From NCBI GenBank assembly GCA_903846945.1, contig CAINCE010000073.1:13626-77625 (forward strand): a stretch of DNA of 64,000 bases, in the 5' to 3' direction. This DNA is from an uncultured bacterium (GTDB lineage: Bacteria > Patescibacteriota > Minisyncoccia > Phycocordibacterales > PALSA-1337). The translations under genes were made by a program, and so were the position numbers. This document shows, in pieces, positions 1-64,000 of this stretch (positions are counted from its first letter, which is position 1; every line of letters starts with the position of its first letter). The notes beneath the pieces were generated by a model that worked only from the letters and a program-made list of their open reading frames with translations, did not search any database and was not told the origin of the DNA.

Positions 1-862
1 CGACTATCGCTGGATAGGAAGCCGTATGATGTGGTGCTCGAAATGGTGGATATACGATGAGGTTGTCATTCAATGTCTGAGCCGCGGAGTGGATGCCAGT
101 CACTTCGACTGACTGCTCATAGGATAGTGGTGGCAAGATACTAGAGAAACTATGAGCCAGCATGGTCTTTCCTGTTCCTGGTGGACCATACATGATGAGG
201 TTGTGTGCACCCGCTGCAGCTATCTCCAGACCTCTCTTCGCTAGTTCGTGGCCGCGGATAGTATGCATATCTATGGTATTTTCTGCTGGATATGACATAT
301 TTTCTTCCCACCTAGGCTCTAGAGATGTGAGAGGAGATGTTCTATTTAGGTGTGCGATGATCTCCACGAGGGAACTCACTACATATATGTTGATACCCTT
401 TGCCAGGGATGCTTCGCGCTCGTTACCTTTGGGGATGAAAGCTTGAGTAAATCCTAGTTTTTCGAGTTGGCACAATATCGGCAGGACACCACTAATTTTC
501 TGAATGCTACCCTCGAGAGAGAGTTCTCCTAGGAACAGCTTGTTATCGTGGTCAAAATCTATCTCCCCTGCGGCTTTGAGGTATGATAGAGCGATGGATA
601 GGTCGAAAGATGGTCCCTCTTTGCGTATATCCGCTGGAGCCAGTGAGACGACGACTTTTTGGTTCTTCTGCTTCGGGGAAACATAGCCGCTGTTCTTGAT
701 CGCGGCGGCGACGCGGTCCTTTGCTTCCTCGACTGCCCTATCCCCGAGTCCGACTATAGAAAATGCATGAAGACCGTTAGATATGTCCACTTCGACATTG
801 ACTATCTCCACATGGAGACCGATGAGTTGTGCGCTATATACTTTTGCTATGCTCACTGACAT
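1..862 (-). CDS. Mg-chelatase-like AAA+ ATPase ComM/YifB family, partial; 3' end lies beyond the window
   Basis: Hand translation of minus strand from ATG at 862..860: MSVSIAKVYSAQLIGLHVEIVNVE...GPPGTGKTMLAHSFSSILPPLSYEQSVEVTGIHSAAQ, i.e. Lon-like N-domain followed by a Walker A motif typical of YifB/ComM. Not in the ORF track because it runs off the window edge. Confidence 0.7.
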   Translation of the reverse strand, partial: MSVSIAKVYSAQLIGLHVEIVNVEVDISNGLHAFSIVGLGDRAVEEAKDRVAAAIKNSGYVSPKQKNQKVVVSLAPADIRKEGPSFDLSIALSYLKAAGEIDFDHDNKLFLGELSLEGSIQKISGVLPILCQLEKLGFTQAFIPKGNEREASLAKGINIYVVSSLVEIIAHLNRTSPLTSLEPRWEENMSYPAENTIDMHTIRGHELAKRGLEIAAAGAHNLIMYGPPGTGKTMLAHSFSSILPPLSYEQSVEVTGIHSAAQTLNDNLIVYPPFRAPHHTASYPAIV

Positions 863-983
863 AGCATATCAGAGAGAGATAAAATCCTGATAAAAAAAGA
901 ATGAAGGAATGATAAAAAAAGGTTCAAATTTTGATAAAATAATAATGAAGGAAAATAAAACGGGCTAAACCCGTTTCATGTCT

Positions 984-1349
984 TTATTCGTGGCTGTGCT
1001 TTATGGAAACCCTGGCTGATGGATTTGCTTCCAAACGGTCCTTTTCTATAGGTTTACCGCAGGTTTCGCATATTCCATAGGTGCCTTTGGCGACGCGATC
1101 TAGGGCGGCGTTGACTTCCTTAAGTTGGCTATCGAGTTTACTAACAATATGGCGGTTACCTTCGTATTCTTCTAGTTTGTCGGCTACTTCATTTTCGTCT
1201 GCTTTGTCGACTTCCATATCTCGAGTGGATGCTTCCCAACCATTTACGGCAGATGAACTCTTTTCTCCGATAGAAGACAGCTCGCCTTCGAGTTCAGCCT
1301 TTTCTGCTAATAATTGCTTCTTGAAGATATCGGTTTCTGTTGTATTCAT
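984..1349 (-). CDS. DksA/TraR family C4-type zinc-finger protein
   Basis: 121 aa; C-terminal CETCGKPIEKDRLEANPSAR zinc-finger motif and coiled-coil N-terminus. Confidence 0.8.
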   Translation of the reverse strand: MNTTETDIFKKQLLAEKAELEGELSSIGEKSSSAVNGWEASTRDMEVDKADENEVADKLEEYEGNRHIVSKLDSQLKEVNAALDRVAKGTYGICETCGKPIEKDRLEANPSARVSIKHSHE

Positions 1350-1361
1350 GATGATTGAATA

Positions 1362-3020
1362 TTACCGCATGAAGGCCCCTTTTTCAAGTCTGGCGATGAT
1401 CTCTGTTAGGGTGGCTTCGTTGCTCGTTATTACCAGTTTGGCATTATCTATAAAGGAATATAGGAAAATGATGTTCCCATCAGAAGAAACAAACTCTCTT
1501 ACATCTTTGTTTTTTATGATTTTGTCAACAAACTTTCCTTTGATGGTCGTATAAGGTGTGAGTGGTGTAATGGTATCGATAGTTGAGGATGATGTTGATG
1601 TTGAGGTGGTTGATGCTAGTGATCTGGTGCTGGTGGATATGACATTTTTTACTACAGTTTTCGGTGTAGTTTTAGGAGTAGTGGAAGCAATTTTTTTAGT
1701 GGTCGTCGTTGTAGTTGCGGATGTCGCTGTAGAAGTTGCTGTTGATGTACTGACCATACTCGCTGGAAGGATAGAGTCGATATTTTGTAGAGGATTGGAA
1801 ATCAGTGTCGTCGGAGTGTTAGCGATACCCATCACAGAAGTTGGATAGAGGTATAGTTTCAGATCATCAGATATAACACTCTCCCATGACAACATGCCTG
1901 CAAATGCATTTTGAAAGAAATTGTTCGTGATGACGACGAAGGTGCTGGTCTTGTTCTGTTTGTCGGTATATGTTCCCAACATCCAATTCGCGGTCAATGA
2001 CCTTGTCAACATGTTTGGTGCCGGGATATCCATGAGGGCGACCATCTCATTTGCCGTGACACGGGTCTTGATGTTTTTCACTGTTACATAGGGAATAATT
2101 TCCTGGATGGTACCTGCTGGTTTCGGTGAAGAAATCAATGCCCTCAGCTTAGTGAGGACGGCGTTGGTAGTTAGGCCATCGACTGCCAGAGTGATCTGTG
2201 AATCACTGGGTATGAGTGATACTGGAGCTGCTGTTTGCTGAATGACTGGTGTTTTACTCGGTGCTAGGGGACTGATGCTGTACAGATAATACGCTCCTAT
2301 AATGCCAGCGCCGATCAGGATGAGACTGAGTATCGCTAGCAGACTCTTTCTTCCGGAATTCGTAGAGTCTTTGTGAACTATCACAGCCTCTTCACCTGTT
2401 TCTTTTTTGTTTTCCGCAATGACCATTTCTGTGGTCGAGGTTCCCTTCTCAGTGATTACCTGAGCTACGTCGCTCTCATAAGTCCTTATAGAACTGATGC
2501 CTGGAACAGTCTTCTCTGCTTGTGGTATATATGAGTATGCAGAAGATTTTTGTAGGGCCTCTTCCGGCACAAAAGTTCTAGGGGTAGGAGTTATCGGTGC
2601 AGCGGGTATTGAGTTTGTCGTTGTGGTGGGAGTCTCTCTAGTTGATAAAGGAAAGTTTTGTTTTGTTGCCATCATCGGTGCTTCTGTGGTCGGCTTGGCG
2701 TAAGCATGAACTACGCTGCCCTTCGTGTCGGGGGCAGCTGTCATAGAATACACCTTCAGTGAGGGAGTTTCTTGGGACGGTATCGCTTTCTTGGGTATTG
2801 GAATTATCGGTTGAGGTTCTGGAGCTGGTTCTACCGCCTTATCTGGATCGATCGGTGATATGTTGAGGTCAGGTGTGATCTCAAAGACTTGTTCGGATTT
2901 GGTGGTCAGATCATCAGCATCATCATTCTTTGTAGAAGATGTATTCCCTGAATCCGTCATGCTATCTTTTGGAGTCGATCCGTCTATTTGAGGTTCCAAT
3001 ATTATATTGTCGTCATCCAT
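1362..3020 (-). CDS. Ser/Thr/Pro-rich membrane-anchored hypothetical protein
   Basis: 552 aa; acidic N-terminus, one TM helix (LLAILSLILIGAGIIGAYYLY), long low-complexity T/S/P-rich region. Confidence 0.5.
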   Translation of the reverse strand: MDDDNIILEPQIDGSTPKDSMTDSGNTSSTKNDDADDLTTKSEQVFEITPDLNISPIDPDKAVEPAPEPQPIIPIPKKAIPSQETPSLKVYSMTAAPDTKGSVVHAYAKPTTEAPMMATKQNFPLSTRETPTTTTNSIPAAPITPTPRTFVPEEALQKSSAYSYIPQAEKTVPGISSIRTYESDVAQVITEKGTSTTEMVIAENKKETGEEAVIVHKDSTNSGRKSLLAILSLILIGAGIIGAYYLYSISPLAPSKTPVIQQTAAPVSLIPSDSQITLAVDGLTTNAVLTKLRALISSPKPAGTIQEIIPYVTVKNIKTRVTANEMVALMDIPAPNMLTRSLTANWMLGTYTDKQNKTSTFVVITNNFFQNAFAGMLSWESVISDDLKLYLYPTSVMGIANTPTTLISNPLQNIDSILPASMVSTSTATSTATSATTTTTTKKIASTTPKTTPKTVVKNVISTSTRSLASTTSTSTSSSTIDTITPLTPYTTIKGKFVDKIIKNKDVREFVSSDGNIIFLYSFIDNAKLVITSNEATLTEIIARLEKGAFMR

Positions 3021-3136
3021 TGATTAATAGTATAGCGTCGAACGAGGGTTTGTGGAAGTCCAGCTTTACACAGAACCCGAGTGAAGACGATATATGAACT
3101 TTTCGATTATAGTGCCAAGTGGGGATTTGTGAAAGT

Positions 3137-5350
3137 TTAGTACCTCTTTGTGAATGGCTTTTTCACCATAGGAGTTTCTTCCTTCTTTGTAAAGAAGTCT
3201 GGATTTGCACCCTTGATGGACAGATTGATCCTGCCCTTGTCGTCGACCTCCTTCACAACTACTGGCACCTTGTCACCTTCTTTCAGGTATGTAGTGACTC
3301 TCTCGACTCGGAATGGAGCTATCTCAGAAACATGTACGAGACCCTCAGCATTGGCACCGATCTTCACAAATGCTCCAAAGTCCATGAGTCTCGTGACTTC
3401 CCCGTCGAACTTTTCACCGGGCATATACTCACGAGTCATGCCGATGATGATCTCTTTTGCTTTTTGTGCAGTCTCATTCTTACCTGTGATGAATATGGCG
3501 CCATCATCTTCTATGGTGATGTCTTCTACACCCGTGACATCACGGATCTCATTGATCGTCTTTCCTCCAGAACCGATGACTAGACCGATTTGTTCAGGCT
3601 TGATCCTTATAACTAGTATCTCTGGCGCATTTACAGATATTTTTGCACGAGGTGCAGCGATCTCATTTTCTATAACATCCAATATCTTGAAACGAGCGGC
3701 TTTGGCTTTTTCGAAGGCTTCGCTGAGGATCTTTAGTGGGATACCGCCAACCTTCACATCCATCTGTACGGCCGTGATACCATTTCGTGTACCCGCAACT
3801 TTGAAATCCATATCACCATGATGATCTTCTGGTCCTTGGATGTCAGTTAATACTTTGTATTCGAGTTCACTGCTACTCATTGGGTCACGAGGGGAGGATT
3901 CGGAAATCTTACCCTCTGGTTTACCTACAGTGCTTTTTTTTGCTTTTCTCATCATGAGGCCAGATGCGATACCAGCAACTGGTGCCTTTATCGGAACTCC
4001 CCCGTCCATGAGTGCGAGTGTTGAGCCGCAAACTGAGCCCATAGAAGTTGAGCCATTCGAAGCAAATGCTTCAGAAACGAGTCTTATCGTATATGGGAAT
4101 TTGTCTTTTTCTGGGATTACTGGGACGAGCGCTTTTTCTGCGAGTGCGCCGTGGCCTATCATGCGACGATTCGTCCCTCCGACTCTCCCTGTCTCGCCAG
4201 TCGAGAATGGTGGGAAGTTGTAGTGATGCATGAACCTTTTGTTTTCTGTAAGGCTCAATCCTTCTACTACTTGTGCGTCTCCAGGAGAACCTAGTGTGAG
4301 TGTTGACATGATGTGTGTTCCACCTCTGTAAAATATTCCTGAACCATGCAATATAGATGAGATTCCGCCAGCTTGGGCAAATAGTGGTCGCACATCGTCC
4401 ATTCCACGGCCGTCTGCGCGCTTGTTACCATCTATAGCACCATCATGGAGGAGGTCATTTACTGCTTCTTCGAACACTTCTTGGGCCATCATCGTATCGC
4501 CTTCGGGCATCTTTTCCTTGAACAATGTTGCCCATTCACCATTTATCTCGGATATTTTTGCGTGTCCTGGGACTTTGCTAAATATGAATTTCTCCATTTT
4601 AGGAGAGATCTCCTTGTCGAATAGCTCTTTCGTACCAGGAGTTGGTTCCTTGATCGCGACTTCTGCCTTTGGTTTACCTATCTCTGCGACGATCTTTGAT
4701 TGCCAGGCTTGTATCTTTTCTATTTCGGTGGAGGACAATTTAAGAGCCTCATTCAATGTGCTCTCAGAAACTTCTTTACTAGCTACTTCGATCATGTTGA
4801 TCATGCCGTCTTTACCACAAGCGACCATCTCTAAACTAACACCTAGGTCCTCGCGAACTTTGTAGTCAGGGTTGATGAGCCATTCGCTATTTTTTGCTAT
4901 ACGAACTGCAGATGCAGGTCCATTCCATGGTATATCTGATACTCCGAGCGCTAGTGATGAGGCGATAACTGCGACTACATCTGGGTCATCTTGACCTATG
5001 GCGAGTGTCGTAACTATAACCTGAACTTCATTTCGCATGCGTTGATTGAATAATGGGCGTATCGTACGATCTACTATTCGACCAGAAAGGATAGCATCAG
5101 TTGATGGTCTACCCTCTCGACGCATGAATCTCGACCCCAATATTTTACCAGTTGCATAAAACCTCTCTTCGAAGTCTACTGTTAGCGGGAAAAAGTCTCC
5201 GTCTTTGAGTCCTCCCATACATGCTGTTGCTAATAATGCAGTTTCTCCATAACGAACGATGACGGAACCATTGGTCTGGTCAGCGAGGTCGTTGAACTCA
5301 GCAGAAAGTGTCTTCCCGCCTATCTCGATCGAATATTGTTTTTTGTTCAT
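3137..5350 (-). CDS. pnp: polynucleotide phosphorylase
   Basis: 737 aa; two RNase PH domains with KH and S1 domains at the C-terminus (GEKFDGEVTRLMDFGAFVKI). Confidence 0.95.
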   Translation of the reverse strand: MNKKQYSIEIGGKTLSAEFNDLADQTNGSVIVRYGETALLATACMGGLKDGDFFPLTVDFEERFYATGKILGSRFMRREGRPSTDAILSGRIVDRTIRPLFNQRMRNEVQVIVTTLAIGQDDPDVVAVIASSLALGVSDIPWNGPASAVRIAKNSEWLINPDYKVREDLGVSLEMVACGKDGMINMIEVASKEVSESTLNEALKLSSTEIEKIQAWQSKIVAEIGKPKAEVAIKEPTPGTKELFDKEISPKMEKFIFSKVPGHAKISEINGEWATLFKEKMPEGDTMMAQEVFEEAVNDLLHDGAIDGNKRADGRGMDDVRPLFAQAGGISSILHGSGIFYRGGTHIMSTLTLGSPGDAQVVEGLSLTENKRFMHHYNFPPFSTGETGRVGGTNRRMIGHGALAEKALVPVIPEKDKFPYTIRLVSEAFASNGSTSMGSVCGSTLALMDGGVPIKAPVAGIASGLMMRKAKKSTVGKPEGKISESSPRDPMSSSELEYKVLTDIQGPEDHHGDMDFKVAGTRNGITAVQMDVKVGGIPLKILSEAFEKAKAARFKILDVIENEIAAPRAKISVNAPEILVIRIKPEQIGLVIGSGGKTINEIRDVTGVEDITIEDDGAIFITGKNETAQKAKEIIIGMTREYMPGEKFDGEVTRLMDFGAFVKIGANAEGLVHVSEIAPFRVERVTTYLKEGDKVPVVVKEVDDKGRINLSIKGANPDFFTKKEETPMVKKPFTKRY

Positions 5351-5629
5351 AAGTTTTTAGCAAGGTTCCACCTTGCTAGTTCGCCTACAGATTTCAGACT
5401 TGGGTCCGCTCTAAGTAAGCGGTCAAACCTGTCTATCTGGAGGCGAGTTAATCTATTAATAAATGTGCTTTCTCGTCACGCCGTAGCTTTGTGCGGAGGC
5501 GGACTAGTGGTTCAAATGTAGCAGAAATGAATGGAAATTGCCATTGCCCCCAATGTGGTTGGGGGATGCTTTACGAACCACGCACTGTATCCTGATACGA
5601 ATTGATGCCACTCTAGTTTTCTGTTAGGG

Positions 5630-7153
5630 CTATTTAAAATGATTCAATGTATAGTCAATGAGAGCTCCTGCATCAGTTTTCTCGTCTGGTGATTTGAGGA
5701 TGATAGTGACGATCGGTCTCTTCGTGTTTCCGACTGGAAACTCGAATACAGATAGATTGGACTCGGCAGCTGCTGTAGTTTTTCCATTCTTGCCACCGAA
5801 GAAATACTCATTCTCGATGAAGTCGTTGAAATTACCAAGATCAGAGAATCCACTGGCGCCATAGGCGTTATCTTTGAGCTTGCCTGAAGTAATATTGAAT
5901 ATAAAACTGCGATTATTGTAGATATATTTAGCAAGCATGAACAAATCCTCGGCTGTTGAAATGTTGTCTTCCGAAGCGCCAGACGGATCAGTGAAATGGC
6001 TATGCGTCATGCCTATGGAGGCAGCCTTATCATTCATGTGTCGAATGAAATCGTCTCGTCCATAATATCGGGCTATAGTTTCTGCTGCCTCATTTGAGGA
6101 TTCCATCAGCAGAGGGAAAAGAAGCTGGTAGATAGTGTATTGCTGTCCCGGTTTCAACCGAGCTTTGGACGTATAGATTATAGCCGCTTTGGGTACAGTC
6201 GCAGTATTGTCTATGTTTATGTATTCTGTTGCTACCAATGCGGTAACTAATTTTGTGATAGATGCGATAGGTACAGATTCTGTGGAATTCTTGCTTGTGA
6301 AAACGTGATTGTTCTGTAGGTCAGCAGAAAGATATATAGGTGCAGAAAGTGACAGAACACTGTCTACGTACGAGAAATTATCAGGTGAAAAACTTTGTTC
6401 GAAGACGAGTACGGGAGTCCCAACGTCAATGGCATCGTAAACCTTTTCCGCGTCGTTGGTATCTAAACGTATGCATCCGCCCGTGTAGGCTTTTGATGTG
6501 AGGGTGCCATCCGGGTAATACGTTCGGCCGTGAATATAGAAATTTCCTTGGAAATTCATACTCCATGGCATCCAAACATGTCCCATTCCAGAAAAGTGAG
6601 ATTTTTCTTTACTACTGATTTTGTATAATCCTGCAGGAGTTTCCCACCATGAACCGGGCCGTCCTTTTGTAACGATTGGTACTTCCAAAACCAAAGTACC
6701 CTCTTTGTACGCTTGAATTTTCATTGCAGATAGATCAGCTTCAAGAAAATCAGCCTTACTATCGATAAATTGCTGTTTGACCTTGCCGAAAAAGTCAGGA
6801 TTAGATAAAGCTGGTTGCGCACCGTATGTAAATTGAACTTGTTGCAATGGCGGAGTTTCAGGAAGATTTACTGTATAGTTGAGAGTTTTATTTCCATAAG
6901 CGTAGGAAAATCCTCCAATGCCCATAACTGTTAATATGATAAGTATGATTGTTACGGCCGCTGGAACTTCTGAATGCAGAGTTCTCCAGAAGGAAAAGTG
7001 ACCAAGTTTCCCAGGAAATGAACTGTAGTAAAAGGCTTCTTTAATGTCGTCTTCAGTCCATCCATCCATAATTAGTTCGTTGCGGATTGCATCTATTGGC
7101 ATACCTGCACATTGTCTCGTTGTCACATGATTTACGAGTTGCTTATGATACAT
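5630..7153 (-). CDS. fusion protein: L,D-transpeptidase (YkuD) domain plus serine-type D-Ala-D-Ala carboxypeptidase (PBP5-like) domain
   Basis: 507 aa; N-terminal TM helix; HGRTYYPDGTLTSKAYTGGCIRLDTNDAEKVYD matches the YkuD catalytic His/Cys motif; C-terminal half has SITK (SxxK), SSN (SxN) and KNGKTTAA (KTG-like) motifs. Confidence 0.65.
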   Translation of the reverse strand: MYHKQLVNHVTTRQCAGMPIDAIRNELIMDGWTEDDIKEAFYYSSFPGKLGHFSFWRTLHSEVPAAVTIILIILTVMGIGGFSYAYGNKTLNYTVNLPETPPLQQVQFTYGAQPALSNPDFFGKVKQQFIDSKADFLEADLSAMKIQAYKEGTLVLEVPIVTKGRPGSWWETPAGLYKISSKEKSHFSGMGHVWMPWSMNFQGNFYIHGRTYYPDGTLTSKAYTGGCIRLDTNDAEKVYDAIDVGTPVLVFEQSFSPDNFSYVDSVLSLSAPIYLSADLQNNHVFTSKNSTESVPIASITKLVTALVATEYINIDNTATVPKAAIIYTSKARLKPGQQYTIYQLLFPLLMESSNEAAETIARYYGRDDFIRHMNDKAASIGMTHSHFTDPSGASEDNISTAEDLFMLAKYIYNNRSFIFNITSGKLKDNAYGASGFSDLGNFNDFIENEYFFGGKNGKTTAAAESNLSVFEFPVGNTKRPIVTIILKSPDEKTDAGALIDYTLNHFK

Positions 7154-7317
7154 GATATTATGCTAATAGTAACAAAATTTAACCAATTATGGAAAGGACA
7201 AAACATGTATAGAATAGTAGTCAGTGCAATTGCAATTTTAAAAAGGAAGCCTTGGTAGTTTCGGATAATACGGTCCGTTCATTTCCCAGAAAAGTGTCGA
7301 AGCATACCGGGAGAGTA

Positions 7318-7569
7318 TTAAGAATAATGATGACTTCTCGGTGAAACTTGCACAGGTTCCGCGCTCCAAACTTTGCGAAATTCATCCATATCCCTATGCA
7401 GGCAGATATATCTGATGCAATTCAGACTGAATTCGTCAATGTTCTCTGAAAACAGAGCATGTATCATGAGGAGAGCTTCTTCCTTGTCGACCTTACCCTC
7501 CTGGTTGGCCTTGAAGATCAATTCTACTAACTCAAAAACATTGTCCACTTCTTTTGTATTTGTGTACAT
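7318..7569 (-). CDS. hypothetical protein
   Basis: 83-aa ORF with no recognisable motif. Confidence 0.3.
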   Translation of the reverse strand: MYTNTKEVDNVFELVELIFKANQEGKVDKEEALLMIHALFSENIDEFSLNCIRYICLHRDMDEFRKVWSAEPVQVSPRSHHYS

Positions 7570-7594
7570 TGAATTATATTTAGATTAATAATGC

Positions 7595-8425
7595 TCACTT
7601 ACTACTTTTTAACTTTTTGTTCTCCACATTATTCAAAAAATTCTTCTTAGAAACCACTGATCGTCCTAACTTTTCTTCTAGCTTTCTGCGTGCTCCACCA
7701 GCAATGTCACCACCAGCTCGTGCGTCACTCTGTAATTTTGGTATACCTTTCGAATCTTCGTTTCGGTGTATCTCTGTTGTTGCGCGTTCACCGAGCATGT
7801 TAAATATGAGTTCGAAATCATCCATGTGATCACGTAGGTTTTCTCTTTCTAGACCTTTCAGTTCTTTGTACTCACTAGGAGTGACACCGAATGTAGCCTT
7901 GGATATTTCGGCAGTCAGGATTTCGTAGTCTCTCTGTTCCTTTGCTCCCCTATTCTTCCATTCATCGGTAAGTTCCTCGCGTATAACGATGCCACGCATG
8001 CGTTTTTCGATCCATGAGTCGCTGTAACCTTTGGATTTATACATGGCACGAGTCCTCTTGGTAGCAAGTTCGGGATCTTCGATCTCTTGGATGCGCTCGT
8101 ATCCAACTCTCGCGAGCCAACGTTTTAATGGTTCCAATTTTGGCGATGGGATAGACTGGATAATTCGAAATACACCTTCTGCATTAGCACAATCCGTTTC
8201 ATATTTTTTACCATCGGTAGCTTCCAATTTCAGTCCGTGACAAATTGTCACGACCTCACTTCCTTCTTCAATGAGTCTCTGTTTAAGTTTCCTCCAATAG
8301 GCTCCTGGGTCGTTACTGTTTGTAAGAATTCCGCAAATATCAACAAGAGATAACCACCACTCATTGTTATGAATGATTTTACGTATCCCTAAGCCTTGGA
8401 ATAATGCAATCTTTTGAATTTCCAT
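7595..8425 (-). CDS. DinD-like protein with Bro-N/KilA-N type N-terminal domain
   Basis: 276 aa; N-terminal NEWWLSLVDICGIL...AYWRKLKQRL; C-terminal half resembles DinD (YKSKGYSDSWIEKRMRGI, ATFGVTPSEYKELKGL). Paralog of 49916..50788. Confidence 0.55.
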   Translation of the reverse strand: MEIQKIALFQGLGIRKIIHNNEWWLSLVDICGILTNSNDPGAYWRKLKQRLIEEGSEVVTICHGLKLEATDGKKYETDCANAEGVFRIIQSIPSPKLEPLKRWLARVGYERIQEIEDPELATKRTRAMYKSKGYSDSWIEKRMRGIVIREELTDEWKNRGAKEQRDYEILTAEISKATFGVTPSEYKELKGLERENLRDHMDDFELIFNMLGERATTEIHRNEDSKGIPKLQSDARAGGDIAGGARRKLEEKLGRSVVSKKNFLNNVENKKLKSSK

Positions 8426-8509
8426 CCCTCAATTATACTACCCAAAAAATTCTTGGGAACTTCCGTCGTCAAATATTTTGTTTCCTAGTGCAAAAATACA
8501 AAAAATTTC

Positions 8510-9034
8510 TTATTTCTTCCCTCCGCCACCTCGTAGCAAGTATTTATTTGGACTCTCGTCTAGGTCCATGAAATGATCTGTAGCCTCGATGAGTTTTGCT
8601 GATGTAGATTTGCCGAATGAGACTACTTCAACTTGGCATCCCTGATTCATCTGTAGATATTCTACGAGTGGTACGAAGTCCCCGTCACCTGTTATGAGTA
8701 TGACCGCATCTAGCTTCGGTGATAGTTTGACTGCATCTATGGCGAGACCAACATCCCAGTCAGCTTTCTTTGCACCGGAACTGAAGATTTGGAGGTCTTT
8801 GACCTTTGTTTCGATACCCATTTTGGTAAGTGCGTCGAAAAAGGCATTTTCTTCACCTGATTCTGTGGCGATGACATATGCGACGGCACGAACGAGTTTG
8901 CGCCCGTCCATGGCATCTTTCACTATCTGACCAAAGTTAACCTTTGAATGATAGAGATTCTTGGCACTGTGATATAGATTTTGTGCGTCTATAAATATTC
9001 CGACGCGTTGTTCTTTGTGTTTGATGATAGACAT
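8510..9034 (-). CDS. NYN/LabA-like domain protein
   Basis: 174 aa; IFIDAQNLYHSAKN...VILITGDGDFVPLVEYLQ typical of NYN (DUF88) nucleases. Confidence 0.75.
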   Translation of the reverse strand: MSIIKHKEQRVGIFIDAQNLYHSAKNLYHSKVNFGQIVKDAMDGRKLVRAVAYVIATESGEENAFFDALTKMGIETKVKDLQIFSSGAKKADWDVGLAIDAVKLSPKLDAVILITGDGDFVPLVEYLQMNQGCQVEVVSFGKSTSAKLIEATDHFMDLDESPNKYLLRGGGGKK

Positions 9035-9135
9035 GATAGTTAATGATATCCGCCAGCTGGCGGAGAAAAATCAAAATGGAAAATATGCCAAATTAATTTA
9101 TCGATTTTATTAATTGATTAGTTAGTTGAATAGAT

Positions 9136-9438
9136 TTATATAAAATATCGTTGTATTCCGAGCTCGATAATATAGGAAAGGAATCCGCCCACGAATATAA
9201 CTAGCATTGATGTCGTCACCGAGTATTTTTGAATGAGTGTGAGTACGAGATATGCTCCGATGATGGCGACTGCGTAACCTATAGTTCCAAAAACTGTAAG
9301 TAAAGTGAGGCCGCTCATTATTATAGAAATAAAGATCGACCTACCAAAGCTATTTTCCTCGTCATGCTGTGAAAAATACAACACAACAAAATAGCCTAGG
9401 AAACTCGCGATGATAATTTGTATCGTGGTTTGGTCCAC
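9136..9438 (-). CDS. small membrane protein, hypothetical
   Basis: 100 aa with three predicted TM helices. Confidence 0.4.
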   Translation of the reverse strand: MDQTTIQIIIASFLGYFVVLYFSQHDEENSFGRSIFISIIMSGLTLLTVFGTIGYAVAIIGAYLVLTLIQKYSVTTSMLVIFVGGFLSYIIELGIQRYFI

Positions 9439-9489
9439 GGATATAGTATAGCGAGAAGTGAGGAATTATGAAAGCGAAGCGATCTTGTC

Positions 9490-9756
9490 CTATTTCTTCA
9501 AATCCAACTGTTTGATGATGGAAGAATAGCGTCGAGGGTAGTTCTTTTTGAGGTAAGCTAGATGTGTCTGACGGTCAGCAACCATGCCTAGAAGACCGCG
9601 TCTGGAGTGGTTATCTTTGCGGTGTTTCTTCAGGTGGCCAGTCAATTCGTTGATTCTCTTGGTCAATAAAGCTACTTGAACTTCCGGAGAACCAGTATCC
9701 TTCTCGTGGACGCCTGATTCCTTGATGATTTTGATCTTTTGTCTCGGTGTTAACAT
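9490..9756 (-). CDS. rpsO: 30S ribosomal protein S15
   Basis: 88 aa from internal Met: [71 protein letters not shown]. The track ORF is extended upstream. Confidence 0.9.
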
Positions 9757-9840
9757 GAAAATGATATTAGCATGAATGTTTGGTGAGCGCAAATTTGTAT
9801 GCAATGCTACAATATCCTCATGTCGCACAATATTTCCGAA

Positions 9841-10743
9841 ATGAAACAGCAGTTTCTCGAATACATCGAGATAGAAAGAGGTCGTAGTGTAAAGACTGTG
9901 GAGAATTACGATCGATATTTAAGAAGGTTTATCGACCATACAAAGGTAAAGAAGGCTGGCGATGTCACTCCAGAGATGGTCCGTGAATTCAGATTGTGGC
10001 TAAATAGGCAGTCAACGGGCAATATCCGTTCAACGGGTGACACATTGAAGAAGAAGACTCAGAACTATTATTTGATCGCTCTACGGGCATTTCTAAAGTT
10101 TCTCGCAAAGAAAGGTGTGAAGTCGTTAGCTCCCGAGCAGATCGAGTTGGCAAAGGTTGGTGATAGATCACTCGATCTCATCACAACTGGAGAATTGGAG
10201 AGACTCCTCAAAGCTCCAGAAGGCAACGAACTACAGGTACTCCGAGATAGGGCCATTCTCCAACTACTATTTTCAACAGGTTTACGCGTATCTGAGCTCA
10301 CTTCCCTCTCATCTGACCTCGATCTTTCATCGGACGAATTCACCGTGCGAGGTAAAGGAGATAAAACCCGTGTGGTGTTCATGTCTGATGATGCGAAAGA
10401 TGCCCTGAAGAAGTATTTGGCGAAGCGTACTGATGTGGACGATGCGATGTTCGTGCGTATTCCAGGAAATGAGATGCGTGGTGTGAAAGGTGGAGCAGGG
10501 CTGACTCGTCGATCTATCGAAAGGATAGTAAAAAAGTATGCAGTGAAGGCTGGAATCTCGAAAAAAGTCACTCCTCATGTCATGCGTCACATGTTCGCGA
10601 CAGATCTATTGCGAAATGGTGCTGACCTCCGTTCTGTGCAAATGCTCCTCGGTCATGCGAATATCGGGACGACGCAGATATATACGCACGTGACTGACAG
10701 CGAACTCAAGAGAGTTCACAAGCAGTTCCATAACAAGAAGTAA
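9841..10743 (+). CDS. tyrosine recombinase XerC/XerD-like
   Basis: C-terminal [39 protein letters not shown] (R..H..R..Y catalytic residues); start taken at [10 protein letters not shown]. Confidence 0.85.
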
Positions 10744-10808
10744 AGTATCATTAGTAAGGTTCCACCTTGCTATCTAGCCGAAGTTCAATATTCTGCTATG
10801 ATTGGTAT

Positions 10809-11612
10809 ATGAAAATCATTTCTTGGAATGTAAATGGTATCCGTGCCGTTATAAAGAAAGGTTTATTTGCGCCATTTATCGAAAAATATCAGCCGGATAT
10901 TCTATGTCTCCAAGAAACCAAAGCGGAAAAGGGTCAGGTAGTCATAGACCTACCCGAATACTCAGAGTATTGGAATTCGGCTGTAAAGAAGGGTTATTCA
11001 GGTACAGCCATATTTACGAAGACGAAGCCAATCGATGTGATGAATGGCCTTCCAGATGATATCTGTGAGAAATATGACCTAGTCGCCGATGAATATGGTG
11101 ATCCTAGAACAGAAGGTCGTGTCATCGCTGCAGAGTTCGCTGATTTCTATGTAGTCACTGTCTATACTCCGAATGCCAAGGATGATCTTAGCCGTATTCC
11201 CCTTCGACACAACCAGTGGGACCCGGCGTTTCTGGCATATTGCCAGCAGTTGGAGGAGAAGAAACCTGTTATCTTCTGTGGTGACTTGAATGTTGCCCAT
11301 ACTCTGGATGACCTCGCTCGACCGAAGGAAAATGAAGGTTTGAAAGGATTTACGGCCGAAGAGCGCGAAGGGTTTGATAATTTTGTAAAAGCTGGCTTTG
11401 TAGATACATTCAGGATGTTCAACAAAGGCAACGGTCACTATTCCTGGTGGTCTCATTTCGCTAATGCTCGTGCTAGGAATATTGGCTGGAGGATAGATTA
11501 CATACTCGTCTCTGCTGCATTGAAAGACAGAGTGAAGTCGGCAGCTATTTACCCTGAAGTACTAGGTTCAGATCATTGCCCGGTGGAGGTGGTCGTAGAA
11601 TTGATAGTTTAA
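10809..11612 (+). CDS. xth: exodeoxyribonuclease III (AP endonuclease)
   Basis: MKIISWNVNGIRAV...LCLQETK...WWSH...SDHCPV: ExoIII/APE1 family motifs. Confidence 0.9.
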   Translation: MKIISWNVNGIRAVIKKGLFAPFIEKYQPDILCLQETKAEKGQVVIDLPEYSEYWNSAVKKGYSGTAIFTKTKPIDVMNGLPDDICEKYDLVADEYGDPRTEGRVIAAEFADFYVVTVYTPNAKDDLSRIPLRHNQWDPAFLAYCQQLEEKKPVIFCGDLNVAHTLDDLARPKENEGLKGFTAEEREGFDNFVKAGFVDTFRMFNKGNGHYSWWSHFANARARNIGWRIDYILVSAALKDRVKSAAIYPEVLGSDHCPVEVVVELIV

Positions 11613-11686
11613 TTTATTTCCAGGTGCATAGAATAAAACCCACCAAAGCTAGAGCTATTGAGCTCTGCATTGATGGGTCGATGTCA

Positions 11687-12010
11687 CTACTTCTTGAGCT
11701 CCATTGGTTTGTGACCAAGTGCGCGATCTGTTCCCAAGCTTGCTTCTATAAACTTGCGGAAACTGTCCTTTGGTATCTGAAACATTGCACGTATCATTGG
11801 GGCTGTCTTTTCCATGTAAAGATTCGATGTGGAAACCTGTAGTATGAGTGCCAGCTTCTTGAAATGAACCTCTGGCAATTCTCCGCGTTGTTCGGCTTTT
11901 TGAAGTGCAAGCCTAGTAACACCTATAGCAAATGCAATATCTGCTTGGGTAAGGCCGAGCTCCACTCTTCTATCTTTCAAGAAGGATGTTGGGTATTTAA
12001 TTTTTGGCAT
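11687..12010 (-). CDS. XRE-family helix-turn-helix transcriptional regulator
   Basis: 107 aa; LGLTQADIAFAIGVTRLALQKAE HTH. Confidence 0.55.
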   Translation of the reverse strand: MPKIKYPTSFLKDRRVELGLTQADIAFAIGVTRLALQKAEQRGELPEVHFKKLALILQVSTSNLYMEKTAPMIRAMFQIPKDSFRKFIEASLGTDRALGHKPMELKK

Positions 12011-12653
12011 AAAACGTAGAACGATTTTTGGTCAGTTGGCTGAATCTGTCTCGTACGCTAACATAACGACACTATATTGTCAAACGTTACGTAATGATTT
12101 ATTGTATCGAAAAGGCCGCGAATGGACCGAGAAATGGTGCAATACGCGGCCTACTTGTGAAGCTGCGAAGAACGAAAGAGCAATGAGGCAGACCGCCTCG
12201 TTTTTGATTCCAAAATGGCGGAATCAATGTCATCTGGGACTGTTCCTTTTATAAGGTGTCAGTGTGCAGTATTCTTCTATAGATTGGCTGTCCGGAAGGA
12301 CGCCTTGAAATTTGTGAAAGAAAATGCAGTGACATATCCTCAGCAACAGAGCGATGAGAAAAAATGTTCTTCACGGCTTCTAACTAACCCGTACTAGTGT
12401 GAAGCCTACCCATAAGTTGTGTAAAGAACATTTAACTTGTTTCGATTGTGAGAACAATATTTCCGAAAAAATTTTCAGAGACATTATTCTCACAATCACC
12501 TCGGATAACAAATTGAATCTGGGATAAGTATATGTCCTTTATAAATGTCTGTAAAGGACATGCCTGTGGATAACTTTTTTTATAAAGGACACAATGTAAT
12601 ACACATACATGGATTCCCGCGTAGGCGGGAATGACAAGCCAAAGGACGCAATG

Positions 12654-14141
12654 CTAATTTACATTGTGTTTACTATGTATTTCGGAGATGAGTTTTTCTT
12701 CTTCTAACTCTTTTCTTTCTTTTCCCTTCTCGGACAATGCTCGCAAATCGGTTTCGGAAAGAGAATTCATTTCTTTTGTGCGCTTGGTTAGGTATTCTTC
12801 TGTATTCAATTTCGGATCGTCCAAAACCTCTTCTAGTAGTGCACTCAAGATCATCCCGATCTTTGGTCCAGGGGTTATGTTGAGAACCTGCATGATTCCC
12901 TTCCCATCAATCTTCAACATAGTCACAGATACTGGATCCATGAGAGCTTGATCTATCATCGCCTTGTATTTGCGTAGTCTGAATGGGTTTTCCTTGGGTC
13001 TACCAGTGCCTATGCGGTCACAAGCCCTCAGATTCATCAGGTCCCAGATGTTTTCACGGCCAACATTGACCACCATACGACGGACCGCGGAAAGACTAAT
13101 CATTGCTGTATCAGCGAAAAACATATGCCAACGCACGAGTTTAGTCACTTTTTCGATGGTTACACGTGAAAACTTCATTCTTTCGAGGATTTTACGTGTT
13201 TCACGTGAACCAACTACTTCGTGGCCGTAAAACGTCGGTTGCTGTGTTTCACGTGAAAAACCCTTTGTCTGTGGCTTTGCAATATCATGAAATAGAGCCG
13301 CCAAACGGATTTCTAGGTCCCATTTACGGTCTGCGGCATGCTGGACACTACGGATGAGGTGGTTCCAGACGTCATATGTGTGAGCTTGTGGCTGTTCGAC
13401 CCCAATTCCCCTCTCGAGTTCTGGAACGATGTATTGTAATAGGCCAGCGTCATGTAACATCAAGAGTCCATTCATAGGACTGTCGGACGTGATGATCTTG
13501 GTGAATTCATCACGAACTCGCTCTACCGAGACACCTTTTATGAACGAGTTCTGGCTCTGTATAGCCTTCATGGTATCTCTGTTACACGTGAAATCTAATT
13601 CTACAGCGAGTCGGATGGCACGCATCATGCGTAGGGCGTCCTCGTTGAAGCGGTCACGAGGCGCACCTACTGTTCTGATAGATTTGTCCTTTATGTCTGC
13701 AAATCCTCCGTATAAGTCGATTATGTCCTTTATAGCCCCATTGGAAAGAGACACCGCGATCGCATTTACTGTAAAGTCGCGTCTCATGAGATCGTCCTCT
13801 ATTTTGTCGCTAAAGTTCACTACATCTGGATGTCTGCGGTCTGAATACCCTTTTTCCATACGATATGGTGTGACTTCGATGTTTTTCAGTGTTTTTTCTT
13901 CAGTTTCCTCATTTATCACGCAAACCGTTCCAAAAGTGTTCTCGTATACAGTTTTTACGAATAATGCCTGGATCTGCTCTGGTTTTGCGTTGGTCGTAAC
14001 ATCCCAGTCTTTTGGCGCTCTACCTAAGAATAGATCACGAACGCATCCTCCGACGAGATAAGCCTGAAAACCGCCCTTTTCAAGGGTTTCCACGACAGTG
14101 ATGACTTCGGATGGAATTGTACTGCTTTTTACGGCTTTCAT
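12654..14141 (-). CDS. cca: CCA tRNA nucleotidyltransferase with HD domain
   Basis: 495 aa; FQAYLVGGCVRDLFLGRAPKDWDVTT polymerase-beta head plus HD domain (LFHDIAKP). Confidence 0.9.
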   Translation of the reverse strand: MKAVKSSTIPSEVITVVETLEKGGFQAYLVGGCVRDLFLGRAPKDWDVTTNAKPEQIQALFVKTVYENTFGTVCVINEETEEKTLKNIEVTPYRMEKGYSDRRHPDVVNFSDKIEDDLMRRDFTVNAIAVSLSNGAIKDIIDLYGGFADIKDKSIRTVGAPRDRFNEDALRMMRAIRLAVELDFTCNRDTMKAIQSQNSFIKGVSVERVRDEFTKIITSDSPMNGLLMLHDAGLLQYIVPELERGIGVEQPQAHTYDVWNHLIRSVQHAADRKWDLEIRLAALFHDIAKPQTKGFSRETQQPTFYGHEVVGSRETRKILERMKFSRVTIEKVTKLVRWHMFFADTAMISLSAVRRMVVNVGRENIWDLMNLRACDRIGTGRPKENPFRLRKYKAMIDQALMDPVSVTMLKIDGKGIMQVLNITPGPKIGMILSALLEEVLDDPKLNTEEYLTKRTKEMNSLSETDLRALSEKGKERKELEEEKLISEIHSKHNVN

Positions 14142-14219
14142 AGCATTATTCTACAATAATTTGGGATTTTTTCCAATGTGCGCTATGATTTACTCGTTCT
14201 GCATTTGTCGCGCATATAT

Positions 14220-14291
14220 GCCCTCGTGGTGAAATGGATATCATTACTGTCTTCGGAACAGTCGTTGGGGGTTCGAATCCCTCCGGGGGCA
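14220..14291 (+). tRNA. tRNA-Arg (anticodon TCG)
   Basis: Hand-folded 72-nt cloverleaf: acceptor GCCCTCG/CGGGGGC, D-loop with GG, anticodon stem ACTGT/ACAGT, loop CTTCGGA, T-arm GGGGG-TTCGAAT-CCCTC, discriminator A; no encoded CCA (ACAA follows). Confidence 0.75.
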
Positions 14292-14471
14292 CAAATCAAT
14301 AGGTCCGCTAGCGAGCCAACTGCTTGGCTCGCGTCTATGGATTCGAAAAGTCTGAGCATATTTCCAGCCATTTGGGTGGCTGGAAATGCGAAGACTGTAC
14401 CGTTCCCGTAGGGAAAGAATCCCGTAAGGAGGCGGGGTCGCAGGCGAGCATAGCAATGCGAGACCTGTGAC

Positions 14472-14490
14472 CGAATCCCTCCGGGGGCAC
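14472..14490 (+). repeat. 19-nt exact copy of the tRNA-Arg 3' end (cgaatccctccgggggcac), here followed by CA giving CACCA
   Basis: Identical to 14274..14292; no cloverleaf can be built around it, so it is a fragment or att-like direct repeat. Confidence 0.7.
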
Positions 14491-14787
14491 CAAAGGCCAC
14501 TTCTTGTTTCCTAATTCGCTTTGCTCATAAGGAAACAATAGACTTGTCCCGTAATAAGCAGATTTTGAATGATTCATGGCTATGTTAAGCCACATATTGA
14601 TAATTCTTAAAATTTGTCAATTTTACGGCTAAGGTAAGCCCTGATAAGTGGTTTTTTCCTTATTAGGGGACTTGTCTAATGTCGGGCACCCATTTCTTTC
14701 ACGTGAAACATCGAATCACTAGGTTTCATAATATGGCCCAATTATTCCCTCTTGAAAGTGAACAACTGCTAGTATATAATACAAGGC

Positions 14788-15525
14788 ATGCGAAAAGATA
14801 GAGAACAAGCTACAGTCCTTAGGAAGTCTGGGATGTCTTACTCAGACATCATTGCTCGTATGAGTGTACCTAGGAGTACTTTGTCGAAGTGGTTCCATGA
14901 CCAGAAGTGGTCAAATGATATCGCAATAGAAAGTGCTACTAGGGCAAGGAATAGTGGGGCGATCAGGTTCGCTGTTTTGAACACGGTTCGAAAGGGTCGT
15001 CTAGATAATCTACGCAAACAGGCGAGGCAAGATGCATTGCTAGATTTCGAGGATTTGAAATATCATCCACTATTTCTCGCTGGAGTTATGGCGTACTGGA
15101 TGCATGGTGATATAAAGTCCCCAAATAGGGTAAGTTACTCGAGTACTGATCCTGACAAGATCAGACTATTCAAATCGTTCCTAGAGAAGATCTGTGGCAT
15201 TGAGAAGCCTAAGGTGTGGATCAACCTCCCGAGAGGGAATTTAACATTTTTGGCAGAGTCATTTTGGGCAGAAAAGTGCAGTATGAGTGTGGATGACCTT
15301 GGAAAAACTATGATTTCTGGCGGATTTGATGGTTTTCCCAGTGGAAACACAACGATTTCAACTGATTCAAAGAGACAAAGGGTCATAAAGATGGGGAATA
15401 ATCACGGAGTTTGCAATATGGTTGTAAATAGTGCATACTTGAAAAATAAATTTTTGAAATGGGTGGAACTTTTGAAGGATGATCTGCTGAATGAGAGGTA
15501 TTTGAACGATGTTTCACAAATTTAG
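14788..15525 (+). CDS. hypothetical protein with N-terminal resolvase-type HTH
   Basis: 245 aa; LRKSGMSYSDIIARMSVPRSTLSKW HTH; weak LAGLIDADG-like stretch FLAGVMAYWMHGDIK (not confident). Lies between tRNA-Arg and tRNA-Gly. Confidence 0.4.
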   Translation: MRKDREQATVLRKSGMSYSDIIARMSVPRSTLSKWFHDQKWSNDIAIESATRARNSGAIRFAVLNTVRKGRLDNLRKQARQDALLDFEDLKYHPLFLAGVMAYWMHGDIKSPNRVSYSSTDPDKIRLFKSFLEKICGIEKPKVWINLPRGNLTFLAESFWAEKCSMSVDDLGKTMISGGFDGFPSGNTTISTDSKRQRVIKMGNNHGVCNMVVNSAYLKNKFLKWVELLKDDLLNERYLNDVSQI

Positions 15526-15578
15526 ACACGGTTCGTAGTGTAGTGTGTGAAAATCGAGTTCGAGAGTTGAAAATTCAT

Positions 15579-15649
15579 GCGGGTATAGTTTAATGGTAGG
15601 ACGCGTCCTTGCCAAGGACGAGTTGGGAGTTCGATTCTCCCTACCCGCA
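15579..15649 (+). tRNA. tRNA-Gly (anticodon GCC)
   Basis: 71-nt cloverleaf: acceptor GCGGGTA/TACCCGC, anticodon stem CGTCC/GGACG, loop TTGCCAA, T-arm GGGAG-TTCGATT-CTCCC. Confidence 0.8.
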
Positions 15650-15796
15650 CAATGATTCGTGAGCAGGCATGTTATGCCTGCGAATGGAACATCATTGAGA
15701 CGAGGGAGGGAGAAGCGAACGCCGGAGCGTGCGAGGCTAGTAAGCCGAGCCGCGAGGCGGTGCCCAGACCGAACGAGCGGGTAGCGAGTGAGAGTC

Positions 15797-15814
15797 GCGG
15801 GCGATTCTCCCTAC
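15797..15814 (+). repeat. 18-nt exact copy of the tRNA-Gly 3' end (gattctccctacccgcac)
   Basis: Direct repeat of 15632..15649; a second 13-nt repeat aatgattcgtgag occurs at 15650..15662 and 15869..15881. Confidence 0.7.
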
Positions 15815-16100
15815 CCGCACTACTTCGCAAATCAGCTAATCGCTGATTTGCTTCGAAGTGCAGGCACAATGATTCGTGAGGAATAGATGTCCTAAATAAA
15901 TGGCTTAAATTCGTGGAGTAAGGGACAGAACTGTGGATAAGTCTGTGGATAGTGTGTATAAGAGACGAATAGTATGGCTTATTATCGTCTTTTAGGTATT
16001 TTTATGCACCGCCTGCAAGCTAGCGAAGGAAAGGGATATTGGATAGTATGGCTTTATTGCAGAGCATTGAGCAATTACAAATTAATAGACCTTCAAAGTC

Positions 16101-16478
16101 ATGAGTACAAGATCAAAAGGAAATATCGGGGAAAATGTCGCTTGCATATTCCTTGAGAAAAGGGGATTCAAGATCGCTGTGAGGAATTATATGAAGAAAT
16201 GGGGTGAAATAGATATTATTGCTATAAAAGACAAAGTAGTCCATTTCTTTGAAGTAAAGAGTGTGACTTTTAACCCTGTGCATGACTCTGTATCTCATAA
16301 AGCTGAGGATAATGTTCACGGATTCAAAGTTAGACAGATCCGTAGGATGGTCGAGACATTCCTAGAAGAGACGAACAGGGGACTCGATGCGGAGTTTCAT
16401 TTTCATGTATTGTGTGTGTATTTGAACATGGAGACTAGGGGCGCGCGAGTGAAATGGATCAAGGATTTGGTTCTCTGA
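16101..16478 (+). CDS. YraN (UPF0102) family endonuclease
   Basis: 125 aa; GENVACIFLEKRGFKIAVRNY...GEIDIIA...VHFFEVKS matches YraN/UPF0102. Confidence 0.75.
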   Translation: MSTRSKGNIGENVACIFLEKRGFKIAVRNYMKKWGEIDIIAIKDKVVHFFEVKSVTFNPVHDSVSHKAEDNVHGFKVRQIRRMVETFLEETNRGLDAEFHFHVLCVYLNMETRGARVKWIKDLVL

Positions 16479-16570
16479 TTAGATAGCATGTCGGTTTGTC
16501 GGGCTCAATGAAGAATATTCAAACGGAAATAATTTGTAGAATCGCTATAGTGTGCTAACATGACAACATT

Positions 16571-16643
16571 CGGGGCGTGGTGTAACGGCTAACATGCCTC
16601 TTTTGGGAAGAGGTGACTCCGGGTTCGAATCCCGGCGCCCCGA
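16571..16643 (+). tRNA. tRNA-Pro (anticodon TGG)
   Basis: 73-nt cloverleaf with C1:G72 pair typical of bacterial tRNA-Pro; anticodon loop TTTGGGA; T-arm CCGGG-TTCGAAT-CCCGG. Confidence 0.8.
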
Positions 16644-16708
16644 CAAGGTAGATAATGTAAAATTGAACTTCCTCCACACTCTCCTACGCCCCCTCCGTCG
16701 CCGAGGCT

Positions 16709-17230
16709 ATGGAGGGCAAGAAGGCTTCGGAGGGCAAGAAAATCAAAATGGAAAGCTATAAAAAAATAATAAATTTCTTCGATAAGTTTGAGGATAGAGT
16801 TCGCGGACAGTTGAGTCGCTTTCCGATTCTGTACACTTTTATCGGTGGTATTGCCATCGTCTTGTTCTGGAGAGGTGTTTGGCATACGGCGGATATATTA
16901 CAGGCACAAGGAGGTATTTTAGGATGGCTGTTCTACGAACCGATAAACATGTTGATCGTTCTTGTCATATTGCTCGCTACAGGATTGTTCGTTTCATATT
17001 TCATCGGTGATACGATACTCATGAGCGGACTCAAGGGAGAGAAGAAGGCGACAGAGAGGACTGAGAGGGAGATCAAGGAAGAGGAAAAACAGATCCAGGA
17101 GGAAGAGGTGCAGATCAAGCAAGAACAGAAAGAACTGAAAGAAATAAAGGCGTCGATCAGTGACATGAAAGCGGAAGTTGATGAGATCAAGGAGATCGTG
17201 GAGAATGTCGAAAATCAGCATCACAAATAG
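16709..17230 (+). CDS. membrane protein with K/E-rich coiled-coil C-terminus, hypothetical
   Basis: 173 aa; two TM helices then a highly charged EEKQIQEEEVQIKQEQKELKEIK repeat region. Confidence 0.45.
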   Translation: MEGKKASEGKKIKMESYKKIINFFDKFEDRVRGQLSRFPILYTFIGGIAIVLFWRGVWHTADILQAQGGILGWLFYEPINMLIVLVILLATGLFVSYFIGDTILMSGLKGEKKATERTEREIKEEEKQIQEEEVQIKQEQKELKEIKASISDMKAEVDEIKEIVENVENQHHK

Positions 17231-17342
17231 ATTTGGTCCCTTACTAATTCGAGGATATTTTGAAATTACAAAAGACTTCGTGGCCAGTCTTGTTACAACG
17301 CAAAATTATTGCTAGCATTGACTTTGCTCTCAAACAAAACAT

Positions 17343-17413
17343 GCGGGATTAGTTAAATGGTATAATAACAGTTTTCCAAACTGTGGTTGGGAGTTCGATT
17401 CTCCCATCCCGCA
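17343..17413 (+). tRNA. tRNA-Gly (anticodon TCC)
   Basis: 71-nt cloverleaf: acceptor GCGGGAT/ATCCCGC, anticodon stem ACAGT/ACTGT, loop TTTCCAA, T-arm GGGAG-TTCGATT-CTCCC. Confidence 0.8.
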
Positions 17414-17497
17414 CTATCTAAATCGTATTTAAAATTTGAATACAAAAAAGCCGATCCTGATGACCGGTTTGCGTCTCAGCTTTCGTAAGCCCATGAA

Positions 17498-17929
17498 CTA
17501 TTGACTCGATTTTAACCACACCCTCCTCATCGTGGACCTCGTCTTTTTAAGAAACGGGTGCCACCTCATGATTTGTTGGCAGAGTTCCATTCGCCATATC
17601 CGGATGGTGCACTCATCGACATAGTCGCGCCCTGAAGGGAACAGGTGTTCGATGAGAGAGTGTTTTCGAAACTCGAAGAACGCATCACTCATCTCGATTG
17701 GCTCAACACCAGATCGTGGTAATCTCAATTTACGCACACACTTAGGTGTTATGTGCCACATATTTTTGCGTCGCTTTACTAAGCTCAAGATCTTCCGCCA
17801 CGCGCTGTGTGCCATGGGCATCATTCCCTCATCATGGGCTGTAATACATAGTAGTTTGATGAGATCATTCAACGATGGGTCATTGACCCCCATTTTCACC
17901 CTATCTCTGTATTTTTTTGTTTGCTTCAT
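17498..17929 (-). CDS. hypothetical protein
   Basis: 143-aa basic ORF between tRNA-Gly and hup; no motif recognised. Confidence 0.35.
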   Translation of the reverse strand: MKQTKKYRDRVKMGVNDPSLNDLIKLLCITAHDEGMMPMAHSAWRKILSLVKRRKNMWHITPKCVRKLRLPRSGVEPIEMSDAFFEFRKHSLIEHLFPSGRDYVDECTIRIWRMELCQQIMRWHPFLKKTRSTMRRVWLKSSQ

Positions 17930-18108
17930 AATCTGATGAACAAACTAACATATAAGGTGTTGTCGAGTAAAGGCGTAGATATACAAACAAAAAACCACCA
18001 TTACGGTGGTCTCTCGTTCTGCCTACCACGGCAGTATGGTCGATAGCAATCAGCAAAGCCATATGGCGAAGCTGGATTGTGTAAATAGCCCCGAGGAGCG
18101 AAGTATCC

Positions 18109-18381
18109 TTATTTTACTGCGTCCTTGAGTGCCTTTGCGGCGCGGAACTTTGGAACCTTCATAGCAGGGACCTTTATGGCCTCACCTGTACGAGGATTGC
18201 GAGCTTCACGAGCTGCACGCTGCTTTACTGAAAAGATACCGAGACCTGCGATAGAAACTTCCTCACCCTTCTTTAGAGAGTCGATGATGCTATTTACTAC
18301 TGTATCGACTGCCTGCTCTGCCTGAACTTTCGTTCCTGCGAGAACTCCATGAACTGCTTCTACTATTGCTGCTTTGTTCAT
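18109..18381 (-). CDS. hup: DNA-binding protein HU
   Basis: 90 aa from internal Met: MNKAAIVEAVHGVLAGTKVQAEQAVDTVVNSIIDSLKKGEEVSIAGLGIFSVKQRAAREARNPRTGEAIKVPAMKVPKFRAAKALKDAV. The track ORF is extended upstream. Confidence 0.85.
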   Translation of the reverse strand: MNKAAIVEAVHGVLAGTKVQAEQAVDTVVNSIIDSLKKGEEVSIAGLGIFSVKQRAAREARNPRTGEAIKVPAMKVPKFRAAKALKDAVK

Positions 18382-18577
18382 TGTTTTTTTGTTATTAATT
18401 AATAATTCGACTAATTGTTGGTCTCGGCCCGCCGCTCTCACAGCGGAGCGAGTCATTACCATGTGCTCTATTATATAGTAAGCCATATAATAGGCAATGG
18501 GGTATAAATGTGGATGGCTATTACGACACGAAAGTAGGTGAGTGGCAAAAGAGGGGAAATAATTATATTTCACGTAT

Positions 18578-19351
18578 CTAATACGTATCTTTTATCGAAT
18601 CAAACATGAAATCAAACATCTTTTCGAACGTTTCGCGTACGGATGCGTTTTCTATGATGGTGATGATAAGTCCACTTTTGAAGTCTGTTATCGACACTTT
18701 GTCTCCGTAAATGATGATTTGTGCTGGGATATAGAAACCATCTGGTATAGTTTTGCGTGTGACGTTGCGGGCCTTGTCTTTCTTTATCAATACGTCCATA
18801 GGAACATCCTCTCTCTTTGGGCCGATGAGTTTTACTTTGATGCCAATTTTCGCTTGTTTTTCGATGTGGGCGCGTAATATCGATGCGGTATCGATATCTT
18901 TGTGATCAAGTAAAGATCTTATCAGTTTTATATCTTTACCTTCGGCTAATATGTCATTATACATTTCCTTTAGTCCATCTGACCCTTCCAGGAATTGAAT
19001 GTTCGGTTTACCAGAAAGCAGGTTAAATTTGGAAGATAGTAAGCCAAATGAATCGTTAAATACAATGTTTGCTTGATCACTTGTTTGCTTTTCTTCTTCT
19101 AGGATGATCTTGATCCTGTTTGGGTGAACAGGGAAGAACATAGATATCTTTCCAACATCATCTCGCTTGGTAATGATACCCTTTTCGACCAGTTGAGCTA
19201 GAACTTTGTAGCAAAGTGCCCGGCCCAGGTTCGTTTTTGTCGAAATAACTCTGGCATTGCATAGTCCATTTTCAAGCAGAAATAAATATATCTTTGACTG
19301 CTCTCTAGTCAGTCCTATGTCGACAAGTGTTTTTTCATCATAGTTTGTCAT
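18578..19351 (-). CDS. TrmB-like HTH transcriptional regulator
   Basis: 257 aa; N-terminal wHTH (LTREQSKIYLFLLENGLCNARVISTKTNLGRALCYKVLAQLVEKGIITK); paralog of 28074..28853 in inverted orientation. Confidence 0.6.
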   Translation of the reverse strand: MTNYDEKTLVDIGLTREQSKIYLFLLENGLCNARVISTKTNLGRALCYKVLAQLVEKGIITKRDDVGKISMFFPVHPNRIKIILEEEKQTSDQANIVFNDSFGLLSSKFNLLSGKPNIQFLEGSDGLKEMYNDILAEGKDIKLIRSLLDHKDIDTASILRAHIEKQAKIGIKVKLIGPKREDVPMDVLIKKDKARNVTRKTIPDGFYIPAQIIIYGDKVSITDFKSGLIITIIENASVRETFEKMFDFMFDSIKDTY

Positions 19352-19442
19352 GAGTGTGTAACAGATTAGCTAATGATAATGCTCATATTTCAGTACTGTA
19401 TCACAATATAAGGAATATTGCACGCATTTAGGTCAATGAGGG

Positions 19443-19471
19443 TTGACAAATTCTGTCATCGTGCTATAAAT
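19443..19471 (+). promoter_or_regulatory. sigma70-like promoter candidate
   Basis: TTGACA (19443..19448), 16-nt spacer, TATAAAT (19465..19471), upstream of 19582..19965. Confidence 0.45.
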
Positions 19472-19581
19472 ATGCACAGAAACGGTGGATATGGGATGAG
19501 TATTTACTCGCCGCTATCGTTTGACAATTTAGGGGCATTATATAGGTGGCCCATCAAACTACCAGTTCGGAAAGAAAAGTT

Positions 19582-19965
19582 ATGAAGAAATTCGTTTTTA
19601 TTATGCAGCATACTCCCACTGCTGAACAGGTTACAAGGGCTAGTGAGTCCGGCCAGGTGGTTGAACTCTCGGACAAGAAGTTGCTGTTGGTGCCAGATGA
19701 CCTGTATCTCGATTACGCGTGGTTCGTAAGTCGGGCTGCAGATATTGTTGCGGCGGTCGGCGGCATCTGCCCCGGGGATACGGTACAGGTCATGGGCCAG
19801 CAGCAGTTGGCGATGGTCGTAAACGCCCATGCGCGGAGTTGTGGTGCGGAGCTGGTGGAGTCGGTGACTCCACGGACTTCGAAGGAGGTCCACCAGCCGG
19901 ACGGCACGGTAAAGAAGGAGACGGTATTCTCCTTTGCTGGATTTCGGAAACTCCACAACTACTAG
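19582..19965 (+). CDS. small hypothetical protein P1, paralog of 26786..27172
   Basis: MKKFVFIMQHTPTAEQ...LLLVPDD...GAELVESVTPRTSKEVHQPDGTVKKE; about 60% identical to the minus-strand paralog at the far end of the island; GC-rich. Confidence 0.5.
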   Translation: MKKFVFIMQHTPTAEQVTRASESGQVVELSDKKLLLVPDDLYLDYAWFVSRAADIVAAVGGICPGDTVQVMGQQQLAMVVNAHARSCGAELVESVTPRTSKEVHQPDGTVKKETVFSFAGFRKLHNY

Positions 19966-20005
19966 TTTGTGGACAGGTTGAAAGACCTGAAAAAACTTTC
20001 CTCCA

Positions 20006-20020
20006 CGCATTGAGTCAATG
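20006..20020 (+). terminator. hairpin GCATTGA-GT-CAATGC immediately upstream of HHR1
   Basis: Perfect 6-7 bp palindrome 3 nt before the ribozyme. Confidence 0.4.
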
Positions 20021-20022
20021 CG

Positions 20023-20075
20023 TTGCTTCTCGGAATGTGTATTCCGACTGATGAGTCTGAAAGGACGAAAAGCAA
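20023..20075 (+). ncRNA. hammerhead ribozyme, type III (HHR1)
   Basis: TTGCTTC / stem I TCGGAAT-GTGT-ATTCCGA / CTGATGAG / stem II GTCT-GAAA-GGAC / GAAA / AAGCAA; stem III 6 bp; predicted cleavage after UUC at 20029. Confidence 0.8.
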
Positions 20076-20153
20076 AATTCAGGACTTTAATATATTGGTT
20101 ACATACAATATTCTTCATAGTAACTTGGCGATATCATTTGTCGACAGCTTACT

Positions 20154-20342
20154 ATGAAGAAAGTCGTAGACTCCATCAGTGCAGCAGCTGCTGAAAAAGC
20201 AGCTGAGGCGACGAAGGAAGTACTCAGTGGGTTCAAGCCTGCTGAGAGGCTTCTCCTAGTCGGTCTCGCACTGATCGGACTCGCCATCATTTCTGCAGAT
20301 GGCGAGAAAGAAAAGCAGAAGGGTTCTAGGAAATCCCACTAA
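20154..20342 (+). CDS. small membrane protein, hypothetical
   Basis: 62 aa; one TM helix (LLLVGLALIGLAIISA); directly downstream of HHR1. Confidence 0.4.
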   Translation: MKKVVDSISAAAAEKAAEATKEVLSGFKPAERLLLVGLALIGLAIISADGEKEKQKGSRKSH

Positions 20343-20346
20343 ACAC

Positions 20347-20368
20347 GCTCGTATTCCTAGATACGAGC
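20347..20368 (+). terminator. hairpin GCTCGTAT-TCCTAG-ATACGAGC immediately upstream of HHR2
   Basis: 8-bp perfect stem starting 5 nt after the stop of 20154..20342. Confidence 0.45.
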
Positions 20369-20370
20369 AA

Positions 20371-20418
20371 CTGTCTCGGAATATCGTTCCGACTGATGAG
20401 TCTGAAAAGACGAAACAG
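20371..20418 (+). ncRNA. hammerhead ribozyme, type III (HHR2)
   Basis: CTGTC / stem I TCGGAA-TATCG-TTCCGA / CTGATGAG / stem II GTCT-GAAA-AGAC / GAAA / ACAG; stem III ACAG:CUGU; cleavage after GUC at 20375. Confidence 0.8.
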
Positions 20419-20478
20419 AGTAGTTCTTCACATATTGTATTCATGTAGCTTGCGTCTATATCCTTGGTCGCAGACTAC

Positions 20479-20850
20479 ATGAATACAAACAACAAAGAGG
20501 TAGCCGCAAACTCTATAAAAGCGGTAGAGGCGTACAGGGCACAGATCGCCAATCTGCAGAGTCAAATCTGCAAATTGGAAGAGGCGGCCGCGGTCGCCAT
20601 GGAGACACTCGTCGGGGCGAAGGTTGCCGACGGCTGGAAGAAGTTTGAATACTATTCCAGCTACTACGGGTCGCATAGTGAGCTCGGTGAGGGTGATGAG
20701 GAGAGGACGCTCCTCTTTCACCCCAGTGTGGACTTGTCCACATGGGACGGTGTGTCGTTCTCGCATGGCCATCGTGGCCAGAGCGAGGAAAACGGGCGGT
20801 TCTGTAAGTGGCTCTCCGGTCTCCCGGAAGGTCACTACATCGAACTGTAG
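20479..20850 (+). CDS. hypothetical protein
   Basis: 124 aa from MNTNNKEV; coiled-coil N-terminus; follows HHR2; GC-rich. Confidence 0.4.
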   Translation: MNTNNKEVAANSIKAVEAYRAQIANLQSQICKLEEAAAVAMETLVGAKVADGWKKFEYYSSYYGSHSELGEGDEERTLLFHPSVDLSTWDGVSFSHGHRGQSEENGRFCKWLSGLPEGHYIEL

Positions 20851-20851
20851 T

Positions 20852-20956
20852 GATTTACCTGCTGTAACAGGTTGATTTAACCGGACGAGTCTTTACAGAG
20901 ATTCCTCCACTTCATTGAGCCGTATGAGTGAAAGATTCTCGTCGGTTCATAGAGTT
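20852..20956 (+). ncRNA. conserved structured RNA element, copy A (unclassified)
   Basis: About 105 nt near-identical to 22629..22733: hairpin ACCTG-CTGTAA-CAGGT; hairpin GACGAGTCTT-TACA-GAGATTC..; palindrome CTCAATTGAG; hairpin ATGAG-TGAAAGATT-CTCGT. Covarying base pairs between the two copies. Confidence 0.55.
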
Positions 20957-20978
20957 CGTTAAATGGGAGAAAAAAATT

Positions 20979-21140
20979 ATGGGTATGAACCTAGGTGGTG
21001 TGAAGGTGAAAGGCGGTTCTGGTGGGAAGCGGGGACACTCCGGGATGTGTCATTGGATGCCGACCGAGCAGGTAAAGGTAGTATCCAAGAAGGCCCGCCG
21101 CCGTGAAGATAAGTGCCTGGTTAAGCCTTCGGCCGAGTGA
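20979..21140 (+). CDS. small basic hypothetical protein
   Basis: 53 aa MGMNLGGVKVKGGSGGKRGHSGMCHW...; GGGAG 12 nt upstream. The track's 20928 GTG start lies inside the conserved RNA element. Confidence 0.3.
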   Translation: MGMNLGGVKVKGGSGGKRGHSGMCHWMPTEQVKVVSKKARRREDKCLVKPSAE

Positions 21141-21315
21141 TCGGCTTAGTAACACCTCTAACCAAGGTTGCCACAAAATTCCTCCTTCGCTCTAATGAGC
21201 TATGGAGGGACAAGCCGGTGGTGTAAATCAAGGTAAAGAGTTTTGTCCCCGTCTTTCTCAGAAAAGACGGAGAGCCTAGAGGAAGCAGAGCCTCACCGAG
21301 ATATATCTCTCGGTT

Positions 21316-21388
21316 CTGTCTCGGAATATCGTTCCGACTGATGAGTCCCTCTACATCCTATTCGGGGTGAGAGTGAAGGACGAAACAG
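21316..21388 (+). ncRNA. hammerhead ribozyme, type III with extended stem II (HHR3)
   Basis: CTGTC / TCGGAATATCGTTCCGA / CTGATGAG / extended stem II GTCC-CTCT-A-CATCC-TATTC-GGGTG-AGAG-TGAA-GGAC / GAAA / ACAG. Upstream hairpin CCGAGAT-ATAT-CTCTCGG at 21295..21312. Confidence 0.75.
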
Positions 21389-21410
21389 AGTTGGTCTTTA
21401 AAATCAAATT

Positions 21411-21674
21411 ATGCCAATGTTAAAAACCAATGTGGTGCCGTACAACAAGACGGCGAGCTGCAACCGGCAGCCAGTAAATGTCAACCATCAGCAGAAAATC
21501 GTGGTAGTCAATACACGGTGCGGTGATGGTCAGGAAGGGAAACACCAGACCCATCTGGACGCCATGGTCAAAGTCGAGGCCGAAAAGGGATTCAAAATCC
21601 TTCAGGCATCGACGGTGATCGTGCCAGTGAGTGCTGGGCTGCTCTTCTCTACGACGGTGGTGTTGGTGTCGTGA
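21411..21674 (+). CDS. hypothetical protein
   Basis: 87 aa; follows HHR3 after a conserved acagagttggtctttaaaat spacer. Confidence 0.35.
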   Translation: MPMLKTNVVPYNKTASCNRQPVNVNHQQKIVVVNTRCGDGQEGKHQTHLDAMVKVEAEKGFKILQASTVIVPVSAGLLFSTTVVLVS

Positions 21675-21765
21675 GCGGTGCAGGGTAGACAAGGCTGATG
21701 GTTCCTAGTAATCATTCTCGACCACGGAGTGCAGTGGTAGACGTGATCGCCCTACGGTAGTGGGT

Positions 21766-21796
21766 GCGTAATTCCGAGGGGAAGCTCCTCGGCGCC
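21766..21796 (+). repeat. motif GCGTAATTCCGAGGGGAAGCTCCTCGGCGC (hairpin)
   Basis: Near-identical copy on the minus strand at about 25266..25296; both sit between a gene end and a hairpin+HHR. Confidence 0.5.
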
Positions 21797-21814
21797 TGGT
21801 GAGCGGAAACTACT

Positions 21815-21834
21815 GGAAAGATGCAAATCTTTCC
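21815..21834 (+). terminator. hairpin GGAAAGAT-GCAA-ATCTTTCC immediately upstream of HHR4
   Basis: 8-bp perfect stem 2 nt before the ribozyme. Confidence 0.45.
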
Positions 21835-21836
21835 TT

Positions 21837-21909
21837 CTGTCGCGAAGTTGAACTTCGCCTGATGAGTCCCTCTACATCCTTTTCGGGATGAGAGTGAAGG
21901 ACGAAACAG
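21837..21909 (+). ncRNA. hammerhead ribozyme, type III with extended stem II (HHR4)
   Basis: CTGTC / stem I GCGAAGT-TGA-ACTTCGC / CTGATGAG / same extended stem II as HHR3 / GAAA / ACAG; followed by the same acagagttggtctttaaaat spacer. Confidence 0.8.
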
Positions 21910-21926
21910 AGTTGGTCTTTAAAATT

Positions 21927-22622
21927 ATGAAGCACGTAAATATGACCCCGCGGCAGTGGGGATTCAGTATTGAACCGTTTCCGGCCTTCCGGTCGGAGAT
22001 AGTCTATGGTCGGCACAAGCACGACCAACAGTTTCTCCCTGTTAAGGGAATATCTCCCGTTACCACATTTACTGTGGAAGGCGGAGGAGTCGTTCTCTAC
22101 AAGGGAACGGACTGTGTTCTGGCGCAAAAAACAGTCGCAGACTTTGATGATGTTCAGCGGAAAAAAGTCCCGTTCACATTGTCGCATGCGATATTCACGG
22201 TATCACCGCAGACTCTGCCGGAGAATCGCTTCCAGGTCATCAAGACCAAGGAGAAGGGAACCATCATGGTTGTACCTGGCGAGGACCTGACCAGACGATG
22301 CCTACTGTTCGCAGAGTGCAAGGGTGGGTTTCGTGGCGGCGTTGCACTCATCGGTGGGAGCAATTCAGCTGACGTCATCAAGAAGTGTCATGCCGGAGAT
22401 GCTTGCGATAGCTTGATGGCTGTTATCGCAATACTAGAGGTGGATCAGTCTATCGCATTTCATTCCTGGGGCAGGAGGAAGGACGAAGTCTACCGCCATG
22501 CTTGGGATGGTGAGACCATCAAGGTCGAGCATTATTCCATAGACGAATGGAACGTCAGGAGTGAGCTCATCACTGCCGATGTGGCACAGGCTCATGAAGC
22601 TCTTCCGGGCGACGGAAGTTGA
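21927..22622 (+). CDS. hypothetical protein
   Basis: 231 aa from MKHVNMTPRQWG; follows HHR4; no motif recognised. Confidence 0.45.
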   Translation: MKHVNMTPRQWGFSIEPFPAFRSEIVYGRHKHDQQFLPVKGISPVTTFTVEGGGVVLYKGTDCVLAQKTVADFDDVQRKKVPFTLSHAIFTVSPQTLPENRFQVIKTKEKGTIMVVPGEDLTRRCLLFAECKGGFRGGVALIGGSNSADVIKKCHAGDACDSLMAVIAILEVDQSIAFHSWGRRKDEVYRHAWDGETIKVEHYSIDEWNVRSELITADVAQAHEALPGDGS

Positions 22623-22628
22623 TAGTGG

Positions 22629-22733
22629 TATTTACCTGCTGTAACAGGTTGATTTTAACCAGACGAGTTTTTACAGAAACTCGTCTACTCAATTGAGCTG
22701 TACGAGTGAAAGATTCTCGTCGGTTCATAGAGT
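22629..22733 (+). ncRNA. conserved structured RNA element, copy B (unclassified)
   Basis: See copy A; hairpin here is GACGAGTTTT-TACA-GAAACTCGTC (the C:G pair in A is U:A in B) and ACGAG-TGAAAGATT-CTCGT (U:G in A becomes C:G in B). Confidence 0.55.
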
Positions 22734-22762
22734 GTTCGGTGAAATTTTGCAAAAAAGAAAAT

Positions 22763-23026
22763 ATGTTGAAAATTCCAGTGAATGGTGCGGAGATTCAAGA
22801 GGTCGATGGGGTCGAGTACCTTGTTGCGCGACTGGACAAGACACTGGTGTGTTCAGACTACGTAGACGAGTTGAGGAAGGGTCGTCCCGTAGTTGTGCCT
22901 AGCTCCAAGCGCGGGCATTTGACGACTCAGCTCAAGGCAGGGAACATCTCCACCCGGCAGAAGTCTATGGTTGCCGGACAGTGGATAGCCTTCATACCAT
23001 GTGAAGCGAGGGAGTTCAAGTCCTGA
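22763..23026 (+). CDS. hypothetical protein
   Basis: 88 aa MLKIPVNGAEIQEVDGVEYLVARLDK...; the track's 22706 GTG start lies inside RNA element B. Confidence 0.35.
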   Translation: MLKIPVNGAEIQEVDGVEYLVARLDKTLVCSDYVDELRKGRPVVVPSSKRGHLTTQLKAGNISTRQKSMVAGQWIAFIPCEAREFKS

Positions 23027-23375
23027 TCGTAGGAAAGACTTCCAAAGGATCACTCTAACCTTCTCAAAAGAGTGTATTGTCACCGTAAGAACAATGGTGA
23101 GAGATTTCAAAACACCGTACGAAAGTGCGGTTTTTTCATAGTGAATAAGAGCGTTTTTTACATTGTCCCAAAAACGGAACCACCCCCTTTCGGGGGTTCT
23201 GTAAGCTTTATTGCCGTGAATATTACAGTGAATGCGTGCAAGTTGTGCTAGAGGTATCTTATGTGCTAACATATGCATACACAGAGACATTATCCGAACT
23301 GTCACCGGACGGTGGCTTGGTTGGGACAACCAACATAGGTAGTGTATCGGGAAATCGCCCTTCGGGGCTTTTTCT

Positions 23376-24032
23376 TTATTTAAATCGCCATTCATCCTCG
23401 ATATGTTTCCGAATGATCTTTTTGTAAATAATTCCATCTTGTTTGTTACCCTCATAACTCCTCCGTATGCTCCCAGCGATCATATCAGCCAATTGGATGA
23501 GCACGTTATCTTTTGAGTCTGAAAACTTCAAATTTGAAATCACCTTAATTCCATTTGAGTTAAGAGATTTTCGTAGGTATGATGAAAAATTCCTCCGGAA
23601 AGCCCTGTCTCCACTACCATCAAGCTTGATCTTTGCTTCTAGAATACTCATATCACTGTGTTTCAGTAACATCTTTATGGAATAACTATAAAATGAATTC
23701 TTGTCATTTTTTAACTCATCACTATGTAGGATGGTCTTGTCTATAACCAGTGTTCTAACTTTAAATGCAAACACGTTGATAGTATTCATGAAACCTAGAC
23801 GGACTTTTTTGTTTGACTTGTTAAACTTGAATTCCATCGTATCTGGAAATCCGATACTTCTCCTAAACTCTTTTATGGCCACGGCAACCTTTTCGGCTTC
23901 TAACGGATCGTCGAATATGACAGCGGCAATAACAAAAATCTTGCTCGATCCTCTTTCGAATTTGAATCCAGCATCACCGGAATCATCGATGAATACTAAA
24001 GTTTGCGAATTTTGTGTGTGTTTGCTAAGCAT
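23376..24032 (-). CDS. DUF3800 family protein
   Basis: 218 aa; LVFIDDSGDAGF at the N-terminus and LIQLADMIAGSI near the C-terminus are DUF3800 hallmarks; AT-rich gene inside a GC-rich island. Confidence 0.65.
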   Translation of the reverse strand: MLSKHTQNSQTLVFIDDSGDAGFKFERGSSKIFVIAAVIFDDPLEAEKVAVAIKEFRRSIGFPDTMEFKFNKSNKKVRLGFMNTINVFAFKVRTLVIDKTILHSDELKNDKNSFYSYSIKMLLKHSDMSILEAKIKLDGSGDRAFRRNFSSYLRKSLNSNGIKVISNLKFSDSKDNVLIQLADMIAGSIRRSYEGNKQDGIIYKKIIRKHIEDEWRFK

Positions 24033-24400
24033 ATCGTGGAACTATTATACTCTCGAAATATTGATTGGCTAGTGAGGACAAAAAATCCCCACGAGGCTAC
24101 GGATATAGACATAGGACTTAGTCGAGAAGCGGTGTTTAGAGGAGAGAGATTTTGCAATCACTCACACCGCCTCGCTACATAATCCGATATCATACCCATA
24201 GCCCCGCGGGGACTCGTGTTTAGACACTAATAATAACTCAATGAGCCTGTAAACCTCTAAATTTATAGGCTCAATAAAGTGGAGATTTTCTTGAAATCTC
24301 CAGAAAAGCACCGAGAAACCAATCTCGGAAACCATTATCGCTCCACTCTGCGATCGAGGAAAGTTTTAGAGGGTGACTTTCAACCTATTGACGTCAGCTA

Positions 24401-24940
24401 TTATACCGACGTCTTCTGGAGCCGCGCCATCGCGTGCTCCCACGCGACCGCAGCAGCGGTCGCATCGTACATGGGGTGGTGCGCCACCCCCGCGAACGGC
24501 ACCGCGATGCCGTTCTTTTTGTTATATGCGTCCACTGAGGACGCGTCCTCGCTCAGTGCGAGGAGCGCCGTGCCTAGGTCATGTAGGCACGGATAAGGGC
24601 CCTCGAAGGCCCGTTCGTCGAGATTTCTCTCGACGCAGCGGCGGAACAGCCCCGATTCCACGGGGCTACCGCAATGGGCGATCACAGTCGCCCCTACCTT
24701 TTGGGCCTGCCAAAAGGCCCAGAAGGCCTCTTCCAACTCCTCCGAAGAGGAGTGGGAGACCGGCATCCCCGCCAGAGCGGGGAGAACGTTTGCACGCACC
24801 CAGCCGTCCGACACGGCTGAGTCGGCGATCCGGCCCTCGAAGCGGGCCGTTTCCACACCGTCCACCCGGACGGTCGCGGCGATTGCGAATGACGGGCCAT
24901 ACAGCCCGTCAACTTCTGCGTCACAACTAAAGATTTTCAT
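24401..24940 (-). CDS. DEDDh-type 3'-5' exonuclease (DnaQ-like fold), putative
   Basis: 179 aa, GC-rich; IFSCDAEVDGL (Exo I D-x-E), AHCGSPVESGLF (Exo II-like), HHPMYDATAAA (Exo III H-x4-D); GAGG 13 nt upstream of ATG. Confidence 0.5.
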   Translation of the reverse strand: MKIFSCDAEVDGLYGPSFAIAATVRVDGVETARFEGRIADSAVSDGWVRANVLPALAGMPVSHSSSEELEEAFWAFWQAQKVGATVIAHCGSPVESGLFRRCVERNLDERAFEGPYPCLHDLGTALLALSEDASSVDAYNKKNGIAVPFAGVAHHPMYDATAAAVAWEHAMARLQKTSV

Positions 24941-24954
24941 AATATTCCTACCTC

Positions 24955-25135
24955 TCTATTCGTCCAACAATCTCTTTCTAATCACACATCGTGCGACTAC
25001 ATCCCTCCTCCAGGAATGCTCAACTGAGAAAAAAGACCACCGAAGTTTCGATTGGTAGAATGTATTCATTATGTTCGAGCTTATCTTCTGTAATGATAAT
25101 GAATACGTTCCACCAATCGATAGTAGTAGAAACAT
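24955..25135 (-). repeat. 181-bp conserved 5' leader, copy 1, upstream of the DEDDh exonuclease gene
   Basis: About 95% identical to 27186..27366; contains a roughly 24-bp imperfect hairpin (cgattggtggaacgtattcattat ... ataatgaatacattctaccaatcg). Confidence 0.7.
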
Positions 25136-25146
25136 ATGATATTTTT

Positions 25147-25197
25147 CTGTTTTCGTCCTTTCGGACTCATCAGTCGGGATACACATCCCGAGAACAG
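25147..25197 (-). ncRNA. hammerhead ribozyme, type III (HHR5, minus strand)
   Basis: Minus-strand read: CTGTTC / TCGGGA-TGTGTA-TCCCGA / CTGATGAG / GTCC-GAAA-GGAC / GAAA / AACAG; stem III 5 bp; cleavage after UUC. Preceded on the minus strand by hairpin GGAGAAGCTTTTGGTTAAAAGCTTCTCC (25199..25226). Confidence 0.75.
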
Positions 25198-25335
25198 TGG
25201 AGAAGCTTTTAACCAAAAGCTTCTCCATTTAACCTATGAAGTATTTTCCGCGTGCCTCATCATCACGCGCCGGGGAGCTTCCCCTCGGAATTACGCGGTA
25301 TGTTTATAGTCTTACCGATAAGACTTGAAGTGCTA

Positions 25336-25671
25336 CTACGGCAGCAATTGGTTGCCGTGTTGCTCACGGAGCTTGGCCATTCGTTTGGCCACCCTCCTCT
25401 GCATCGCCGCATACCTGTGCGGCGGTTCGGTGAATCCGGGAACTTCCCGGTTATGTGCGAGGTCGTCGCACATCTGCTCCACCATGATGGCAAGGATGAA
25501 CTCCTTGTCATCATGGGTGAATTCCTGGGACTCGCCCAGGTCCTGTGTCCAAACCAAGTATGGTCGCACTAGCGACTCATACTGGCTGCCGATACTGATT
25601 CCGGCGGCAGTACCCAAATTTTCTGATGTATTCATGCAACCTATTTCCGATCCTTCAGAAACAAATTGCAT
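25336..25671 (-). CDS. hypothetical acidic protein
   Basis: GC-rich ORF; start uncertain (the track's N-terminus MEKLLVKSFST is a translated palindromic hairpin); DKEFILAIMVEQMCDDLAHNREVPGF. Confidence 0.3.
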   Translation of the reverse strand: MQFVSEGSEIGCMNTSENLGTAAGISIGSQYESLVRPYLVWTQDLGESQEFTHDDKEFILAIMVEQMCDDLAHNREVPGFTEPPHRYAAMQRRVAKRMAKLREQHGNQLLP

Positions 25672-25812
25672 GAATACATCTAAGACTCTAAGAGCCAACC
25701 TCCTGGGAGACCGGCTCAATAAAGTGGAGAAGCTTTTAACCAAAAGCTTCTCCATTTAACCTTGCGACGATTTATCCAGTAACGGAAAGGAAGTCGCTGT
25801 TCCTTTGTTGTA

Positions 25813-26424
25813 TTAGGTCATTGCCCGTATAACGGACAGTGAGACGTCTCTGGGGGCGTCACTCTCTCCGACGGGATGCAACCCACCCCTCCAACTCTCG
25901 AGGGCTTCGGTGTACATCCCATGTTTGGTGGGATGATACACATGCGCGGGCTCGCCTCGCAAGAAAGCCCCGTTGGTCCACCAGAATAAAATTAGGGAAA
26001 TGCACTCTTTGTCTTTGTGTGCTTTCCCGTATTCTGATTTGTACCCAGAATCGATAAGGAGCTGCCAGTCAATGTCTGGTAGCTCCTCGACCAACCATTC
26101 CGGGTGGCCGTGATCTTCCCATTGGATTAACTCGTCCAATGGTAGGAAGATGTCTTTCTGAAACACTAGTTTCAGAAAGTAATTCTGTAAATTTTCCGAG
26201 CACAACCGCGTGCTCGCTTCTAGGAGTTGCCGTTGCAACTCCTTGTTCAGCCAGTAGGAGATCTTTCCGTCTCCTGACTGGATGTACCCCTTACAGGTCA
26301 GGCGGTTCGCGCCTGACCTGTAGGTCGTTTCACGAGTCCCCATGCCATCGGGGGACTCGTATTTAACTACTGTTTGCGTGCCGAACGGCTCAACGTCGGC
26401 ACGCAACATTCTCATTTGCGACAT
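25813..26424 (-). CDS. hypothetical protein
   Basis: 203 aa; AAGGAGG 9 nt upstream of ATG on the minus strand; no motif recognised. Confidence 0.5.
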   Translation of the reverse strand: MSQMRMLRADVEPFGTQTVVKYESPDGMGTRETTYRSGANRLTCKGYIQSGDGKISYWLNKELQRQLLEASTRLCSENLQNYFLKLVFQKDIFLPLDELIQWEDHGHPEWLVEELPDIDWQLLIDSGYKSEYGKAHKDKECISLILFWWTNGAFLRGEPAHVYHPTKHGMYTEALESWRGGLHPVGESDAPRDVSLSVIRAMT

Positions 26425-26785
26425 TTTAATGCCCTCCTTCTAGGGCATGTTTCCACAACTTGTTTCGCATGTGGATTGCGGTTCGAGAAGATCATTCTCT
26501 ATCAACCGTCAACATGGAAGTTGTTGGCTGAATAAAGCGGAGAAATTTACGTATTCTCCAATTGACTTTCGTCACGGCAAGCAACCACGCCTGCAACCCG
26601 ATCTAGGATTGACCTCCATCCTTGATCATTATAGGAGTATTCAGATTTGTCTTGCGACAGGTCTCATACACAAAACCTTTTTACTTTTTTTGACACGACC
26701 AGTTTGTCCCTCCGAAGCCTGTTGGGGCGAAGGAGGAATTTTGTCGCAACTATAGGCTATCCCTATAGGTTTTTACGTCCAGAGC

Positions 26786-27172
26786 TTAGTAGCTGTGGAC
26801 GAGACGGAAGCCCTTGAACGTGAAGATGAACTCCTTCTTCACGGTCCCGTCCGGCTGCGGGATGTCCTTAGACACCCGCGGTGTGACGCTCTCAACGAGC
26901 TCAGCGCCAGCCTGGCGTGCCAGCGCCTGCACAGCGCTAGCCAACTGAGCCTGACCCATAATGTGGGCCACGTCGCCGGCGGAAAATCCGCCGACCGCCA
27001 AGGCGATTTCCTCGGCGCGCTGGACAAACCAGTCACGACCTAGATTGGCGTCGTCCGGAACGATCAAGAGCTTCTTGTCGTTCACCTGGACCACTTCACG
27101 TCCGCCTTCGGACGCCGCGGTGATCTGTTCCGCCGTGGGGACGTGGGACATTATAAATGCAAAAGTTTTCAT
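26786..27172 (-). CDS. small hypothetical protein P2, paralog of 19582..19965
   Basis: 128 aa MKTFAFIMSHVPTAEQ...LLIVPDD...GAELVESVTPRVSKDIPQPDGTVKKE. Confidence 0.5.
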   Translation of the reverse strand: MKTFAFIMSHVPTAEQITAASEGGREVVQVNDKKLLIVPDDANLGRDWFVQRAEEIALAVGGFSAGDVAHIMGQAQLASAVQALARQAGAELVESVTPRVSKDIPQPDGTVKKEFIFTFKGFRLVHSY

Positions 27173-27185
27173 ATTTTTTCTACCA

Positions 27186-27366
27186 TCTATTCGTCCAATA
27201 ATCTCTTTCTAATCACACATTGTGCGACTACATCCCTCCTCCAGGAATGCTCAACTGAGAAAAGAGACTATCGAAGTTTCGATTGGTAGAATGTATTCAT
27301 TATGTTCGAGCTTATCTTCTGTAATGATAATGAATACGTTCCACCAATCGAGAGTAGTAGAAACAT
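27186..27366 (-). repeat. 181-bp conserved 5' leader, copy 2, upstream of P2
   Basis: See 24955..25135. Confidence 0.7.
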
Positions 27367-28073
27367 GCACACGCTTAGGAATCGTTTTATACGATCCCTC
27401 TTATCATGCCGATCTAGAAGTTTGTTACGCTATCGGTCAGCATGACGAAGAGGAATAACATCTAGTGGTATTGCAAAAAAGCAATATTATTCCACCAGTT
27501 TCCTATCATTCGCTATTTCATTTTCAAATTACTTCCTTGATCTTACCGTCACTCCCGATCTCTCTAAAAGATCGGCTTCTGGTTACAAGGACATTTCTGG
27601 GAGCAAATGTGGTTAGCATTCACTCACAGCAGATGTCATTGCGACACTGTGTAGATATCGGACTATAGTCATCACTACCCGTCGGGAGTGACCTTTCTCA
27701 TAGATCTGGTTCGTTTGCAGGGAACCGTCACTATGTAAGCGATATCTGGCAAACAAGATAACAAATGGCTGTTGTCCTTCTCACTCTCTCCTCTTTACCA
27801 TGCTTAGCGGGGTCAAACCCGAGGCCATGGTGCCTGCCCAACATAGGGACTAGAGGTGAAAAGCAATCATTCACTATCTTCATTACTGTAAGGAACTATC
27901 GTTTCCGAACTTCATCTCATCTGGCATAATCATAACATTTATTAACTAGAATGTCAATACACAATGACACGGAACTGTGAGATGTCAGAATAGCCCGTGA
28001 CAAAGCCAGAATAATGGCTTATCCACACATTGTACTTGTCACAAATCCGTGACGATGATATGCTATATTCATC

Positions 28074-28853
28074 ATGTATGAACAAACACTTACAAATGCG
28101 GGGCTTTCAAAAGAGCAGGCATCCGTTTATCAGCTCCTCATGCAGGGAGGATTGACTCCTGCAGGCGTTATTAGCAAAAGGGCGGCCCTAAAGCGTGGTT
28201 TGACGTATAAAGTCCTAGAACAGCTCATAAATATGGGTTTAGTTCAGAAAAGGGACGATCTAGGCAAAATAACGCTATTTCAAGCATCTCATCCTGGCGT
28301 ATTGAGGAAACTTACTGAAACCAAGGCCGAGGAGGTAAAGAACGCCCAAGTATCATTGGAATCAGTGATGGGTAAGATGGTATCAGACTATAATTTGGTG
28401 ACGGGGAAGCCAAATGTGCAGTTTTTCGAAGGTTTGGAGGGGGTAAGGAGGGTATTGGATGATTCTCTGAGTGCTACTGGTGTGATCTATTCATATGCAG
28501 ATATTGAATCAATCGAGAAATATATACATGGGGTTAACGAAAAATACGTTGAAAAGCGTGATAAGTTCAATATCAAAAAGAAAGCAATAATACTAGATAC
28601 GCCATTTGCACGTGATTTTTTGAAAGATTACCATCGAGAAACTACTGATATCAAGCTTATCAAACATGATTCACCTCCATTTCATACAGTTATGCAGGTT
28701 TACGACAACAAGGTTAGTTATATTACGCTGTCTGAAAAGGAAATGATCGGTGTTATCATAGAAGACCCGCACATCTTTGAGATGCATAAATATCTGTTCG
28801 AATATTCTTGGGATAAGGCGGAATCATTGCCGAAACTAGATACTCCTAAATAA
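28074..28853 (+). CDS. TrmB-like HTH transcriptional regulator
   Basis: 259 aa; LSKEQASVYQLLMQGGLTPAGVISKRAALKRGLTYKVLEQLINMGLVQK; paralog of 18578..19351. Confidence 0.6.
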   Translation: MYEQTLTNAGLSKEQASVYQLLMQGGLTPAGVISKRAALKRGLTYKVLEQLINMGLVQKRDDLGKITLFQASHPGVLRKLTETKAEEVKNAQVSLESVMGKMVSDYNLVTGKPNVQFFEGLEGVRRVLDDSLSATGVIYSYADIESIEKYIHGVNEKYVEKRDKFNIKKKAIILDTPFARDFLKDYHRETTDIKLIKHDSPPFHTVMQVYDNKVSYITLSEKEMIGVIIEDPHIFEMHKYLFEYSWDKAESLPKLDTPK

Positions 28854-31698
28854 TGATAGCGTGTCGGGTCTCTATCATTTGAGGGAGTTGAAAATCATTC
28901 CTGTATCGTTCCAGTTTCTCGCCCAATTTCTCTACAACCAATATAACCAGCTCTTCACTACCTGTTGTTTTCTCTCTGAACATTCTGGTTACCGCATAAC
29001 CTTCTCCAAAGGAAGCGAGGTTTAATGTATAAGACTTGTAATCTGACGCCGTGGTTGCGTATACCATCGCATCTTCTGGGTTGTCAGAAAGGCCCAGTGT
29101 CTCCCAGGAATTCATCACCATATGATCTAGTATGTATGATTCGTCCAGAGATTTTGTTACTAACTCATTGTTTATGGAGTCATTCCTCACAATATCCCAA
29201 CATGCTATCTCATCTAGGGGGTATTCGTTGTATGCGATAAATCCCTTCTCAATGTATTTTGCAGCTATCTTGGTGTTTCTGTCACATTCAGCTTTGACGA
29301 TATGCATGACAGCGTAATCATCTAGAGTTTCCTCTAGCATTTGTTCGCCAACTTTGCGACCATTAAAATCTGGATCGATATTAAATTTACCAAAATGAAC
29401 ACTTCCATCATCTTCGAATTCAAAGACACAATATCCTATCGGTTGCCCATCGAATTCGGCGACATGAAATATGGTCCTAGTATTCTTTCTCGAAACTTCT
29501 AGTCCGGCTAGCAACCTTTTCAGTAGCTTAGGTTTGTCTTGGTAGTTTTTCTTGTAAAGATTTCGGATTGCTTTCACAAATTCCGCGCTGTTGGTTTCGT
29601 TGTCTCCACCCTGGTATTGGATATTCTTGATAAATGGCATCTCGTTCATATTGGCGATATCGAATGAGCCGCGGCTAGCTTTAAGTATGGTTTGAACAAC
29701 TATTGCCTCAGGTTTGATATTTTCGATATATTCACGGATTGCTTCTGGAGTAGATACATTTTCAGATGCTATTTTACTAATGATAGTGTCGACTTGAGCT
29801 AGGATGAGTTTCTTTGCTTGAGGAATGACGGTTTTTTTGATAACAACATCATTTGGCTCCAAGATTTCTTCTTCCTCATATGTTTTAGATCTTTCATAGA
29901 TATCATCAAACTCATCATCTAGGCGTGATATATATGATGATATACTGGCCAATAACTCCAATATCTGATGAGAATCAATACCGTCAGGCAAGTTAGATAT
30001 TACATCGAGTGTCTTTGTGGCAACTACAGGATCAGTCTCATAGTAACGAAGAAATACTTTTAAGCCAGATTCACCATGAGTCTTTGCTAGATTTAGGAGT
30101 TTATCTTCGGATACCTGCTCCAATTCATTGAGTATGATGAGTAAGGCGCCTTGTTCCTTGAATGAGAAGTTGTTTAGTCGTATGTCACCTGAGAATATAT
30201 CGCTATCGGAAATATTGAAGTAGTGCTTTTTGAATTCTTCTAAATATCGTTCTCGTTGCCTCTTTTCATCTTCTGTCTCACCTGTATGTGGTCTGAAAAG
30301 AGTATTATATGTAAAATCGAGCACATCCGCCTTGATGTTTTTCTCTGTTTCAGAAAGATTTCCGACATCAAAATATTTCAATAATTCTAGATCTTGATTG
30401 AACACACCGATCTCTCCACTGGTAGATAATCTTTGAACGAAGTAGTCTGGGTTATTGAGTGCTCCTAGGTCGTACATCTTGTTCAGATACTCGACACCTT
30501 CAGTCGAAACTCCTATTCTCTTGAATTCGACTCTATATAATATAGCTGCTATAGCTGTTTTATCATTGTTATCGTTCACGTGCTCCATCAATTTCACTGA
30601 AGCATATTGTCCGTCAATAGCGCTTAGCGCGTCAGCTACTGAGTTTGCAAAGATAGGATTTAGATTCTTTGACCAGAAGTCAACTACGAGGTCGACATCG
30701 TCGTGGTCACCGCTCGTGCCGAGGTATCTATATTGGTCCAATACCGCCAGCATTATTCTATGGAAAGGGTATTCTTCTATATGCTCGAAACTGATATAAT
30801 CCTGCGTATCATTCATTTCATATTCAAAGACTGATTGAGCTGAATTGTATGCAGCACTTGGTTGATATGTTTTAAAGAGCATCGAGTGTGCTGCATTGAA
30901 GTAATCTGACTTTGATAATCTCCTTTTAGAGTTATCTTCTGATACGCTTTCTCTGGTGAAGCTTGAATTATTGGCTTCGAGAAAGACCAGTGACTCTTGC
31001 AAGTATGCGAGACATAGACTGAGTAACTTTTTCCGAGATTGAGTATCTAGTGTTCTGTATTCATCATTATCGAACAAGTCGCGTGTTTGCAGAATTTCGC
31101 TTAAGCCTACAGGATTCGAACTTGCCTTATCAATGGCATTCGATATATTATTTGACGCCATACCAAATGAAGCGATTTCATCAAGAAGGTTTGTGCCATT
31201 GGATAGTAAATGTTTTGGGGCTTCGATTCTTCTCTTGTTTATCTTTTGCCACGGATTGAGGGTAGTTTGATTTGATGAGTCTTTTGTGGATAAAAAAACT
31301 CTATGTGCGGCCATACTCCAAACTGAAAATTCCTCGGTAGTTTGCGGACCTATATTGCTGGAAATCAATACCCGAAAGGCTTCTAAGTCGTCAGGATATG
31401 TGTCAAAGTACAGATCCGCATCACTAGGACTTACAGAAATGTTGCGAGATGACAGACCAAAAAAAGCCATTCTTTTTCCCGGTGACATAGAGCCCAGGTT
31501 GTCGAGGTTATCGGGAGAGAAAAATGTCAGTGGATTGTTCCCATATTCTTTTTTCCATTCTGCATAAGTGGCAACGTTGTTATTCTCTCGTTCGAACTCA
31601 TCTATAGGATCGCATAATGACTCTTGGGAAAACTGAGTGGCATTGTTATTTGTAGTATTCTGTTCTTCGGTCACTGGTATTGATTCAAATTTCATCAT
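28846..31698 (-). CDS. large hypothetical protein with GNAT-like C-terminal region
   Basis: About 950 aa; C-terminal GYCVFEFEDDGSVHFGKFNIDPDFNGRKVGEQMLEETLDDYAVMHIV resembles an acetyltransferase fold (low confidence); start taken at the MMKFES tandem Met. Confidence 0.45.
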   Translation of the reverse strand: MMKFESIPVTEEQNTTNNNATQFSQESLCDPIDEFERENNNVATYAEWKKEYGNNPLTFFSPDNLDNLGSMSPGKRMAFFGLSSRNISVSPSDADLYFDTYPDDLEAFRVLISSNIGPQTTEEFSVWSMAAHRVFLSTKDSSNQTTLNPWQKINKRRIEAPKHLLSNGTNLLDEIASFGMASNNISNAIDKASSNPVGLSEILQTRDLFDNDEYRTLDTQSRKKLLSLCLAYLQESLVFLEANNSSFTRESVSEDNSKRRLSKSDYFNAAHSMLFKTYQPSAAYNSAQSVFEYEMNDTQDYISFEHIEEYPFHRIMLAVLDQYRYLGTSGDHDDVDLVVDFWSKNLNPIFANSVADALSAIDGQYASVKLMEHVNDNNDKTAIAAILYRVEFKRIGVSTEGVEYLNKMYDLGALNNPDYFVQRLSTSGEIGVFNQDLELLKYFDVGNLSETEKNIKADVLDFTYNTLFRPHTGETEDEKRQRERYLEEFKKHYFNISDSDIFSGDIRLNNFSFKEQGALLIILNELEQVSEDKLLNLAKTHGESGLKVFLRYYETDPVVATKTLDVISNLPDGIDSHQILELLASISSYISRLDDEFDDIYERSKTYEEEEILEPNDVVIKKTVIPQAKKLILAQVDTIISKIASENVSTPEAIREYIENIKPEAIVVQTILKASRGSFDIANMNEMPFIKNIQYQGGDNETNSAEFVKAIRNLYKKNYQDKPKLLKRLLAGLEVSRKNTRTIFHVAEFDGQPIGYCVFEFEDDGSVHFGKFNIDPDFNGRKVGEQMLEETLDDYAVMHIVKAECDRNTKIAAKYIEKGFIAYNEYPLDEIACWDIVRNDSINNELVTKSLDESYILDHMVMNSWETLGLSDNPEDAMVYATTASDYKSYTLNLASFGEGYAVTRMFREKTTGSEELVILVVEKLGEKLERYRNDFQLPQMIETRHAIII

Positions 31699-31781
31699 AG
31701 TTATATAATAGCTATAAATATGAAAAATGACCACTAGGGTCATTTTTCATTGAGTGCACTATTGATTTTACTTTACAAATC

Positions 31782-33311
31782 CTACCTCGCGAACTCCATC
31801 GTCCTGGTCTCACGGATGACGATAACCTTGATCTCACCTGGATACTTGAGGTCTTTCTCTATCTTTATGGCGATATTACGGGCGAGCTCCTTGGCGGCGA
31901 CGTCATTGATCTCCTCCGGCTTGACGAAGACGCGTATCTCGCGACCGGCTTGGAGAGCGTATGACTTTTCGATACCTGGGAAGCTATTTGCAGTAGCTTC
32001 GAGGTCACCGAGGCGTTTTAGGTAGTTCTCTATGTTGTCGCGTCGTGCACCAGGTCTAGCGCCAGAGATGGCGTCAGCGGTCTGGACGATGCGGGACTCG
32101 ATAGTCTCGTAAGGATATTCTTCGTGGTGAGACTGCATAGCCTTCACTATCTCCTCCGAAGCACCGAACTTTTGCAGTATTCTGCGGCCAATATCGACAT
32201 GTGTACCTGCGACCTCGTGATCTAGAGCCTTACCTAGGTCATGGAGTAGGGCACCAGCTTTGGCGACCTGAACATTTGCACCGAGTTCTTCGGCGATCAT
32301 CCCTGCGATATGTGACATCTCTACTGAGTGTTGCAATACATTCTGACCATAACTAGTACGGAAATGTAGGCGACCGAGGATGAGTAATATCCTAGGATCT
32401 AGTCCGATGACTCCGCACTCATATGCGGCTGCTTCACCCTTTTCCTTGATAGTTTTGTTGATGTCCTGCTTGGCTTTCTCTACTACTTGCTCTATCTTTG
32501 CTGGCTGTATACGGCCATCTTTGATGAGTTCTAGCAATGCGAGTCTAGCAACATGACGGCGTACTGGATCGAATGATGAGATAGTGATCGCGCCAGGTGT
32601 GTCATCAACCATCACTTCAACGCCGGTGATGCGCTCAAATGCCTTGATATTGCGACCTTCTTTGCCGATGATCTTGCCCTTCACATCGTCACTAGGTATT
32701 TCGACTATCGTCGACATAACATCCTGAGCAACAGAAGATGCGAGACGCTGGATAGAGATGGCGAGGATATCTCGAGCTCTATTTTCGAGCATGTCTTCAC
32801 CTTTGGTCTCTAGCTTGTTCATGCGTATCAGTATGTCTTCCTCAGACTGCTTCTCGACAAGCTCGATGAGCTGGTCCTTGGCTTCTTCGGCTGACAATCT
32901 GGCGATCTTCTCGAGCTCGTGTTTGCGATCTTCTTCCATCTTGTCTGCTTTCTCACGAATAGCCTTTATCTCAGCCACGCGCGTCTTTATCATCTCGACT
33001 TCTTTGTCGATGTCTGACTGCCTACGATCGAGGATATCCTCGCGTTTTACGAGACGGTCCTCACTCTGATGTATCTTGTCTTCTTTCTCTTTTATCTCTT
33101 TCCTGGCTTCTTCGGCAACTTGGGAGGCTTTGGTTTCTGCTTCGGCGGTGATCTTCTTGGACTCTTCTTTGGCGGCGAGGAGCATCTCCTTGATCTCGAG
33201 CTCCATCGAACCTTTCTTTCCAAGCGATATGATCAACCTGAGATAGTAACCAATAGCGACACCAGCTACTCCGGCAAGAGCGAGGAATATGGCTGCTAAT
33301 TTTAGTGACAT
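31782..33311 (-). CDS. rny: ribonuclease Y
   Basis: 509 aa; N-terminal TM helix, coiled coil, KH domain and HD domain (LLHDLGKA). Confidence 0.9.
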   Translation of the reverse strand: MSLKLAAIFLALAGVAGVAIGYYLRLIISLGKKGSMELEIKEMLLAAKEESKKITAEAETKASQVAEEARKEIKEKEDKIHQSEDRLVKREDILDRRQSDIDKEVEMIKTRVAEIKAIREKADKMEEDRKHELEKIARLSAEEAKDQLIELVEKQSEEDILIRMNKLETKGEDMLENRARDILAISIQRLASSVAQDVMSTIVEIPSDDVKGKIIGKEGRNIKAFERITGVEVMVDDTPGAITISSFDPVRRHVARLALLELIKDGRIQPAKIEQVVEKAKQDINKTIKEKGEAAAYECGVIGLDPRILLILGRLHFRTSYGQNVLQHSVEMSHIAGMIAEELGANVQVAKAGALLHDLGKALDHEVAGTHVDIGRRILQKFGASEEIVKAMQSHHEEYPYETIESRIVQTADAISGARPGARRDNIENYLKRLGDLEATANSFPGIEKSYALQAGREIRVFVKPEEINDVAAKELARNIAIKIEKDLKYPGEIKVIVIRETRTMEFAR

Positions 33312-33549
33312 ATGCGGGTTGGATCCGCCCGTTCAGAGACTATGGTGAAATAATAGGGTTATGAGTCTTTTTTGGTGTTTGTAACTGGTTCTGAATCATA
33401 AGTTTTCGTTCACAAAGCATTAGAAAGGGTGAATCAAAATTTAATTGGTAACATAGGCATCATACAACAGAAGTGATGGTTTGCGCAAGTTTTGCGCAAG
33501 GGAAGGTTAAGTCTAAGTAAGTTCAATGGCAGATTTCAAGATCGTAAAG

Positions 33550-33789
33550 CTAATTGTAAGTATTATCATCTCTCCGGACTATTTTATCCAATCTCGGGTG
33601 TCCATTTGTGTCGAAAAAGAAAAGAATACGAGTTTTACCAACTCGAGCACGATAATAGTTGTTATAACCCTTGAGTTTCTTGATGTCTAGGTTGTCTGTG
33701 TCTCCACCTTCGATCTTAGCCAATATTTCTAGAATAGAAGACCTCTCCTTTGGTAGAAGTTTGTCCAAGTACTTGTCGATCTTATTCAT
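33550..33789 (-). CDS. RelE/ParE-family toxin, putative
   Basis: 79 aa; YYRARVGKTRILFFFDTNGHPRLDKIVRRDD; overlaps the upstream partner by 4 nt. Confidence 0.55.
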   Translation of the reverse strand: MNKIDKYLDKLLPKERSSILEILAKIEGGDTDNLDIKKLKGYNNYYRARVGKTRILFFFDTNGHPRLDKIVRRDDNTYN

Positions 33790-34043
33790 TTTGACTTTTT
33801 TAGATGTTTAATCAACTCAGACATTAAAATCCCACCTTTTTTACTGTAGTTAGAGAAATCAGCTACAGTCTCCCAAGTCCCGTCGTCGCCCCACTCATCT
33901 ATCGGTTCTAGTTTGAATACGGGGCTGGATTTGCGTACTACGGTAAAAGAATGACCTTTATGTATCAGTTTTATGTATTTCTCGATATTTAGCCGTAAAT
34001 CTTTTAGACCTATGATGTTTGATTGTTTTGTTTGGGTAGTCAT
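33786..34043 (-). CDS. antitoxin partner, putative
   Basis: 85-aa ORF immediately upstream of the toxin with a 4-bp overlap. Confidence 0.45.
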   Translation of the reverse strand: MTTQTKQSNIIGLKDLRLNIEKYIKLIHKGHSFTVVRKSSPVFKLEPIDEWGDDGTWETVADFSNYSKKGGILMSELIKHLKKSK

Positions 34044-34099
34044 GTATGAAGTTTATCTTAAGGTAAACTTGGAGTCAAGGGTTTGTGCATAGCTAGTAA

Positions 34100-34260
34100 G
34101 AGCCCATCCACCATCTTCCCCCTGCCATATAAAGCCTTATTTTTGGCTACAAAACTGCGCTTCGTTCTCGCCATAATTCATTATGGCTCGAACTCCAGCT
34201 TGTTTTTCGCCTAAAAATAAAGCTTTCCTGGTAGGGTACCACGAGATGGTGGATGGGCTC
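34100..34260. mobile_element. 161-bp MITE-like element, copy 1
   Basis: 17-bp perfect terminal inverted repeat GAGCCCATCCACCATCT / AGATGGTGGATGGGCTC; flanked by TAA (34097..34099) and TAA (34261..34263); 98% identical to 50756..50916. Confidence 0.7.
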
Positions 34261-34307
34261 TAAGAAAAATTGCTTTTCTATACAGCTATATTATACTTGT
34301 AACCCAT

Positions 34308-34856
34308 ATGAAAGAGCGATTTGCTACAAAATTTGCAGGTTTACCGAAATACGCAGTCGGATTTGCTGGGACTATGTTATTTAGACTCATATCTCCTTTC
34401 TTGGGAATGTGGAATGTTTCACCACTCATGGCTACGGAGATCGCTGGCTCGAAGGCATACGGACCTTGGGTTGGAGGATTGTATGGGGCACTCAGTATAG
34501 TGCTTCTCGATATCATCGTTGGAAGAGTTGGGACATGGACTATAGTTACGGGATTAACTTATGGGGCTGTCGGGATATGGAGTGCGTATTTCATGAAGGA
34601 CCGTTCTGCATCTGCTCGCAACTTTGTACTAGCGAGCATCGTCGGCACTCTATCTTTCGACCTTATCACTGGAGTCCTGATGGGACCGATATTCTACGGT
34701 CAACCTTGGATGTCGGCGATCATCGGTCAGGTACCATTTACATTGAGGCATCTAGTGGGGAACATAGCATTCGCTAGCATGCTCGCCCCTTGGTTCTATA
34801 GGAAGATCATGACAAACCCACGATGGGAGTTGTCTAGGGTGTTCAGGTTTGTATAG
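34308..34856 (+). CDS. ECF-transporter S-component-like membrane protein
   Basis: 182 aa with about 5-6 TM helices; family assignment by general resemblance only. Confidence 0.45.
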   Translation: MKERFATKFAGLPKYAVGFAGTMLFRLISPFLGMWNVSPLMATEIAGSKAYGPWVGGLYGALSIVLLDIIVGRVGTWTIVTGLTYGAVGIWSAYFMKDRSASARNFVLASIVGTLSFDLITGVLMGPIFYGQPWMSAIIGQVPFTLRHLVGNIAFASMLAPWFYRKIMTNPRWELSRVFRFV

Positions 34857-35133
34857 TTTAGATTGGGGCTGAGTATTTCTGTCGACCTAAATATCGTTGA
34901 GCAAATATTCTTTGTGTAAATGCCAGCGTTGGTATTACTCGGAAGTGCTTGCAATAAAGCACCACCTAATGTATATTGTGTCAATAAGAAACCAAAGGTG
35001 CCTGTGATATAGTAGAAATATAGAAATGGCCGCGATAAATATATTAATAGATTAATCTAACATTCTTGTGTCGTCATCATCTACCGATCGTGTAGGGAAA
35101 GATGGCGTAGTTCAGGAATGACAATACAAACCC

Positions 35134-35718
35134 ATGTTAATACCAACAGTCATAGAAAAATCATCATTCGGCGAACGAGCATACGACATATATTCGCGCC
35201 TACTTCGAGACAATATAATATTCCTCGGTGGTCCTATCGACGACCACATGGCGAACCTCATCATCGCTCAACTATTGTTCCTCCAATCCGAAGATCCAAA
35301 GAAAGAGATCCAGCTCTATGTAAATTCTCCTGGAGGATCAGTCACGGCAACTCTCGCTATCATCGACACGATGCAACATATCAAGAATGATATCTCGACA
35401 GTCTGTGTCGGTATCGCAGCATCAGGTGCAGCACTAGTTCTCTCGGCTGGAACGAAAGGGAAGCGCCTCGCGTTACCTAACTCTGAAGTGATGATCCATC
35501 AGCCTATAGGGGGTGCAGAAGGTCAGGCATCAGATATCGAGATCAGTGCAAAACATATTTTGAAAATGAGATCAGCTCTAAACAAGATGCTCGCCAAAAA
35601 TACTGGTCAGCTATTATCAAAGATCGAGAAAGATGTTGACCGCGACTTCTTCATGGATGCAGAAGAGGCGAAGAAGTACGGAGTGATCGATCAAGTGGTT
35701 ACAGGAAAGAAATTGTAA
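35134..35718 (+). CDS. clpP: ATP-dependent Clp protease proteolytic subunit
   Basis: 194 aa; [20 protein letters not shown] and MIHQP catalytic triad context. Confidence 0.95.
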
Positions 35719-35785
35719 TAACCAATAACCAATAACCAAAAAGTCTCTGGTTATTGATGTTTGGTTATTGGAGCGATCTAATTAC

Positions 35786-36583
35786 ATGAGGTTACACAGA
35801 TTCCATATTCAAAGTCCGATCGAAGTTGGCAGAGAATTGACCATCAGTTCTCCCGAACTCATCAGTCAACTAACAAAAGTATTCCGAATGAGAGTTGGCG
35901 ACCATCTCATCGTCTTCAATGGAACAGGTTTTGACTATGAGTGCAAGATTGACAATATAAATAGAAGGAGTACTATAGTTAGCAATAGTGTTATCAGCTT
36001 AACGGTCCTCGATTCGCAACGCAATAATTTTTCACAAGTGCAGAAGCTTTTTTTGGGCGCAGCAGTTATCAAGAAAGATCACTTCGAATGGATCGTAGAG
36101 AAGGCGACAGAGCTCGGAGTTACAGATATCGTTCCCATAGCTGCAGAGAGGAGTGAGAAGAAAGCTTTGAACGAAGAACGCTTGAGGAAGATCGCGGTCG
36201 AAGCGAGTGAACAGTCTGGGCGCGACACTACTCCCATGGTGTGGCCGATCATGGAATCGGAGAGTGCTGTCTCATTGTTAAAAAAAGAAAATCCTGGAGT
36301 AAAGATATTTGTGTTTCATACTTGTATAGGTCAGACCTCTACAGAGGGTGAAAGTCGCAGCGGTGAGGCGGGTAGTGACATTCGTATGTTTAGGTCAAAC
36401 CTCGACACCTTGCATAGGTCAGACCTATGCACAGCTGTTTTCATAGGACCAGAAGGTGGTTGGTCTCCAGCTGAGATAGGGATGTTTCACAGAGAGGGGG
36501 CGGAGGTAGTCTGCCTCGGTCCTCAGGTATTGCGCGCTGAAACGGCCGTAGTTGCTGCCCTATCGGTGGTAGTATTCGGGTAA
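35786..36583 (+). CDS. rsmE: 16S rRNA (uracil1498-N3)-methyltransferase RsmE
   Basis: MRLHRFHIQSPIEVG...LTKVFRMRVGDHLIVFNGTGFDYECKI...GPEGGWSPAEI; carries a roughly 40-aa in-frame insert flanked by ATAGGTCAGACCT direct repeats. Confidence 0.75.
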   Translation: MRLHRFHIQSPIEVGRELTISSPELISQLTKVFRMRVGDHLIVFNGTGFDYECKIDNINRRSTIVSNSVISLTVLDSQRNNFSQVQKLFLGAAVIKKDHFEWIVEKATELGVTDIVPIAAERSEKKALNEERLRKIAVEASEQSGRDTTPMVWPIMESESAVSLLKKENPGVKIFVFHTCIGQTSTEGESRSGEAGSDIRMFRSNLDTLHRSDLCTAVFIGPEGGWSPAEIGMFHREGAEVVCLGPQVLRAETAVVAALSVVVFG

Positions 36584-36873
36584 TCAGACGTTTCATCTGC
36601 GATAGATTTCACACAGAAAATACTAATCATTACAGCGCTAAATTGCGCTATTGACACATATGTCGTTTGGGTGTATAATACAGGCAGTATTTAGGTCCTT
36701 GAAATGTAAGGAATCAGATGCGAAATTGAGGCCATAAATATTATTAGTTGAGATAATACTAAATATGTTAGTCGCTTCAACTTCGCGTCTGATTACACAC
36801 TGATAAGCTCTCTGGTTTTCCACGCGGTGGAGACGAAGAGATGACACAGTCACTATGATGATGCGAGTATGTT

Positions 36874-37626
36874 ATGAATGCAAATATTGCAACACCAGGC
36901 ATGTGCCTGTCAGCGGGTGCGCGGTTCGCGACGAAACTTGGTTCGATCAGTGCTTCACATGATCTTGTGGACGCATTTCTGAAAGAGGGTGACAGTCACT
37001 CCTTCTACCAGGTTATCCTCGAACACTTCACTCCCAAGGCATCGAAGACCCAGTCACTCACACCGTGGGTTGCTGCGGCACTCGCGAATTGGGGAGACTT
37101 CTACCAGAAGTTCTTCGGTATCGACCTTGATGTGACGGCCATCCGTATTCCCGAGAAGGTGGACGGCTTCGACCGCCTGATCGTGGTCGCGAAGGGGATT
37201 CGTCTCAATCAAGTTTGGAATGCTCACGAAGAGCGTGAGATCCGAACCTGGAAGTGGTGGAGTGGCTCACTCGAGAAGGCGATGCAGGAATCTGAACGCG
37301 GTCCCGTGAAAGAGAGTTACGCATTCTGGGTTCGCGATGTTCAAGAAGCTGATGAGGAGAATAAGAATCTCTCTGCTCAGATGATCGCCGACAGCCCGAA
37401 AAAGATCGACACCGAGACTCTGCTCGAGAGGCTCGTACATGGACTCAAGTTCTGGGACGAGATAGAGAAGCAACTCGATGTGAATAACATCACGTTGTGC
37501 GCCTCGTCGCGCTGTGCCGATGGCGATGTGCCGCGGGTCTGTTGGGACGTCGGCGACGTGAACGTCGGCAGGTACGGTCCTTCGCTTCGCGATCCGGACT
37601 TGCGTGCCCGTCAGGCAGTTCGGTAG
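36874..37626 (+). CDS. DGR target (variable) protein with C-terminal C-type-lectin-like variable region
   Basis: 250 aa, GC-rich; C-terminus CADGDVPRVCWDVGDVNVGRYGPSLRDPDLRARQ is encoded by the VR; the TR-encoded NWNDDNVNVNRYNPSNRNPNLRARQ resembles CLec-fold DGR variable regions. Confidence 0.7.
   Translation: MNANIATPGMCLSAGARFATKLGSISASHDLVDAFLKEGDSHSFYQVILEHFTPKASKTQSLTPWVAAALANWGDFYQKFFGIDLDVTAIRIPEKVDGFDRLIVVAKGIRLNQVWNAHEEREIRTWKWWSGSLEKAMQESERGPVKESYAFWVRDVQEADEENKNLSAQMIADSPKKIDTETLLERLVHGLKFWDEIEKQLDVNNITLCASSRCADGDVPRVCWDVGDVNVGRYGPSLRDPDLRARQAVR
37506..37616 (+). repeat. DGR variable repeat (VR)
   Basis: 111 bp homologous to TR 37867..37977; about 20 mismatches, every one where TR has A and VR has G/C/T. 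Confidence 0.85.
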
Positions 37627-37658
37627 CGGTGTCCTTACACCTTGTTCCTTTTTCACTC

Positions 37659-37682
37659 GGCACAGAGACTTGTCTCTGTGCC
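37659..37682 (+). promoter_or_regulatory. GC-rich hairpin GGCACAGAGAC-TTG-TCTCTGTGCC downstream of VR
   Basis: 11-bp perfect stem about 43 nt 3' of the VR; DGR target sites commonly carry such a hairpin. Confidence 0.5.
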
Positions 37683-37866
37683 GACTTTTCGTATACAATA
37701 CTTCTGGTTATGAAATTTGTTGTCACATTGATGACGATAACAATTTACCAAACTTAGAAACTGCCTGTCTCCATTTATACTACGATCAAAGTACCCCGAG
37801 TTTGACACAGAGAACTTTGGTGGAAGAGGAAGGTTCTCGGAGATGTGGACGAAAGGAGACAGAATG

Positions 37867-37977
37867 GTCGCGCTATGCCGATGGCAATGTGCCGAAGGTC
37901 AATTGGAACGACGACAACGTGAACGTCAACAGGTACAATCCTTCGAATCGCAATCCGAACTTGCGTGCCCGTCAGAA
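37867..37977 (+). repeat. DGR template repeat (TR)
   Basis: A-rich copy of the VR; followed by hairpin GGAGTCT-TTATTTAA-AGACTCC plus TTTT (37986..38012). Confidence 0.85.
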
Positions 37978-38036
37978 GTTTCTCGCATTTATAGAGGAGT
38001 CTTTATTTAAGAGACTCCTTTTGCGTATAGATGCCG

Positions 38037-38375
38037 TTACGAGCTTGTCTTTAGGGAGGCTATGTATGAAATCCATTTACTTAACATTCGTGAAATTTCC
38101 ACTATTTCCTTTGAGAGTTGTATGTATTTGTCTTCGCTGATAATTTTTAGTTCGTGTTCAGTGCGAATGAGGTTCTTCAATACTTCCGCCTGAACCCTTG
38201 CTAGTTCCAATGTCTTCAGTTTTTGCTCTCTCCGTGTAAATGCCGCTTCTATTAGCAGGGCTAGCAACTTGACCGCGAGATCCTCATTAAGTTTATGAAT
38301 TCCCAATTTATCTCGTTTGGACAATTCGTGTCCTGTGGTATAAATATCCTTATGCAGAATTCTAACTCTATTCAC
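38037..38375 (-). CDS. avd: four-helix-bundle protein, Avd-like DGR accessory protein
   Basis: 112 aa, helical; C-terminal ISEDKYIQLSKEIVEISRMLSKWI; located between TR and RT but on the opposite strand. Confidence 0.65.
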   Translation of the reverse strand: MNRVRILHKDIYTTGHELSKRDKLGIHKLNEDLAVKLLALLIEAAFTRREQKLKTLELARVQAEVLKNLIRTEHELKIISEDKYIQLSKEIVEISRMLSKWISYIASLKTSS

Positions 38376-38385
38376 AATAGTCGGT

Positions 38386-39459
38386 GTGCTGTTGGTATCG
38401 GAAATACTCGCGATATCAGTGGGGCAGACTTTGCGGGGGGGGGGCGCTCATAGTTGTGATTTTTATGATGTAATTTCTATCAAAAATTTACTGATAGCTT
38501 GGAAGGAATTTAGAAAGGGAAAAAGATCGAATGCCAATGTTGCTTCATTTGAACTTTGTTTGGAAGAAAATATATTTAACATGCATAGGATTCTTTCTAC
38601 AGGGACATGGAAACCAGACCCTTATAGAGTATCAGTAATTCAAGATCCGAAACGACGGACCATTCATGCGGCTAGTATACGAGATCGGGTTCTCTATCAA
38701 GCATTATACAGGAAATTGTATCCTGTATTTGATCAGCATTTTATCTACGATGTGTACTCCTCGCGAAATTTCAAGGGGACACACGCTGGTGTGGGAAGAT
38801 TTGCTGTATTTACTAGAAAAGTTTCGCAGAATTATACGAGAGCCGGATATGTATTGAAGTGTGATATACGAAAGTTTTTTGATTCTGTGGATCACCGTAT
38901 ATTGTTCCAACTCATTTCAAAGCGGATTTCGGATAAACGACTTTTGAGGTTGATTTACGATATTATCGATTCATTTCATCACGCTTCGAATAAAGGTTTA
39001 CCTCTTGGAAACGTGACTAGTCAGCTGTTTGCGAATATCTATATGAATGAATTTGATCAATTTGTTAAACACAGACTTAAGGCGAAATATTACATTCGCT
39101 ATTGCGATGACTTTATCATTGCGGAGGTGTCGCTAGAGATACTATTGAAGTATATAGAAACAATACGAGCAGTCCTCCATGAAGAATTGCTATTGGATCT
39201 ACATCCGAAAAAAGTTGAAATACGAAAGATACATAGCGGTATAGATTTTCTCGGCTACGTTTCTCTTCCACATTATGCAGTTATTCGAACTAGTACGAAG
39301 AATAGAATGCTTCGAAAGCTTCATGAAGCAAAAAAACAACGTGATTCGGGGGTCATTTCTAAAGCAAAATTTGATAGCATAGTTGCTTCATATTCTGGAA
39401 TGTTGAAGCATTGTAAGGGCAAGAAGATACTTGATCAGATCAAGGATATTATTAAGTAA
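38386..39459 (+). CDS. DGR reverse transcriptase
   Basis: 357 aa; domain 0 (NLLIAWKEFRKGK), motif 1-2 RRTIHAASIRDRVLYQAL, motif 4 LPLGNVTSQLFANIYMNEFD (the SQ variant typical of DGR RTs), motif 5 YIRYCDDFII (YxDD). A G10 tract sits at codons 17-20. Confidence 0.85.
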   Translation: MLLVSEILAISVGQTLRGGGAHSCDFYDVISIKNLLIAWKEFRKGKRSNANVASFELCLEENIFNMHRILSTGTWKPDPYRVSVIQDPKRRTIHAASIRDRVLYQALYRKLYPVFDQHFIYDVYSSRNFKGTHAGVGRFAVFTRKVSQNYTRAGYVLKCDIRKFFDSVDHRILFQLISKRISDKRLLRLIYDIIDSFHHASNKGLPLGNVTSQLFANIYMNEFDQFVKHRLKAKYYIRYCDDFIIAEVSLEILLKYIETIRAVLHEELLLDLHPKKVEIRKIHSGIDFLGYVSLPHYAVIRTSTKNRMLRKLHEAKKQRDSGVISKAKFDSIVASYSGMLKHCKGKKILDQIKDIIK

Positions 39460-39474
39460 AAAAGGTGAGGTTTT

Positions 39475-40563
39475 CTATTTTTCCCCCTTCTCCAACCACT
39501 GAAATACTTTTTCATTCATGATGACAGTAGCTGCATAGACAGTTGCTCTCTCACGGTCTGCGTCCTTGTAATGCTCGATGATGTGTGCGACCTCTGTTTC
39601 TATCTCTTCTTTTGTTGGTACGATGTTTTCTTTCTTGGATATCTCATTTAGAACGAGCTGCAACTTTGCCTTCTTCTCTGCATGAGGACGCCACTCCCTG
39701 CGAATGTCTTCGAGAGACTTCTTTGCATGTTTCAGATAGTCTTCCATCGTTACTCCCATCTGTTCGATGTCATGTCCGAACTGAGATTGGGTGCGATCTA
39801 ATTCTGCCTCCACCAAGATATCAGGCAGCTCGACTTTTGTTTTTTCGGCAATAGCATCAGCGATACGGATGCGCATCTTTTCTCTGGCTTCATCTTTCTT
39901 GTTCTCACCGATCATCTCACGAACTTTCACTTTGAAATCTTCGATGTTGGTAAAGTCACCAAGTCCACGGACGAACTCATCGTTGAATTCTGGGAGAGAG
40001 TCCATGATGGCTTTCTCATGCTCTTCTGGAGACAATTTTTCATGATCATGTCCTTCGTGTGATGCGTGCGACTTCCTAAGTTTTAGAATTGAATCATCAA
40101 CATCTTTATCGGTCACTTCGATCTTTGCATTTTTCGATTTCTCTACTTCTGCTGTGGCGGTCTTTTTGTAATCTGGCAATGTCATCTCGGGGACTATCGC
40201 AGTTGTGATTTTGAATTCGAGAGGGTTACCTTTTGCAATCTTGGTGATAGCAACTTTCGGTTTACCGACCGCATCTATCTTTTCATTTTGTAAAATATCG
40301 AGATATGCCTGTGAGATGGCGAGCTCTGCCATTTCTTCATTCACTGCTCCATCGCCAACTTTGGCAACGAGGACATTCTCTGGAATCATACCTTTACGGA
40401 AGCCGTCGACGGTTACATATTCATTGATATTTTTAAGCGCTTGGGCACGAAATTTCTCCCAGACCTCGACAGGTATGGAAACGGTTATCTCAACTTCTGA
40501 ACGATCGAGCTTTTTAATAGAGGCGGAGTCATAGGACTTCGCAGTATTCGATGTATTTATCAT
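39475..40563 (-). CDS. tig: trigger factor
   Basis: GFRKGMIPENVLVAKVGDGAVNEE ribosome-binding signature (GFRxGxxP); start taken at MINTSNTAK; the track start is a TTG further upstream. Confidence 0.8.
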   Translation of the reverse strand: MINTSNTAKSYDSASIKKLDRSEVEITVSIPVEVWEKFRAQALKNINEYVTVDGFRKGMIPENVLVAKVGDGAVNEEMAELAISQAYLDILQNEKIDAVGKPKVAITKIAKGNPLEFKITTAIVPEMTLPDYKKTATAEVEKSKNAKIEVTDKDVDDSILKLRKSHASHEGHDHEKLSPEEHEKAIMDSLPEFNDEFVRGLGDFTNIEDFKVKVREMIGENKKDEAREKMRIRIADAIAEKTKVELPDILVEAELDRTQSQFGHDIEQMGVTMEDYLKHAKKSLEDIRREWRPHAEKKAKLQLVLNEISKKENIVPTKEEIETEVAHIIEHYKDADRERATVYAATVIMNEKVFQWLEKGEK

Positions 40564-40629
40564 AAATGGGAGTTTACACGAATAATAAGTTGGGGGCAAG
40601 TATTGGCAGTATTGGCAGGATTTCTGACT

Positions 40630-41004
40630 CTAGAAATTTTGACTATCTATACCAGTTGTAGAGTTGTTGAGATCATTTTGTAATGATTGGATATCGTCGG
40701 TACTGTTAGTTATCGGCTGAACAGATGTTGTCGCTCGGTTAACATCTGCCTGTTGTGTCGCTACTGGAGAATTATCTGCAGGAGGTATGATCTGCTTGTT
40801 CGAATTTGCACCGATAAAATATAGAATGGCAGCAATGACGATGATGACTACTACAAAGATGGCGATGATCGGGCCAACCTTCTTTGAACTCGTGTTTGAC
40901 CTTGTAGGTGTTGTGACGGGAGGAGTCGGAGATGAAGGGCTGACTCGTGGTGTTTCGACGAGTATAGGGAGGTCTTTTATATCTGTGTTGTTTTGTTGGT
41001 CCAT
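40630..41004 (-). CDS. membrane-anchored hypothetical protein
   Basis: 124 aa; Pro/Thr-rich N-terminus and one TM helix (IIAIFVVVIIVIAAILYFI). Confidence 0.4.
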   Translation of the reverse strand: MDQQNNTDIKDLPILVETPRVSPSSPTPPVTTPTRSNTSSKKVGPIIAIFVVVIIVIAAILYFIGANSNKQIIPPADNSPVATQQADVNRATTSVQPITNSTDDIQSLQNDLNNSTTGIDSQNF

Positions 41005-41046
41005 GGAATTATTATAAATTATTTATAAATAGATAGTGAGAGAGAA

Positions 41047-41970
41047 TTATGGTGTAGTCGTGGCGGTGGTAGTAGCAGGAGGTGTAGAAGTTGTTGGGCG
41101 ACCTTCTCCTTTGTTTTCCCCTAGGCGCAGACCCATAGCTCTGGCGATAGCGACAACGACATCGTTCAGTGCCTTCTGGGCGTCTCTCAACGCTCTCTGT
41201 GCTCCGTTAGCGACCAATCGAGGCTTATCTAGGTCGATGGTTGTAGAAGCTGTAGAAGAACCTATATTAGCGGTACTCGTGGCAGATAAGTTCCTAATCG
41301 AGTTTATAGCATTCTGTGCTGCAGTGATCTTGGTATCCGCTATAGCTAGCAAGCGTCTAGCTTCTGTCATATCTCGTGTCGTTGATGCTGTAGTTGTACC
41401 CGTAGTTGCACCGATCTTATCAATACGAGACTGGATACGATCACGAACATTATGGAGATTGTTCACTGCTTTCTGGAGTTCTTTGACTATATTGTTCTTA
41501 CGAGCTTCGAAGAAGTGTATTAGCATCATTTTACCCCCATTCATATATCCACGATCATCTGATGCTTCGCCGCGACCATTTTTCTCGTCATTGCCCCTCA
41601 ATGGCGGAGTTGAAGTCGCCCGTGTAGTTGATGCGTTTCTGTCTCCTATACGAGGTGGTGTTGTAGAACCGTTCCATGGTCGCATGAGGCCTCCGACTAA
41701 TGGTCTAGTTGAACTTCCATTGATCATTCTAGTGGTACTAGCTCGGTCTTCCAATCTAGTATTCCTCAAATCTTGGTTGATTTTGGCGTTATCTAGCTTA
41801 TTTTGAATATCGTTTCTCAATTCTTGCCTCATAGTTGCTGGGGCAGGACGAGGGGGTACTCCTCGAGGTGTACCAGTGGCCGTACCATCGATCTGTGCTT
41901 TTAAAATGGTCGGCATAATGATAACCGCAACGAAAGCGATCAGTGCAAGTGAAATGTATGTTTTTTTCAT
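41047..41970 (-). CDS. secreted hypothetical protein
   Basis: Signal-peptide-like start MKKTYISLALIAFVAVIIMPTILKA; Thr/Ala-rich, helical. Confidence 0.45.
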   Translation of the reverse strand: MKKTYISLALIAFVAVIIMPTILKAQIDGTATGTPRGVPPRPAPATMRQELRNDIQNKLDNAKINQDLRNTRLEDRASTTRMINGSSTRPLVGGLMRPWNGSTTPPRIGDRNASTTRATSTPPLRGNDEKNGRGEASDDRGYMNGGKMMLIHFFEARKNNIVKELQKAVNNLHNVRDRIQSRIDKIGATTGTTTASTTRDMTEARRLLAIADTKITAAQNAINSIRNLSATSTANIGSSTASTTIDLDKPRLVANGAQRALRDAQKALNDVVVAIARAMGLRLGENKGEGRPTTSTPPATTTATTTP

Positions 41971-42111
41971 GGTTATTTTGATTATTGGTGAATTATTAGC
42001 CACATTATCGTGGTCATAATAAGTATATCATAGGAGTAATATTTGGGGTAACGAGAGTTCCCCGAGTTCAACAATCAATTGTTAGCGACAAGGTCTACCC
42101 TTGTCGGATAA

Positions 42112-44133
42112 TTAGACCAGGAATGCAACGATGAGCAATGCCACGATGTTCAAGATCTTGATCATTGGGTTTATCGCTGGACCTGCTGTGTCTTTGTAAG
42201 GATCACCAACCGTGTCTCCAGTGACAGCTGCTTTGTGAGCATCTCCACCCTTGCCACCATGTGCACCACCTTCGATATGCTTCTTCGCATTGTCCCAGGC
42301 ACCACCACCAGAAGTCATAGATATAGCCACAAATAGGCCAGTGACGATAGATCCTACGAGCAAACCCCCTAGAGCTACAGGACCCAAGACGAATCCGACG
42401 AAGATAGGAGCGACGATCGGGATGAGAGCAGGAACGATCATCTCCTTGATAGCGGCAGAAGTGACGATATCGACACATCGTGCATAGTCAGGTTTGGCAG
42501 TTCCTTGCATGATGCCTTTGATCTCGCGGAACTGGCGGCGAACTTCCTCAACGACTTTACCAGCTGCTTTTCCAACAGCTTCCATGGATAGGGCGGCAAA
42601 GTAGTAAGGTAGTAGACCTCCGATGAATAGACCGACGATAACGAGTGGGTCACTTAGGTCAAATAATACTTTCGGTGCCATTTTACACATTGCTCCGATC
42701 GGACATGCTGGGTTTATAACCTCTGTATACGAAGCGAACAATACTAGAGCGGCTAGACCTGCTGAACCGATAGCGTAACCTTTCGTAACAGCTTTGGTGG
42801 TATTACCGACAGCATCTAGCGGATCTGTAACATCGCGAACTTCCTTTGGAAGGTTGGACATCTCTGCGATACCGCCAGCATTGTCAGTGATAGGTCCGTA
42901 TGCGTCGATAGCGACGATGATACCTGCCATAGAGAGCATGGACATTGCAGCCACTGCTATACCGTATAGACCTGCGAAGTAGTAAGCGGCGAGGATACCT
43001 AGAACTATCGTTATGAGAGGCCATGCTGTGGATTTCATCGAGATAGCTAGACCTTGGATGATGTTAGTACCATGACCAGAGACGGAAGCTTTGGCTATGG
43101 ACTGGACGGGTGCGTACTTGGTCGAAGTGTAGTACTCAGTGATGACGACCAAGAGTGCTGTAACTATGAGACCGACTAGTGTACAACCAAATAGATTTGC
43201 AACACTGTAGAGGCCATTTAGTTTCATTAGTACATTTGTAACAGGGTAGAAGACGATAGCAGAGAGGACGGCCGCGACGATGAGACCTTTGTACATGGCA
43301 CCCATGATATTCTGTGACTTTCCTAGTTTTACGAACCATGTACCGATGATCGAGGCGATGATGGCGATACCACCTAGAGCTAGTGGATATACGAGCGCAC
43401 CACTAAATCCATTGAATATAGTGTTTCCGAGCATCATGGCGGCGATAGTGGTAACAGCATATGTTTCGAATAAGTCAGCTGCCATGCCTGCGCAGTCTCC
43501 CACATTATCTCCGACATTGTCAGCGATAACTCCTGGATTTCTAGGATCATCTTCTGGGATGCCGGCTTCAACCTTTCCTACTAGATCCGTTCCTACATCA
43601 GCGGCTTTGGTAAATATACCTCCACCTAGTCTAGCGAATACTGATATGAGAGACGCACCGAATGCTAGACCGATGAGTGAACTGATATCCTTGGTTATGG
43701 CGTAAAATCCTGTAACTCCGAGCAGAGCTAAACCTACTACGAGAAATCCCGTCACGGAACCGCCTTTGAATGCTAAGTCGAGTGCTGGAGCTAGTCCGTG
43801 TCGAGCTGCCTCTGCTGTACGGACATTGGTTCTAACAGATACATTCATACCGATATATCCAGCTAGGGCAGATAGGACAGCACCGACGATGAATCCTAGT
43901 GCGATAGTGATACCTAGTGCTAGCCATAGGACGATGAATAGGACCACGGCGATCATGGCGATAGTGCGGTATTGGCGGTTTAGATATGCCTTGGCACCTG
44001 CCTGGATAGCAGCGGCGATCTCCTTCATTTTGTCATTTCCCGCGGATTTCTTTAGGATAGAATTGATAAGGTATGCTCCATATAGTAGAGCGATGATAGA
44101 AGCTACGAGAGCGAAGATGATTGAGTTTGACAT
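42112..44133 (-). CDS. hppA: membrane-bound proton/sodium-translocating pyrophosphatase
   Basis: 673 aa, about 15 TM helices; [38 protein letters not shown] and [14 protein letters not shown] motifs. Confidence 0.95.
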
Positions 44134-44566
44134 TTTATTGAGTCAAAAGTCTTTAAAGTATTTAAAGTCTATAAAGTTATATTGGTGCACTTTATGGACT
44201 TTATGGACTTTCGACTTTATGGACTGGTTTGATATTTGATAATTAATAATGATAACTATACAATAGTGCCGATTCTAGCAGGTTTTCGTGCATTTGGGAG
44301 GGTTGACAGAATATATATATACTTATGTAAGATTTTGTTGAATCGAAAGGAGATGATTCCTACTTTAGTATCATTCAAGATAAAGTTGTATCTGTCATAA
44401 CTATTGACCATTAAAGCAAAACCGCACAAACCTTTGCGATCATCCCTTGGATGGTCCCGTTGTGCGGAATTACTTGATTTCTAATCTATTCTGAGTAATT
44501 ATTTCTAGTTAAGTAGACTGTGACGTTCCATGCACGTTCGATGGTAGCCGAAGTACCGTCGAGCAC

Positions 44567-45577
44567 TTAATGCCCCTTGACGTGTTTGCTGATGGACTCC
44601 GCATCTAAACTATAAGCTCTAACAAAGGAATCGTCCACATGAGCATACAGAATACCCTTACCTCTATCGACTTCTACGAATTGACTAGCAAAAGTGATCG
44701 TCTTTGCCTCACTATCTCTGATGAGTGGTTCTGGTGATACCCAATCAATGACCCCATTTTCATAGTCATAGATAAATAGGCCTATTGAAAATATTCCGTA
44801 TTTTATCGTATCACCAACTCTCATGTTAGCTTCACGCCCGTTCATCACACCTAGTAATTTTCCTTCTCCTACATCGATGAAATCTCTAGAAAATAGTGGT
44901 CCAGGGGAAGCGTGCCCACCGATCCAAGGAATCTCGTGTTCAGCAGGGTGAAATACTATCTCTCCAAATTTCCAGTTTTTCCCCATATCGTCAGCCACCG
45001 CGAGTCTCACGACAGAATATGTAAAGTCACTTTCTGTTTTGCCTGATTCGACGAGGTTGTATCTAAACCCTTGTTTGTTTATAGGTGATATAGATAACTC
45101 TTTTGCACCACCTTGTTTGTCAGCCATGAGTACAGGCATCGTCATCTCAAGTGAGTCTAGGTCTCTGCCAACTGCATGACCTAGGTGAATCTTGGTATTG
45201 TGTTCGAGTTTATCTATGAGGGGAAGGGTAAAATATAAATGCATCAAATCGGTCTTTTCATCAATCCAGATATCAGGATCTTCAAGACCGATGAAATCCA
45301 ACCCGTCTTCGATGAGTTTACTTATGATTTCTTTCTCATTTTTTATATTTAAACGCTCACCTATTTGAAAAGATTCGAGTGAATTGCCTATTATCTTATG
45401 TAACTCACTTCGGTCGATGTATCCATGGACTTGGACATCACCTTCACGACTCGTTATGCACCTCGCGACCCCTTCTCTGTAATTTACTCGTGGGTCGAGT
45501 GAGATTGCCATCATATGTGTGAATCGTGGATTGGTATCTATCACTCTACCTGTATGCTGAATGTATCGGTTGTTCAT
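44567..45577 (-). CDS. hypothetical protein
   Basis: 336 aa; no confident family assignment. Confidence 0.45.
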   Translation of the reverse strand: MNNRYIQHTGRVIDTNPRFTHMMAISLDPRVNYREGVARCITSREGDVQVHGYIDRSELHKIIGNSLESFQIGERLNIKNEKEIISKLIEDGLDFIGLEDPDIWIDEKTDLMHLYFTLPLIDKLEHNTKIHLGHAVGRDLDSLEMTMPVLMADKQGGAKELSISPINKQGFRYNLVESGKTESDFTYSVVRLAVADDMGKNWKFGEIVFHPAEHEIPWIGGHASPGPLFSRDFIDVGEGKLLGVMNGREANMRVGDTIKYGIFSIGLFIYDYENGVIDWVSPEPLIRDSEAKTITFASQFVEVDRGKGILYAHVDDSFVRAYSLDAESISKHVKGH

Positions 45578-45650
45578 GGGTTGATTTTATAACAATCCAC
45601 GAGTGAGAGCAAACTTTCTCCAAAAAATTGGCGCTATACCCGAAAGGTAT

Positions 45651-46490
45651 TTATTTTTCAAATACCATCAGATGATGTCTATCTTGGATAGTAGGCTGAT
45701 CGAATCCTAGGTCTTTAGAATGTGTGCATTTCCAACCATATTTCTCAAACCTTTTTATCCAAGTGAATGGCGTCTCGTATGAGCCTGGAACTGGAATGTT
45801 GGCGTAGTTAAAAAATCTATTCCATAAAGAATCATTCAATATCATCCTTCCCCAATCCTGTTTCGCATTTTCATCATTATCTGCTTCTGGTACGGTTTCT
45901 ATGATGACAAGTTTTTTGGCTGTAATACGATCGAGTTCGGCAAGGATCTTTTCGTTATCAAATTCATGATGAATTACATTTGTAAGCACAGCACAAGAAT
46001 AATATTTATCTGCTACCGGTACAGAATACCCATCAAAGACTTTTACGGGTACAGTTATATTACTGGCGCGAAAATCCCTCACATCAACCCCTTCAATGTC
46101 TAGACCTAGTGAATCATGGAGTATCTGCGTGAATGTCCCACTTCCACAACCATAGTCAATGACTTTACCTTTGACTCCATCAAGAAATCTCTCCAATTGG
46201 CTGAACATGATCTGGAAACGCCCGGCGAGCCCATCTCGGATCATTTCAAAGACCGTCTTCCCGTTCACCTTTTCGGTTTCAAAAAACTTCTTAACTTTTG
46301 ATTCTGCATCCTCTATTGTTGAGGCGTTTTTTATGGAAGAAAGAACAAGCTCGGCAAATCTATTGGCTTGCTTTTGATCCGCGCCAAGTCTTTCAAAGGT
46401 CTTTGAATAATCGAGGAATACTTTTTCGTATGTATTCGGATCATCGGTCCATGTCTGTAAATTAGTAAGTAATTTTTTGTTGGATTCCAT
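45651..46490 (-). CDS. class I SAM-dependent methyltransferase
   Basis: VIDYGCGSGTFTQIL motif I; start taken at MESNKKLL. Confidence 0.75.
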   Translation of the reverse strand: MESNKKLLTNLQTWTDDPNTYEKVFLDYSKTFERLGADQKQANRFAELVLSSIKNASTIEDAESKVKKFFETEKVNGKTVFEMIRDGLAGRFQIMFSQLERFLDGVKGKVIDYGCGSGTFTQILHDSLGLDIEGVDVRDFRASNITVPVKVFDGYSVPVADKYYSCAVLTNVIHHEFDNEKILAELDRITAKKLVIIETVPEADNDENAKQDWGRMILNDSLWNRFFNYANIPVPGSYETPFTWIKRFEKYGWKCTHSKDLGFDQPTIQDRHHLMVFEK

Positions 46491-46684
46491 TTTGATTAAT
46501 AAGTTTATAAGAATAGAAAAGTATGATTTGATCGCTTGGCTACACATAGCAAAACCTCACAAACCTTTGCGATCATCCCTTGGATGGTCCCGTTGTGCGG
46601 AATTACTTGCTTACACAATATATTACACGAAAAATTCAATAAATCAATCTAGACATAGCTAACCATAGTATGTAGAATGAGACA

Positions 46685-46906
46685 ATGGCAAATCTAAGCA
46701 AACAATACCAAATATTTATCGGCAGAAAGATCCGTGTTGAGAGGGAAAAGATGGGGGTGTCGCAGGAAGGGTTAGGGAAACTAGCAAAAGTTCATCGAAC
46801 TTATGTTGGTATGGTTGAACGCGGTGAAAAGAATATAACTATACATAACCTGATCAAATTTGCCGATGCTCTCGGTGTGAAAGTGAGAGATTTGGTTGAT
46901 TTCTAA
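46685..46906 (+). CDS. XRE-family HTH transcriptional regulator
   Basis: 73 aa; MGVSQEGLGKLAKVHRTYVGMVERGEKNITIHNLIKFADALGV. Confidence 0.8.
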   Translation: MANLSKQYQIFIGRKIRVEREKMGVSQEGLGKLAKVHRTYVGMVERGEKNITIHNLIKFADALGVKVRDLVDF

Positions 46907-47255
46907 TCTATTCTGAGTAATTATTTCTAGTTAAGTAGACTGTGGATAACTAAATTGCTTGACATATCTTTTTACTTTGCTATGCTACTCATAGATAGCG
47001 CTAATCAAGATTAGCATGTCGAGAGTACAAAGATGAAATCAAAAACGAATATTTGGGTCATTGTTGGTGTGAGCAAATTTACCTTGCGTTCTGGTATTGA
47101 TTCCATGAGTACCCCGATCAAGGGTGATGAAATCGACGATCATGACGACAGGGTTCCGAACTGACCGTTAGTAACCAATGGTCAGTAGAGATATTTCCGC
47201 CTTAATTCAAAGGCGGCATAGCAAAGCAACAATATAGACCAAGATTAGAAATCTT

Positions 47256-47468
47256 ATGAAAAAAGCGTTTACCTTTCAGTTGAAAGACGACGACTTCAAA
47301 GTTTCTGGTTGGTGTGGAAATCGTCCAAAATGTGTCCAAGTCGCAGTAAAACCTCAAGGGGTTGCACTGCGGGACAGCAAAGACCCGTCGAAGACGACCC
47401 TCTTCTTCACCAATGGTGAGTGGAATGCCTTCACGAAAGGCGTCATCTCAGGAGACTTTCGACAGTAG
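47256..47468 (+). CDS. DUF397 domain protein
   Basis: 70 aa; FKVSGWCGNRPKCVQVAV...VALRDSKDPSKTTLFFTNGEWNAFTKGV matches the DUF397 pattern known from actinobacterial XRE-DUF397 pairs. Confidence 0.65.
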   Translation: MKKAFTFQLKDDDFKVSGWCGNRPKCVQVAVKPQGVALRDSKDPSKTTLFFTNGEWNAFTKGVISGDFRQ

Positions 47469-47534
47469 TCATTACATACTGACCGTGTTAGTTTCAAGAG
47501 GGGCACGACAAATGCCCCTCCCTTATTTAATTAC

Positions 47535-48032
47535 ATGATCTACATAATTCCTGGACTGGGAGAGGATTGTCAGTTGCTAAGATATAGAAGATTAAAATTA
47601 GCCCTACAATCCCAAGGGTACAAAGTAAAGTGTTTCAATCCTGACTGGTATAAGCCTCTGTCTGACCAGATATTTCGTGTTGAGAAGAATTCTATCGTTA
47701 TAGGCTTTTCTTTTGGTGCCGTTCTCGCGTATTTGATAGCCAAGAGATTTACATTCAAGAAGGTTATTTTCGCTTCACTTTCACCCATCCACGAGTTCAC
47801 ATTTGAAGATCTGGTGAATGATCTAAATAAACACATGCCAAGAAAACTTGCCGTTCAAATATCGAGGGATATCAAGAACATTAGGATTTCTATTGGTAGT
47901 CTGGATGTCCCACGAATTTCTTTGGCAGGGGAATATGAGAAGATGTTTGCGGACATCGTCGTCCCCAAGACAAGACATCGAATAACAAATCGATATATTG
48001 ACTATATATTGCTAGCGGTAGAGAGTTTGTAA
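47535..48032 (+). CDS. alpha/beta-hydrolase-fold protein, putative
   Basis: 165 aa; GFSFGA nucleophile elbow (GxSxG). Confidence 0.45.
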   Translation: MIYIIPGLGEDCQLLRYRRLKLALQSQGYKVKCFNPDWYKPLSDQIFRVEKNSIVIGFSFGAVLAYLIAKRFTFKKVIFASLSPIHEFTFEDLVNDLNKHMPRKLAVQISRDIKNIRISIGSLDVPRISLAGEYEKMFADIVVPKTRHRITNRYIDYILLAVESL

Positions 48033-49373
48033 TTACGCTTTCTTCTTTTTAGTTGGCTTTTCAGTAGAAGATGCTTTTTTGTCTCCTTCATCTGCAGCTT
48101 TCGTAACTTCTTCGACCGTCTCCTTTACCTCAACAACTTCATCTTTTGCTTTTTCGATGACCGCATCAGCGGCTTTTTCGGCTATTTCCTCTTTGACCTC
48201 TTCGATAGTGACGGTTTCCTCATCTTCGTCTGTACCGGGAGCTTCTGCTAGCTCTTCGCCACCAGTAGACTTGATATCTATCTTCCAACCGGTGAGTTTG
48301 GCAGCTAGACGGACATTCTGACCACCTTTACCGATAGCTAGTGACTGTTCATCTTCGGTAACTGTGACAACTGCACGATGAGATGAGTCGTCTAACTCCA
48401 GTGAGACAACTTCTGCAGGGGAGAGCGCTTCCTCGATAAATAGGGCAGCATCCTGATTCCACTCTATGATATCTATCTTCTCACCTGACAATTCGCTGGT
48501 GACAGTAGAAACACGAACTCCACGCTGACCAACCATCGAACCTATAGGGTCGATGTGCGGATCATGAGAAACCACGGCGATCTTTGAGCGAGAGCCAGCT
48601 TCACGGGCGATGGCTTTGATCTCGACAGTTCCAGATGCGATCTCTGGTGCCTCTGTTTCAAATAGTTTCGCTAGGAACTTTGGATGCGAACGGGAAAGTT
48701 TCAAAACGACACCTTTTGGAGTCTCTTCCACAGCGTAGAGATATGCACGGATACGATCTCCAGTCTTCCAGCGCTCGCTAGGAATCTGTTCTTCATATGA
48801 TATAACACCGACTGCGCGACCCATGTCTATATAGACTGTGCCTCGTTCGACTCGTTCGACTGTACCAGCGACGATCTGGTCTCTCTTCTCTCCATATTCT
48901 CCGAGAACGGAAACCTTCTCGGCTTCGCGAATCTTCTGAATGATGATCTGTTTGGCTGTCTGAGCGGCGATACGACCAAAATCAGCCTTGGTTTCGAGAG
49001 GGAAGATTAGTTCATCACCGATCTCCGCGTTCTTCTTTATCTTCCTAGCATCCTCGATGAGCATGTGCTGTTCTGGATTGAAACGGATCTTGATATCCTC
49101 AACATCTGCATCCTTGAGTTCTTTGTGGTCCATTTCCTCATCTCCTTCCATGATGACTTGGGCACGATCTACGACTATCTTTACCTGCCAGAACTCTACT
49201 CCACCAGAGTTTGAATCAAATGAAGCACGAACTATCTGGCCTTTCTTGCCATACTCTTTCTTGTAAGCGGTAGCTAGAGACATGGCGATAGCCTCGAGAG
49301 TTTTCTCACGAGGAATACCACGCTCTTCTTCTAGTTGTTGTACTACGGAATTGATGACTTTTAGATCAAACAT
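48033..49373 (-). CDS. nusA: transcription termination/antitermination factor NusA
   Basis: 446 aa; N-terminal domain, S1 domain, two KH domains, acidic C-terminal tail. Confidence 0.95.
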   Translation of the reverse strand: MFDLKVINSVVQQLEEERGIPREKTLEAIAMSLATAYKKEYGKKGQIVRASFDSNSGGVEFWQVKIVVDRAQVIMEGDEEMDHKELKDADVEDIKIRFNPEQHMLIEDARKIKKNAEIGDELIFPLETKADFGRIAAQTAKQIIIQKIREAEKVSVLGEYGEKRDQIVAGTVERVERGTVYIDMGRAVGVISYEEQIPSERWKTGDRIRAYLYAVEETPKGVVLKLSRSHPKFLAKLFETEAPEIASGTVEIKAIAREAGSRSKIAVVSHDPHIDPIGSMVGQRGVRVSTVTSELSGEKIDIIEWNQDAALFIEEALSPAEVVSLELDDSSHRAVVTVTEDEQSLAIGKGGQNVRLAAKLTGWKIDIKSTGGEELAEAPGTDEDEETVTIEEVKEEIAEKAADAVIEKAKDEVVEVKETVEEVTKAADEGDKKASSTEKPTKKKKA

Positions 49374-49915
49374 ATATTTATTATTTAGTTGTTATTTTGA
49401 TAAGCGAGGATCTGTGGATGATATCATACACAAGATTCGAGCGTAATCAAAAACTTCTATTAAGTTGTAATCTTACCCTTTTAACAAACAAGTCCGCCGG
49501 ACGGGCGAACAGTGACTAATATGAGTAATATAACATGTATATGTCGTTTGTGCAACTTATGCGCGCCTGAGTTCAACAATCAATTGCAACAGCTGTATTG
49601 CGATATTATTCTGACGATTCAGTAGAATCGCCTACTGGGTTCGAAGTCAGAACAAACGAGTAAATACTCCGCAGCTTGCTCGTGTAAAGAAACAGAGCTT
49701 CTACTTAATACCTCGCCAGCTTGCTGCGAGGTAGTTTATTACAAAACGAAATCATCCAATTAACTAGATTGCAAAACTTTTTAAAGTGGTAAGATTATAG
49801 TAACAAATAAAAGGAGTGCAAGTCGACACTCTTTTTTGATACGAGAAATGTGTCATGAATTTGATGGGTTACTAATTTACTAAATTATTACTATTTTAAT
49901 TAGTTTATAAATCAT

Positions 49916-50788
49916 ATGAATAATAATTCAAACAAATCACCGCAAGTGATAGGTCCGAGCAAGGGTTTTGAGTCTATAAAGAAATTGGATGAAAATGGGA
50001 TTGAATATTGGGAGGCGAGGGAATTAATGTGTCTTTTTGGCTATTCAGAATGGCGGTCGTTCGATGAAGTTATAACGAAGGCTATAGTTGCCGCAAAAAA
50101 TAGTAATCAAAACACGGAAAACCATTTTGGTCGATTGACCAAAATGGTGCGGACAGGTTCTAATACCGTAAGGCCAATTAAAGATTGGAAGCTAGATAGT
50201 TACGCATGTTATCTAGTAGCTCAAAATGGTGATTCTCATAAATTAGAAATTGCCGGTGCACAAACATATTTCGCGATCCAGACGAGAAAACAGGAAATAT
50301 TGGATAGTTTACCTCAAGCTGAGAGAAGAATACATATTCGTGAGGGTATGAGAATAGAAAATAGGTTCCTTTTTGGTGTTGCGAAAGATGCTGATGTATC
50401 AAAGTTTGGTGCATTCAATGGTGCGGGGTATAGAGGTCTATATAATATGTCGTTGTCAGAAATAGAAAAGAAGAAAAATATTGATAAGGGCGCCTTGCTC
50501 GATAGTGCTGGTTCTGTTGAGTTGGCAGCCAACCTGTTTCGTATCACCCAAATAGAAGCTAAACTAAAGAGGGACAGAGTTAAAGGTGATGATAATGCTC
50601 AGAGTACACATTTCAAAGTTGGTGCTAAAATACGTCAAACCATGAAAGAGCTCGGAAGTGAGATGCCTGAAAGCCTAAAACCAGAGAAACATATCAAGAA
50701 ATTGAAGAAAAATATCAAGAATGCAAAATCAGCACCTAATATCAAGGGTATCTCAGAGCCCATCCACCATCTTCCCCCTGCCATGTAA
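49916..50788 (+). CDS. dinD: DNA damage-inducible protein D-like
   Basis: YWEARELMCLFGYSEWRSFDEVITKAI...YACYLVAQNGDSHKLEIAGAQTYFAIQTRKQE...ELAANLFRITQIEAKL; the last 11 codons are supplied by the MITE-like insertion. Confidence 0.8.
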   Translation: MNNNSNKSPQVIGPSKGFESIKKLDENGIEYWEARELMCLFGYSEWRSFDEVITKAIVAAKNSNQNTENHFGRLTKMVRTGSNTVRPIKDWKLDSYACYLVAQNGDSHKLEIAGAQTYFAIQTRKQEILDSLPQAERRIHIREGMRIENRFLFGVAKDADVSKFGAFNGAGYRGLYNMSLSEIEKKKNIDKGALLDSAGSVELAANLFRITQIEAKLKRDRVKGDDNAQSTHFKVGAKIRQTMKELGSEMPESLKPEKHIKKLKKNIKNAKSAPNIKGISEPIHHLPPAM

Positions 50789-50916
50789 AGCCTTATTTTT
50801 GGCTACAAAACTACGCTTCGTTCTCGCCATAATTCATTATGGCTCGAACTCCAGCTTGTTTTTCGCCTAAAAATAAAGCTTTCCTGGTAGGGTACCGCGA
50901 GATGGTGGATGGGCTC
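50756..50916. mobile_element. 161-bp MITE-like element, copy 2
   Basis: Same 17-bp TIR; flanked by TCA (50753..50755) and TCA (50917..50919); 3 substitutions relative to copy 1. Confidence 0.7.
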
Positions 50917-50977
50917 TCATAAAGTATTCCACAGTTTGCAGTAAAATACACAGCGCAAAGTTTTCTGAAATGGTATA

Positions 50978-52738
50978 ATGTTTATCAACATGCTCATCGA
51001 AGACACCCAACTCTTTAAGTTTATCCAAGATTCTGGACTAGTTTCCAAGGATGATCTAGAAGTAGCAAAAAATGAGGCAGATGAAAATAACAAGAGGCTC
51101 GGCGATGTGCTAGTTACCAATGGCAAGATCACCGTCGATAATTTGCGTCGCATGCAAGCCTATGTTCTAGGTATTCCTTTCGTAAATCTAAAGAACAAGA
51201 AGATCCCCCTCGATACCCTGTCTCTCATACCAGAACCTATCGCTCGTACACACAATATCGTCCCATTTAAAAAGACTGATACGACGCTAGAAGTGGCGAT
51301 GCTCAATGTAAATGATCTCTCAGCTATCGACTTCATAAAAAAGAAAGTAAATCTAAAGATATTGCCACGACTCACTGATGCGGACTCTCTGAAGGAAGTG
51401 ATGGTTCAGTATCAAAAAAGTCTAAAAGCGGAGTTTGGAGACATCATCCAAAAGGAAACGGCAGCATTGAAGATGGTTGCAGAAGAGAAAGGGGAGCCAA
51501 CTTCAGCAGATGATCTTAAAAAGATCGCAGAGGATCTGCCAGTCGTGCGCATTGTGGATACACTCGTTAAGCATGCCATCATTCAGAATGCGTCAGATAT
51601 CCACATAGAACCCATGGAAGATCAAGTACTAGTTAGATACAGGATAGATGGCATGCTACATGATGCCATGGTACTACCAAAACAGGCGGGACCATCAGTA
51701 ACTGCGCGTATCAAGGTGTTGTCGAATCTCAAATTGGACGAAAAGCGTTTGCCACAGGATGGTAGGTTCCGTGTAGATATAGCTAATGAGAGAGTTTCGT
51801 TCCGTGTTTCCATCTTGCCGACATATTATGGCGAAAAGACCGTGATGCGTCTACTTCGTGAGAATATCACCAGCTTTTCACTCGAGTCACTCAATTTCCA
51901 TGGAGAAAGTTTGGAGCGTATACATGAAGCATTGAAGAAAACTACAGGGATGATCCTCACGACTGGTCCAACAGGATCTGGTAAGACTACTACCCTGTAT
52001 ACCATGTTGGATATATTGAACACTCCAGATGTGAACATTTCGACTATCGAAGATCCTATAGAATATCAGATGGCTCGTATCAATCAGACTCAGGTCAAAC
52101 CTGATATCGGATTTTCATTCGCTCAGGGTATACGCACTCTAGTGCGCCAGGACCCAGATATCATCATGGTGGGTGAAATCCGAGATAACGAGACGGCAGC
52201 GCTCGCTATAAATGCGGCTCTAACTGGACACTTGGTCTTGTCAACATTGCATACGAACAGTGCCGCGGGTGCTATCCCTCGTCTTTTGGATATGAAAGCG
52301 GAAACATTTTTGCTGGTCTCAACTATCGATGTTGTTATCGGACAGAGACTGGTTAGACACCTAACTGATACAAAGGAATCATATAAACTCTCGAAAGCAG
52401 AATTAGCAGAGCTAACAAAGCTCGTCGATCTCGATCGAGTTCTGGCAGCACTCATAGAAGAAAAGATCATTCACCCATCTGATACATGGGAAAATATACC
52501 ATTTTTCAAGCCAGTCAAGGGTGTAGATGATGATGGATTCAAGGGTCGTGTGGGGATTCATGAAGTGATCAGGATGACACCGAGTATCAAAGACCTCATC
52601 ATGAAGAATTCTAGATCTAGTGTTATCGAAGACCAGGCAAAAAAGGAGGGGATGCTCACCATGTTAGAGGATGGTATATTTAAGTGTGTGCAGGGACTGA
52701 CTACGATAGAAGAGGTGCTCCGAGTTATCACAGAGTAA
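50978..52738 (+). CDS. pilB: type IV pilus / type II secretion ATPase PilB/GspE
   Basis: 586 aa; Walker A GPTGSGKTTTLY, His/Asp boxes, N-terminal GSPII domain. Confidence 0.95.
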   Translation: MFINMLIEDTQLFKFIQDSGLVSKDDLEVAKNEADENNKRLGDVLVTNGKITVDNLRRMQAYVLGIPFVNLKNKKIPLDTLSLIPEPIARTHNIVPFKKTDTTLEVAMLNVNDLSAIDFIKKKVNLKILPRLTDADSLKEVMVQYQKSLKAEFGDIIQKETAALKMVAEEKGEPTSADDLKKIAEDLPVVRIVDTLVKHAIIQNASDIHIEPMEDQVLVRYRIDGMLHDAMVLPKQAGPSVTARIKVLSNLKLDEKRLPQDGRFRVDIANERVSFRVSILPTYYGEKTVMRLLRENITSFSLESLNFHGESLERIHEALKKTTGMILTTGPTGSGKTTTLYTMLDILNTPDVNISTIEDPIEYQMARINQTQVKPDIGFSFAQGIRTLVRQDPDIIMVGEIRDNETAALAINAALTGHLVLSTLHTNSAAGAIPRLLDMKAETFLLVSTIDVVIGQRLVRHLTDTKESYKLSKAELAELTKLVDLDRVLAALIEEKIIHPSDTWENIPFFKPVKGVDDDGFKGRVGIHEVIRMTPSIKDLIMKNSRSSVIEDQAKKEGMLTMLEDGIFKCVQGLTTIEEVLRVITE

Positions 52739-52839
52739 TTAGATTTAAGATTAATGATTTTCGATTTAAGATTCACACAAAATTCATTCCAAATAGCGTT
52801 ATTCATAAATCTTATCTCTTAAATCCTAAATCTATTCCT

Positions 52840-54063
52840 ATGAGCCACTTTACATACAAAGCAAAAAAGCCAGGAGGGGCGATATACAGCGGTGACCGTG
52901 ATGCGGCTGATCGTTATGAACTATATAGACTAGTCAGAGAAGGGGGGGATGAAATAGTCCAATTCCGAGAAGTCGGTTTGTCAAAAGGGCTGAATCTGCA
53001 TATGTCATTTTCTATGCTCACAAATAGTGTCAGGATGATAGACAAGATCAATTTTGCTAGGAATCTCGGTTCAATGTTGGAAGCTGGTTTGGCGCTGGCT
53101 CGAGCACTATCAGTTCTAGAGAGACAGACTGGCAGCAAATCATTGAAGAAAGTCATAACAGACCTGATAGAGGAGATCACAAAAGGAACGACATTGTCAG
53201 ATGCCCTAGCAAAGCATAAAAAAGTTTTTTCTCCTTTGTTCATATCCATGGTCCACGCAGGTGAGCAGAGTGGAACTTTGTCCGACTCATTGAAAGTCGT
53301 CGCTTCTCAGATGGATAGTAACTATTCATTGCAAAAACGTATTCGTGGTGCCCTCATGTATCCAGGAGTCATCATTTCGGCGATGATCGTGATCGCAATA
53401 CTCATGTTCGTATTTGTCATCCCAACGCTCTTGAAGACATTTACTGATCTAAATGTTGCACTACCGCTCAGTACGCAGGTTGTCCTAGGATTGAGTAACT
53501 TGGTTCAACACCAGGGTTTGTTGCTGTTGGCAGTCGTGATAATGATCGCGGGGATGTTCTACTGGTGGGCAAAACAAATCAAAGGCAAGTATGTAATGGA
53601 CAAGGCGGTATTGAAAATCCCCATGATAGGAAAGTTGGTTCAAGAAGTAAATACGGCTAGAACGGCCCGAACCTTGGCTTCATTGCTCAATTCTGGCGTA
53701 GATGTTGTTGAGGCCATGGCTATAACAGCCAATGTTGTGCAAAATGTCCATTTCAAAGCCGTGCTCATGAAAGCTATGGAGGCGATCAAGAAGGGTGATC
53801 TCATGTCCAAAGTTTTTGAGGAAGAGACGAAATTATACCCAGTGTTCTTTTCGGAAATGGTCAGTGTTGGAGAGGAAACTGGTAAGACGGGAGAAATGTT
53901 ACTCGGTGTAGCTCATTATTACGAAAATGAAGTTGAGCAGAAAACTAAGGACATGTCGACGATCATCGAACCATTCCTCATCCTCTTGATCGGAGCCGCC
54001 GTTGGATTCTTCGCAGTCTCTATGATACAGCCGATGTATTCACTAGTGGGAGCGATCAATTAG
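52840..54063 (+). CDS. pilC: type IV pilus platform protein PilC/GspF
   Basis: About 407 aa from MSHFTYKAKK; two GspF repeats and three TM helices. Confidence 0.9.
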   Translation: MSHFTYKAKKPGGAIYSGDRDAADRYELYRLVREGGDEIVQFREVGLSKGLNLHMSFSMLTNSVRMIDKINFARNLGSMLEAGLALARALSVLERQTGSKSLKKVITDLIEEITKGTTLSDALAKHKKVFSPLFISMVHAGEQSGTLSDSLKVVASQMDSNYSLQKRIRGALMYPGVIISAMIVIAILMFVFVIPTLLKTFTDLNVALPLSTQVVLGLSNLVQHQGLLLLAVVIMIAGMFYWWAKQIKGKYVMDKAVLKIPMIGKLVQEVNTARTARTLASLLNSGVDVVEAMAITANVVQNVHFKAVLMKAMEAIKKGDLMSKVFEEETKLYPVFFSEMVSVGEETGKTGEMLLGVAHYYENEVEQKTKDMSTIIEPFLILLIGAAVGFFAVSMIQPMYSLVGAIN

Positions 54064-54120
54064 GAAAGTATATTAGTATGGCAGTAAGAAAATAATGAGT
54101 ATGGAACACTGTTAATATAA

Positions 54121-55905
54121 ATGAATAAAAGGCAGAATTCAAATAGGGGATTTTCACTTATAGAGGTACTCATAGGTACTGCTGTATTCCTTATGGTATC
54201 AACGGCTGCTTATGGTCTATTTGCAAATCTATTTAAATTGGCAGCCGCGAGTCAGGCCAATATATTGGCAGTTGAGCTAGCTGATGAACAGTTCGAAATC
54301 ATCCGTAACATGCCATATACGAGCGTCGGTCTCACCAATGGTATTCCTCTGGGTATATTGCCACAAACACAGACATTGGTTCGAGGAGGCTACAGTTTTG
54401 CAGTTGATCTCACGGTTCGTAATATAAATCTCTCTACTTCGACAGTTCAGGCCAGTGACAAGTTGGTCGAGGTTAACATCTCTTGTCCTACATGTCGTAA
54501 TTTTAGTCCAGTAACACTAACGGGTCAGATATCCCCAGCCAATCTCCAGTCTGCGTCCAATGGCGGAGCCCTGACTGTCAGGGCTTTTGATGCTGGAGGT
54601 CAACCTGTCGAAGATGCAGTAGTGAATGTACAGAGTGTCTCAACTTCGTCTGTTATGAATAACGATGTAACGAACAATTTGGGAACTTTGAATATCATCG
54701 GTGTACCAGGAGGAGTAAATGCATACCAGATCATCGTTTCAAAATCAGGATATTCAACAGATCGAACTTATGCAGTGAGTGGTCCCAATCCTACTCCGAC
54801 CAATCCGAACAAAACGGTATTGAATGGTCAGATCAGTCAAGCTAGTTTCGCTATCGATAGATTGAGTACACTAAATTTCTCTAGCGTCTCACCACTATGC
54901 GCGCCAGTAGGGAATATCCATATGAATCTGGTGGGGGCGAAACAGATCGGAACGAACATTCCGAAATATTCACAGAGTATCGTCACAAATTCATCTGGTG
55001 TTTTGTCACTTAATTCTATGGAATGGGATACTTACACTATCACTCCTACAGACAGTTCGTATGATATCGCAGGTGTGAACCCTTTTAGCCCCCTCACTCT
55101 AAATCCAGATAATACTCAAAGTGTCCAGCTCGTAGTATTACCAAAGAATCCAAATAGTCTGATGGTCTCAGTGATGGATACTATCACCAAGTTACCTATA
55201 TCTGGAGCCACGGTTCAGTTGACCAAGTCTGGATATGATGTGACTCAAGTAACTGGGCAGGGATATTTTACGCAGACTGATTGGTCGAATGGAGACACGC
55301 AGAGTGGTCTATATGTAGATAAGAGTGCATATGCTGTAGGAAGCGGAGTGGATACGACGACATCTTCTTCTTCTGGAAATATATTGTTACATTGGAATAC
55401 TGCTAGCACTCCATATGATGTGGTGGTGACAGGAACTCTAGAATCTTCTACTTTTGATACTGGAACTTCTAGTAATTTCTACACGATGTCTTGGAAACCT
55501 TCCAATCAACCACTCTTGACTGGTACTAGTAGTGTAAAGTTTCAATTTGCCACAAAACCAACTGCTACTTCCACTTTTTCTGACGCAGACTATTTTGGAC
55601 CAGATGGAACGCATGACAGCTTCTTTACTGTTCCAGGTGGTATGATCAATGCGGTTAGCAACAACGTTGCATTTGCTAGATACAAGGCGTATCTCACCAC
55701 AAATACAGCTACTGTTACTCCTAGTATTTCTGAAGCTACATTTTCTTTTACTTCTGGATGTATTCCACCCGGTCAAGTGTTATTCCAAGGCCTCACAGCT
55801 GGTACATACACCCTCAATGTTTCTCAGTCAGGCTATGTGACGAGTTCAGGAAGTGTAACAGTTGCTAGTGGTTGGCAGGAAAAGGTCGTGAAACTCACAC
55901 ATTGA
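54121..55905 (+). CDS. large prepilin-type N-terminal cleavage/methylation domain protein
   Basis: 594 aa; N-terminal RGFSLIEVLIGTAVFLMV class III signal (G/F cleavage, E+5). Confidence 0.7.
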   Translation: MNKRQNSNRGFSLIEVLIGTAVFLMVSTAAYGLFANLFKLAAASQANILAVELADEQFEIIRNMPYTSVGLTNGIPLGILPQTQTLVRGGYSFAVDLTVRNINLSTSTVQASDKLVEVNISCPTCRNFSPVTLTGQISPANLQSASNGGALTVRAFDAGGQPVEDAVVNVQSVSTSSVMNNDVTNNLGTLNIIGVPGGVNAYQIIVSKSGYSTDRTYAVSGPNPTPTNPNKTVLNGQISQASFAIDRLSTLNFSSVSPLCAPVGNIHMNLVGAKQIGTNIPKYSQSIVTNSSGVLSLNSMEWDTYTITPTDSSYDIAGVNPFSPLTLNPDNTQSVQLVVLPKNPNSLMVSVMDTITKLPISGATVQLTKSGYDVTQVTGQGYFTQTDWSNGDTQSGLYVDKSAYAVGSGVDTTTSSSSGNILLHWNTASTPYDVVVTGTLESSTFDTGTSSNFYTMSWKPSNQPLLTGTSSVKFQFATKPTATSTFSDADYFGPDGTHDSFFTVPGGMINAVSNNVAFARYKAYLTTNTATVTPSISEATFSFTSGCIPPGQVLFQGLTAGTYTLNVSQSGYVTSSGSVTVASGWQEKVVKLTH

Positions 55906-55906
55906 T

Positions 55907-56596
55907 ATGAAATATGATATGAGAAATATGAAATATGATCGGTCAAGAGAGCAGAAAAAATGCGATGGTCATATCTCATATCTCGTATCTCATATTTCCA
56001 GTCGCGGCATGACCCTGGTCGAAGTTCTCGTCACTTTGGGAATATTTATGGCGATCATGTTTGCAGTGGCGACATTTGAATACAATGTCTTTACATATCC
56101 CAAAAATATTTCCGGATCATTCCAGACTGCTCAAGATACCCAGATCTTGTTAAGAACCATGTTAAGAGAGATGCGTACGGCACAACAGGGGGCAAATGGT
56201 GCATATCCGCTAGTTAATGTGGGTACGAGCACCATTTCATTCTTTGCGGATCCTGATAATAATGGCACGATCGAACGGGTTTCATATTTTTTGGCGAGTT
56301 CTAGTATTTACAGAGGAATAATACAGCCCTCAGGCAATCCTGTCGTATATATTGGAACCAGTCAGATAAATAAAATGATCGTTACTAATGTACGCAATAG
56401 TTCTTCTACGCCACTATTTCAATATTTTGATACTAATTACAATGGGACTAGTTCACCACTGACTCAACCAGTGACAGCAACAGCTGTCCGACTCGTCAAG
56501 ATAAATCTGACACTGGATGTAGATCTAAACAGGTCTCCAACACCGATGACTTACACTGTTCAAGCCAGCTTTAGAAATCTAAAATCAAACCTATGA
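55907..56596 (+). CDS. pseudopilin with prepilin-type N-terminus
   Basis: RGMTLVEVLVTLGIFMAIMFAV class III signal. Confidence 0.6.
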   Translation: MKYDMRNMKYDRSREQKKCDGHISYLVSHISSRGMTLVEVLVTLGIFMAIMFAVATFEYNVFTYPKNISGSFQTAQDTQILLRTMLREMRTAQQGANGAYPLVNVGTSTISFFADPDNNGTIERVSYFLASSSIYRGIIQPSGNPVVYIGTSQINKMIVTNVRNSSSTPLFQYFDTNYNGTSSPLTQPVTATAVRLVKINLTLDVDLNRSPTPMTYTVQASFRNLKSNL

Positions 56597-58110
56597 TGAA
56601 ACGATCGAAATATGATAAAGCGTCGCAGAAAGGCGATATTCTCCTCACGGTTCTCGTTTTTGCAGCTATCACGATCACTGTTACTATCGGTCTGGTGAAT
56701 TGGGGGGCGACGATGCTGGCCAGTATTCGAAATATTAAAGCCAAAGAACAAGCATTTCAGATAGCTGAAGCGGGAGTTGACTACTACAGATGGCACCTCG
56801 CTCAATATCCTACTGATTATAGAGATGGTACGACAACGCCTCAGCCATATATACACCAGTTTTACAATAGAGATGGTGATTTGCTGGGTACATATTCTCT
56901 CACCATTACCGCACCGTTAGTTGGTTCAACACTGGTAAAGATAGTCTCAAAGGGTACAGCATCGTCGACGCCACCTGTTTCGAGGAGTATAGAAGCCGTC
57001 ATGGCGATACCGTCATTTGCCAAGTTTGCGGTCGTGGCGAATGATAATATGCGTTTTGGTGAAGGAACAGAAGTATTTGGTCCTATACATTCTAACAAGG
57101 GAATACGATTCGACGGTGTGGCACACAATCTCATCTCTAGTGCCCTGACTACATATACGGATCCAGATAGTGGATCGTGCACCACTAACAATTCATGGGC
57201 AGTTCACACATGTGTTACTCCGAATGCCGATCCAGCATCACCGTCAACCATCTCGAGTAGACCTGATATATTCTTGGCAGGGAGGCAGTTTCCTGTACCT
57301 TCTGTTGATTTTGCTGGGTTGATTTCAGGACTCACTCAGTTGCAAACATTGGCACGAAATGGCGGTAAGGAGTGGGCATCGTCAAATGCGGAGGGGTATC
57401 ATATCGTATTCAATACGAACAATACCTATTCCCTATACAAAGTTAATGGTAGGGAGTCTATTGCCGGTAGCTGTACTAGTAACTCTGGTGGTACTGGTCA
57501 ATGGGGATCGTGGAGTATACAGAGCCCGATTTCTTCAAATCAAACTGCTGTAAAAACGAGTGGTAGTAATGTTTACTCGATTCCTTCGAATGGTGTCATC
57601 TTCTTTAATGATGATGTATGGGTCGACGGTACTATCGATGGGTCACGCGTGACTGTCGTTGCTGCCATCATCGGAGAGACCAACCCTGACAATTATGTCA
57701 ATATCACTGTAAACAATGATCTGAAGTACACGCATTTTGATGGTACTGATGTTATCGCACTTATCGCGCAAAACAATATCAATGCAGGACTGGTGAGCGA
57801 TGATAATCTAGAGATTGACGCCGCACTAGTAGCAGAAAATGGTCGTGTTGGAAGATACTACTATGATGATAGTTGTGGTTCAAACTATGTTAGGAGCACC
57901 CTCACATTAAATGGCATGATCGCTAGCAGTATTCGCTATGGGTTTGCTTATACTGGTTCGAAATATAACTGTGGCGGCTCTGTTGGTATGACTGGTGGGG
58001 GATATTGTGTTAGAAATATCATATATGATGGGAACTTGTTGTATGGTCCGCCGCCATCATTTCCATTGGCAACTAGCCAGTACCAGCTCATTTCTTGGAA
58101 GGAGATATAG
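56593..58110 (+). CDS. pilus-associated membrane-anchored protein, putative
   Basis: 505 aa; one N-terminal TM helix then a large Thr/Ser/Gly-rich extracellular domain; same operon as the pilins. Confidence 0.5.
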   Translation: MMKRSKYDKASQKGDILLTVLVFAAITITVTIGLVNWGATMLASIRNIKAKEQAFQIAEAGVDYYRWHLAQYPTDYRDGTTTPQPYIHQFYNRDGDLLGTYSLTITAPLVGSTLVKIVSKGTASSTPPVSRSIEAVMAIPSFAKFAVVANDNMRFGEGTEVFGPIHSNKGIRFDGVAHNLISSALTTYTDPDSGSCTTNNSWAVHTCVTPNADPASPSTISSRPDIFLAGRQFPVPSVDFAGLISGLTQLQTLARNGGKEWASSNAEGYHIVFNTNNTYSLYKVNGRESIAGSCTSNSGGTGQWGSWSIQSPISSNQTAVKTSGSNVYSIPSNGVIFFNDDVWVDGTIDGSRVTVVAAIIGETNPDNYVNITVNNDLKYTHFDGTDVIALIAQNNINAGLVSDDNLEIDAALVAENGRVGRYYYDDSCGSNYVRSTLTLNGMIASSIRYGFAYTGSKYNCGGSVGMTGGGYCVRNIIYDGNLLYGPPPSFPLATSQYQLISWKEI

Positions 58111-58152
58111 GGTGCAGATTGAGAGACTGATAATACATGATATAATGGAAGC

Positions 58153-58920
58153 ATGACAAATAGAAAACTCATCATAGGTAACTGGAAGATGAATCCTGGA
58201 ACGCTGGAAGAGGCGAAAAAGATCGTCGCAAAGACGAAGCGTGTTGCTGCTAAGTTGGACCATACTGATGTCGTAGTGTGTCCACCATTTGTATTTTTGC
58301 CACAACTCGCTCCAAGGAGATCGGTGAAACATTTTCATGTTGGGGCACAGTCTGTATATTTCGAAGAAAGTGGTTCGTACACGGGTGAAGTTAGTGTAGC
58401 AATGCTCCGAGATGTTGGTACGGAGTATGTCATCGTCGGTCATTCTGAAGAGAGGAAGAGGGGAGATACGGATGAGATTGTCGCTAAGAAAGTGAAGGCG
58501 GTGATCGATGCAGGTCTAACTCCTATAGTCTGCGTCGGTGAGATCTCTCGTGATGTTGAGGGTGCTTCGCATTATGAAGTATTGAAAAAACAGATACAGA
58601 ATAGCTTTGCAGGCGTACCCAAGAGGGCCGGAAGAGATATCGTCCTCGCTTATGAACCTGTCTGGGCGATAGGCGCGAAGGAGTCCATGGTTCCGAGTGA
58701 GATCTATGAGATGTCTCTATTCGTAAAGAAAGTCTTTTCTGATGCCTTTGGTCCAGAAACTGCGGTGAAAGTAACTATTCTCTATGGGGGAGCAGTAAAT
58801 TTCAGGAATGCTGCGGATATCATCTCTATAGGTAAAGTTGACGGCCTACTCGTCGGCCGTGAGAGTTTGAATACTGTTGGTTTTGTAGAGTTACTAAAGG
58901 CGGTGGATGCGGTGAAGTAA
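58153..58920 (+). CDS. tpiA: triose-phosphate isomerase
   Basis: LIIGNWKMNPG, VVGHSEERK and YEPVWAIG catalytic motifs. Confidence 0.95.
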   Translation: MTNRKLIIGNWKMNPGTLEEAKKIVAKTKRVAAKLDHTDVVVCPPFVFLPQLAPRRSVKHFHVGAQSVYFEESGSYTGEVSVAMLRDVGTEYVIVGHSEERKRGDTDEIVAKKVKAVIDAGLTPIVCVGEISRDVEGASHYEVLKKQIQNSFAGVPKRAGRDIVLAYEPVWAIGAKESMVPSEIYEMSLFVKKVFSDAFGPETAVKVTILYGGAVNFRNAADIISIGKVDGLLVGRESLNTVGFVELLKAVDAVK

Positions 58921-58983
58921 GTCTCAAGTTAATTGAATAATTGCCAGTCCGTAAACAACTCAAAATAGTCAAAATATGGTATA

Positions 58984-59226
58984 ATGACCTCAATGCTACC
59001 GACCATATTAAAACCAATCTTTTGGGATGCTCCGTTCGATAAAATTGACCGTGATGTCAATAAGAGCTATGTAATATCACGCATATTGGAGTTGGGTGAT
59101 GAGTCTGCTGTAGATTGGCTCCGACATTATTATTCATCAGTGGACTTGAAATCAATTCTAAAAACCAGTAGGTCGATTTCACCAAAAAGTAGGAATTATT
59201 GGAATCTTATATTCAATCATAAATAA
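58984..59226 (+). CDS. small partner protein of the AbiEii-like nucleotidyltransferase (antitoxin-like), putative
   Basis: 80 aa; FWDAPFDKIDRDVNKSYVISRILELGDESAVDWLRHYY; 5 nt upstream of the NTase gene. Confidence 0.4.
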   Translation: MTSMLPTILKPIFWDAPFDKIDRDVNKSYVISRILELGDESAVDWLRHYYSSVDLKSILKTSRSISPKSRNYWNLIFNHK

Positions 59227-59230
59227 TTTT

Positions 59231-59842
59231 ATGCATGAAGAAACTCTGGCTAAACCAACGTTAAAATTGTTTGAAAAGCTCGCACAAAATTTGTGGGTTT
59301 CTGATTTTTATCTGGCTGGTGGAACAGCTCTCGCATTGCGACTCGGGCATCGTGTTTCTGTTGATCTAGATTTCTTTAGCGAAAATGATTTCAATGAAGC
59401 TGCTTTCGTAGATAAGCTGGTTCCTATAGGTGATCTCAAAGTGCTTCAAAAGTCGCCCCAATCGGTGATTGGTAGTATGGACGGTGTGAAGTTCTCATTT
59501 CTAGGCTATAAATATCCAATATTGCAATCAGGTATTAAATGGAAGGGTATAACTATTGCGTCAGTCGAAGATATTGCATGTATGAAACTAGACGCTTTAT
59601 CTAGTAGGGGGACCAAGCGTGACTTTATTGACTTGTATTTTATAGCAAAGCAAATACCGTTGCCAACAGTTGTTAAGTTATTTGAAACGAAGTTTGCGAA
59701 GATCAAGTATAATATGCTGCATATAAAGAAAAGTTTGGTTTACTTTGACGATGCGGAAGGTGATCCGATGCCGAATATGCTCGTGCCGATCAAGTGGAGT
59801 GAGGTAAAAGAATATTTTATCAAACAAGGAACCGCGCTCTAA
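59231..59842 (+). CDS. nucleotidyltransferase AbiEii/DUF1814-type toxin family
   Basis: 203 aa; FYLAGGTALALRLGHRVSVDLDFF nucleotidyltransferase motif. Confidence 0.65.
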   Translation: MHEETLAKPTLKLFEKLAQNLWVSDFYLAGGTALALRLGHRVSVDLDFFSENDFNEAAFVDKLVPIGDLKVLQKSPQSVIGSMDGVKFSFLGYKYPILQSGIKWKGITIASVEDIACMKLDALSSRGTKRDFIDLYFIAKQIPLPTVVKLFETKFAKIKYNMLHIKKSLVYFDDAEGDPMPNMLVPIKWSEVKEYFIKQGTAL

Positions 59843-59844
59843 AT

Positions 59845-60996
59845 ATGAAAACACTCAAAGATATAGAATATTTGTCAGGCGTGAAAGTTTTGGTACGAGT
59901 TGATTTTAATGTTCCTATAAAAAACGGCGTAGTTGTTGAGGATTTCCGTGTGCGGGCCGCATTACCAACGATTGATTATTTGATAGGAAAAGGTGCCAAA
60001 GTAATACTGATGAGTCATCTCGAGGCAGCTGATGGTACGAATCCATCACTTGCGCCAGTTGCTGATTGTTTGAAGCGACTAGGCAAGGAAGTGATGTTCA
60101 TAAAGGATTTCAATAGGGCACATGATGTTACCAATGAGCAACTGAAAGGTGGCGCATGTGCATTACTAGAAAACCTGCGCTTTTTTGATGGCGAGAAGAA
60201 GAATGATCTGAAATTTGCCAAGGAACTGGCTTCACTTGGCGACCTTTATGTAAATGATGCCTTCTCTGTATGTCATCGTGAGCATGCGTCAGTCGTCGGT
60301 GTTCCAAAATTCTTACCGAGTTACGCTGGTCTACAACTCGAAAAGGAAGTCGCGAACCTCTCACGGGCATTCACTCCGACACACCCATTTCTATTCATCC
60401 TAGGCGGTGCCAAATTCGATACGAAATTGCCATTGCTGGAGAAATTCATAGAGATAGCTGACTCGGTATTTGTCGGTGGGGCACTGGCGAACGATCTGCT
60501 CAAAGCAAAGGGATATGCAGTCGGAAAATCTGTGGTTTCAAAAGAAGATGATTTAAGATTAAAGATTTACGATTTACGAAAATTGGCGCAAAATCCCAAA
60601 ATTATTTTACCTTTAGATATTATCGATGAAAAGAAACAAGTGGAGCCCGTCAATGCTATCGGTGCTGACGACAAGAATATGGACATAGGACCAGACACGA
60701 TGGAAGCATTAAAATCAATAGTGGCAACCGCCAAGTTTATTCTGTGGAACGGCCCGCTCGGACTCTATGAAAGTGGTTTTAAGGAGGCAACAATAGAATT
60801 AGCAAAGATGATCAGTGAGGCGACGGCGAATGGTACAGAATCTATCGTCGGTGGGGGAGATACATTGGCGGCTATCGCTGAACTCGGTGCGCAAGAGAAG
60901 TTCACATTTATATCAACAGGTGGTGGCGCAATGTTGGATTTCTTGGCTACTGGAACATTGCCAGGGATAGAGGCATTGAAAAACTCGAATCTTTAA
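59845..60996 (+). CDS. pgk: phosphoglycerate kinase
   Basis: 383 aa; VLVRVDFNVP, ILMSHLGRP-like region and GGGA/GGGD nucleotide-binding motifs. Confidence 0.95.
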   Translation: MKTLKDIEYLSGVKVLVRVDFNVPIKNGVVVEDFRVRAALPTIDYLIGKGAKVILMSHLEAADGTNPSLAPVADCLKRLGKEVMFIKDFNRAHDVTNEQLKGGACALLENLRFFDGEKKNDLKFAKELASLGDLYVNDAFSVCHREHASVVGVPKFLPSYAGLQLEKEVANLSRAFTPTHPFLFILGGAKFDTKLPLLEKFIEIADSVFVGGALANDLLKAKGYAVGKSVVSKEDDLRLKIYDLRKLAQNPKIILPLDIIDEKKQVEPVNAIGADDKNMDIGPDTMEALKSIVATAKFILWNGPLGLYESGFKEATIELAKMISEATANGTESIVGGGDTLAAIAELGAQEKFTFISTGGGAMLDFLATGTLPGIEALKNSNL

Positions 60997-61074
60997 TTCT
61001 TTAGATAGTTGAAAATGATTTCAGGTCGGAATTGACCAGTCACCGATTTGGAGGAAAAATTCTTGGCGAGCTAA

Positions 61075-61443
61075 CTATTTTATAGCAGCTTCCAAAATCT
61101 TCTTTTTGTTTCCTTCAAAATCTTCTTTGTCTCCTTTGGTACTCTTGGGATCTGGATATAGCCAGATGTGTGCATGTTCAACTTCTTCACCAACTATCTT
61201 TGCGTGTATGGCAGGTTGTTTGAAGGCTTTCTGTAGAACTGTGGCTATCTTACTCACTGCTTCGAAGTATTCACCGACATTGGTAACTTCCCAGACCCAT
61301 CGGTAATGCTTCTTAGGTATGACTAATGCATGACCTGGTGATAGGGGACGAACATCTAGAAAAGCTAGAAAATTCGTATCTTCATAGATAACTGTCGCAG
61401 GAATCTCCTTTTTGATGATTTTACAGAAGATGCAGGAGGTCAT
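61075..61443 (-). CDS. HIT-family (histidine triad) protein
   Basis: 122 aa; CIFCKII and HAHIWLYP (HxHxHxx). Confidence 0.85.
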
Positions 61444-61575
61444 GTATTAATGGTAGCACAATTATGGTGTCGAGAGAGGTGACTTATGCACCGTTTCTCT
61501 ATTGATGTACATATTGACATATATATCTAATATATATAAGATATAGGTGTTAAGAATAATGATAAACAAATCAAC

Positions 61576-61845
61576 ATGATCACTCAAGTTATAGTAAATA
61601 TGGATAGCACCTTGAAGGCAAGGGCTATGAAAAAGGCAAAGAAAGCGGGCCTGCCATTTTCTTATGTCATCAATCACGCTGTTCGTGCGTACGTCGAGGA
61701 CAAATTTGGCATCGAATTCGTCCAAAAGTTCAATGCAAAGACAGATAGAGAGATCCGTCAGGCTTTGAAGGATATAAAAGAAGGGAAAAATTTGTCGCCA
61801 GTCTTTCATTCAGTTGACGAAGCGAGAAAATACCTAGATAATTGA
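61576..61845 (+). CDS. type II antitoxin (DinJ/RelB-like), putative
   Basis: 89-aa ORF immediately upstream of a YafQ/RelE-like toxin gene. Confidence 0.5.
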   Translation: MITQVIVNMDSTLKARAMKKAKKAGLPFSYVINHAVRAYVEDKFGIEFVQKFNAKTDREIRQALKDIKEGKNLSPVFHSVDEARKYLDN

Positions 61846-61848
61846 CCA

Positions 61849-62103
61849 GTGCCTTATATTTTCCACAGAAAATTTAAGAAAAAATTCAAAAGACTGTCTC
61901 CTGAAACAAAGGAGCAGTTTTTTGACCGACTCAAAATATTTTATGTTAATCCGTTTGATGAGAGATTGAGTAATCATACTGTCTATAAAGTATATCCAGG
62001 ATGCAGGAGTATCAATATAACTGGCGATATTAGGGCTTTGTATGAGACTCATGATAATGTTGCTGTATTCGTAAATATCGGTACACATTCTGACTTGTAT
62101 TAA
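61849..62103 (+). CDS. YafQ/RelE-family mRNA interferase toxin, putative
   Basis: 84 aa; GDIRALYETHDNVAVFVNIGTHSDLY C-terminal pattern of RelE/YafQ. Confidence 0.55.
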   Translation: MPYIFHRKFKKKFKRLSPETKEQFFDRLKIFYVNPFDERLSNHTVYKVYPGCRSINITGDIRALYETHDNVAVFVNIGTHSDLY

Positions 62104-62117
62104 TATTAGATCAAACC

Positions 62118-63929
62118 ATGTCCTACAATATCCGCAAACCTTTAACCGATGAGCAACGACAACGATATGCTGGTATGTCGGATACTGTGGCACACCTCCT
62201 GTTTCATCGAGGTGTTACTGATGTGGAATCGGCGAAGGAATTCATTTTTCCTGACTATGACGCAGGTACACATGACCCATTTCTACTCAAAGACGCGGAA
62301 AAGGCGGCGATCAGAGTCATCTATGCAATTGAGAATGATGAACGAATCGCTATTTACTCTGACTATGACGCGGATGGCATTCCTGGAGCTGCTATATTCA
62401 ATGATTTTTTCAAGAGAATTGGCTACAAGAACTATTCCATATACATACCTCATCGTCATGATGAAGGATTTGGGGTGAATGTGGGAGCTGTTGAACAACT
62501 GGTGAGTGAAGGTGTGAAGCTAGTCATCACTATAGACTGTGGTATCACTGATGTCGGACCGATCACACTCGCAGTCGAAAAAGGAATGGATGTCATCGTT
62601 ACTGACCACCATGAACCACCAGCAGAATTGCCACCCGCATTCGCTATCGTTGATCATAAACAAGTTGATTGTGCATATCCAGATAAGAATCTTTGCGGTT
62701 CTGGTGTTGCGTACAAGTTGGTTCAGGCAATATTGAAGAAGAATCGTTTTGGTTTGAAAGAAGGTATGGAAAAATGGCTGCTAGATTTGGTAGGTATCGC
62801 TACGATGTCCGACATGGTTCCTCTAGTAGGGGAGAATCGCATATTTGCTTACTATGGATTGTCGGTTCTACGAAAGAGTCCACGTAAAGGCATTATGCAA
62901 CTATTGCGCAAGCTCGGGATCAGTCAGCGACATCTCACAGAAGATGATATCGCCTTCATGGTGACGCCGCGGATCAACGCCGCCTCTAGGATGGGGGTGC
63001 CTATGGATGCATTCAAGATGCTCTCTGCGGACAATGATGATGATGCATATAGCTCGGTCGATCATCTAGACAAGATAAATAATGAGAGAAAGGGTGTTGT
63101 AGCTTCATTGGTTAAGGAGGTGAAAAAGGTATTGCATAGTAGGTATGGAAATATGGCTAATACCTCGCACCCGCTTGGGGGTGCACGAAGTGAATCCAAT
63201 ACATCCTTACCAGCAGTTATCTTTCTCGGAAATCCTGATTGGAGGCCTTCATTACTCGGGCTGGTCGCGAATACATGTGCAGAAGAATACGACCGACCGG
63301 TATTTCTATGGGGTCGTGACGGAGGTAATATCATCAAAGGTTCATGTAGATCTGAGGGTAGGACCAATGTTGTCGGGCTCATGCGTGCAGTACCGGCTGG
63401 TATCCTCGGGCACTTTGGTGGGCATAAACATTCTGGGGGATTTGCTGTGAAGAACGAAGATATCCATTTCGTTGAGAAGCATCTGAATGATGCGATGGAA
63501 AAAATGAAAAATGTAGGTCAAAATAATGATGAGTCTGGTAATATTCAAAATCAAGTGGAAGGTAGTGATTCTGATACTGCCACGATCGACATGGAAATAA
63601 CTATTGATCAAGTCGACTACACATTGTATGAAGACTTGAATAAGTTAGCACCATTCGGTATAGGTAATCCAAAGCCAGTTTTCTTGTTGAGAAATGTGTC
63701 ACCAGTCACAGTTCGCAAGTTCGGTAAGACGAACAATCATATGGAACTGATGTTCAAGAAGGGTAATGGTGTCAAAATCCCAGCTATTTGCTTCTTCGGT
63801 GCTGAAAATGAGTGGGTGACGAAGGTGATAGTTGGTAAGCCACTGGATCTGGTCGCTTCTGTTGAGAAATCGATGTTTAGGAACAAGGCTGAGCTAAGGC
63901 TGAGAATTATTGATATACTAGTAAAATGA
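62118..63929 (+). CDS. recJ: single-stranded-DNA-specific exonuclease RecJ
   Basis: 603 aa; DHH motifs (YSDYDADGIPGAAIF, ITIDCGITD, VTDHHEPP) and a C-terminal OB-fold region. Confidence 0.9.
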   Translation: MSYNIRKPLTDEQRQRYAGMSDTVAHLLFHRGVTDVESAKEFIFPDYDAGTHDPFLLKDAEKAAIRVIYAIENDERIAIYSDYDADGIPGAAIFNDFFKRIGYKNYSIYIPHRHDEGFGVNVGAVEQLVSEGVKLVITIDCGITDVGPITLAVEKGMDVIVTDHHEPPAELPPAFAIVDHKQVDCAYPDKNLCGSGVAYKLVQAILKKNRFGLKEGMEKWLLDLVGIATMSDMVPLVGENRIFAYYGLSVLRKSPRKGIMQLLRKLGISQRHLTEDDIAFMVTPRINAASRMGVPMDAFKMLSADNDDDAYSSVDHLDKINNERKGVVASLVKEVKKVLHSRYGNMANTSHPLGGARSESNTSLPAVIFLGNPDWRPSLLGLVANTCAEEYDRPVFLWGRDGGNIIKGSCRSEGRTNVVGLMRAVPAGILGHFGGHKHSGGFAVKNEDIHFVEKHLNDAMEKMKNVGQNNDESGNIQNQVEGSDSDTATIDMEITIDQVDYTLYEDLNKLAPFGIGNPKPVFLLRNVSPVTVRKFGKTNNHMELMFKKGNGVKIPAICFFGAENEWVTKVIVGKPLDLVASVEKSMFRNKAELRLRIIDILVK

Positions 63930-63942
63930 ATAATACAAATAC

Positions 63943-64000
63943 AATGAAGACAACAATTTTCACCGATGGTTCATCGAGGGGCAATCCTGGGAGAGGAGGG
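63943..64000 (+). CDS. rnhA: ribonuclease HI, partial (continues beyond the window)
   Basis: MKTTIFTDGSSRGNPGRGG matches the RNase HI N-terminus (TDGSxxGNPGxGG). Confidence 0.55.

Follow-up and report, generated by a model that had tools for sequence, protein, structure and literature searches.

A probable type III hammerhead ribozyme and its abutting upstream hairpin on the minus strand of a phage-like island in a Saccharibacteria-like genome

RNase III sites lie between the early genes of phage T7, and the cut leaves a protective 3' hairpin on the upstream message. A synthetic insulator, RiboJ, consists of a hammerhead ribozyme with a downstream hairpin and is used to standardise 5' UTRs. 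Natural hammerheads clustered in phages and prophages flank genes, according to the sections of Perreault et al. (2011; PMC3088659) devoted to them, where the tandem arrangements tested underwent cleavage in vitro and in E. coli, a PaP3 hammerhead appears among the active ribozymes listed, and long transcripts are proposed to be processed to gene-length mRNAs. The passages of the same paper searched for 'hairpin' make no mention of a hairpin upstream of the ribozymes.

The DNA stretch analyzed here, hereafter the window (64,000 nt; positions 13,626 to 77,625 of contig CAINCE010000073.1, assembly GCA_903846945.1), contains a horizontally acquired, phage-like accessory island of ~8.5 kb (about 19.4-28.0 kb) within a Saccharibacteria-like (CPR) genome. 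The island consists of two arms that converge, and its five hammerheads are distributed over both strands. Four are encoded on the plus strand, namely HHR1 (20023..20075), HHR2 (20371..20418), HHR3 (21315..21389) and HHR4 (21835..21911), preceded by hairpins of 7, 9, 6 and 8 bp, respectively; HHR3 and HHR4 possess an extended stem II, and HHR1 is the closest paralogue of the fifth ribozyme, HHR5, which occupies positions 25147..25197 of the minus strand. As in the systems covered by those sections of PMC3088659, several canonical hammerheads are intergenic among co-oriented, mostly uncharacterised phage-type genes, whereas the two convergent arms, the ribozymes on both strands, the CPR host and the long structured leader that follows HHR5 set this locus apart. 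Pfam and PHROGs returned nothing for most island proteins, and the cassette content at the same locus varies between sister genomes. Also present are a DUF3800 gene and an RNA that passes the Rfam threshold as DUF3800-IX, which places the island in a wider neighbourhood of the type described by Weinberg et al. (2017; PMC5737381); in the DUF3800-motif passages of that paper, no self-cleavage is reported for DUF3800-I and hammerheads at DUF3800 loci are not mentioned.

A preliminary description had assigned to 25197..25147 of the minus strand a complete type III hammerhead with a 5-bp stem III and a UUC cleavage triplet, and both of these details read as described. The assignment itself was upheld by the core consensus, a match to the Rfam covariance model RF00008 (Hammerhead_3), our own descriptor scan, the predicted fold and covariation in 42 homologues. 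Stem III is open (CUGUU at 25197-25193, AACAG at 25151-25147), and C17 corresponds to position 25192; cleavage is predicted to separate 25192 from 25191. Next comes stem I (UCGGGAU/AUCCCGA, 25191-25185/25180-25174; 7 bp, loop GUGU), then the core CUGAUGA (25173-25167), a 4-bp stem II closed by a GAAA loop (GUCC-GAAA-GGAC, 25166-25155) and the GAA at 25154-25152. All positions by which we defined a hammerhead core are present (C3 U4 G5 A6 N7 G8 A9, G12 A13 A14, A15.1-U16.1 and H17), and the three pairs adjoining the core are canonical: G25166-C25155 (10.1-11.1), U25191-A25174 (1.1-2.1) and A25151-U25193 (15.1-16.1). The match to RF00008 reached 37.6 bits (E=6.2e-5) in a permissive scan of 24 kb and E=1.8e-6 in a scan of 701 nt, and the alignment was full-length, covering model positions 1-54 with a consensus core and three helices. 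At curated thresholds Rfam reported no hammerhead, and permissive mode was required, since 37.6 bits lies below the gathering score of 48.5; all five island hammerheads score 37-42 bits, each under this value. Compared with the RF00008 consensus, the loops of HHR5 are minimal and its stem II is shorter. The pattern CTGATGA-N6-36-CGAAA occurs six times in the window against 0.54 expected, a count reached in none of 100 shuffles, and five of these six matches are full hammerheads. Finally, the minimum free energy (MFE) fold of 25240..25140 reproduces exactly a hairpin followed by the three-way junction, with stems I and II closed by their loops (z=-5.3). Judged from its sequence, HHR5 is most probably a true hammerhead of type III that is active.

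HHR5 belongs to a populous subfamily of phage hammerheads, in which all three stems covary strongly. Among 42 distinct homologues, 88.9% of cells were paired as compared to 59% in shuffles, and the covariation score was 0.82 against 0.20 in shuffled alignments (none of 500 reached 0.82) and 0.05-0.09 in slid registers; double changes were found at 12 pairs distributed over stems I, II and III. In the hammerhead copies from Komeilibacteria, stems I and II are fully compensated. Most members have a short stem III of 4-6 bp, and the canonical 10.1-11.1 pair, present in HHR5, is missing in many viral relatives. Fast cleavage at physiological Mg2+ requires that stems I and II touch each other in a tertiary contact. 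The loops that might provide it, UGUGUA and GAAA, do not vary within the subfamily; both were fixed by the search pattern, however, so that their conservation is no independent evidence; the loops of HHR2, HHR3 and HHR4 differ from these.

The nearest relatives in cultured phages are those of the PaP3/LUZ24-like Pseudomonas phages (87.8% identity over 41 nt), represented by PaP3 itself (AY078382.2, 45419-45503, not necessarily the PaP3 ribozyme listed as active in PMC3088659) and Clew-1 (PQ790658.1, about 1012-1064). They share with HHR5 the 7-bp stem I with its GUGU loop, the 4-bp stem II and the type III topology, and a structured hairpin abuts the 5' end of the PaP3/LUZ24-like ribozyme as it does at HHR5, with Clew-1 showing the same arrangement. 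On the other hand, these copies have U.U at 10.1-11.1 and an AAAA loop in place of the canonical G-C and GAAA of HHR5, and the phage ribozyme, unlike HHR5, overlaps the next start codon. Viral relatives are generally located between co-oriented ORFs, at a median of 53 nt after the upstream ORF and 24 nt before the next one; with 206 nt of leader behind the ribozyme, HHR5 is atypical in this respect.

Within the island, HHR5 and HHR1 are 93% identical over 45 nt, which makes HHR5 possibly a recent duplicate. This identity would suit a copy that is selfish or in decay and was carried along with its hairpin by recombination, having no role in the expression of neighbouring genes or no longer cleaving, and the same may be said of the sister genome that manages without HHR5 and of the lack of linkage between HHR5 and the exonuclease family encoded downstream. 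We consider such an origin very improbable. Every core nucleotide of HHR5 is intact, and where it departs from HHR1, stem I shows a compensatory change (G-C/A-U), while stem III has been replaced completely and is still paired; moreover, purifying selection acts on pairing across the whole subfamily, and an intercistronic placement like that of HHR5 is the rule in phages.

A hairpin with the sequence GGAGAAGCUUUUGGUUAAAAGCUUCUCC had been noted at 25226..25199, immediately ahead of the ribozyme. RNAfold recovered it and added the pair U25227-A25198, giving a 13-bp stem with a GGUU loop, UGGAGAAGCUUUU-GGUU-AAAAGCUUCUCCA, at 25198..25227 of the minus strand (-18 kcal/mol, z=-4.5), which also forms when it is folded jointly with HHR5. 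Its final paired base, A25198, adjoins the first base of stem III, C25197, leaving no spacer. The view that this hairpin-then-hammerhead order is used on both strands is correct for the entire island, as an abutting hairpin precedes five of five ribozymes. It extends further: both Komeilibacteria relatives, the two hammerheads of locus L013, are preceded by unrelated hairpins at a spacing of 0-1 nt. Over 39 non-redundant viral cases, the 50 nt upstream had an average MFE of -14.7 kcal/mol, compared to -6.6 kcal/mol at control sites (p=1.8e-14), with values of -12 or lower in 77 and 9%, respectively; the hairpin ended 3 nt or less from the ribozyme in 54% of viral cases and 17% of controls. About a quarter of the viral relatives have no strong upstream hairpin, and some have, in place of an abutting hairpin, a canonical terminator 5-16 nt from the ribozyme. 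An upstream hairpin is a general property of the ribozyme subfamily of HHR5 in phages. Literature searches on hairpin-hammerhead coupling found nothing relevant.

The direct contact between A25198 and C25197, together with the 0-1 nt spacing in L013 and the excess of close hairpins in viral cases, could indicate that the hairpin of an active ribozyme is a folding insulator, which stacks coaxially on stem III and prevents pairing with upstream coding RNA as ribosomes unwind it; a stem III of only 4-6 bp in most subfamily members might profit from such help. This explanation is nevertheless unlikely, as stacking is ruled out in the large subgroup with the hairpin 5-16 nt off, stems of up to 13 bp are far longer than a folding aid needs, and an identical hairpin stands before elements that are not hammerheads. 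Namely, an exact 40-nt duplicate of the hairpin region is found 527 nt upstream (25723-25762), where another conserved RNA motif comes after it, and the exonuclease gene of locus L006 has a near-identical hairpin ahead of it but no hammerhead at all. Its presence at sites that have no ribozyme means that this hairpin does not serve the hammerhead exclusively.

The hairpin at 25227..25198 was also considered as a Rho-independent terminator: the stem is present and is followed by CUGUUCUC, but the terminator scan passes over it because it has no U-tract. Its duplicate (25754..25725), followed by CUUUAUUGAG, is flagged by the same scan. The latter case, with CUUUAUU behind the stem in a terminator-like context, bears on another explanation, according to which the hairpin is a cassette boundary (a weak terminator or recombination module), the downstream leader possesses its own promoter and HHR5 trims read-through only, so that the exonuclease message would not normally derive from ribozyme cleavage. 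Further points in its favor are the exact duplication of the 40-nt module and its recurrence in L006 before other sequences, the position of many viral relatives directly after canonical terminators, the differing cassettes of sister genomes mentioned above, and a repeated segment of ~230 nt with TATAAT after each ribozyme in L013. We find it doubtful and distinctly improbable, however, given that the HHR5 hairpin has no U-tract, the sole sigma-70-like match inside the leader overlaps the ribosome binding site (RBS), other spacings being variable or wrong, and the TATAAA upstream of the second leader copy is located in a hairpin loop without a -35 element. A compensatory change at the RNA level and the stability of its fold (see below) also speak in favor of the leader being a 5' UTR and not a promoter.

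The motif behind the duplicate hairpin, ACUUUAUUGAGCY-[variable hairpin]-RGYUCAUAGAGU, is conserved and previously undescribed, with nine distinct copies across the window and sister loci, among them those within 25762..25685 (minus strand) and 20880..20960 (plus strand). Much like the hammerheads, the copies that were inspected lie some tens of nucleotides ahead of the following start codon. A stricter metagenome scan for the ACUUUAUUGAGC motif gave 17 distinct matches, 15 of which have an abutting upstream hairpin; the remaining two look like chance or coding matches. All 120 matches of a loose viral scan were treated as chance, because none showed the expected CTYN context. One copy had a weak Rfam match to group II intron domain V/VI (17.8 bits, E=0.44), but the other copies have neither the domain V bulge nor the GNRA loop, no match to D1-D4 was found, and a paper on permuted group II introns offered no link to the motif. 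A twister-like reading of the GCGUAAUUCCGAGGGGAAGC element had no Rfam support; an integron attC site was rejected, the GTTRRRY-like box being present with an inconsistent arm orientation and no integrase; a K-turn in the internal loop, considered by eye, was dropped; and candidate sigma-70 promoters inside the motif had variable or wrong spacing. The shared hairpin and the similar position before start codons allow that the motif is a functional analogue of the hammerhead, either as a new small self-cleaving ribozyme or as the target of a dedicated endoribonuclease, and that the hairpin is a general cassette-boundary module behind which the next element is interchangeable. We put this forward as a rather unlikely proposal drawn from sequence comparison; if true, phages and CPR bacteria would widely share an mRNA punctuation system, made of a hairpin and a cutter, that does not depend on the host.

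Downstream of HHR5, the preliminary description had recognized a conserved 181-nt leader and a DEDDh exonuclease gene. The leader (copy A, 24955..25135, minus strand) begins 11 nt past the ribozyme and extends to the vicinity of the exonuclease start codon; its direct repeat, copy B (27186..27366, minus strand), precedes the MJ1673-family gene P2 (27172..26786, minus strand), and the two copies are 97% identical. Leader A is structured (fold z=-5.9): an imperfect hairpin of 25 bp spans 25120-25048, and a second one, of 9 bp and close to the RBS, is exchanged in locus L005 for a different, still paired sequence. The first cistron past the cut (24401..24940, minus strand) encodes a 179-aa protein with a DEDDh-type 3'-5' exonuclease-like fold. 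It had no Pfam or PDB sequence match, while its AlphaFold (AF2) model (pLDDT 94.5) has the RNase H-like DnaQ fold, and the top Foldseek matches were RNase T, Pol III epsilon, DnaQ, Cap18 and TREX1 (prob 1.0, TM 0.65-0.70). The family comprises ~145 homologues from many phyla and phage contigs, and D7, E9, E95, H154 and D159 are invariant. H154 and D159 would constitute the H-x4-D element, and the third acidic position appears to be E rather than D. The structural matches support the designation as a DEDDh exonuclease at the level of the fold, as do, more tentatively, the invariant D7, E9, H154 and D159 at that of the motifs.

Leader B had been proposed to lack a hammerhead and thereby to provide a natural comparison of the same leader with and without the ribozyme. 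The absence of a hammerhead ahead of 27186-27366 was corroborated by permissive Rfam, descriptor and model scans. The comparison itself holds in part: leader B indeed has no ribozyme, but it is not located at a transcript 5' end, and the contrast is weakened because it follows ~550 nt of conserved, structured non-coding RNA. In the sister genome L005, the exonuclease gene and the same leader are promoter-proximal and have no ribozyme. Together with the context of leader B, this indicates that the with/without difference reflects the position of the cassette in the operon; as judged from these sequences, ribozyme presence depends on position and not on the gene. In line with this, a fixed association between the hammerhead and the exonuclease gene was rejected: in a model search of 61 sources (the exonuclease loci and the window), hammerheads were found outside the window and near-identical sister contigs in L013 only. 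Permissive Rfam scans of 13 exonuclease loci detected no ribozymes, which is no evidence of absence, because the two clear hammerheads of L013 were missed as well.

Upstream of HHR5, a cistron of ~99 aa starts from an ATG at 25635 (25336..25635, minus strand); its mechanically called ORF has 139 aa and begins at 25755, within the duplicated hairpin. No family match was obtained for the ~99-aa product. Between this cistron and the hairpin, the 3' UTR contains a conserved 37-nt element, GCGUAAUUCCGAGGGGAAGCUCCCCGGCGCGUGAUGA (25260..25296, minus strand), which belongs to an inverted repeat with a 92% identical copy ahead of HHR4 on the other arm (21766-21802, plus strand) and has no Rfam match. 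Transcription of the minus strand across this region would be indicated, albeit only indirectly, by three features: between 27172 and 23376 every plausible gene is encoded on the minus strand, the GC skew changes sign at ~23.3 kb, and a likely promoter of the minus arm, TTGACA-N17-TATGAT (27929..27957, minus strand), in a region conserved in L005, may be inferred from its sequence.

Based on this arrangement, our preferred and, in our estimation, reasonably probable interpretation is that an active HHR5 forms part of a minus-strand polycistronic transcript, where hairpin and ribozyme would jointly act as 'cut-and-continue' punctuation with protected cistron ends. Transcription would start at ~27957..27929 and proceed through P2, a gene of 203 aa and the ~99-aa cistron before reaching the genes for the exonuclease and the DUF3800 protein. 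HHR5 would fold on emerging from the polymerase and cut after C25192, leaving on the upstream RNA a 3' end composed of the 13-bp hairpin and ACUGUUC with a 2',3'-cyclic phosphate. The terminal stem-loop would block 3'-5' exonucleases in the manner of a terminator hairpin. The downstream RNA would begin with a 5'-OH, its first base already paired in stem I, followed by the 181-nt leader and the exonuclease cistron. Cleavage would thereby let the leader fold undisturbed by upstream RNA while RNA polymerase continues, and the hairpin-ribozyme pair would serve as a host-independent mark that gives each cistron defined, protected ends. A 5'-OH end can destabilise RNA where RNase J1 is the main 5' exonuclease, as is the case for the glmS ribozyme in Bacillus, so any benefit to the downstream mRNA would depend on the host.

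This interpretation likens HHR5 to the T7 early region, in that a polycistronic phage transcript would be cut endonucleolytically and the upstream message would end in a protective hairpin. Unlike RNase III processing, however, the predicted cut is made by the RNA itself and would need no host RNase, which fits elements moving between phyla. The resemblance to RiboJ lies in self-cleavage that strips the upstream context, allowing the downstream 5' UTR to fold and be translated independently. The hairpin of RiboJ is downstream of its ribozyme, whereas that of HHR5 is upstream and would stay with the 5' product, and the hairpin-hammerhead arrangement is natural and recurrent in phages as opposed to synthetic.

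By analogy with phages, HHR5 may be regarded as a new example of a known phage-type operon strategy, in which long transcripts are cut into single-gene messages; alone it adds little, because such ribozymes were already known from sites between phage genes in 2011. What the locus contributes is an island with five ribozymes on two strands, documented in a Saccharibacteria-like genome, a lineage for which literature searches for hammerheads in Saccharibacteria or Patescibacteria retrieved nothing relevant, and the quantified finding that the phage subfamily of HHR5 is regularly accompanied by a stable hairpin immediately upstream. The exchange of ribozyme and motif behind the same hairpin provides a concrete candidate for a new RNA-processing element, and the combination of hairpin and hammerhead could serve as a natural design for operon insulation. 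The rule suggested by these data, to cut just past a protective hairpin, would explain where these ribozymes are placed.

By its sequence, HHR5 (25197..25147, minus strand) is a minimal type III hammerhead of textbook form, reading CUGUU-C-UCGGGAU-GUGU-AUCCCGA-CUGAUGA-GUCC-GAAA-GGAC-GAA-AACAG. Its core (C3-A9 and G12-A14) is complete, an A15.1-U16.1 pair and C17 are present with UUC as the cleavage triplet, pairing is canonical at 1.1-2.1 and 10.1-11.1, and stem III comprises 5 bp; the scissile bond is predicted between 25192 and 25191. A hairpin at 25227..25198 on the same strand (UGGAGAAGCUUUU-GGUU-AAAAGCUUCUCCA) abuts it with no spacer. No hammerhead in the window was detected at the Rfam curated threshold; in permissive mode, HHR5 matched RF00008 over its full length with 37.6 bits (E=6.2e-5 when 24 kb were scanned on both strands with all families, and 1.8e-6 for 701 nt), and the plus strand carries four further RF00008 matches of 37-42 bits. 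In the window, six occurrences of the bare CTGATGA-N6-36-CGAAA pattern compare with 0.54 expected, and the RNAfold structure is exactly the hairpin plus the three-way junction (z=-5.3). The preliminary description of a complete type III hammerhead, immediately preceded by a hairpin, was therefore borne out.

A search pattern built from HHR5, HHR1 (a plus-strand hammerhead of the island) and the copies of the Komeilibacteria contig L013 retrieved 56 stretches from IMG/VR, corresponding to 42 distinct 51-nt sequences. Among these 42, paired cells reached 88.9% versus 59% in column shuffles, and the covariation score was 0.82 versus 0.20, a value attained by none of 500 shuffles and falling to 0.09 or less when the 3' partners were slid; double-change pairs numbered four in stem III, five in stem I and three in stem II. 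A relic copy is an alternative reading of HHR5; between HHR5 and HHR1, stem I carries a compensatory G-C to A-U change and stem III is wholly different yet paired. The viral members sit between co-oriented ORFs, with median distances of 53 nt from the end of the upstream ORF to the ribozyme and 24 nt from the ribozyme to the start of the next; the nearest cultured-phage relatives occur in 51-72 LUZ24/PaP3-like Pseudomonas phages. Perreault et al. (PMC3088659) list a PaP3 hammerhead, not necessarily the same site, as one of the active core-variant ribozymes. In most viral members (29 of 42; viral contigs L057-L112) and in the PaP3/LUZ24-like phage copies, the 10.1-11.1 pair is non-canonical (U.U, A.A or C.A), with a core otherwise perfect. 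In Pseudomonas phage Clew-1 (L263, 396-441), the start codon of the next gene overlaps the 3' strand of stem III.

The upstream hairpin is a systematic partner of the ribozyme. All five island ribozymes (HHR1-4 on the plus strand, HHR5 on the minus strand) are preceded by a hairpin of 6-13 bp ending 0-2 nt before stem III, so that the arrangement is indeed used on both strands, as had been proposed. The two L013 ribozymes follow hairpins of unrelated sequence and a single A, and in phage Clew-1 a structured stem abuts the ribozyme. When the 50 nt upstream of 39 non-redundant viral cases were compared with 2340 random 50-mers from the same contigs, mean folding energy was -14.7 versus -6.6 kcal/mol (Mann-Whitney p=1.8e-14); -12 kcal/mol was reached by 77% of cases versus 9% of controls, and the structure ended within 3 nt of the ribozyme in 54% versus 17%. 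Such a hairpin might alternatively serve as a folding aid for the ribozyme, or mark a cassette boundary or act as a weak terminator, with an internal promoter present. On the latter, the hairpin of one viral subgroup is itself a canonical terminator with A-tract and U-tract, 5-16 nt ahead of the ribozyme; that of HHR5 lacks a U-tract and was not flagged by the terminator scan, and its exact 40-nt duplicate (25762..25723), followed by CUUUAUUGAG, was flagged.

The island (~19.4-28.0 kb) has a GC content of ~50% versus ~39% in the flanks, and consists of two convergent arms between divergent TrmB-family regulator paralogues (18578-19351, minus; 28074-28853, plus). The genes on either side (RNase Y, HU, TrmB), like the nearest genome records, indicate Saccharibacteria. 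Upstream of it, four tRNA genes (58-69 bits) are spread over ~3.2 kb (14220-17413, plus) with other sequence interspersed. The plus arm comprises a TTGACA/TATAAA promoter-like site near 19445, the MJ1673-family gene P1, small unknown ORFs with HHR1-4 between them, a DUF3800-IX RNA (RF02968; 23284-23352; 43.1 bits, exceeding the Rfam gathering score) and an intrinsic terminator; this RNA adjoins the 3' end of the convergent DUF3800 gene (24032..23376, minus). The minus arm runs from its likely promoter, a TTGACA-N17-TATGAT site (27957..27929), through ~550 nt of conserved non-coding RNA (27920-27367), leader copy B, P1's paralogue P2, and genes of 203 and ~99 aa to the hairpin, HHR5, leader copy A, the exonuclease gene and DUF3800. 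The sign of the GC skew flips where the arms meet, which fits opposite-strand transcription and coding. In the sister genome L005, with a TrmB-family gene at 4311-5093, the same site holds different cassettes (exonuclease first, followed by genes of 235 and 582 aa and by DUF3800), so that it looks like a variable hot spot; no integrase was seen there.

Two smaller elements recur between the arms. A 37-nt element, GCGUAAUUCCGAGGGGAAGCUCC(Y)CGGCGC..UGA, which had no match in an Rfam search, lies ~35-70 nt upstream of HHR4 (21766-21802, plus) and of HHR5 (25296-25260, minus; 92% identical), and a 78-nt element (AAAUUCCUCCUUCGC...GGAGGGACAA...) lies shortly past a stop codon in both arms (21167-21244, plus; 26750-26673, minus; 78% identity). 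Upstream of HHR5, the likely start codon of the ~99-aa ORF (25635) falls within a 26-bp imperfect hairpin (25625-25680, minus; GAUGUAUUCAUGCAA...UUGCAUGAAUACAUC), which may be a translational control element.

The first cistron after HHR5 encodes a protein with no match in Pfam or PDB sequences. Its identification as a DEDDh exonuclease is supported in fold by an AlphaFold model (pLDDT 94.5) matching RNase T, Pol III epsilon, DnaQ, Cap18 and TREX1; D7, E9, H154 and D159 are invariant in the family. The ~145 detectable members come from Patescibacteria, Proteobacteria, Oligoflexia, Actinomycetota, Bacillota and also phage contigs. A hammerhead covariance model searched against 61 sources (exonuclease loci plus the window) found hammerheads outside the window only in L013; near-identical sister contigs of the window, scanned separately, also carry them. 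In L005, the island occupies the same chromosomal site and the exonuclease gene, 89% identical, is the first of its arm, preceded by the leader and the copy B upstream sequence; no ribozyme was found upstream of it. On this evidence, the hammerhead tracks internal operon position and not any particular gene. In L013, an AT-rich segment of ~230 nt containing its own hairpins and TATAAT is repeated after each hairpin-hammerhead unit (6616-6850 and 10909-11145), ahead of two different genes, paralleling the duplicated leader of the window.

The leader itself is a conserved 181-nt repeat (copy A, 24955-25135; copy B, 27186-27366), 97% identical. No hammerhead was found upstream of copy B, so the preliminary description held in that respect; the natural with/without comparison is weaker than proposed, since the copies differ beyond the ribozyme: copy B is not at a 5' end and follows conserved structured RNA. 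In L005, the adjoining 400 nt on its upstream side are near-identical, with one hairpin (27575..27555) swapped for a different, compensatory paired sequence; the region folds with z=-3.9. The whole non-coding stretch (27920-27367, minus), near-identical in L005 apart from this hairpin and without a match in Rfam, may represent a non-coding RNA or a long, structured 5' UTR, and the TATAAA directly upstream of copy B lies within a hairpin loop.

The duplicate of the HHR5 hairpin precedes another motif (ACUUUAUUGAGCC...GGCUCUUAGAGU), whose layout is [variable hairpin]-A-CUUUAUUGAGCY-[variable hairpin]-RGYUCAUAGAGU. Four copies lie in the island (20880-20955 and 22658-22733, plus; 25762-25685 and 24302-24228, minus), and others in L005 (9370-9455), in the related loci L006 (3555-3640, 4900-4985) and L007 (four sites), and in L242-L262. 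The nine distinct instances from the island and sister loci follow hairpins unrelated in sequence, and the hairpin sequences covary; in RNAalifold, ACUU-GAGU and UGAGCY-RGYUCA helices enclose the variable insert. A strict scan of metagenomes yielded 17 further distinct instances, 15 with an abutting variable hairpin. Rfam offered no convincing family; a group II intron domain V, matched weakly by one copy (E=0.44), was rejected as the other copies gave no support. A few tens of nucleotides separate the motif from the next start codon in the inspected copies, and the RBS comes shortly after it. This placement resembles that of the hammerheads; the motif may therefore, speculatively, be a functional analogue, and could be a processing site or ribozyme candidate.

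From the anatomy of HHR5, its family membership and the recurring hairpin, we infer that HHR5 would be transcribed within the minus-arm polycistron and cut after C25192. The 5' product would end in a stable stem-loop, six nucleotides and a cyclic phosphate. Terminal stem-loops, as in terminator and REP hairpins, impede 3' exonucleases, and the one on this product would do likewise. The first base of the 3' product, bearing a 5'-OH, would already be paired in stem I; the structured leader (z=-5.9; in L005 one hairpin is replaced in a compensatory manner) and the exonuclease cistron would come next. Hairpin and ribozyme would thus punctuate the transcript in a 'cut and continue' manner requiring no host RNase, which fits elements found across phyla. 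This reading extends the processing idea of Perreault et al. (PMC3088659), adding a rationale for the exact placement. HHR5 belongs to a known kind, the clustered intercistronic hammerheads of phage-type operons; beyond it, two points are modestly new, namely the systematic upstream hairpin and the modular exchange of the ribozyme with an uncharacterised motif.

Follow-up and report, generated by a model that had tools for sequence, protein, structure and literature searches.

The window, as the whole 64,000-nucleotide stretch analyzed is called here, carries two copies of a 161-bp noncoding element that are both read on the + strand, at 34100-34260 (copy 1) and at 50756-50916 (copy 2). Copy 1 lies upstream of a + strand gene (34308-34856) for a 182-aa membrane protein that resembles DUF6580 and ECF-transporter S-components. 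Copy 2 is located at the 3′ end of a gene for a DinD-like (Bro-N) protein of 290 aa (49916-50788, + strand). It is followed by the gene of a PilB/MshE-like ATPase, whose extended -10-like sequence TGGTATAAT (50971-50979, + strand) is conserved in a related locus, L177. The true start of the ATPase is likely ATG 50990, because its homologues are 582 aa long.

Both copies are quasi-palindromes of 161 bp that share 98% identity and differ at three positions (34129/50785, A/G; 34157/50813, G/A; 34241/50897, A/G). They are bounded by 17-bp terminal inverted repeats (TIRs; GAGCCCATCCACCATCT/AGATGGTGGATGGGCTC) that are perfect in each copy, with the left TIRs at 34100-34116 and 50756-50772 (+ strand) and the right TIRs at 34244-34260 and 50900-50916 (- strand). 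A 3-bp target-site duplication (TSD) flanks each element, TAA in copy 1 (34097-34099 and 34261-34263) and TCA in copy 2 (50753-50755 and 50917-50919). The 17-mer of the TIR occurs exactly four times in the window, compared to 0.15 occurrences expected even when three mismatches are allowed. A fifth match, at 36451 with three mismatches, has no partner and falls within a coding ORF; it is attributed to chance. An earlier note on this DNA had described a MITE-like 161-bp pair with 17-bp TIRs, 3-bp duplications, and a palindromic interior, and the coordinates, the three differences, the TIRs, and the TSDs were all reproduced. The central palindrome GCCATAAT..ATTATGGC is found in the element, and the entire element is predicted to fold into one long hairpin, both as DNA (-43 kcal/mol, z = -10) and as RNA (-78 kcal/mol, z = -12). 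It has no coding capacity, as only spurious ORFs of 43 to 49 aa run across it, and promoter and terminator scans returned nothing within it. BLAST searches of plasmid and phage collections gave nothing or chance matches of 22 to 27 nt only. Prokaryotic MITEs measure about 50 to 800 bp (PMC11602168). The size of the element, its TIRs (at least 10-15 bp are asked), its TSDs, its presence at several unrelated loci, and a precise empty site all agree with this class, and 34100-34260 and 50756-50916 are genuine MITE copies.

A spacer of 47 bp lies between copy 1 and the ATG at 34308. A promoter-like TTGCTT-16-TATACT (34270-34297, + strand), which does not reach the cutoff of the consensus scan, separates the element from the start codon and is kept in the aligned relatives L179 and L180, which do not carry the element. 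For this reason copy 1 is more likely positioned upstream of a putative promoter than in the leader of the S-component gene, where the earlier note had placed it. The homology to L179 restarts exactly at the right TAA (34261-34263), with a single AGTAAGAACAATTGC, which fits an empty site as seen from the right side only.

Copy 2 is inserted exactly between the last native sense codon of dinD, the TCA at 50753-50755, and the native TAA stop, which is now displaced to 50920-50922 (+ strand), 164 bp downstream of that codon. Codons 281 to 290 (EPIHHLPPAM) and the stop codon in use lie inside the element. Instead of replacing the last codons of dinD, as had been proposed, the insertion removed none and added ten; the nearest homologues P0002-P0004 have 280 aa, the predicted length before insertion, compared to 290 aa here. 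The empty site that the earlier note suggested looking for is present in L177. This syntenic NusA-DinD-PilB locus is about 76 to 86% identical at the nucleotide level and lacks exactly 161+3 bp at the site of copy 2, reading CCA TAA AGTATTCC where the window reads TCA[MITE+TCA] TAA AGTATTCC.

The junctions are not assembly artifacts, because independent assemblies carry them as well. Copy 1 is reproduced with 100% identity in the independent assembly L096, and the left and right junctions of copy 2 are found on separate contigs, L178 and L095, respectively. Short-read assemblies break at the element, as expected of a multicopy repeat: L095 starts at 50756 and L178 ends inside the copy. A composite transposon spanning the 16.6-kb interval between the copies was considered and rejected, since each element is flanked by a TSD of its own and the outermost triplets do not match (TAA on the left, TCA on the right). 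With no outer duplication common to both repeats, the copies represent two independent insertions. Their 98% identity suggests that both insertions are fairly recent.

The 161-bp subfamily occupies four sites. In addition to the two in the window, copies with 97 to 99% identity are present at unrelated sites in the GTDB MAG MJ-2014_bin-1666 (L052) and in a JGI contig (L127). The wider family comprises 18 distinct insertion sites with elements of 39 to 221 bp that have the same ends, and its hosts are Candidatus Taylorbacteria RIFCSPLOWO2_12_FULL_43_20 and matching groundwater-type metagenome contigs. For the genome of the window, the names of homologues point to Patescibacteria/CPR (Paceibacterota-like). 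Perfect 3-bp duplications flank 15 of the 18 sites, and all 15 are of the form TNA (TAA or TTA in 14, TCA in copy 2 of the window); the duplications at the other three (L127, L137, and L109/L164) are imperfect. The copies occur in unrelated gene contexts; at L127 the TSD acts as the stop codon, and at L120 the TSD and the first base of the element together restore a stop. The TIR and the adjoining ATATAAAGC stretch are conserved throughout the family, while the interiors are unrelated or mosaic. Conserved ends combined with swapped interiors are the pattern of a transposon and not that of an RNA.

Exact scans with 17- to 18-mers of the TIR gave 94 matches in GTDB species representatives, 73 in JGI metagenomes, and seven in IMG/VR, the majority of which fall by chance in coding sequence of unrelated phyla. 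The TIR-like pairs at IS-length spacing in L018, L079, and L081 are ordinary genes with products ending in ...EMVDGL or starting with EPIHHL..., and not IS elements. Solitary ends flanked by TTA (L104/L133/L136 and L134/L148) lack a second end, have no transposase in their vicinity, and are regarded as remnants. The literature searched contains no description of this MITE family or of any MITE family in CPR/Patescibacteria. The family is thus undescribed in the sources searched, while the kind of element is well known.

The earlier note had assumed a transposase encoded elsewhere, and none was found in the sequence searched. A Pfam scan of 10 unassigned ORFs of the window and the gene lists about 10 kb past each window end revealed no transposase. 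In DNA reaching about 10 kb to the right of the window, and in a partial stretch of about 2 kb to its left, no parent IS was found, and the right side holds no further MITE copy. About 330 kb of family loci yielded no parent either, and a relaxed search of these loci (12-mer core, ≤2 mismatches, 0.4-3.5 kb spacing) returned nothing credible. The exact TIR scans, which a parent IS with slightly different ends would escape, did not recover a full-length element. The partner looked for, a DDE transposase (DDE_Tnp_1-type) of about 250 to 300 aa in an element of about 0.85 to 1.05 kb with the same ends, was absent from the sequence searched.

The element ends in GAG...CTC. IS1031-group ends are “GAG”. 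The IS1031 group of the IS5 family prefers a 5′-TNA-3′ target and generates an exclusive 3-bp repeat (PMC12016507). The element family fits both properties, as its repeat is always 3 bp where present and is TAA, TTA, or TCA in 15/15 perfect duplications. The 17-bp inverted repeat (IR) of ISLrh, GAACCTGTCTAGTATCT (PMC12016507), has the same length as the TIR and is identical to it at 11/17 positions in this single comparison; by our own calculation, the chance of at least 11/17 identity is about 6e-4 with equiprobable bases. The fixed TNA target, a repeat that is never other than 3 bp, and the IR identity point to a transposase of the IS5 family (IS1031-like) and not of IS3 or IS30, with the IS1031 subgroup being most likely on the basis of the target rule and the one IR comparison. 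A nonautonomous cut-and-paste DNA transposon (a MITE) moved in trans by such a transposase is the best explanation of the data, and we consider it very probable. In the proposed mechanism, a DDE transposase acting in trans would bind and cleave at the 17-bp TIRs together with roughly 20 bp of subterminal sequence. The enzyme would cut the 5′-TNA-3′ target with a 3-nt stagger, and repair of the staggered cut would generate the TAA/TAA and TCA/TCA duplications. It would most likely be an IS1031-like member of the IS5 family, a bacterial group related to the PIF/Harbinger transposases, by which Tourist MITEs are moved. Little harm would be expected at either site, with one copy upstream of a promoter-like box and the other behind the final sense codon of dinD, ahead of its stop. 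We infer that the element has no cellular function beyond the large hairpin that it would form if transcribed.

The other candidate enzymes agree with the duplications to different degrees. An origin from, and mobilization by, an IS3- or IS30-family element had been proposed in the earlier note. IS3 duplicates 3 to 5 bp and IS30 2 to 3 bp, so the confirmed 3-bp TSDs are compatible with both. However, IS3 ends are typically TG...CA and not GAG...CTC, and a TNA-specific target is, to our knowledge, not documented for either family. A fixed TNA triplet in all 15 perfect duplications is the target documented for the IS1031 group (PMC12016507) and speaks against IS30 despite the compatible duplication length. 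Together with the resemblance of the TIR to the IS1031-group IR (11/17), this makes IS3- or IS30-like mechanics very unlikely. A MITE of another IS5-related lineage, from the ISL2 or IS427 subgroup or from a PIF/Harbinger/ISL2EU-like transposase new to bacteria, would account for the same observations. The ISL2 and IS427 subgroups also generate repeats of 2 to 4 bp, the duplications are 3-bp TWA as in Tourist/mPing, which likewise duplicate TAA/TTA (PMC2836001), and the sequence searched holds no parent to decide between the IS5 subgroups. Duplications of strictly 3 bp and the similar IR, however, fit the description of the IS1031 group best (PMC12016507), and Harbinger-type systems are eukaryotic and need two proteins (PMC2836001). 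Such a lineage is therefore possible but rather unlikely. Stowaway-like MITEs of the IS630/Tc1-mariner type were rejected, as they need a TA dinucleotide duplication and a 2-bp reading gives no direct repeats here.

Explanations outside of DNA transposition by IS ends were weighed as well. The very stable predicted hairpin and the position of both copies just upstream of + strand genes could point to a conserved structured noncoding RNA or regulatory hairpin, such as a riboswitch, terminator, or sRNA. The Rfam match that would have indicated an RNA was looked for, and the element has none at the gathering threshold or even at E≤10. No T-run follows the stem and no terminator is called for the element. 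An RNA would also leave the 3-bp flanking direct repeats unexplained, and it agrees poorly with the empty orthologous site in L177 and with relatives that keep only the termini, swap the interiors, and lie in unrelated gene contexts. This reading is largely refuted and highly improbable. REPs are 20 to 40 nt long and are not known to have the architecture of TIR plus TSD. A REP/BIME-type repeat spread by a RAYT (IS200/IS605-like) enzyme would be in line with the palindromic and mostly intergenic element but not with TSDs that are nearly universal here or with the empty site. Both this explanation and an assembly artifact, which is countered by junctions reproduced in independent assemblies, are refuted with near certainty.

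CPR/Patescibacteria genomes are tiny (roughly 1 Mb) and gene-dense, and little mobile DNA is expected in them. A MITE family with recent activity, conserved ends, and a distribution over more than one lineage shows that cut-and-paste transposition operates in these bacteria. Insertions at stop codons represent one route by which protein C-termini change, as illustrated by the additional 10 aa in dinD and by L127 and L120. The MITE explains contig breaks in short-read MAGs, its presence or absence may serve as a strain-level marker, and the 17-bp ends combined with the TNA target provide a defined DNA substrate with which the missing transposase can be sought and tested. Lineages with identical 17-bp ends share common proteins that are only 40 to 57% identical. 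A more speculative scenario, which we put forward tentatively and regard as doubtful, is that an IS1031/Harbinger-like transposase, perhaps on a phage, a plasmid, or in a host bacterium instead of in these small genomes themselves, is or recently was active across distant CPR/Patescibacteria lineages and mobilizes a superfamily of modular MITEs, with repeated insertions at or next to TAA stops. If true, insertions would remodel protein C-termini and transcript 3′ ends where intergenic space is almost nil.

Among the known systems, the IS1031 subgroup, with ISLrh from Lacticaseibacillus rhamnosus, resembles the element in its 17-bp IR that starts with GA.CC and ends with ATCT, its 3-bp repeat, and its TNA target (PMC12016507). 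The element differs in that it was found without a transposase gene or autonomous partner and in its CPR/Patescibacteria host. The Tourist/mPing elements of the PIF/Harbinger type share the small size, the TIRs, the TAA/TTA 3-bp duplications, and the insertion close to genes, but belong to a eukaryotic two-protein system (PMC2836001). Their TIR is unrelated to that of the element. The relatives of IS5 in eukaryotes are the PIF/Harbinger transposases, and the mPing TIR starts with GGCC. Neisseria Correia elements, Rickettsia RPEs, and Coxiella MITEs (PMC5896051), as well as the Cardinium MITE (PMC9769881), are likewise noncoding TIR elements of small or compact genomes. All four groups are often found at the 3′ ends of genes, extend or alter ORFs, and form large hairpins. 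They differ from the element in their ends and show no sequence similarity to it. The TSD of Correia elements is TA, unlike the 3 bp that are duplicated by the element described here.

The window harbors two direct copies of a 161-bp element (34100-34260 and 50756-50916), which show three nucleotide differences (34129/50785, 34157/50813, and 34241/50897). Both copies start with GAGCCCATCCACCATCT, and their other end is the exact reverse complement of this 17-bp terminal inverted repeat (TIR). The 17-mer has four exact occurrences in the window, compared with 0.15 matches expected even with three mismatches allowed. Copy 1 is flanked by TAA/TAA and copy 2 by TCA/TCA, as 3-bp target-site duplications (TSDs). 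The earlier note had described the two copies with their TIRs and TSDs, and its coordinates and flanks were verified. It had also pointed to a palindromic interior; the GCCATAAT/ATTATGGC core is present, and the quasi-palindrome extends beyond it over the entire element. Single-stranded, the element is predicted to form one hairpin (DNA -43 kcal/mol, z -10; RNA -78 kcal/mol, z -12). Promoter and terminator scans detected neither a promoter consensus nor an intrinsic-terminator consensus within either copy. The element is a textbook MITE that displays every structural feature tested, with the autonomous partner alone missing. A composite transposon bounded by the two copies was rejected, as each copy carries its own duplication.

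The element is mobile. Empty sites were sought in relatives and found for both copies, precisely for copy 2 and on one side for copy 1. The syntenic NusA-DinD-PilB locus of a relative (L177, GCA_964817355.1, DNA ~76-86% identical to the window) reads ...GGGAGA CCA TAA AGTATTCCACAGTTT... where the window reads ...GGTATC TCA [161 bp + TCA] TAA AGTATTCCACAGTTT..., and thus lacks exactly the element and one copy of the triplet. The three closest DinD homologs (87, 85, and 80% identity) are each 280 aa long, which is what the window gene would be expected to encode without the insertion, and the DinD-like protein of the window and two strain variants has 290 aa. At the copy-1 site, a single AGTAAGAACAATTGC precedes the DUF6580/ECF-S homolog (91% identical) of a second relative, L179, whose homology to the window picks up at precisely the right-hand TAA; as the upstream synteny differs, the empty site is defined on one side only. 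A search for further copies recovered the 161-bp element, 97-99% identical, at two more unrelated sites, in L052 (the GTDB representative MJ-2014_bin-1666, flanked by TAA/TAA) and L127 (a JGI contig, flanked by TAA/AAA).

In the DinD-like gene, copy 2 separates the last sense codon (TCA) from the native TAA stop. Its assignment to the 3' end of dinD is thereby upheld, but not the replacement of the last codons: none is lost and 10 are gained (EPIHHLPPAM), as translation enters copy 2 and stops at TAA 50786-50788. An extended -10-like box, TGGTATAAT (50971-50979), lies between copy 2 and the PilB/MshE-like gene and is conserved in L177. This gene likely starts at ATG 50990, since its homologs have 582 aa; the first listed ATG of the ORF (50978) falls within the TATAAT box, which likewise makes 50990 the probable start.

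A distance of 47 bp separates the end of copy 1 from the ATG of the DUF6580/ECF-S-like gene, and within it lies a promoter-like TTGCTT-16-TATACT motif whose conservation extends to L179 and L180. Judged from this motif, copy 1 is probably positioned upstream of the promoter rather than within the leader of the ECF S-component gene, where the earlier note had placed it. Conserved -10-like boxes finish ~10 nt before the start codons of both MITE-downstream genes (34292-34310 and 50971-50992), and neither gene has an obvious Shine-Dalgarno sequence, which together suggest leaderless or near-leaderless mRNAs. Between RNase Y and copy 1, the minus strand harbors two small overlapping ORFs of 79 and 85 aa in a toxin-antitoxin-like arrangement (33550-34043). 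L179 and L180 lack the pair, so more than one remodeling event has affected this intergenic region.

Elements with the same ends are also found in Candidatus Taylorbacteria RIFCSPLOWO2_12_FULL_43_20 and in numerous contigs from a few metagenome samples, with one change in the right arm (AGATCGTGGATGGGCTC). Family members were found in the assemblies ERZ27313350, CAIPHR01 (MJ-2014_bin-1666), MHSK01 (Taylorbacteria), and the Ga0209542/Ga0209541 metagenomes. These Taylorbacteria-type and metagenome relatives are 39, 73/74, 112, 115/116, 163, 183, or 221 bp long. Taylorbacteria-type interiors (L004, L031, L069, and L099-L165) are mosaic, with three modules that may or may not be added to a 73-bp base element (total lengths with modules 112, 115/116, 163, 183, and 221 bp), and have only the TIR and the adjoining ~20 bp (...ATATAAAGC...) in common with the window type. 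A 39-bp mini-element (L168, 4717-4755) is scarcely more than two TIRs with TAA/TAA flanks. Solo TIRs with a TTA flank (L104/L133/L136 and L134/L148), near which neither a recognizable partner end nor a transposase is found, are presumably decayed or truncated elements. Proteins shared by the Taylorbacteria-type loci and the window are few and reach just 40-57% identity, which indicates that the same ends are in use across distantly related Patescibacteria.

When overlapping assemblies showing the same site were merged, 18 distinct insertion sites remained, 15 of which have a perfect 3-bp TSD. The triplet is TAA or TTA, which are reverse complements of each other, in 14 of these and TCA in one (window copy 2); the three imperfect sites read TAA/AAA, TTG/TTA, and TCA/TTA. 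Family members have repeatedly inserted at a stop codon or next to one. In L127, a 589-aa ORF uses the left TAA duplication (1847-1849) as its stop codon, and in L120 a 443-codon frame stops at a TAG composed of the duplication's TA and the element's first G (~3167-3169). ORFs in L109, L116, and L130 extend into the element for up to ~18 codons before stopping. This pattern is consistent with an enzyme that prefers TAA, together with selection that removes disruptive insertions from a gene-dense genome.

Flanking-gene homologs carry the names Patescibacteria group or Candidatus Paceibacterota, the GC content is 42-45%, and the gene content of the window is compatible with a CPR genome. It includes a diversity-generating retroelement (36874-39459), in which a 109-nt variable repeat (37506-37614) at the 3' end of ORF 36874..37626 is followed by a 109-nt template repeat (37867-37975) and a reverse transcriptase ORF (RVT_1, 38386..39459). 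The repeats differ at ~18 positions, and the 37867 copy has A at every one. Five sub-threshold Rfam matches to type III hammerhead ribozymes (37-42 bits versus a gathering score of 48.5; E 1e-6 to 3e-5) lie on the plus (20022-20076, 20368-20421, 21313-21391, and 21834-21912) and minus (25145-25199) strands of a repeat-rich 20-27.4 kb region, adjoining a minus-strand DUF3800 gene (23376..24032) and a DUF3800-IX RNA (23284-23352). A 181-nt direct repeat is also present (24955-25135/27186-27366, 97% identity). Further direct repeats (44415-44522/46548-46944, 65+56 nt, 95-97% identity) flank two ORFs, 44567..45577 (no Pfam match) and 45651..46547 (methyltransferase); the enclosed segment differs in content from L177 and may be a variable island. 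Four tRNA genes are found among small ORFs at 14220-17413, where an 81-nt stretch (14343-14423) matches the opposite strand of L052 5961-6040 at 91% identity.

Full-text literature searches found no MITE description for CPR/Patescibacteria, and neither "CPR" nor "Patescibacteria" occurs in the main text of a 2024 MITE survey of 183,232 prokaryotic genomes. The family, though of known type, appears undescribed; of interest are its modular interiors, its insertions at stop codons, the missing transposase, and the fact that distant CPR lineages share identical ends.

Conserved ends combined with free interiors mark a transposase recognition signature, not a functional RNA. That the element is a structured RNA or riboswitch is very improbable: an Rfam match, which the earlier note had named as counterevidence, is absent even at E<=10, the element is missing at an orthologous site, TSDs flank it, and interiors are exchanged among relatives. 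REP/RAYT repeats are not known to have the TIR-plus-TSD architecture, and an assembly artifact conflicts with independent assemblies that reproduce copy 1 at 100% identity (L096) and the left (L178) and right (L095) junctions of copy 2 on separate contigs; two short-read contigs end at or within the element, as expected for a multi-copy repeat. Both explanations can practically be dismissed.

The IS3- or IS30-like mechanics proposed earlier are improbable as well, because a 3-bp TNA duplication is not what these families leave. IS3 ends are TG...CA, and to our knowledge the TNA rule exists in neither family. A parent IS with the same TIR was sought among ten otherwise unassigned window ORFs, in gene lists past both window ends, in the DNA ~10 kb beyond the right end, across 330 kb of family loci, and by exact-match TIR scans of three collections, and none was found. 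TIR-like matches paired at IS length turned out to belong to ordinary genes in every case and were rejected. From the TNA duplication, a partial IR match, and a eukaryotic parallel, we infer that an IS1031-like DDE transposase of the IS5 family would act in trans on the element; mobilization by another IS5 subgroup or by an enzyme of the Harbinger type is unlikely, yet deserves consideration. The IS1031 group favors 5'-TNA-3' targets and generates direct repeats of exclusively 3 bp (PMC12016507). The IR of ISLrh, an IS1031-group member from Lacticaseibacillus rhamnosus, is equally 17 bp long (GAACCTGTCTAGTATCT, PMC12016507) and, in this single IR comparison, identical to the element TIR at 11 of 17 positions, where the chance of at least 11 matches is ~6e-4 (calculated for equiprobable bases). 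PIF/Harbinger elements, the eukaryotic relatives of IS5, mobilize Tourist MITEs, mPing among them, and in doing so leave TAA/TTA duplications (PMC2836001), the very triplets that dominate the perfect TSDs of the present family.

Follow-up and report, generated by a model that had tools for sequence, protein, structure and literature searches.

Within the 64-kb window, by which we mean the whole stretch of DNA that was analysed, lies a genuine DGR. Its VR (37506..37614, forward strand) is situated at the 3′ end of a target gene (36874-37626) and is paired with a TR (37867..37975, forward strand), a 109-nt repeat that is 83% identical to the VR with all mismatches at TR adenines, as is characteristic of such elements. 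The DGR-type reverse transcriptase (RT) is encoded on the forward strand at 38386..39459, the longest ORF (357 aa) in the phase set by a run of ten G (G10) near its 5′ end, and matches RVT_1 over residues 89-291 (3.4e-24). Divergent from it, on the reverse strand at 38037..38375, runs a 112-aa ORF for the accessory variability determinant (avd), whose match to bAvd PF22296 (4e-9, 37.4 bits) falls just below the 40-bit cut-off; the same family is carried by avd homologs in related loci. The nearest homologs of the RT are Patescibacteria RTs that adjoin avd, and a TR/VR pair was examined in one of them. The neighbouring genes (ClpP, an RsmE-like methyltransferase, trigger factor and H+-PPase) together with all close homologs point to a genome of the Patescibacteria/CPR, a group that holds a large share of the known DGRs. 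To our knowledge, the regulation of DGR activity in nature is largely unknown.

The G10 homopolymer itself occupies 38435..38444, as poly(G) on the forward and poly(C) on the reverse strand, and a run at the same site is present in 64 of 72 homologous loci. The earlier note had drawn attention to the run at 38433-38446, which is correct as to its presence and length, but its limits are those given here and the remaining letters are the flanking GC and CG. That note also gave its codons rightly as R-G-G-G upstream of the RT domain: the RT frame reads CGG GGG GGG GGC over the tract, 5′ of the RVT_1 match. The run encodes Gly-Gly-Gly in the frame of the RT and Pro-Pro-Pro in that of avd. It is the sole G or C run of at least 8 nt in the window (43.6% G+C), in which there are three G runs and no C runs of at least 6 nt, and in which 0.014-0.02 G runs of at least 10 nt are expected under an i.i.d. 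or first-order model. The locus is also present in another public assembly (L001, ENA ERZ18642253), which has G10 as well and is identical over 6.9 kb, VR included. By the definition used for Campylobacter poly-G tracts, 7 or more (PMC4965091), it qualifies as a tract inside an ORF, since it is located in the 5′ coding region of the RT as well as in the antisense 5′ region of avd.

Three other roles for the tract were considered and rejected. A known or structured RNA element is not indicated, as the tract has no Rfam match and the predicted fold of 38340-38500 is not better than that of shuffled sequences (z = -0.33). An IMH-like GC element of the DGR was rejected on position, the tract being located about 460 nt downstream of the TR and within the overlap of RT and avd. 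Finally, a consensus scan for sigma-70-type promoters, in which the tract would act as the spacer for RT or avd in the manner of Bordetella fim or Neisseria opc, detected no promoter-like pair across it.

The tract separates the two genes from their canonical starts. The RT ORF in the G10 phase opens at GTG 38386, 49 nt before the first G, and has further in-frame start codons upstream of the tract at TTG 38392, GTG 38419 and TTG 38431. The earlier note had the tract 48 nt after the only in-frame ATG, which does not hold: the codon at 38386 is a GTG, and the ATGs at 38295 and 38352 belong to another frame. This other frame is an upstream leader (38352..38453, forward strand, from the ORF list and the G12 contig described below) that begins at the canonical RT start, ATG 38352, with the further ATG 38295 ahead of it. 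It crosses the tract, meets a stop codon at 38451-38453 when the tract is G10, and joins the RT when the tract is G9 or G12. On the reverse strand the canonical avd start, ATG 38451-38449, is the reverse complement of CAT, the codon for His22 of the RT. From this ATG a short ORF (38416..38451) reads M-S-A-P-P-P-Q-S-L-P-H at G10 and then ends at TGA 38418-38416, so that GTG 38375 is the sole avd start at this length; at G9 or G12 the short ORF joins avd and gives it an N-terminal tail of about 25 aa. On the left of the tract are the start of the RT and the body of avd, on its right the start of avd and the body of the RT. Tract length modulo 3 hence sets both frames at once, and in silico it governs how RT and avd are framed with respect to the conserved ATGs. 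G10 is the phase that is one nucleotide too long and leaves neither canonical ATG in frame; G9 or G12 restores both ATG-initiated ORFs (RT from ATG 38352, avd from ATG 38451). At G8 or G11 the only start left to the RT is one distant GTG.

Which codon starts the RT in the G10 phase is suggested by the closest relative, L082 (83% aa identity). In the alignment, GTG 38419 falls exactly on the initiating ATG of the L082 RT (P0001), inside a 21-nt insertion common to both, and it is most plausibly the start used at G10. By virtue of this match the RT may still be made in the G10 phase.

In order to place these features in a wider context, we compared homologous DNA from 80 species-level representatives, chosen as the best RT matches with one genome per species and RTs that are 45-75% identical; the locus counts refer to the 72 loci in which both RT and avd could be placed, and all counts ignore kinship. 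The arrangement of the genes is widespread, with avd on the minus strand directly upstream of RT in 73 of 81 other loci. The run at the tract site ranges from G7 to G14 in the 64 loci that have it, with modes at 9 and 10 that resemble the tract lengths of Campylobacter. Both flanking starts are kept as well: the left ATG (RT) is present and open up to the tract in 63 of these 64 loci and the right ATG (avd) likewise in 63, in every phase. The left ATG on the forward strand has the context ATGAAYAAYMGG, often with ATGCAG before it. Homologs share this ATGCAG / ATGAAY context, and the peptide M-[NHD]-[NDQ]-R-x-I-x-x-V-GGG can be made out in them even where its frame is not that of the RT body. 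TATAAA/TATAAT-like boxes occur 7-14 nt upstream of the left ATG, in a stretch that is also antisense of the conserved Avd codons for 'L-Y/H-K-D-I-Y'. On the other side of the tract, the His codon that provides the avd start is CAT in 48 of 48 loci, vs 67% CAT among the other His codons of the same genes, and of 47 loci examined, 43 have an avd frame that stays open across the poly-C and reads it as Pro-Pro-Pro.

Part of this conservation could be of protein origin. Most of the first 60 RT matches listed in a protein search that returned at least thousands of RTs have the N-terminal motif GGG-x-H-x-x-[DN]-[FY]-x-DVIS, and in an alignment of 40 sequences G18, G19, G20 and H22 are invariant or nearly so. 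Conservation of three glycines at the protein level is, however, insufficient to account for the tract, because its Gly codons are GGG in 80% of cases vs 21% elsewhere in the same RT genes (at a mean locus G+C of 42%), the runs reach into flanking codons and two-thirds of the loci are out of phase. As synonymous sites are saturated at such divergence, the homopolymer itself appears to be maintained. A rival reading is that the tract is a by-product of dual coding, in which Gly3 of the RT opposite Pro3 of Avd permits GGG/CCC alone and length changes are unselected noise or transient inactivation. The near-invariance of the three glycines would fit, as would the fact that in phase the codons GGN of RT and CCN of avd intersect at GGG alone (Avd M-x-PPP lies opposite RT GGG) and that some tract-free loci are Gly-rich with mixed codons (GGA GGT GGC in L031, G-S-G in L030). 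Against it, tract-free loci show that neither motif is required: L058 and L012 lack Gly3, and the Avd tails MTTQIP, MATSL and MTNKF lack PPP. Moreover, the runs are often longer than 9 nt, extending into flanking codons up to G14, and two-thirds of the loci are out of register and yet keep the tract, both ATGs and intact ORFs. We therefore consider dual coding unlikely as the whole explanation, while it could account for part of the nucleotide conservation.

The eight loci without a run of at least 7 nt (L012, L025, L028, L030, L031, L054, L061 and L066) serve as a control for the phase statistics, for which the frames of the RT and avd bodies were taken from tblastn. All eight are in register, in comparison to 22 of the 64 tract loci (Fisher p = 4.9e-4), which indicates that being in register is the functional design and that phase scatter is specific to the homopolymer. 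The remaining tract loci are either in the +1 phase (29 of 64; one nucleotide too long or two too short) or in the +2 phase (13 of 64), a split that is not quite uniform (chi-square p = 0.049), with an excess of +1. The RT ORF after the tract spans at least 318 codons in all phases, and since it stays intact while both ATGs are kept, the out-of-phase copies are not decaying. In L082 (G8CG) and in L097 and L102 (G7AGG) a substitution interrupts the tract while its total length is kept, and these relatives look like locked alleles.

The phases may differ in more than the presence or absence of a product. An extra ATG in the corresponding frame was found in 13 of the 29 loci in the +1 phase vs 0 of 13 in the other out-of-phase state, and this confinement makes a device with three states rather than two possible. 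Translation of the RT may be possible in two of the three phases, in which case the switch would not be strictly binary, and Avd may start at an internal GTG or TTG to the left of the tract whatever the tract length; its Pfam domain match does not depend on the N-terminal tail.

The same phase distribution bears on recoding at the RNA level, according to which polymerase stuttering or ribosomal frameshifting would give an in-frame product at any tract length and the tract would tune expression constitutively. In its favor, the canonical ATG is out of frame in the majority of loci while the RT ORFs are intact and both ATGs present, as would be expected if a product is made regardless, and long homopolymers can cause transcriptional slippage in bacteria. 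Documented cases of such slippage, however, mostly concern A/T runs. In addition, programmed frameshifting or slippage would call for a fixed offset and a stimulatory structure, while here the offsets 0, +1 and +2 all occur (22, 29 and 13 loci) with no single programmed shift conserved, the tract is without RNA structure by the Rfam and folding results given above, and length differences are directly seen at the DNA level between identical contigs. We regard recoding as quite unlikely to be what the tract is for, but transcriptional slippage or frameshifting may act as an additional layer.

These length differences were found between assemblies in four species, including this strain, and correspond to the variation in repeat number within a strain or population that marks contingency loci. 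All tract lengths reported here are those of assembly consensus sequences. For this strain, another contig (L083, ENA ERZ27313345) matches the window base for base over 6.5 kb that take in the VR, apart from a tract of G12. Its RT (P0122) has 369 aa, starts from ATG 38352 (MQNSNSIHNSR...GGGGAH...) and falls within the 90% cluster of the window RT. A scan of JGI metagenomes for this strain returned other species only, and a further candidate, L094, turned out to show an unrelated junction upstream of the RT. In a second species four assemblies have G12, G10, G11 and G11; three of them are identical over about 3.9 kb, and the sole differences of the fourth contig are 18 substitutions clustered in the VR, the confinement of which suggests that the DGR of this species is active. 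In a third species, two assemblies have G9, one of them with a 120-aa avd gene call that begins at the right-hand ATG, and six, which stem from different samples and assembly programs, have G10, five of them with a 73-aa avd call. A fourth species has G9 and G10 in JGI contigs. In the third species one linked SNP divides the G9 from the G10 assemblies, and on this account the length calls appear reproducible rather than random noise.

It could be argued that the tract or its length variation is a sequencing or assembly artefact, produced by poly-G miscalls or homopolymer errors in a true sequence that is always in frame. Homopolymers are error-prone and their length is a known weak point of sequencing, N-runs or odd poly-C are found beside the tract in L022 and L063, and several of the MAGs are of low coverage. 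Nevertheless, the tract is internal to contigs with unique, conserved coding flanks, and 64 species, drawn from many studies and processed with a variety of assemblers, have it at the same codon position. The separation of six independent G10 assemblies from two G9 assemblies by a linked SNP, the difference of 2 nt between G10 and G12 in this strain, and the 42 of 64 consensus sequences that are out of frame, far above any plausible consensus error, make an artefact highly improbable.

The alternative offered in the earlier note, with the tract in the 5′ UTR and an RT start farther downstream, is hardly credible. Met66 (38581), the first in-frame ATG at G10, is where a public annotation begins (P0002, 292 aa, 100% identical to the RT), and a run rich in G might look like a ribosome-binding site. 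However, no ATG, GTG or TTG is in frame between the tract and the conserved N-terminal motif, or between the tract and Met66, and Met66 is itself within the conserved N-terminal region. The N-terminal alignment that the note had proposed as a check goes against this alternative as well: 40 homologs keep residues 18-64, which a Met66 start would remove and which hold the invariant or nearly invariant positions G19, N34, W39, F42, G45, K46, S48, F55, L59 and E60, and homologs, tract-free ones included, start upstream.

The reading that we favor, with a probability of about 0.62, is that the tract serves RT and Avd jointly as a slipped-strand contingency switch, which would make mutagenic retrohoming heritably and reversibly switchable. 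The proposed mechanism would start from a hypermutable poly(G·C) within the antisense overlap, roughly 45-100 nt long, of the 5′ ends of RT (+) and avd (-). During replication the tract would gain or lose G residues by slipped-strand mispairing, and translation of RT and Avd from their canonical starts would be possible or not according to the phase that results. At G10, translation of the RT would depend on GTG or TTG codons alone and that of Avd on GTG 38375 alone, and a shift to G9 or G12 would return both ATGs. In characterised DGRs, such as the Bordetella system, RT and Avd are both required for mutagenic retrohoming (PMC5758913). If the same need exists here, diversification of the target would be reversibly switchable through the tract.

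The anatomy of the overlap, its conservation, the frame statistics and the length polymorphism between identical contigs are direct observations, from which we infer replication slippage at a high rate, with RT and Avd output and DGR activity probably differing by phase. The earlier note had proposed a slipped-strand switch that turns the RT, and hence diversification, on or off. Its core is strengthened by the tract in 64 of 72 loci, the scatter of frames and the differences in length within the same strain, but it has to be modified in three respects: the G10 of the window is itself out of phase with the canonical ATGs; the tract is shared with the 5′ end of antisense avd, so that both genes rather than the RT alone are affected; and the effect on the RT need not be a simple on or off, given the alternative in-frame start GTG 38419 in this lineage.

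Extended to the relatives, the contingency switch would be a conserved, bidirectional trait of a large DGR clade of the Patescibacteria (CPR), in which targeted hypermutation would be phase-variable, behind a gate that is stochastic, heritable and reversible and possibly has three states, and in which each gene would have as its ATG the reverse complement of one of the other gene's His codons. Judged from the comparative data, the odds of this wider proposal, reciprocal starts included, seem to us to lie slightly on the favorable side of even.

In its mechanics the proposed switch resembles the known SSR contingency loci. The poly-G genes of Campylobacter jejuni, contingency genes in Neisseria and Haemophilus and the C-run of Bordetella bvgS likewise have an ORF with a G/C run of about 8-12 nt in its 5′ portion. 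Contingency loci also share with the present locus the variation in length between close or identical strains, which moves the gene body in and out of frame with its start, and the upkeep of a tract while the rest of the genome avoids such runs. They differ in that the gated function here is hypermutation machinery and not a surface structure or restriction-modification enzyme, that one tract lies in two antisense ORFs and sets both frames, and that the trait is spread over a deep uncultured clade of Patescibacteria and not confined to one pathogen species. In Haemophilus influenzae, TA repeats in the overlapping promoters of hifA and hifB set both divergent genes through promoter spacing. The use of a single repeat for two divergent genes is the same, whereas the tract described here is inside both coding regions and would act via the reading frame. 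Switchable mutators, in which mutS or mutL is controlled by a repeat or a prophage, provide another parallel, as a reversible genetic change toggles the genome-wide mutation rate; here the reversible gating would concern site-directed diversification of one target protein.

Compared with BPP-1-type DGRs and those surveyed in CPR/Patescibacteria (PMC5758913), the locus has the same RVT_1 RT, Avd-like protein, adenine-specific TR/VR pair and target gene that ends in a VR, and it differs in that avd is divergent and overlaps the 5′ end of the RT gene in antisense, with a conserved homopolymer in the overlap. No report of a homopolymer, slippage or phase variation in DGRs was found in the searchable full-text literature or in the DGR survey PMC5758913. 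What would be unusual is the gated function (a DGR), the placement in an antisense overlap with reciprocal ATG/CAT starts, and the occurrence in a deep uncultured clade.

If the contingency switch operates as proposed, it would offer a form of bet-hedging to tiny, probably host-attached cells, which could diversify a binding protein and then reversibly lock a useful variant. It would amount to a second-order evolvability device, a mutational switch over a mutator, and to a rare case of one repeat framing two antisense-overlapping genes. Whatever its function, the tract accounts for a widespread mis-annotation in public MAGs, in which RTs are cut to about 290 aa and avd is shortened or absent, and DGR surveys that require intact ORFs under-count or misjudge such systems. 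Depending on tract length, the gene calls are 292, 343 or 369 aa for the RT and 73 or 120 aa for avd.

The poly-G tract (G10 at window 38435-38444), which lies in the antisense overlap of the 5' ends of the DGR reverse transcriptase (RT, forward strand) and avd (reverse strand), distorts the public gene calls for both genes. The RT of the window is deposited as a 292-aa protein with Met66 as its start (window 38581-39459), and avd (window 38037-38375) has no public gene call in either of the two contigs from this strain (L001, G10; L083, G12). Among related contigs (L088-L093), the called avd product is 73-78 aa where the tract is out of phase, i.e., of a length that does not place the gene bodies in frame with their canonical ATGs, and 120 aa where it is in phase. 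Truncated calls of ~273-299 aa also occur for several homologous RTs. Two further homologous RTs, P0034 and P0043, are called as ~600-aa fusions with FolD domains (PF00763/PF02882), which may be read-through products or mis-calls, as FolD is a downstream neighbour in four assemblies of a second species (L084-L087). Assemblies also tend to break or scaffold at the tract, as seen from the N-runs that adjoin it in two homologous loci (L022 and L063) and from a long poly-C placed directly against the poly-G in L063.

Interrupted tracts were found in the closest relative, L082 (G8CG, ~2395-2405), and in the homologous loci L097 and L102 (G7AGG), each through a single substitution that leaves the total length unchanged. 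The tract phase of all three is the one for which a nearby upstream ATG offers an alternative, and they look like "locked" alleles. Another arrangement is present in L003 and L011, where a cluster of ATGs (ATGAATAATGGGCAA..ATG) located ~25 nt before the tract gives each of the three frames an ATG at most 24 nt upstream; as each of these is open into the tract, the RT of these species could be translatable whatever the tract length. TATAAA(T)/TATAAT-like boxes in the window (38340-38354) and its homologs end 7-14 nt upstream of the canonical RT start (the left-hand ATG, window 38352), a spacing suggestive of RT mRNAs that are leaderless or carry only a very short leader. Their conservation is ambiguous, since the same bases encode, in antisense, conserved Avd codons (L-H/Y-K-D-I-Y).

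Three of the four L084-L087 assemblies are identical over ~3.9 kb except for the tract, and the sole difference of L086 from the other three consists of 18 substitutions clustered in the VR (~770-857, L084 coordinates), which indicates from sequence comparison that the DGR is active in this population. Downstream of the VR/IMH of DGRs, a GC-rich inverted repeat or terminator is often found. A perfect hairpin with a 12-bp stem (7 G-C pairs) and a T-rich tail, ~30 nt past the target gene stop and VR of the window (37657-37684), resembles such an element. The second-longest G run of the window, a G7 (52942-52948), lies ~86 codons into a 459-aa forward-strand ORF (52684-54063).
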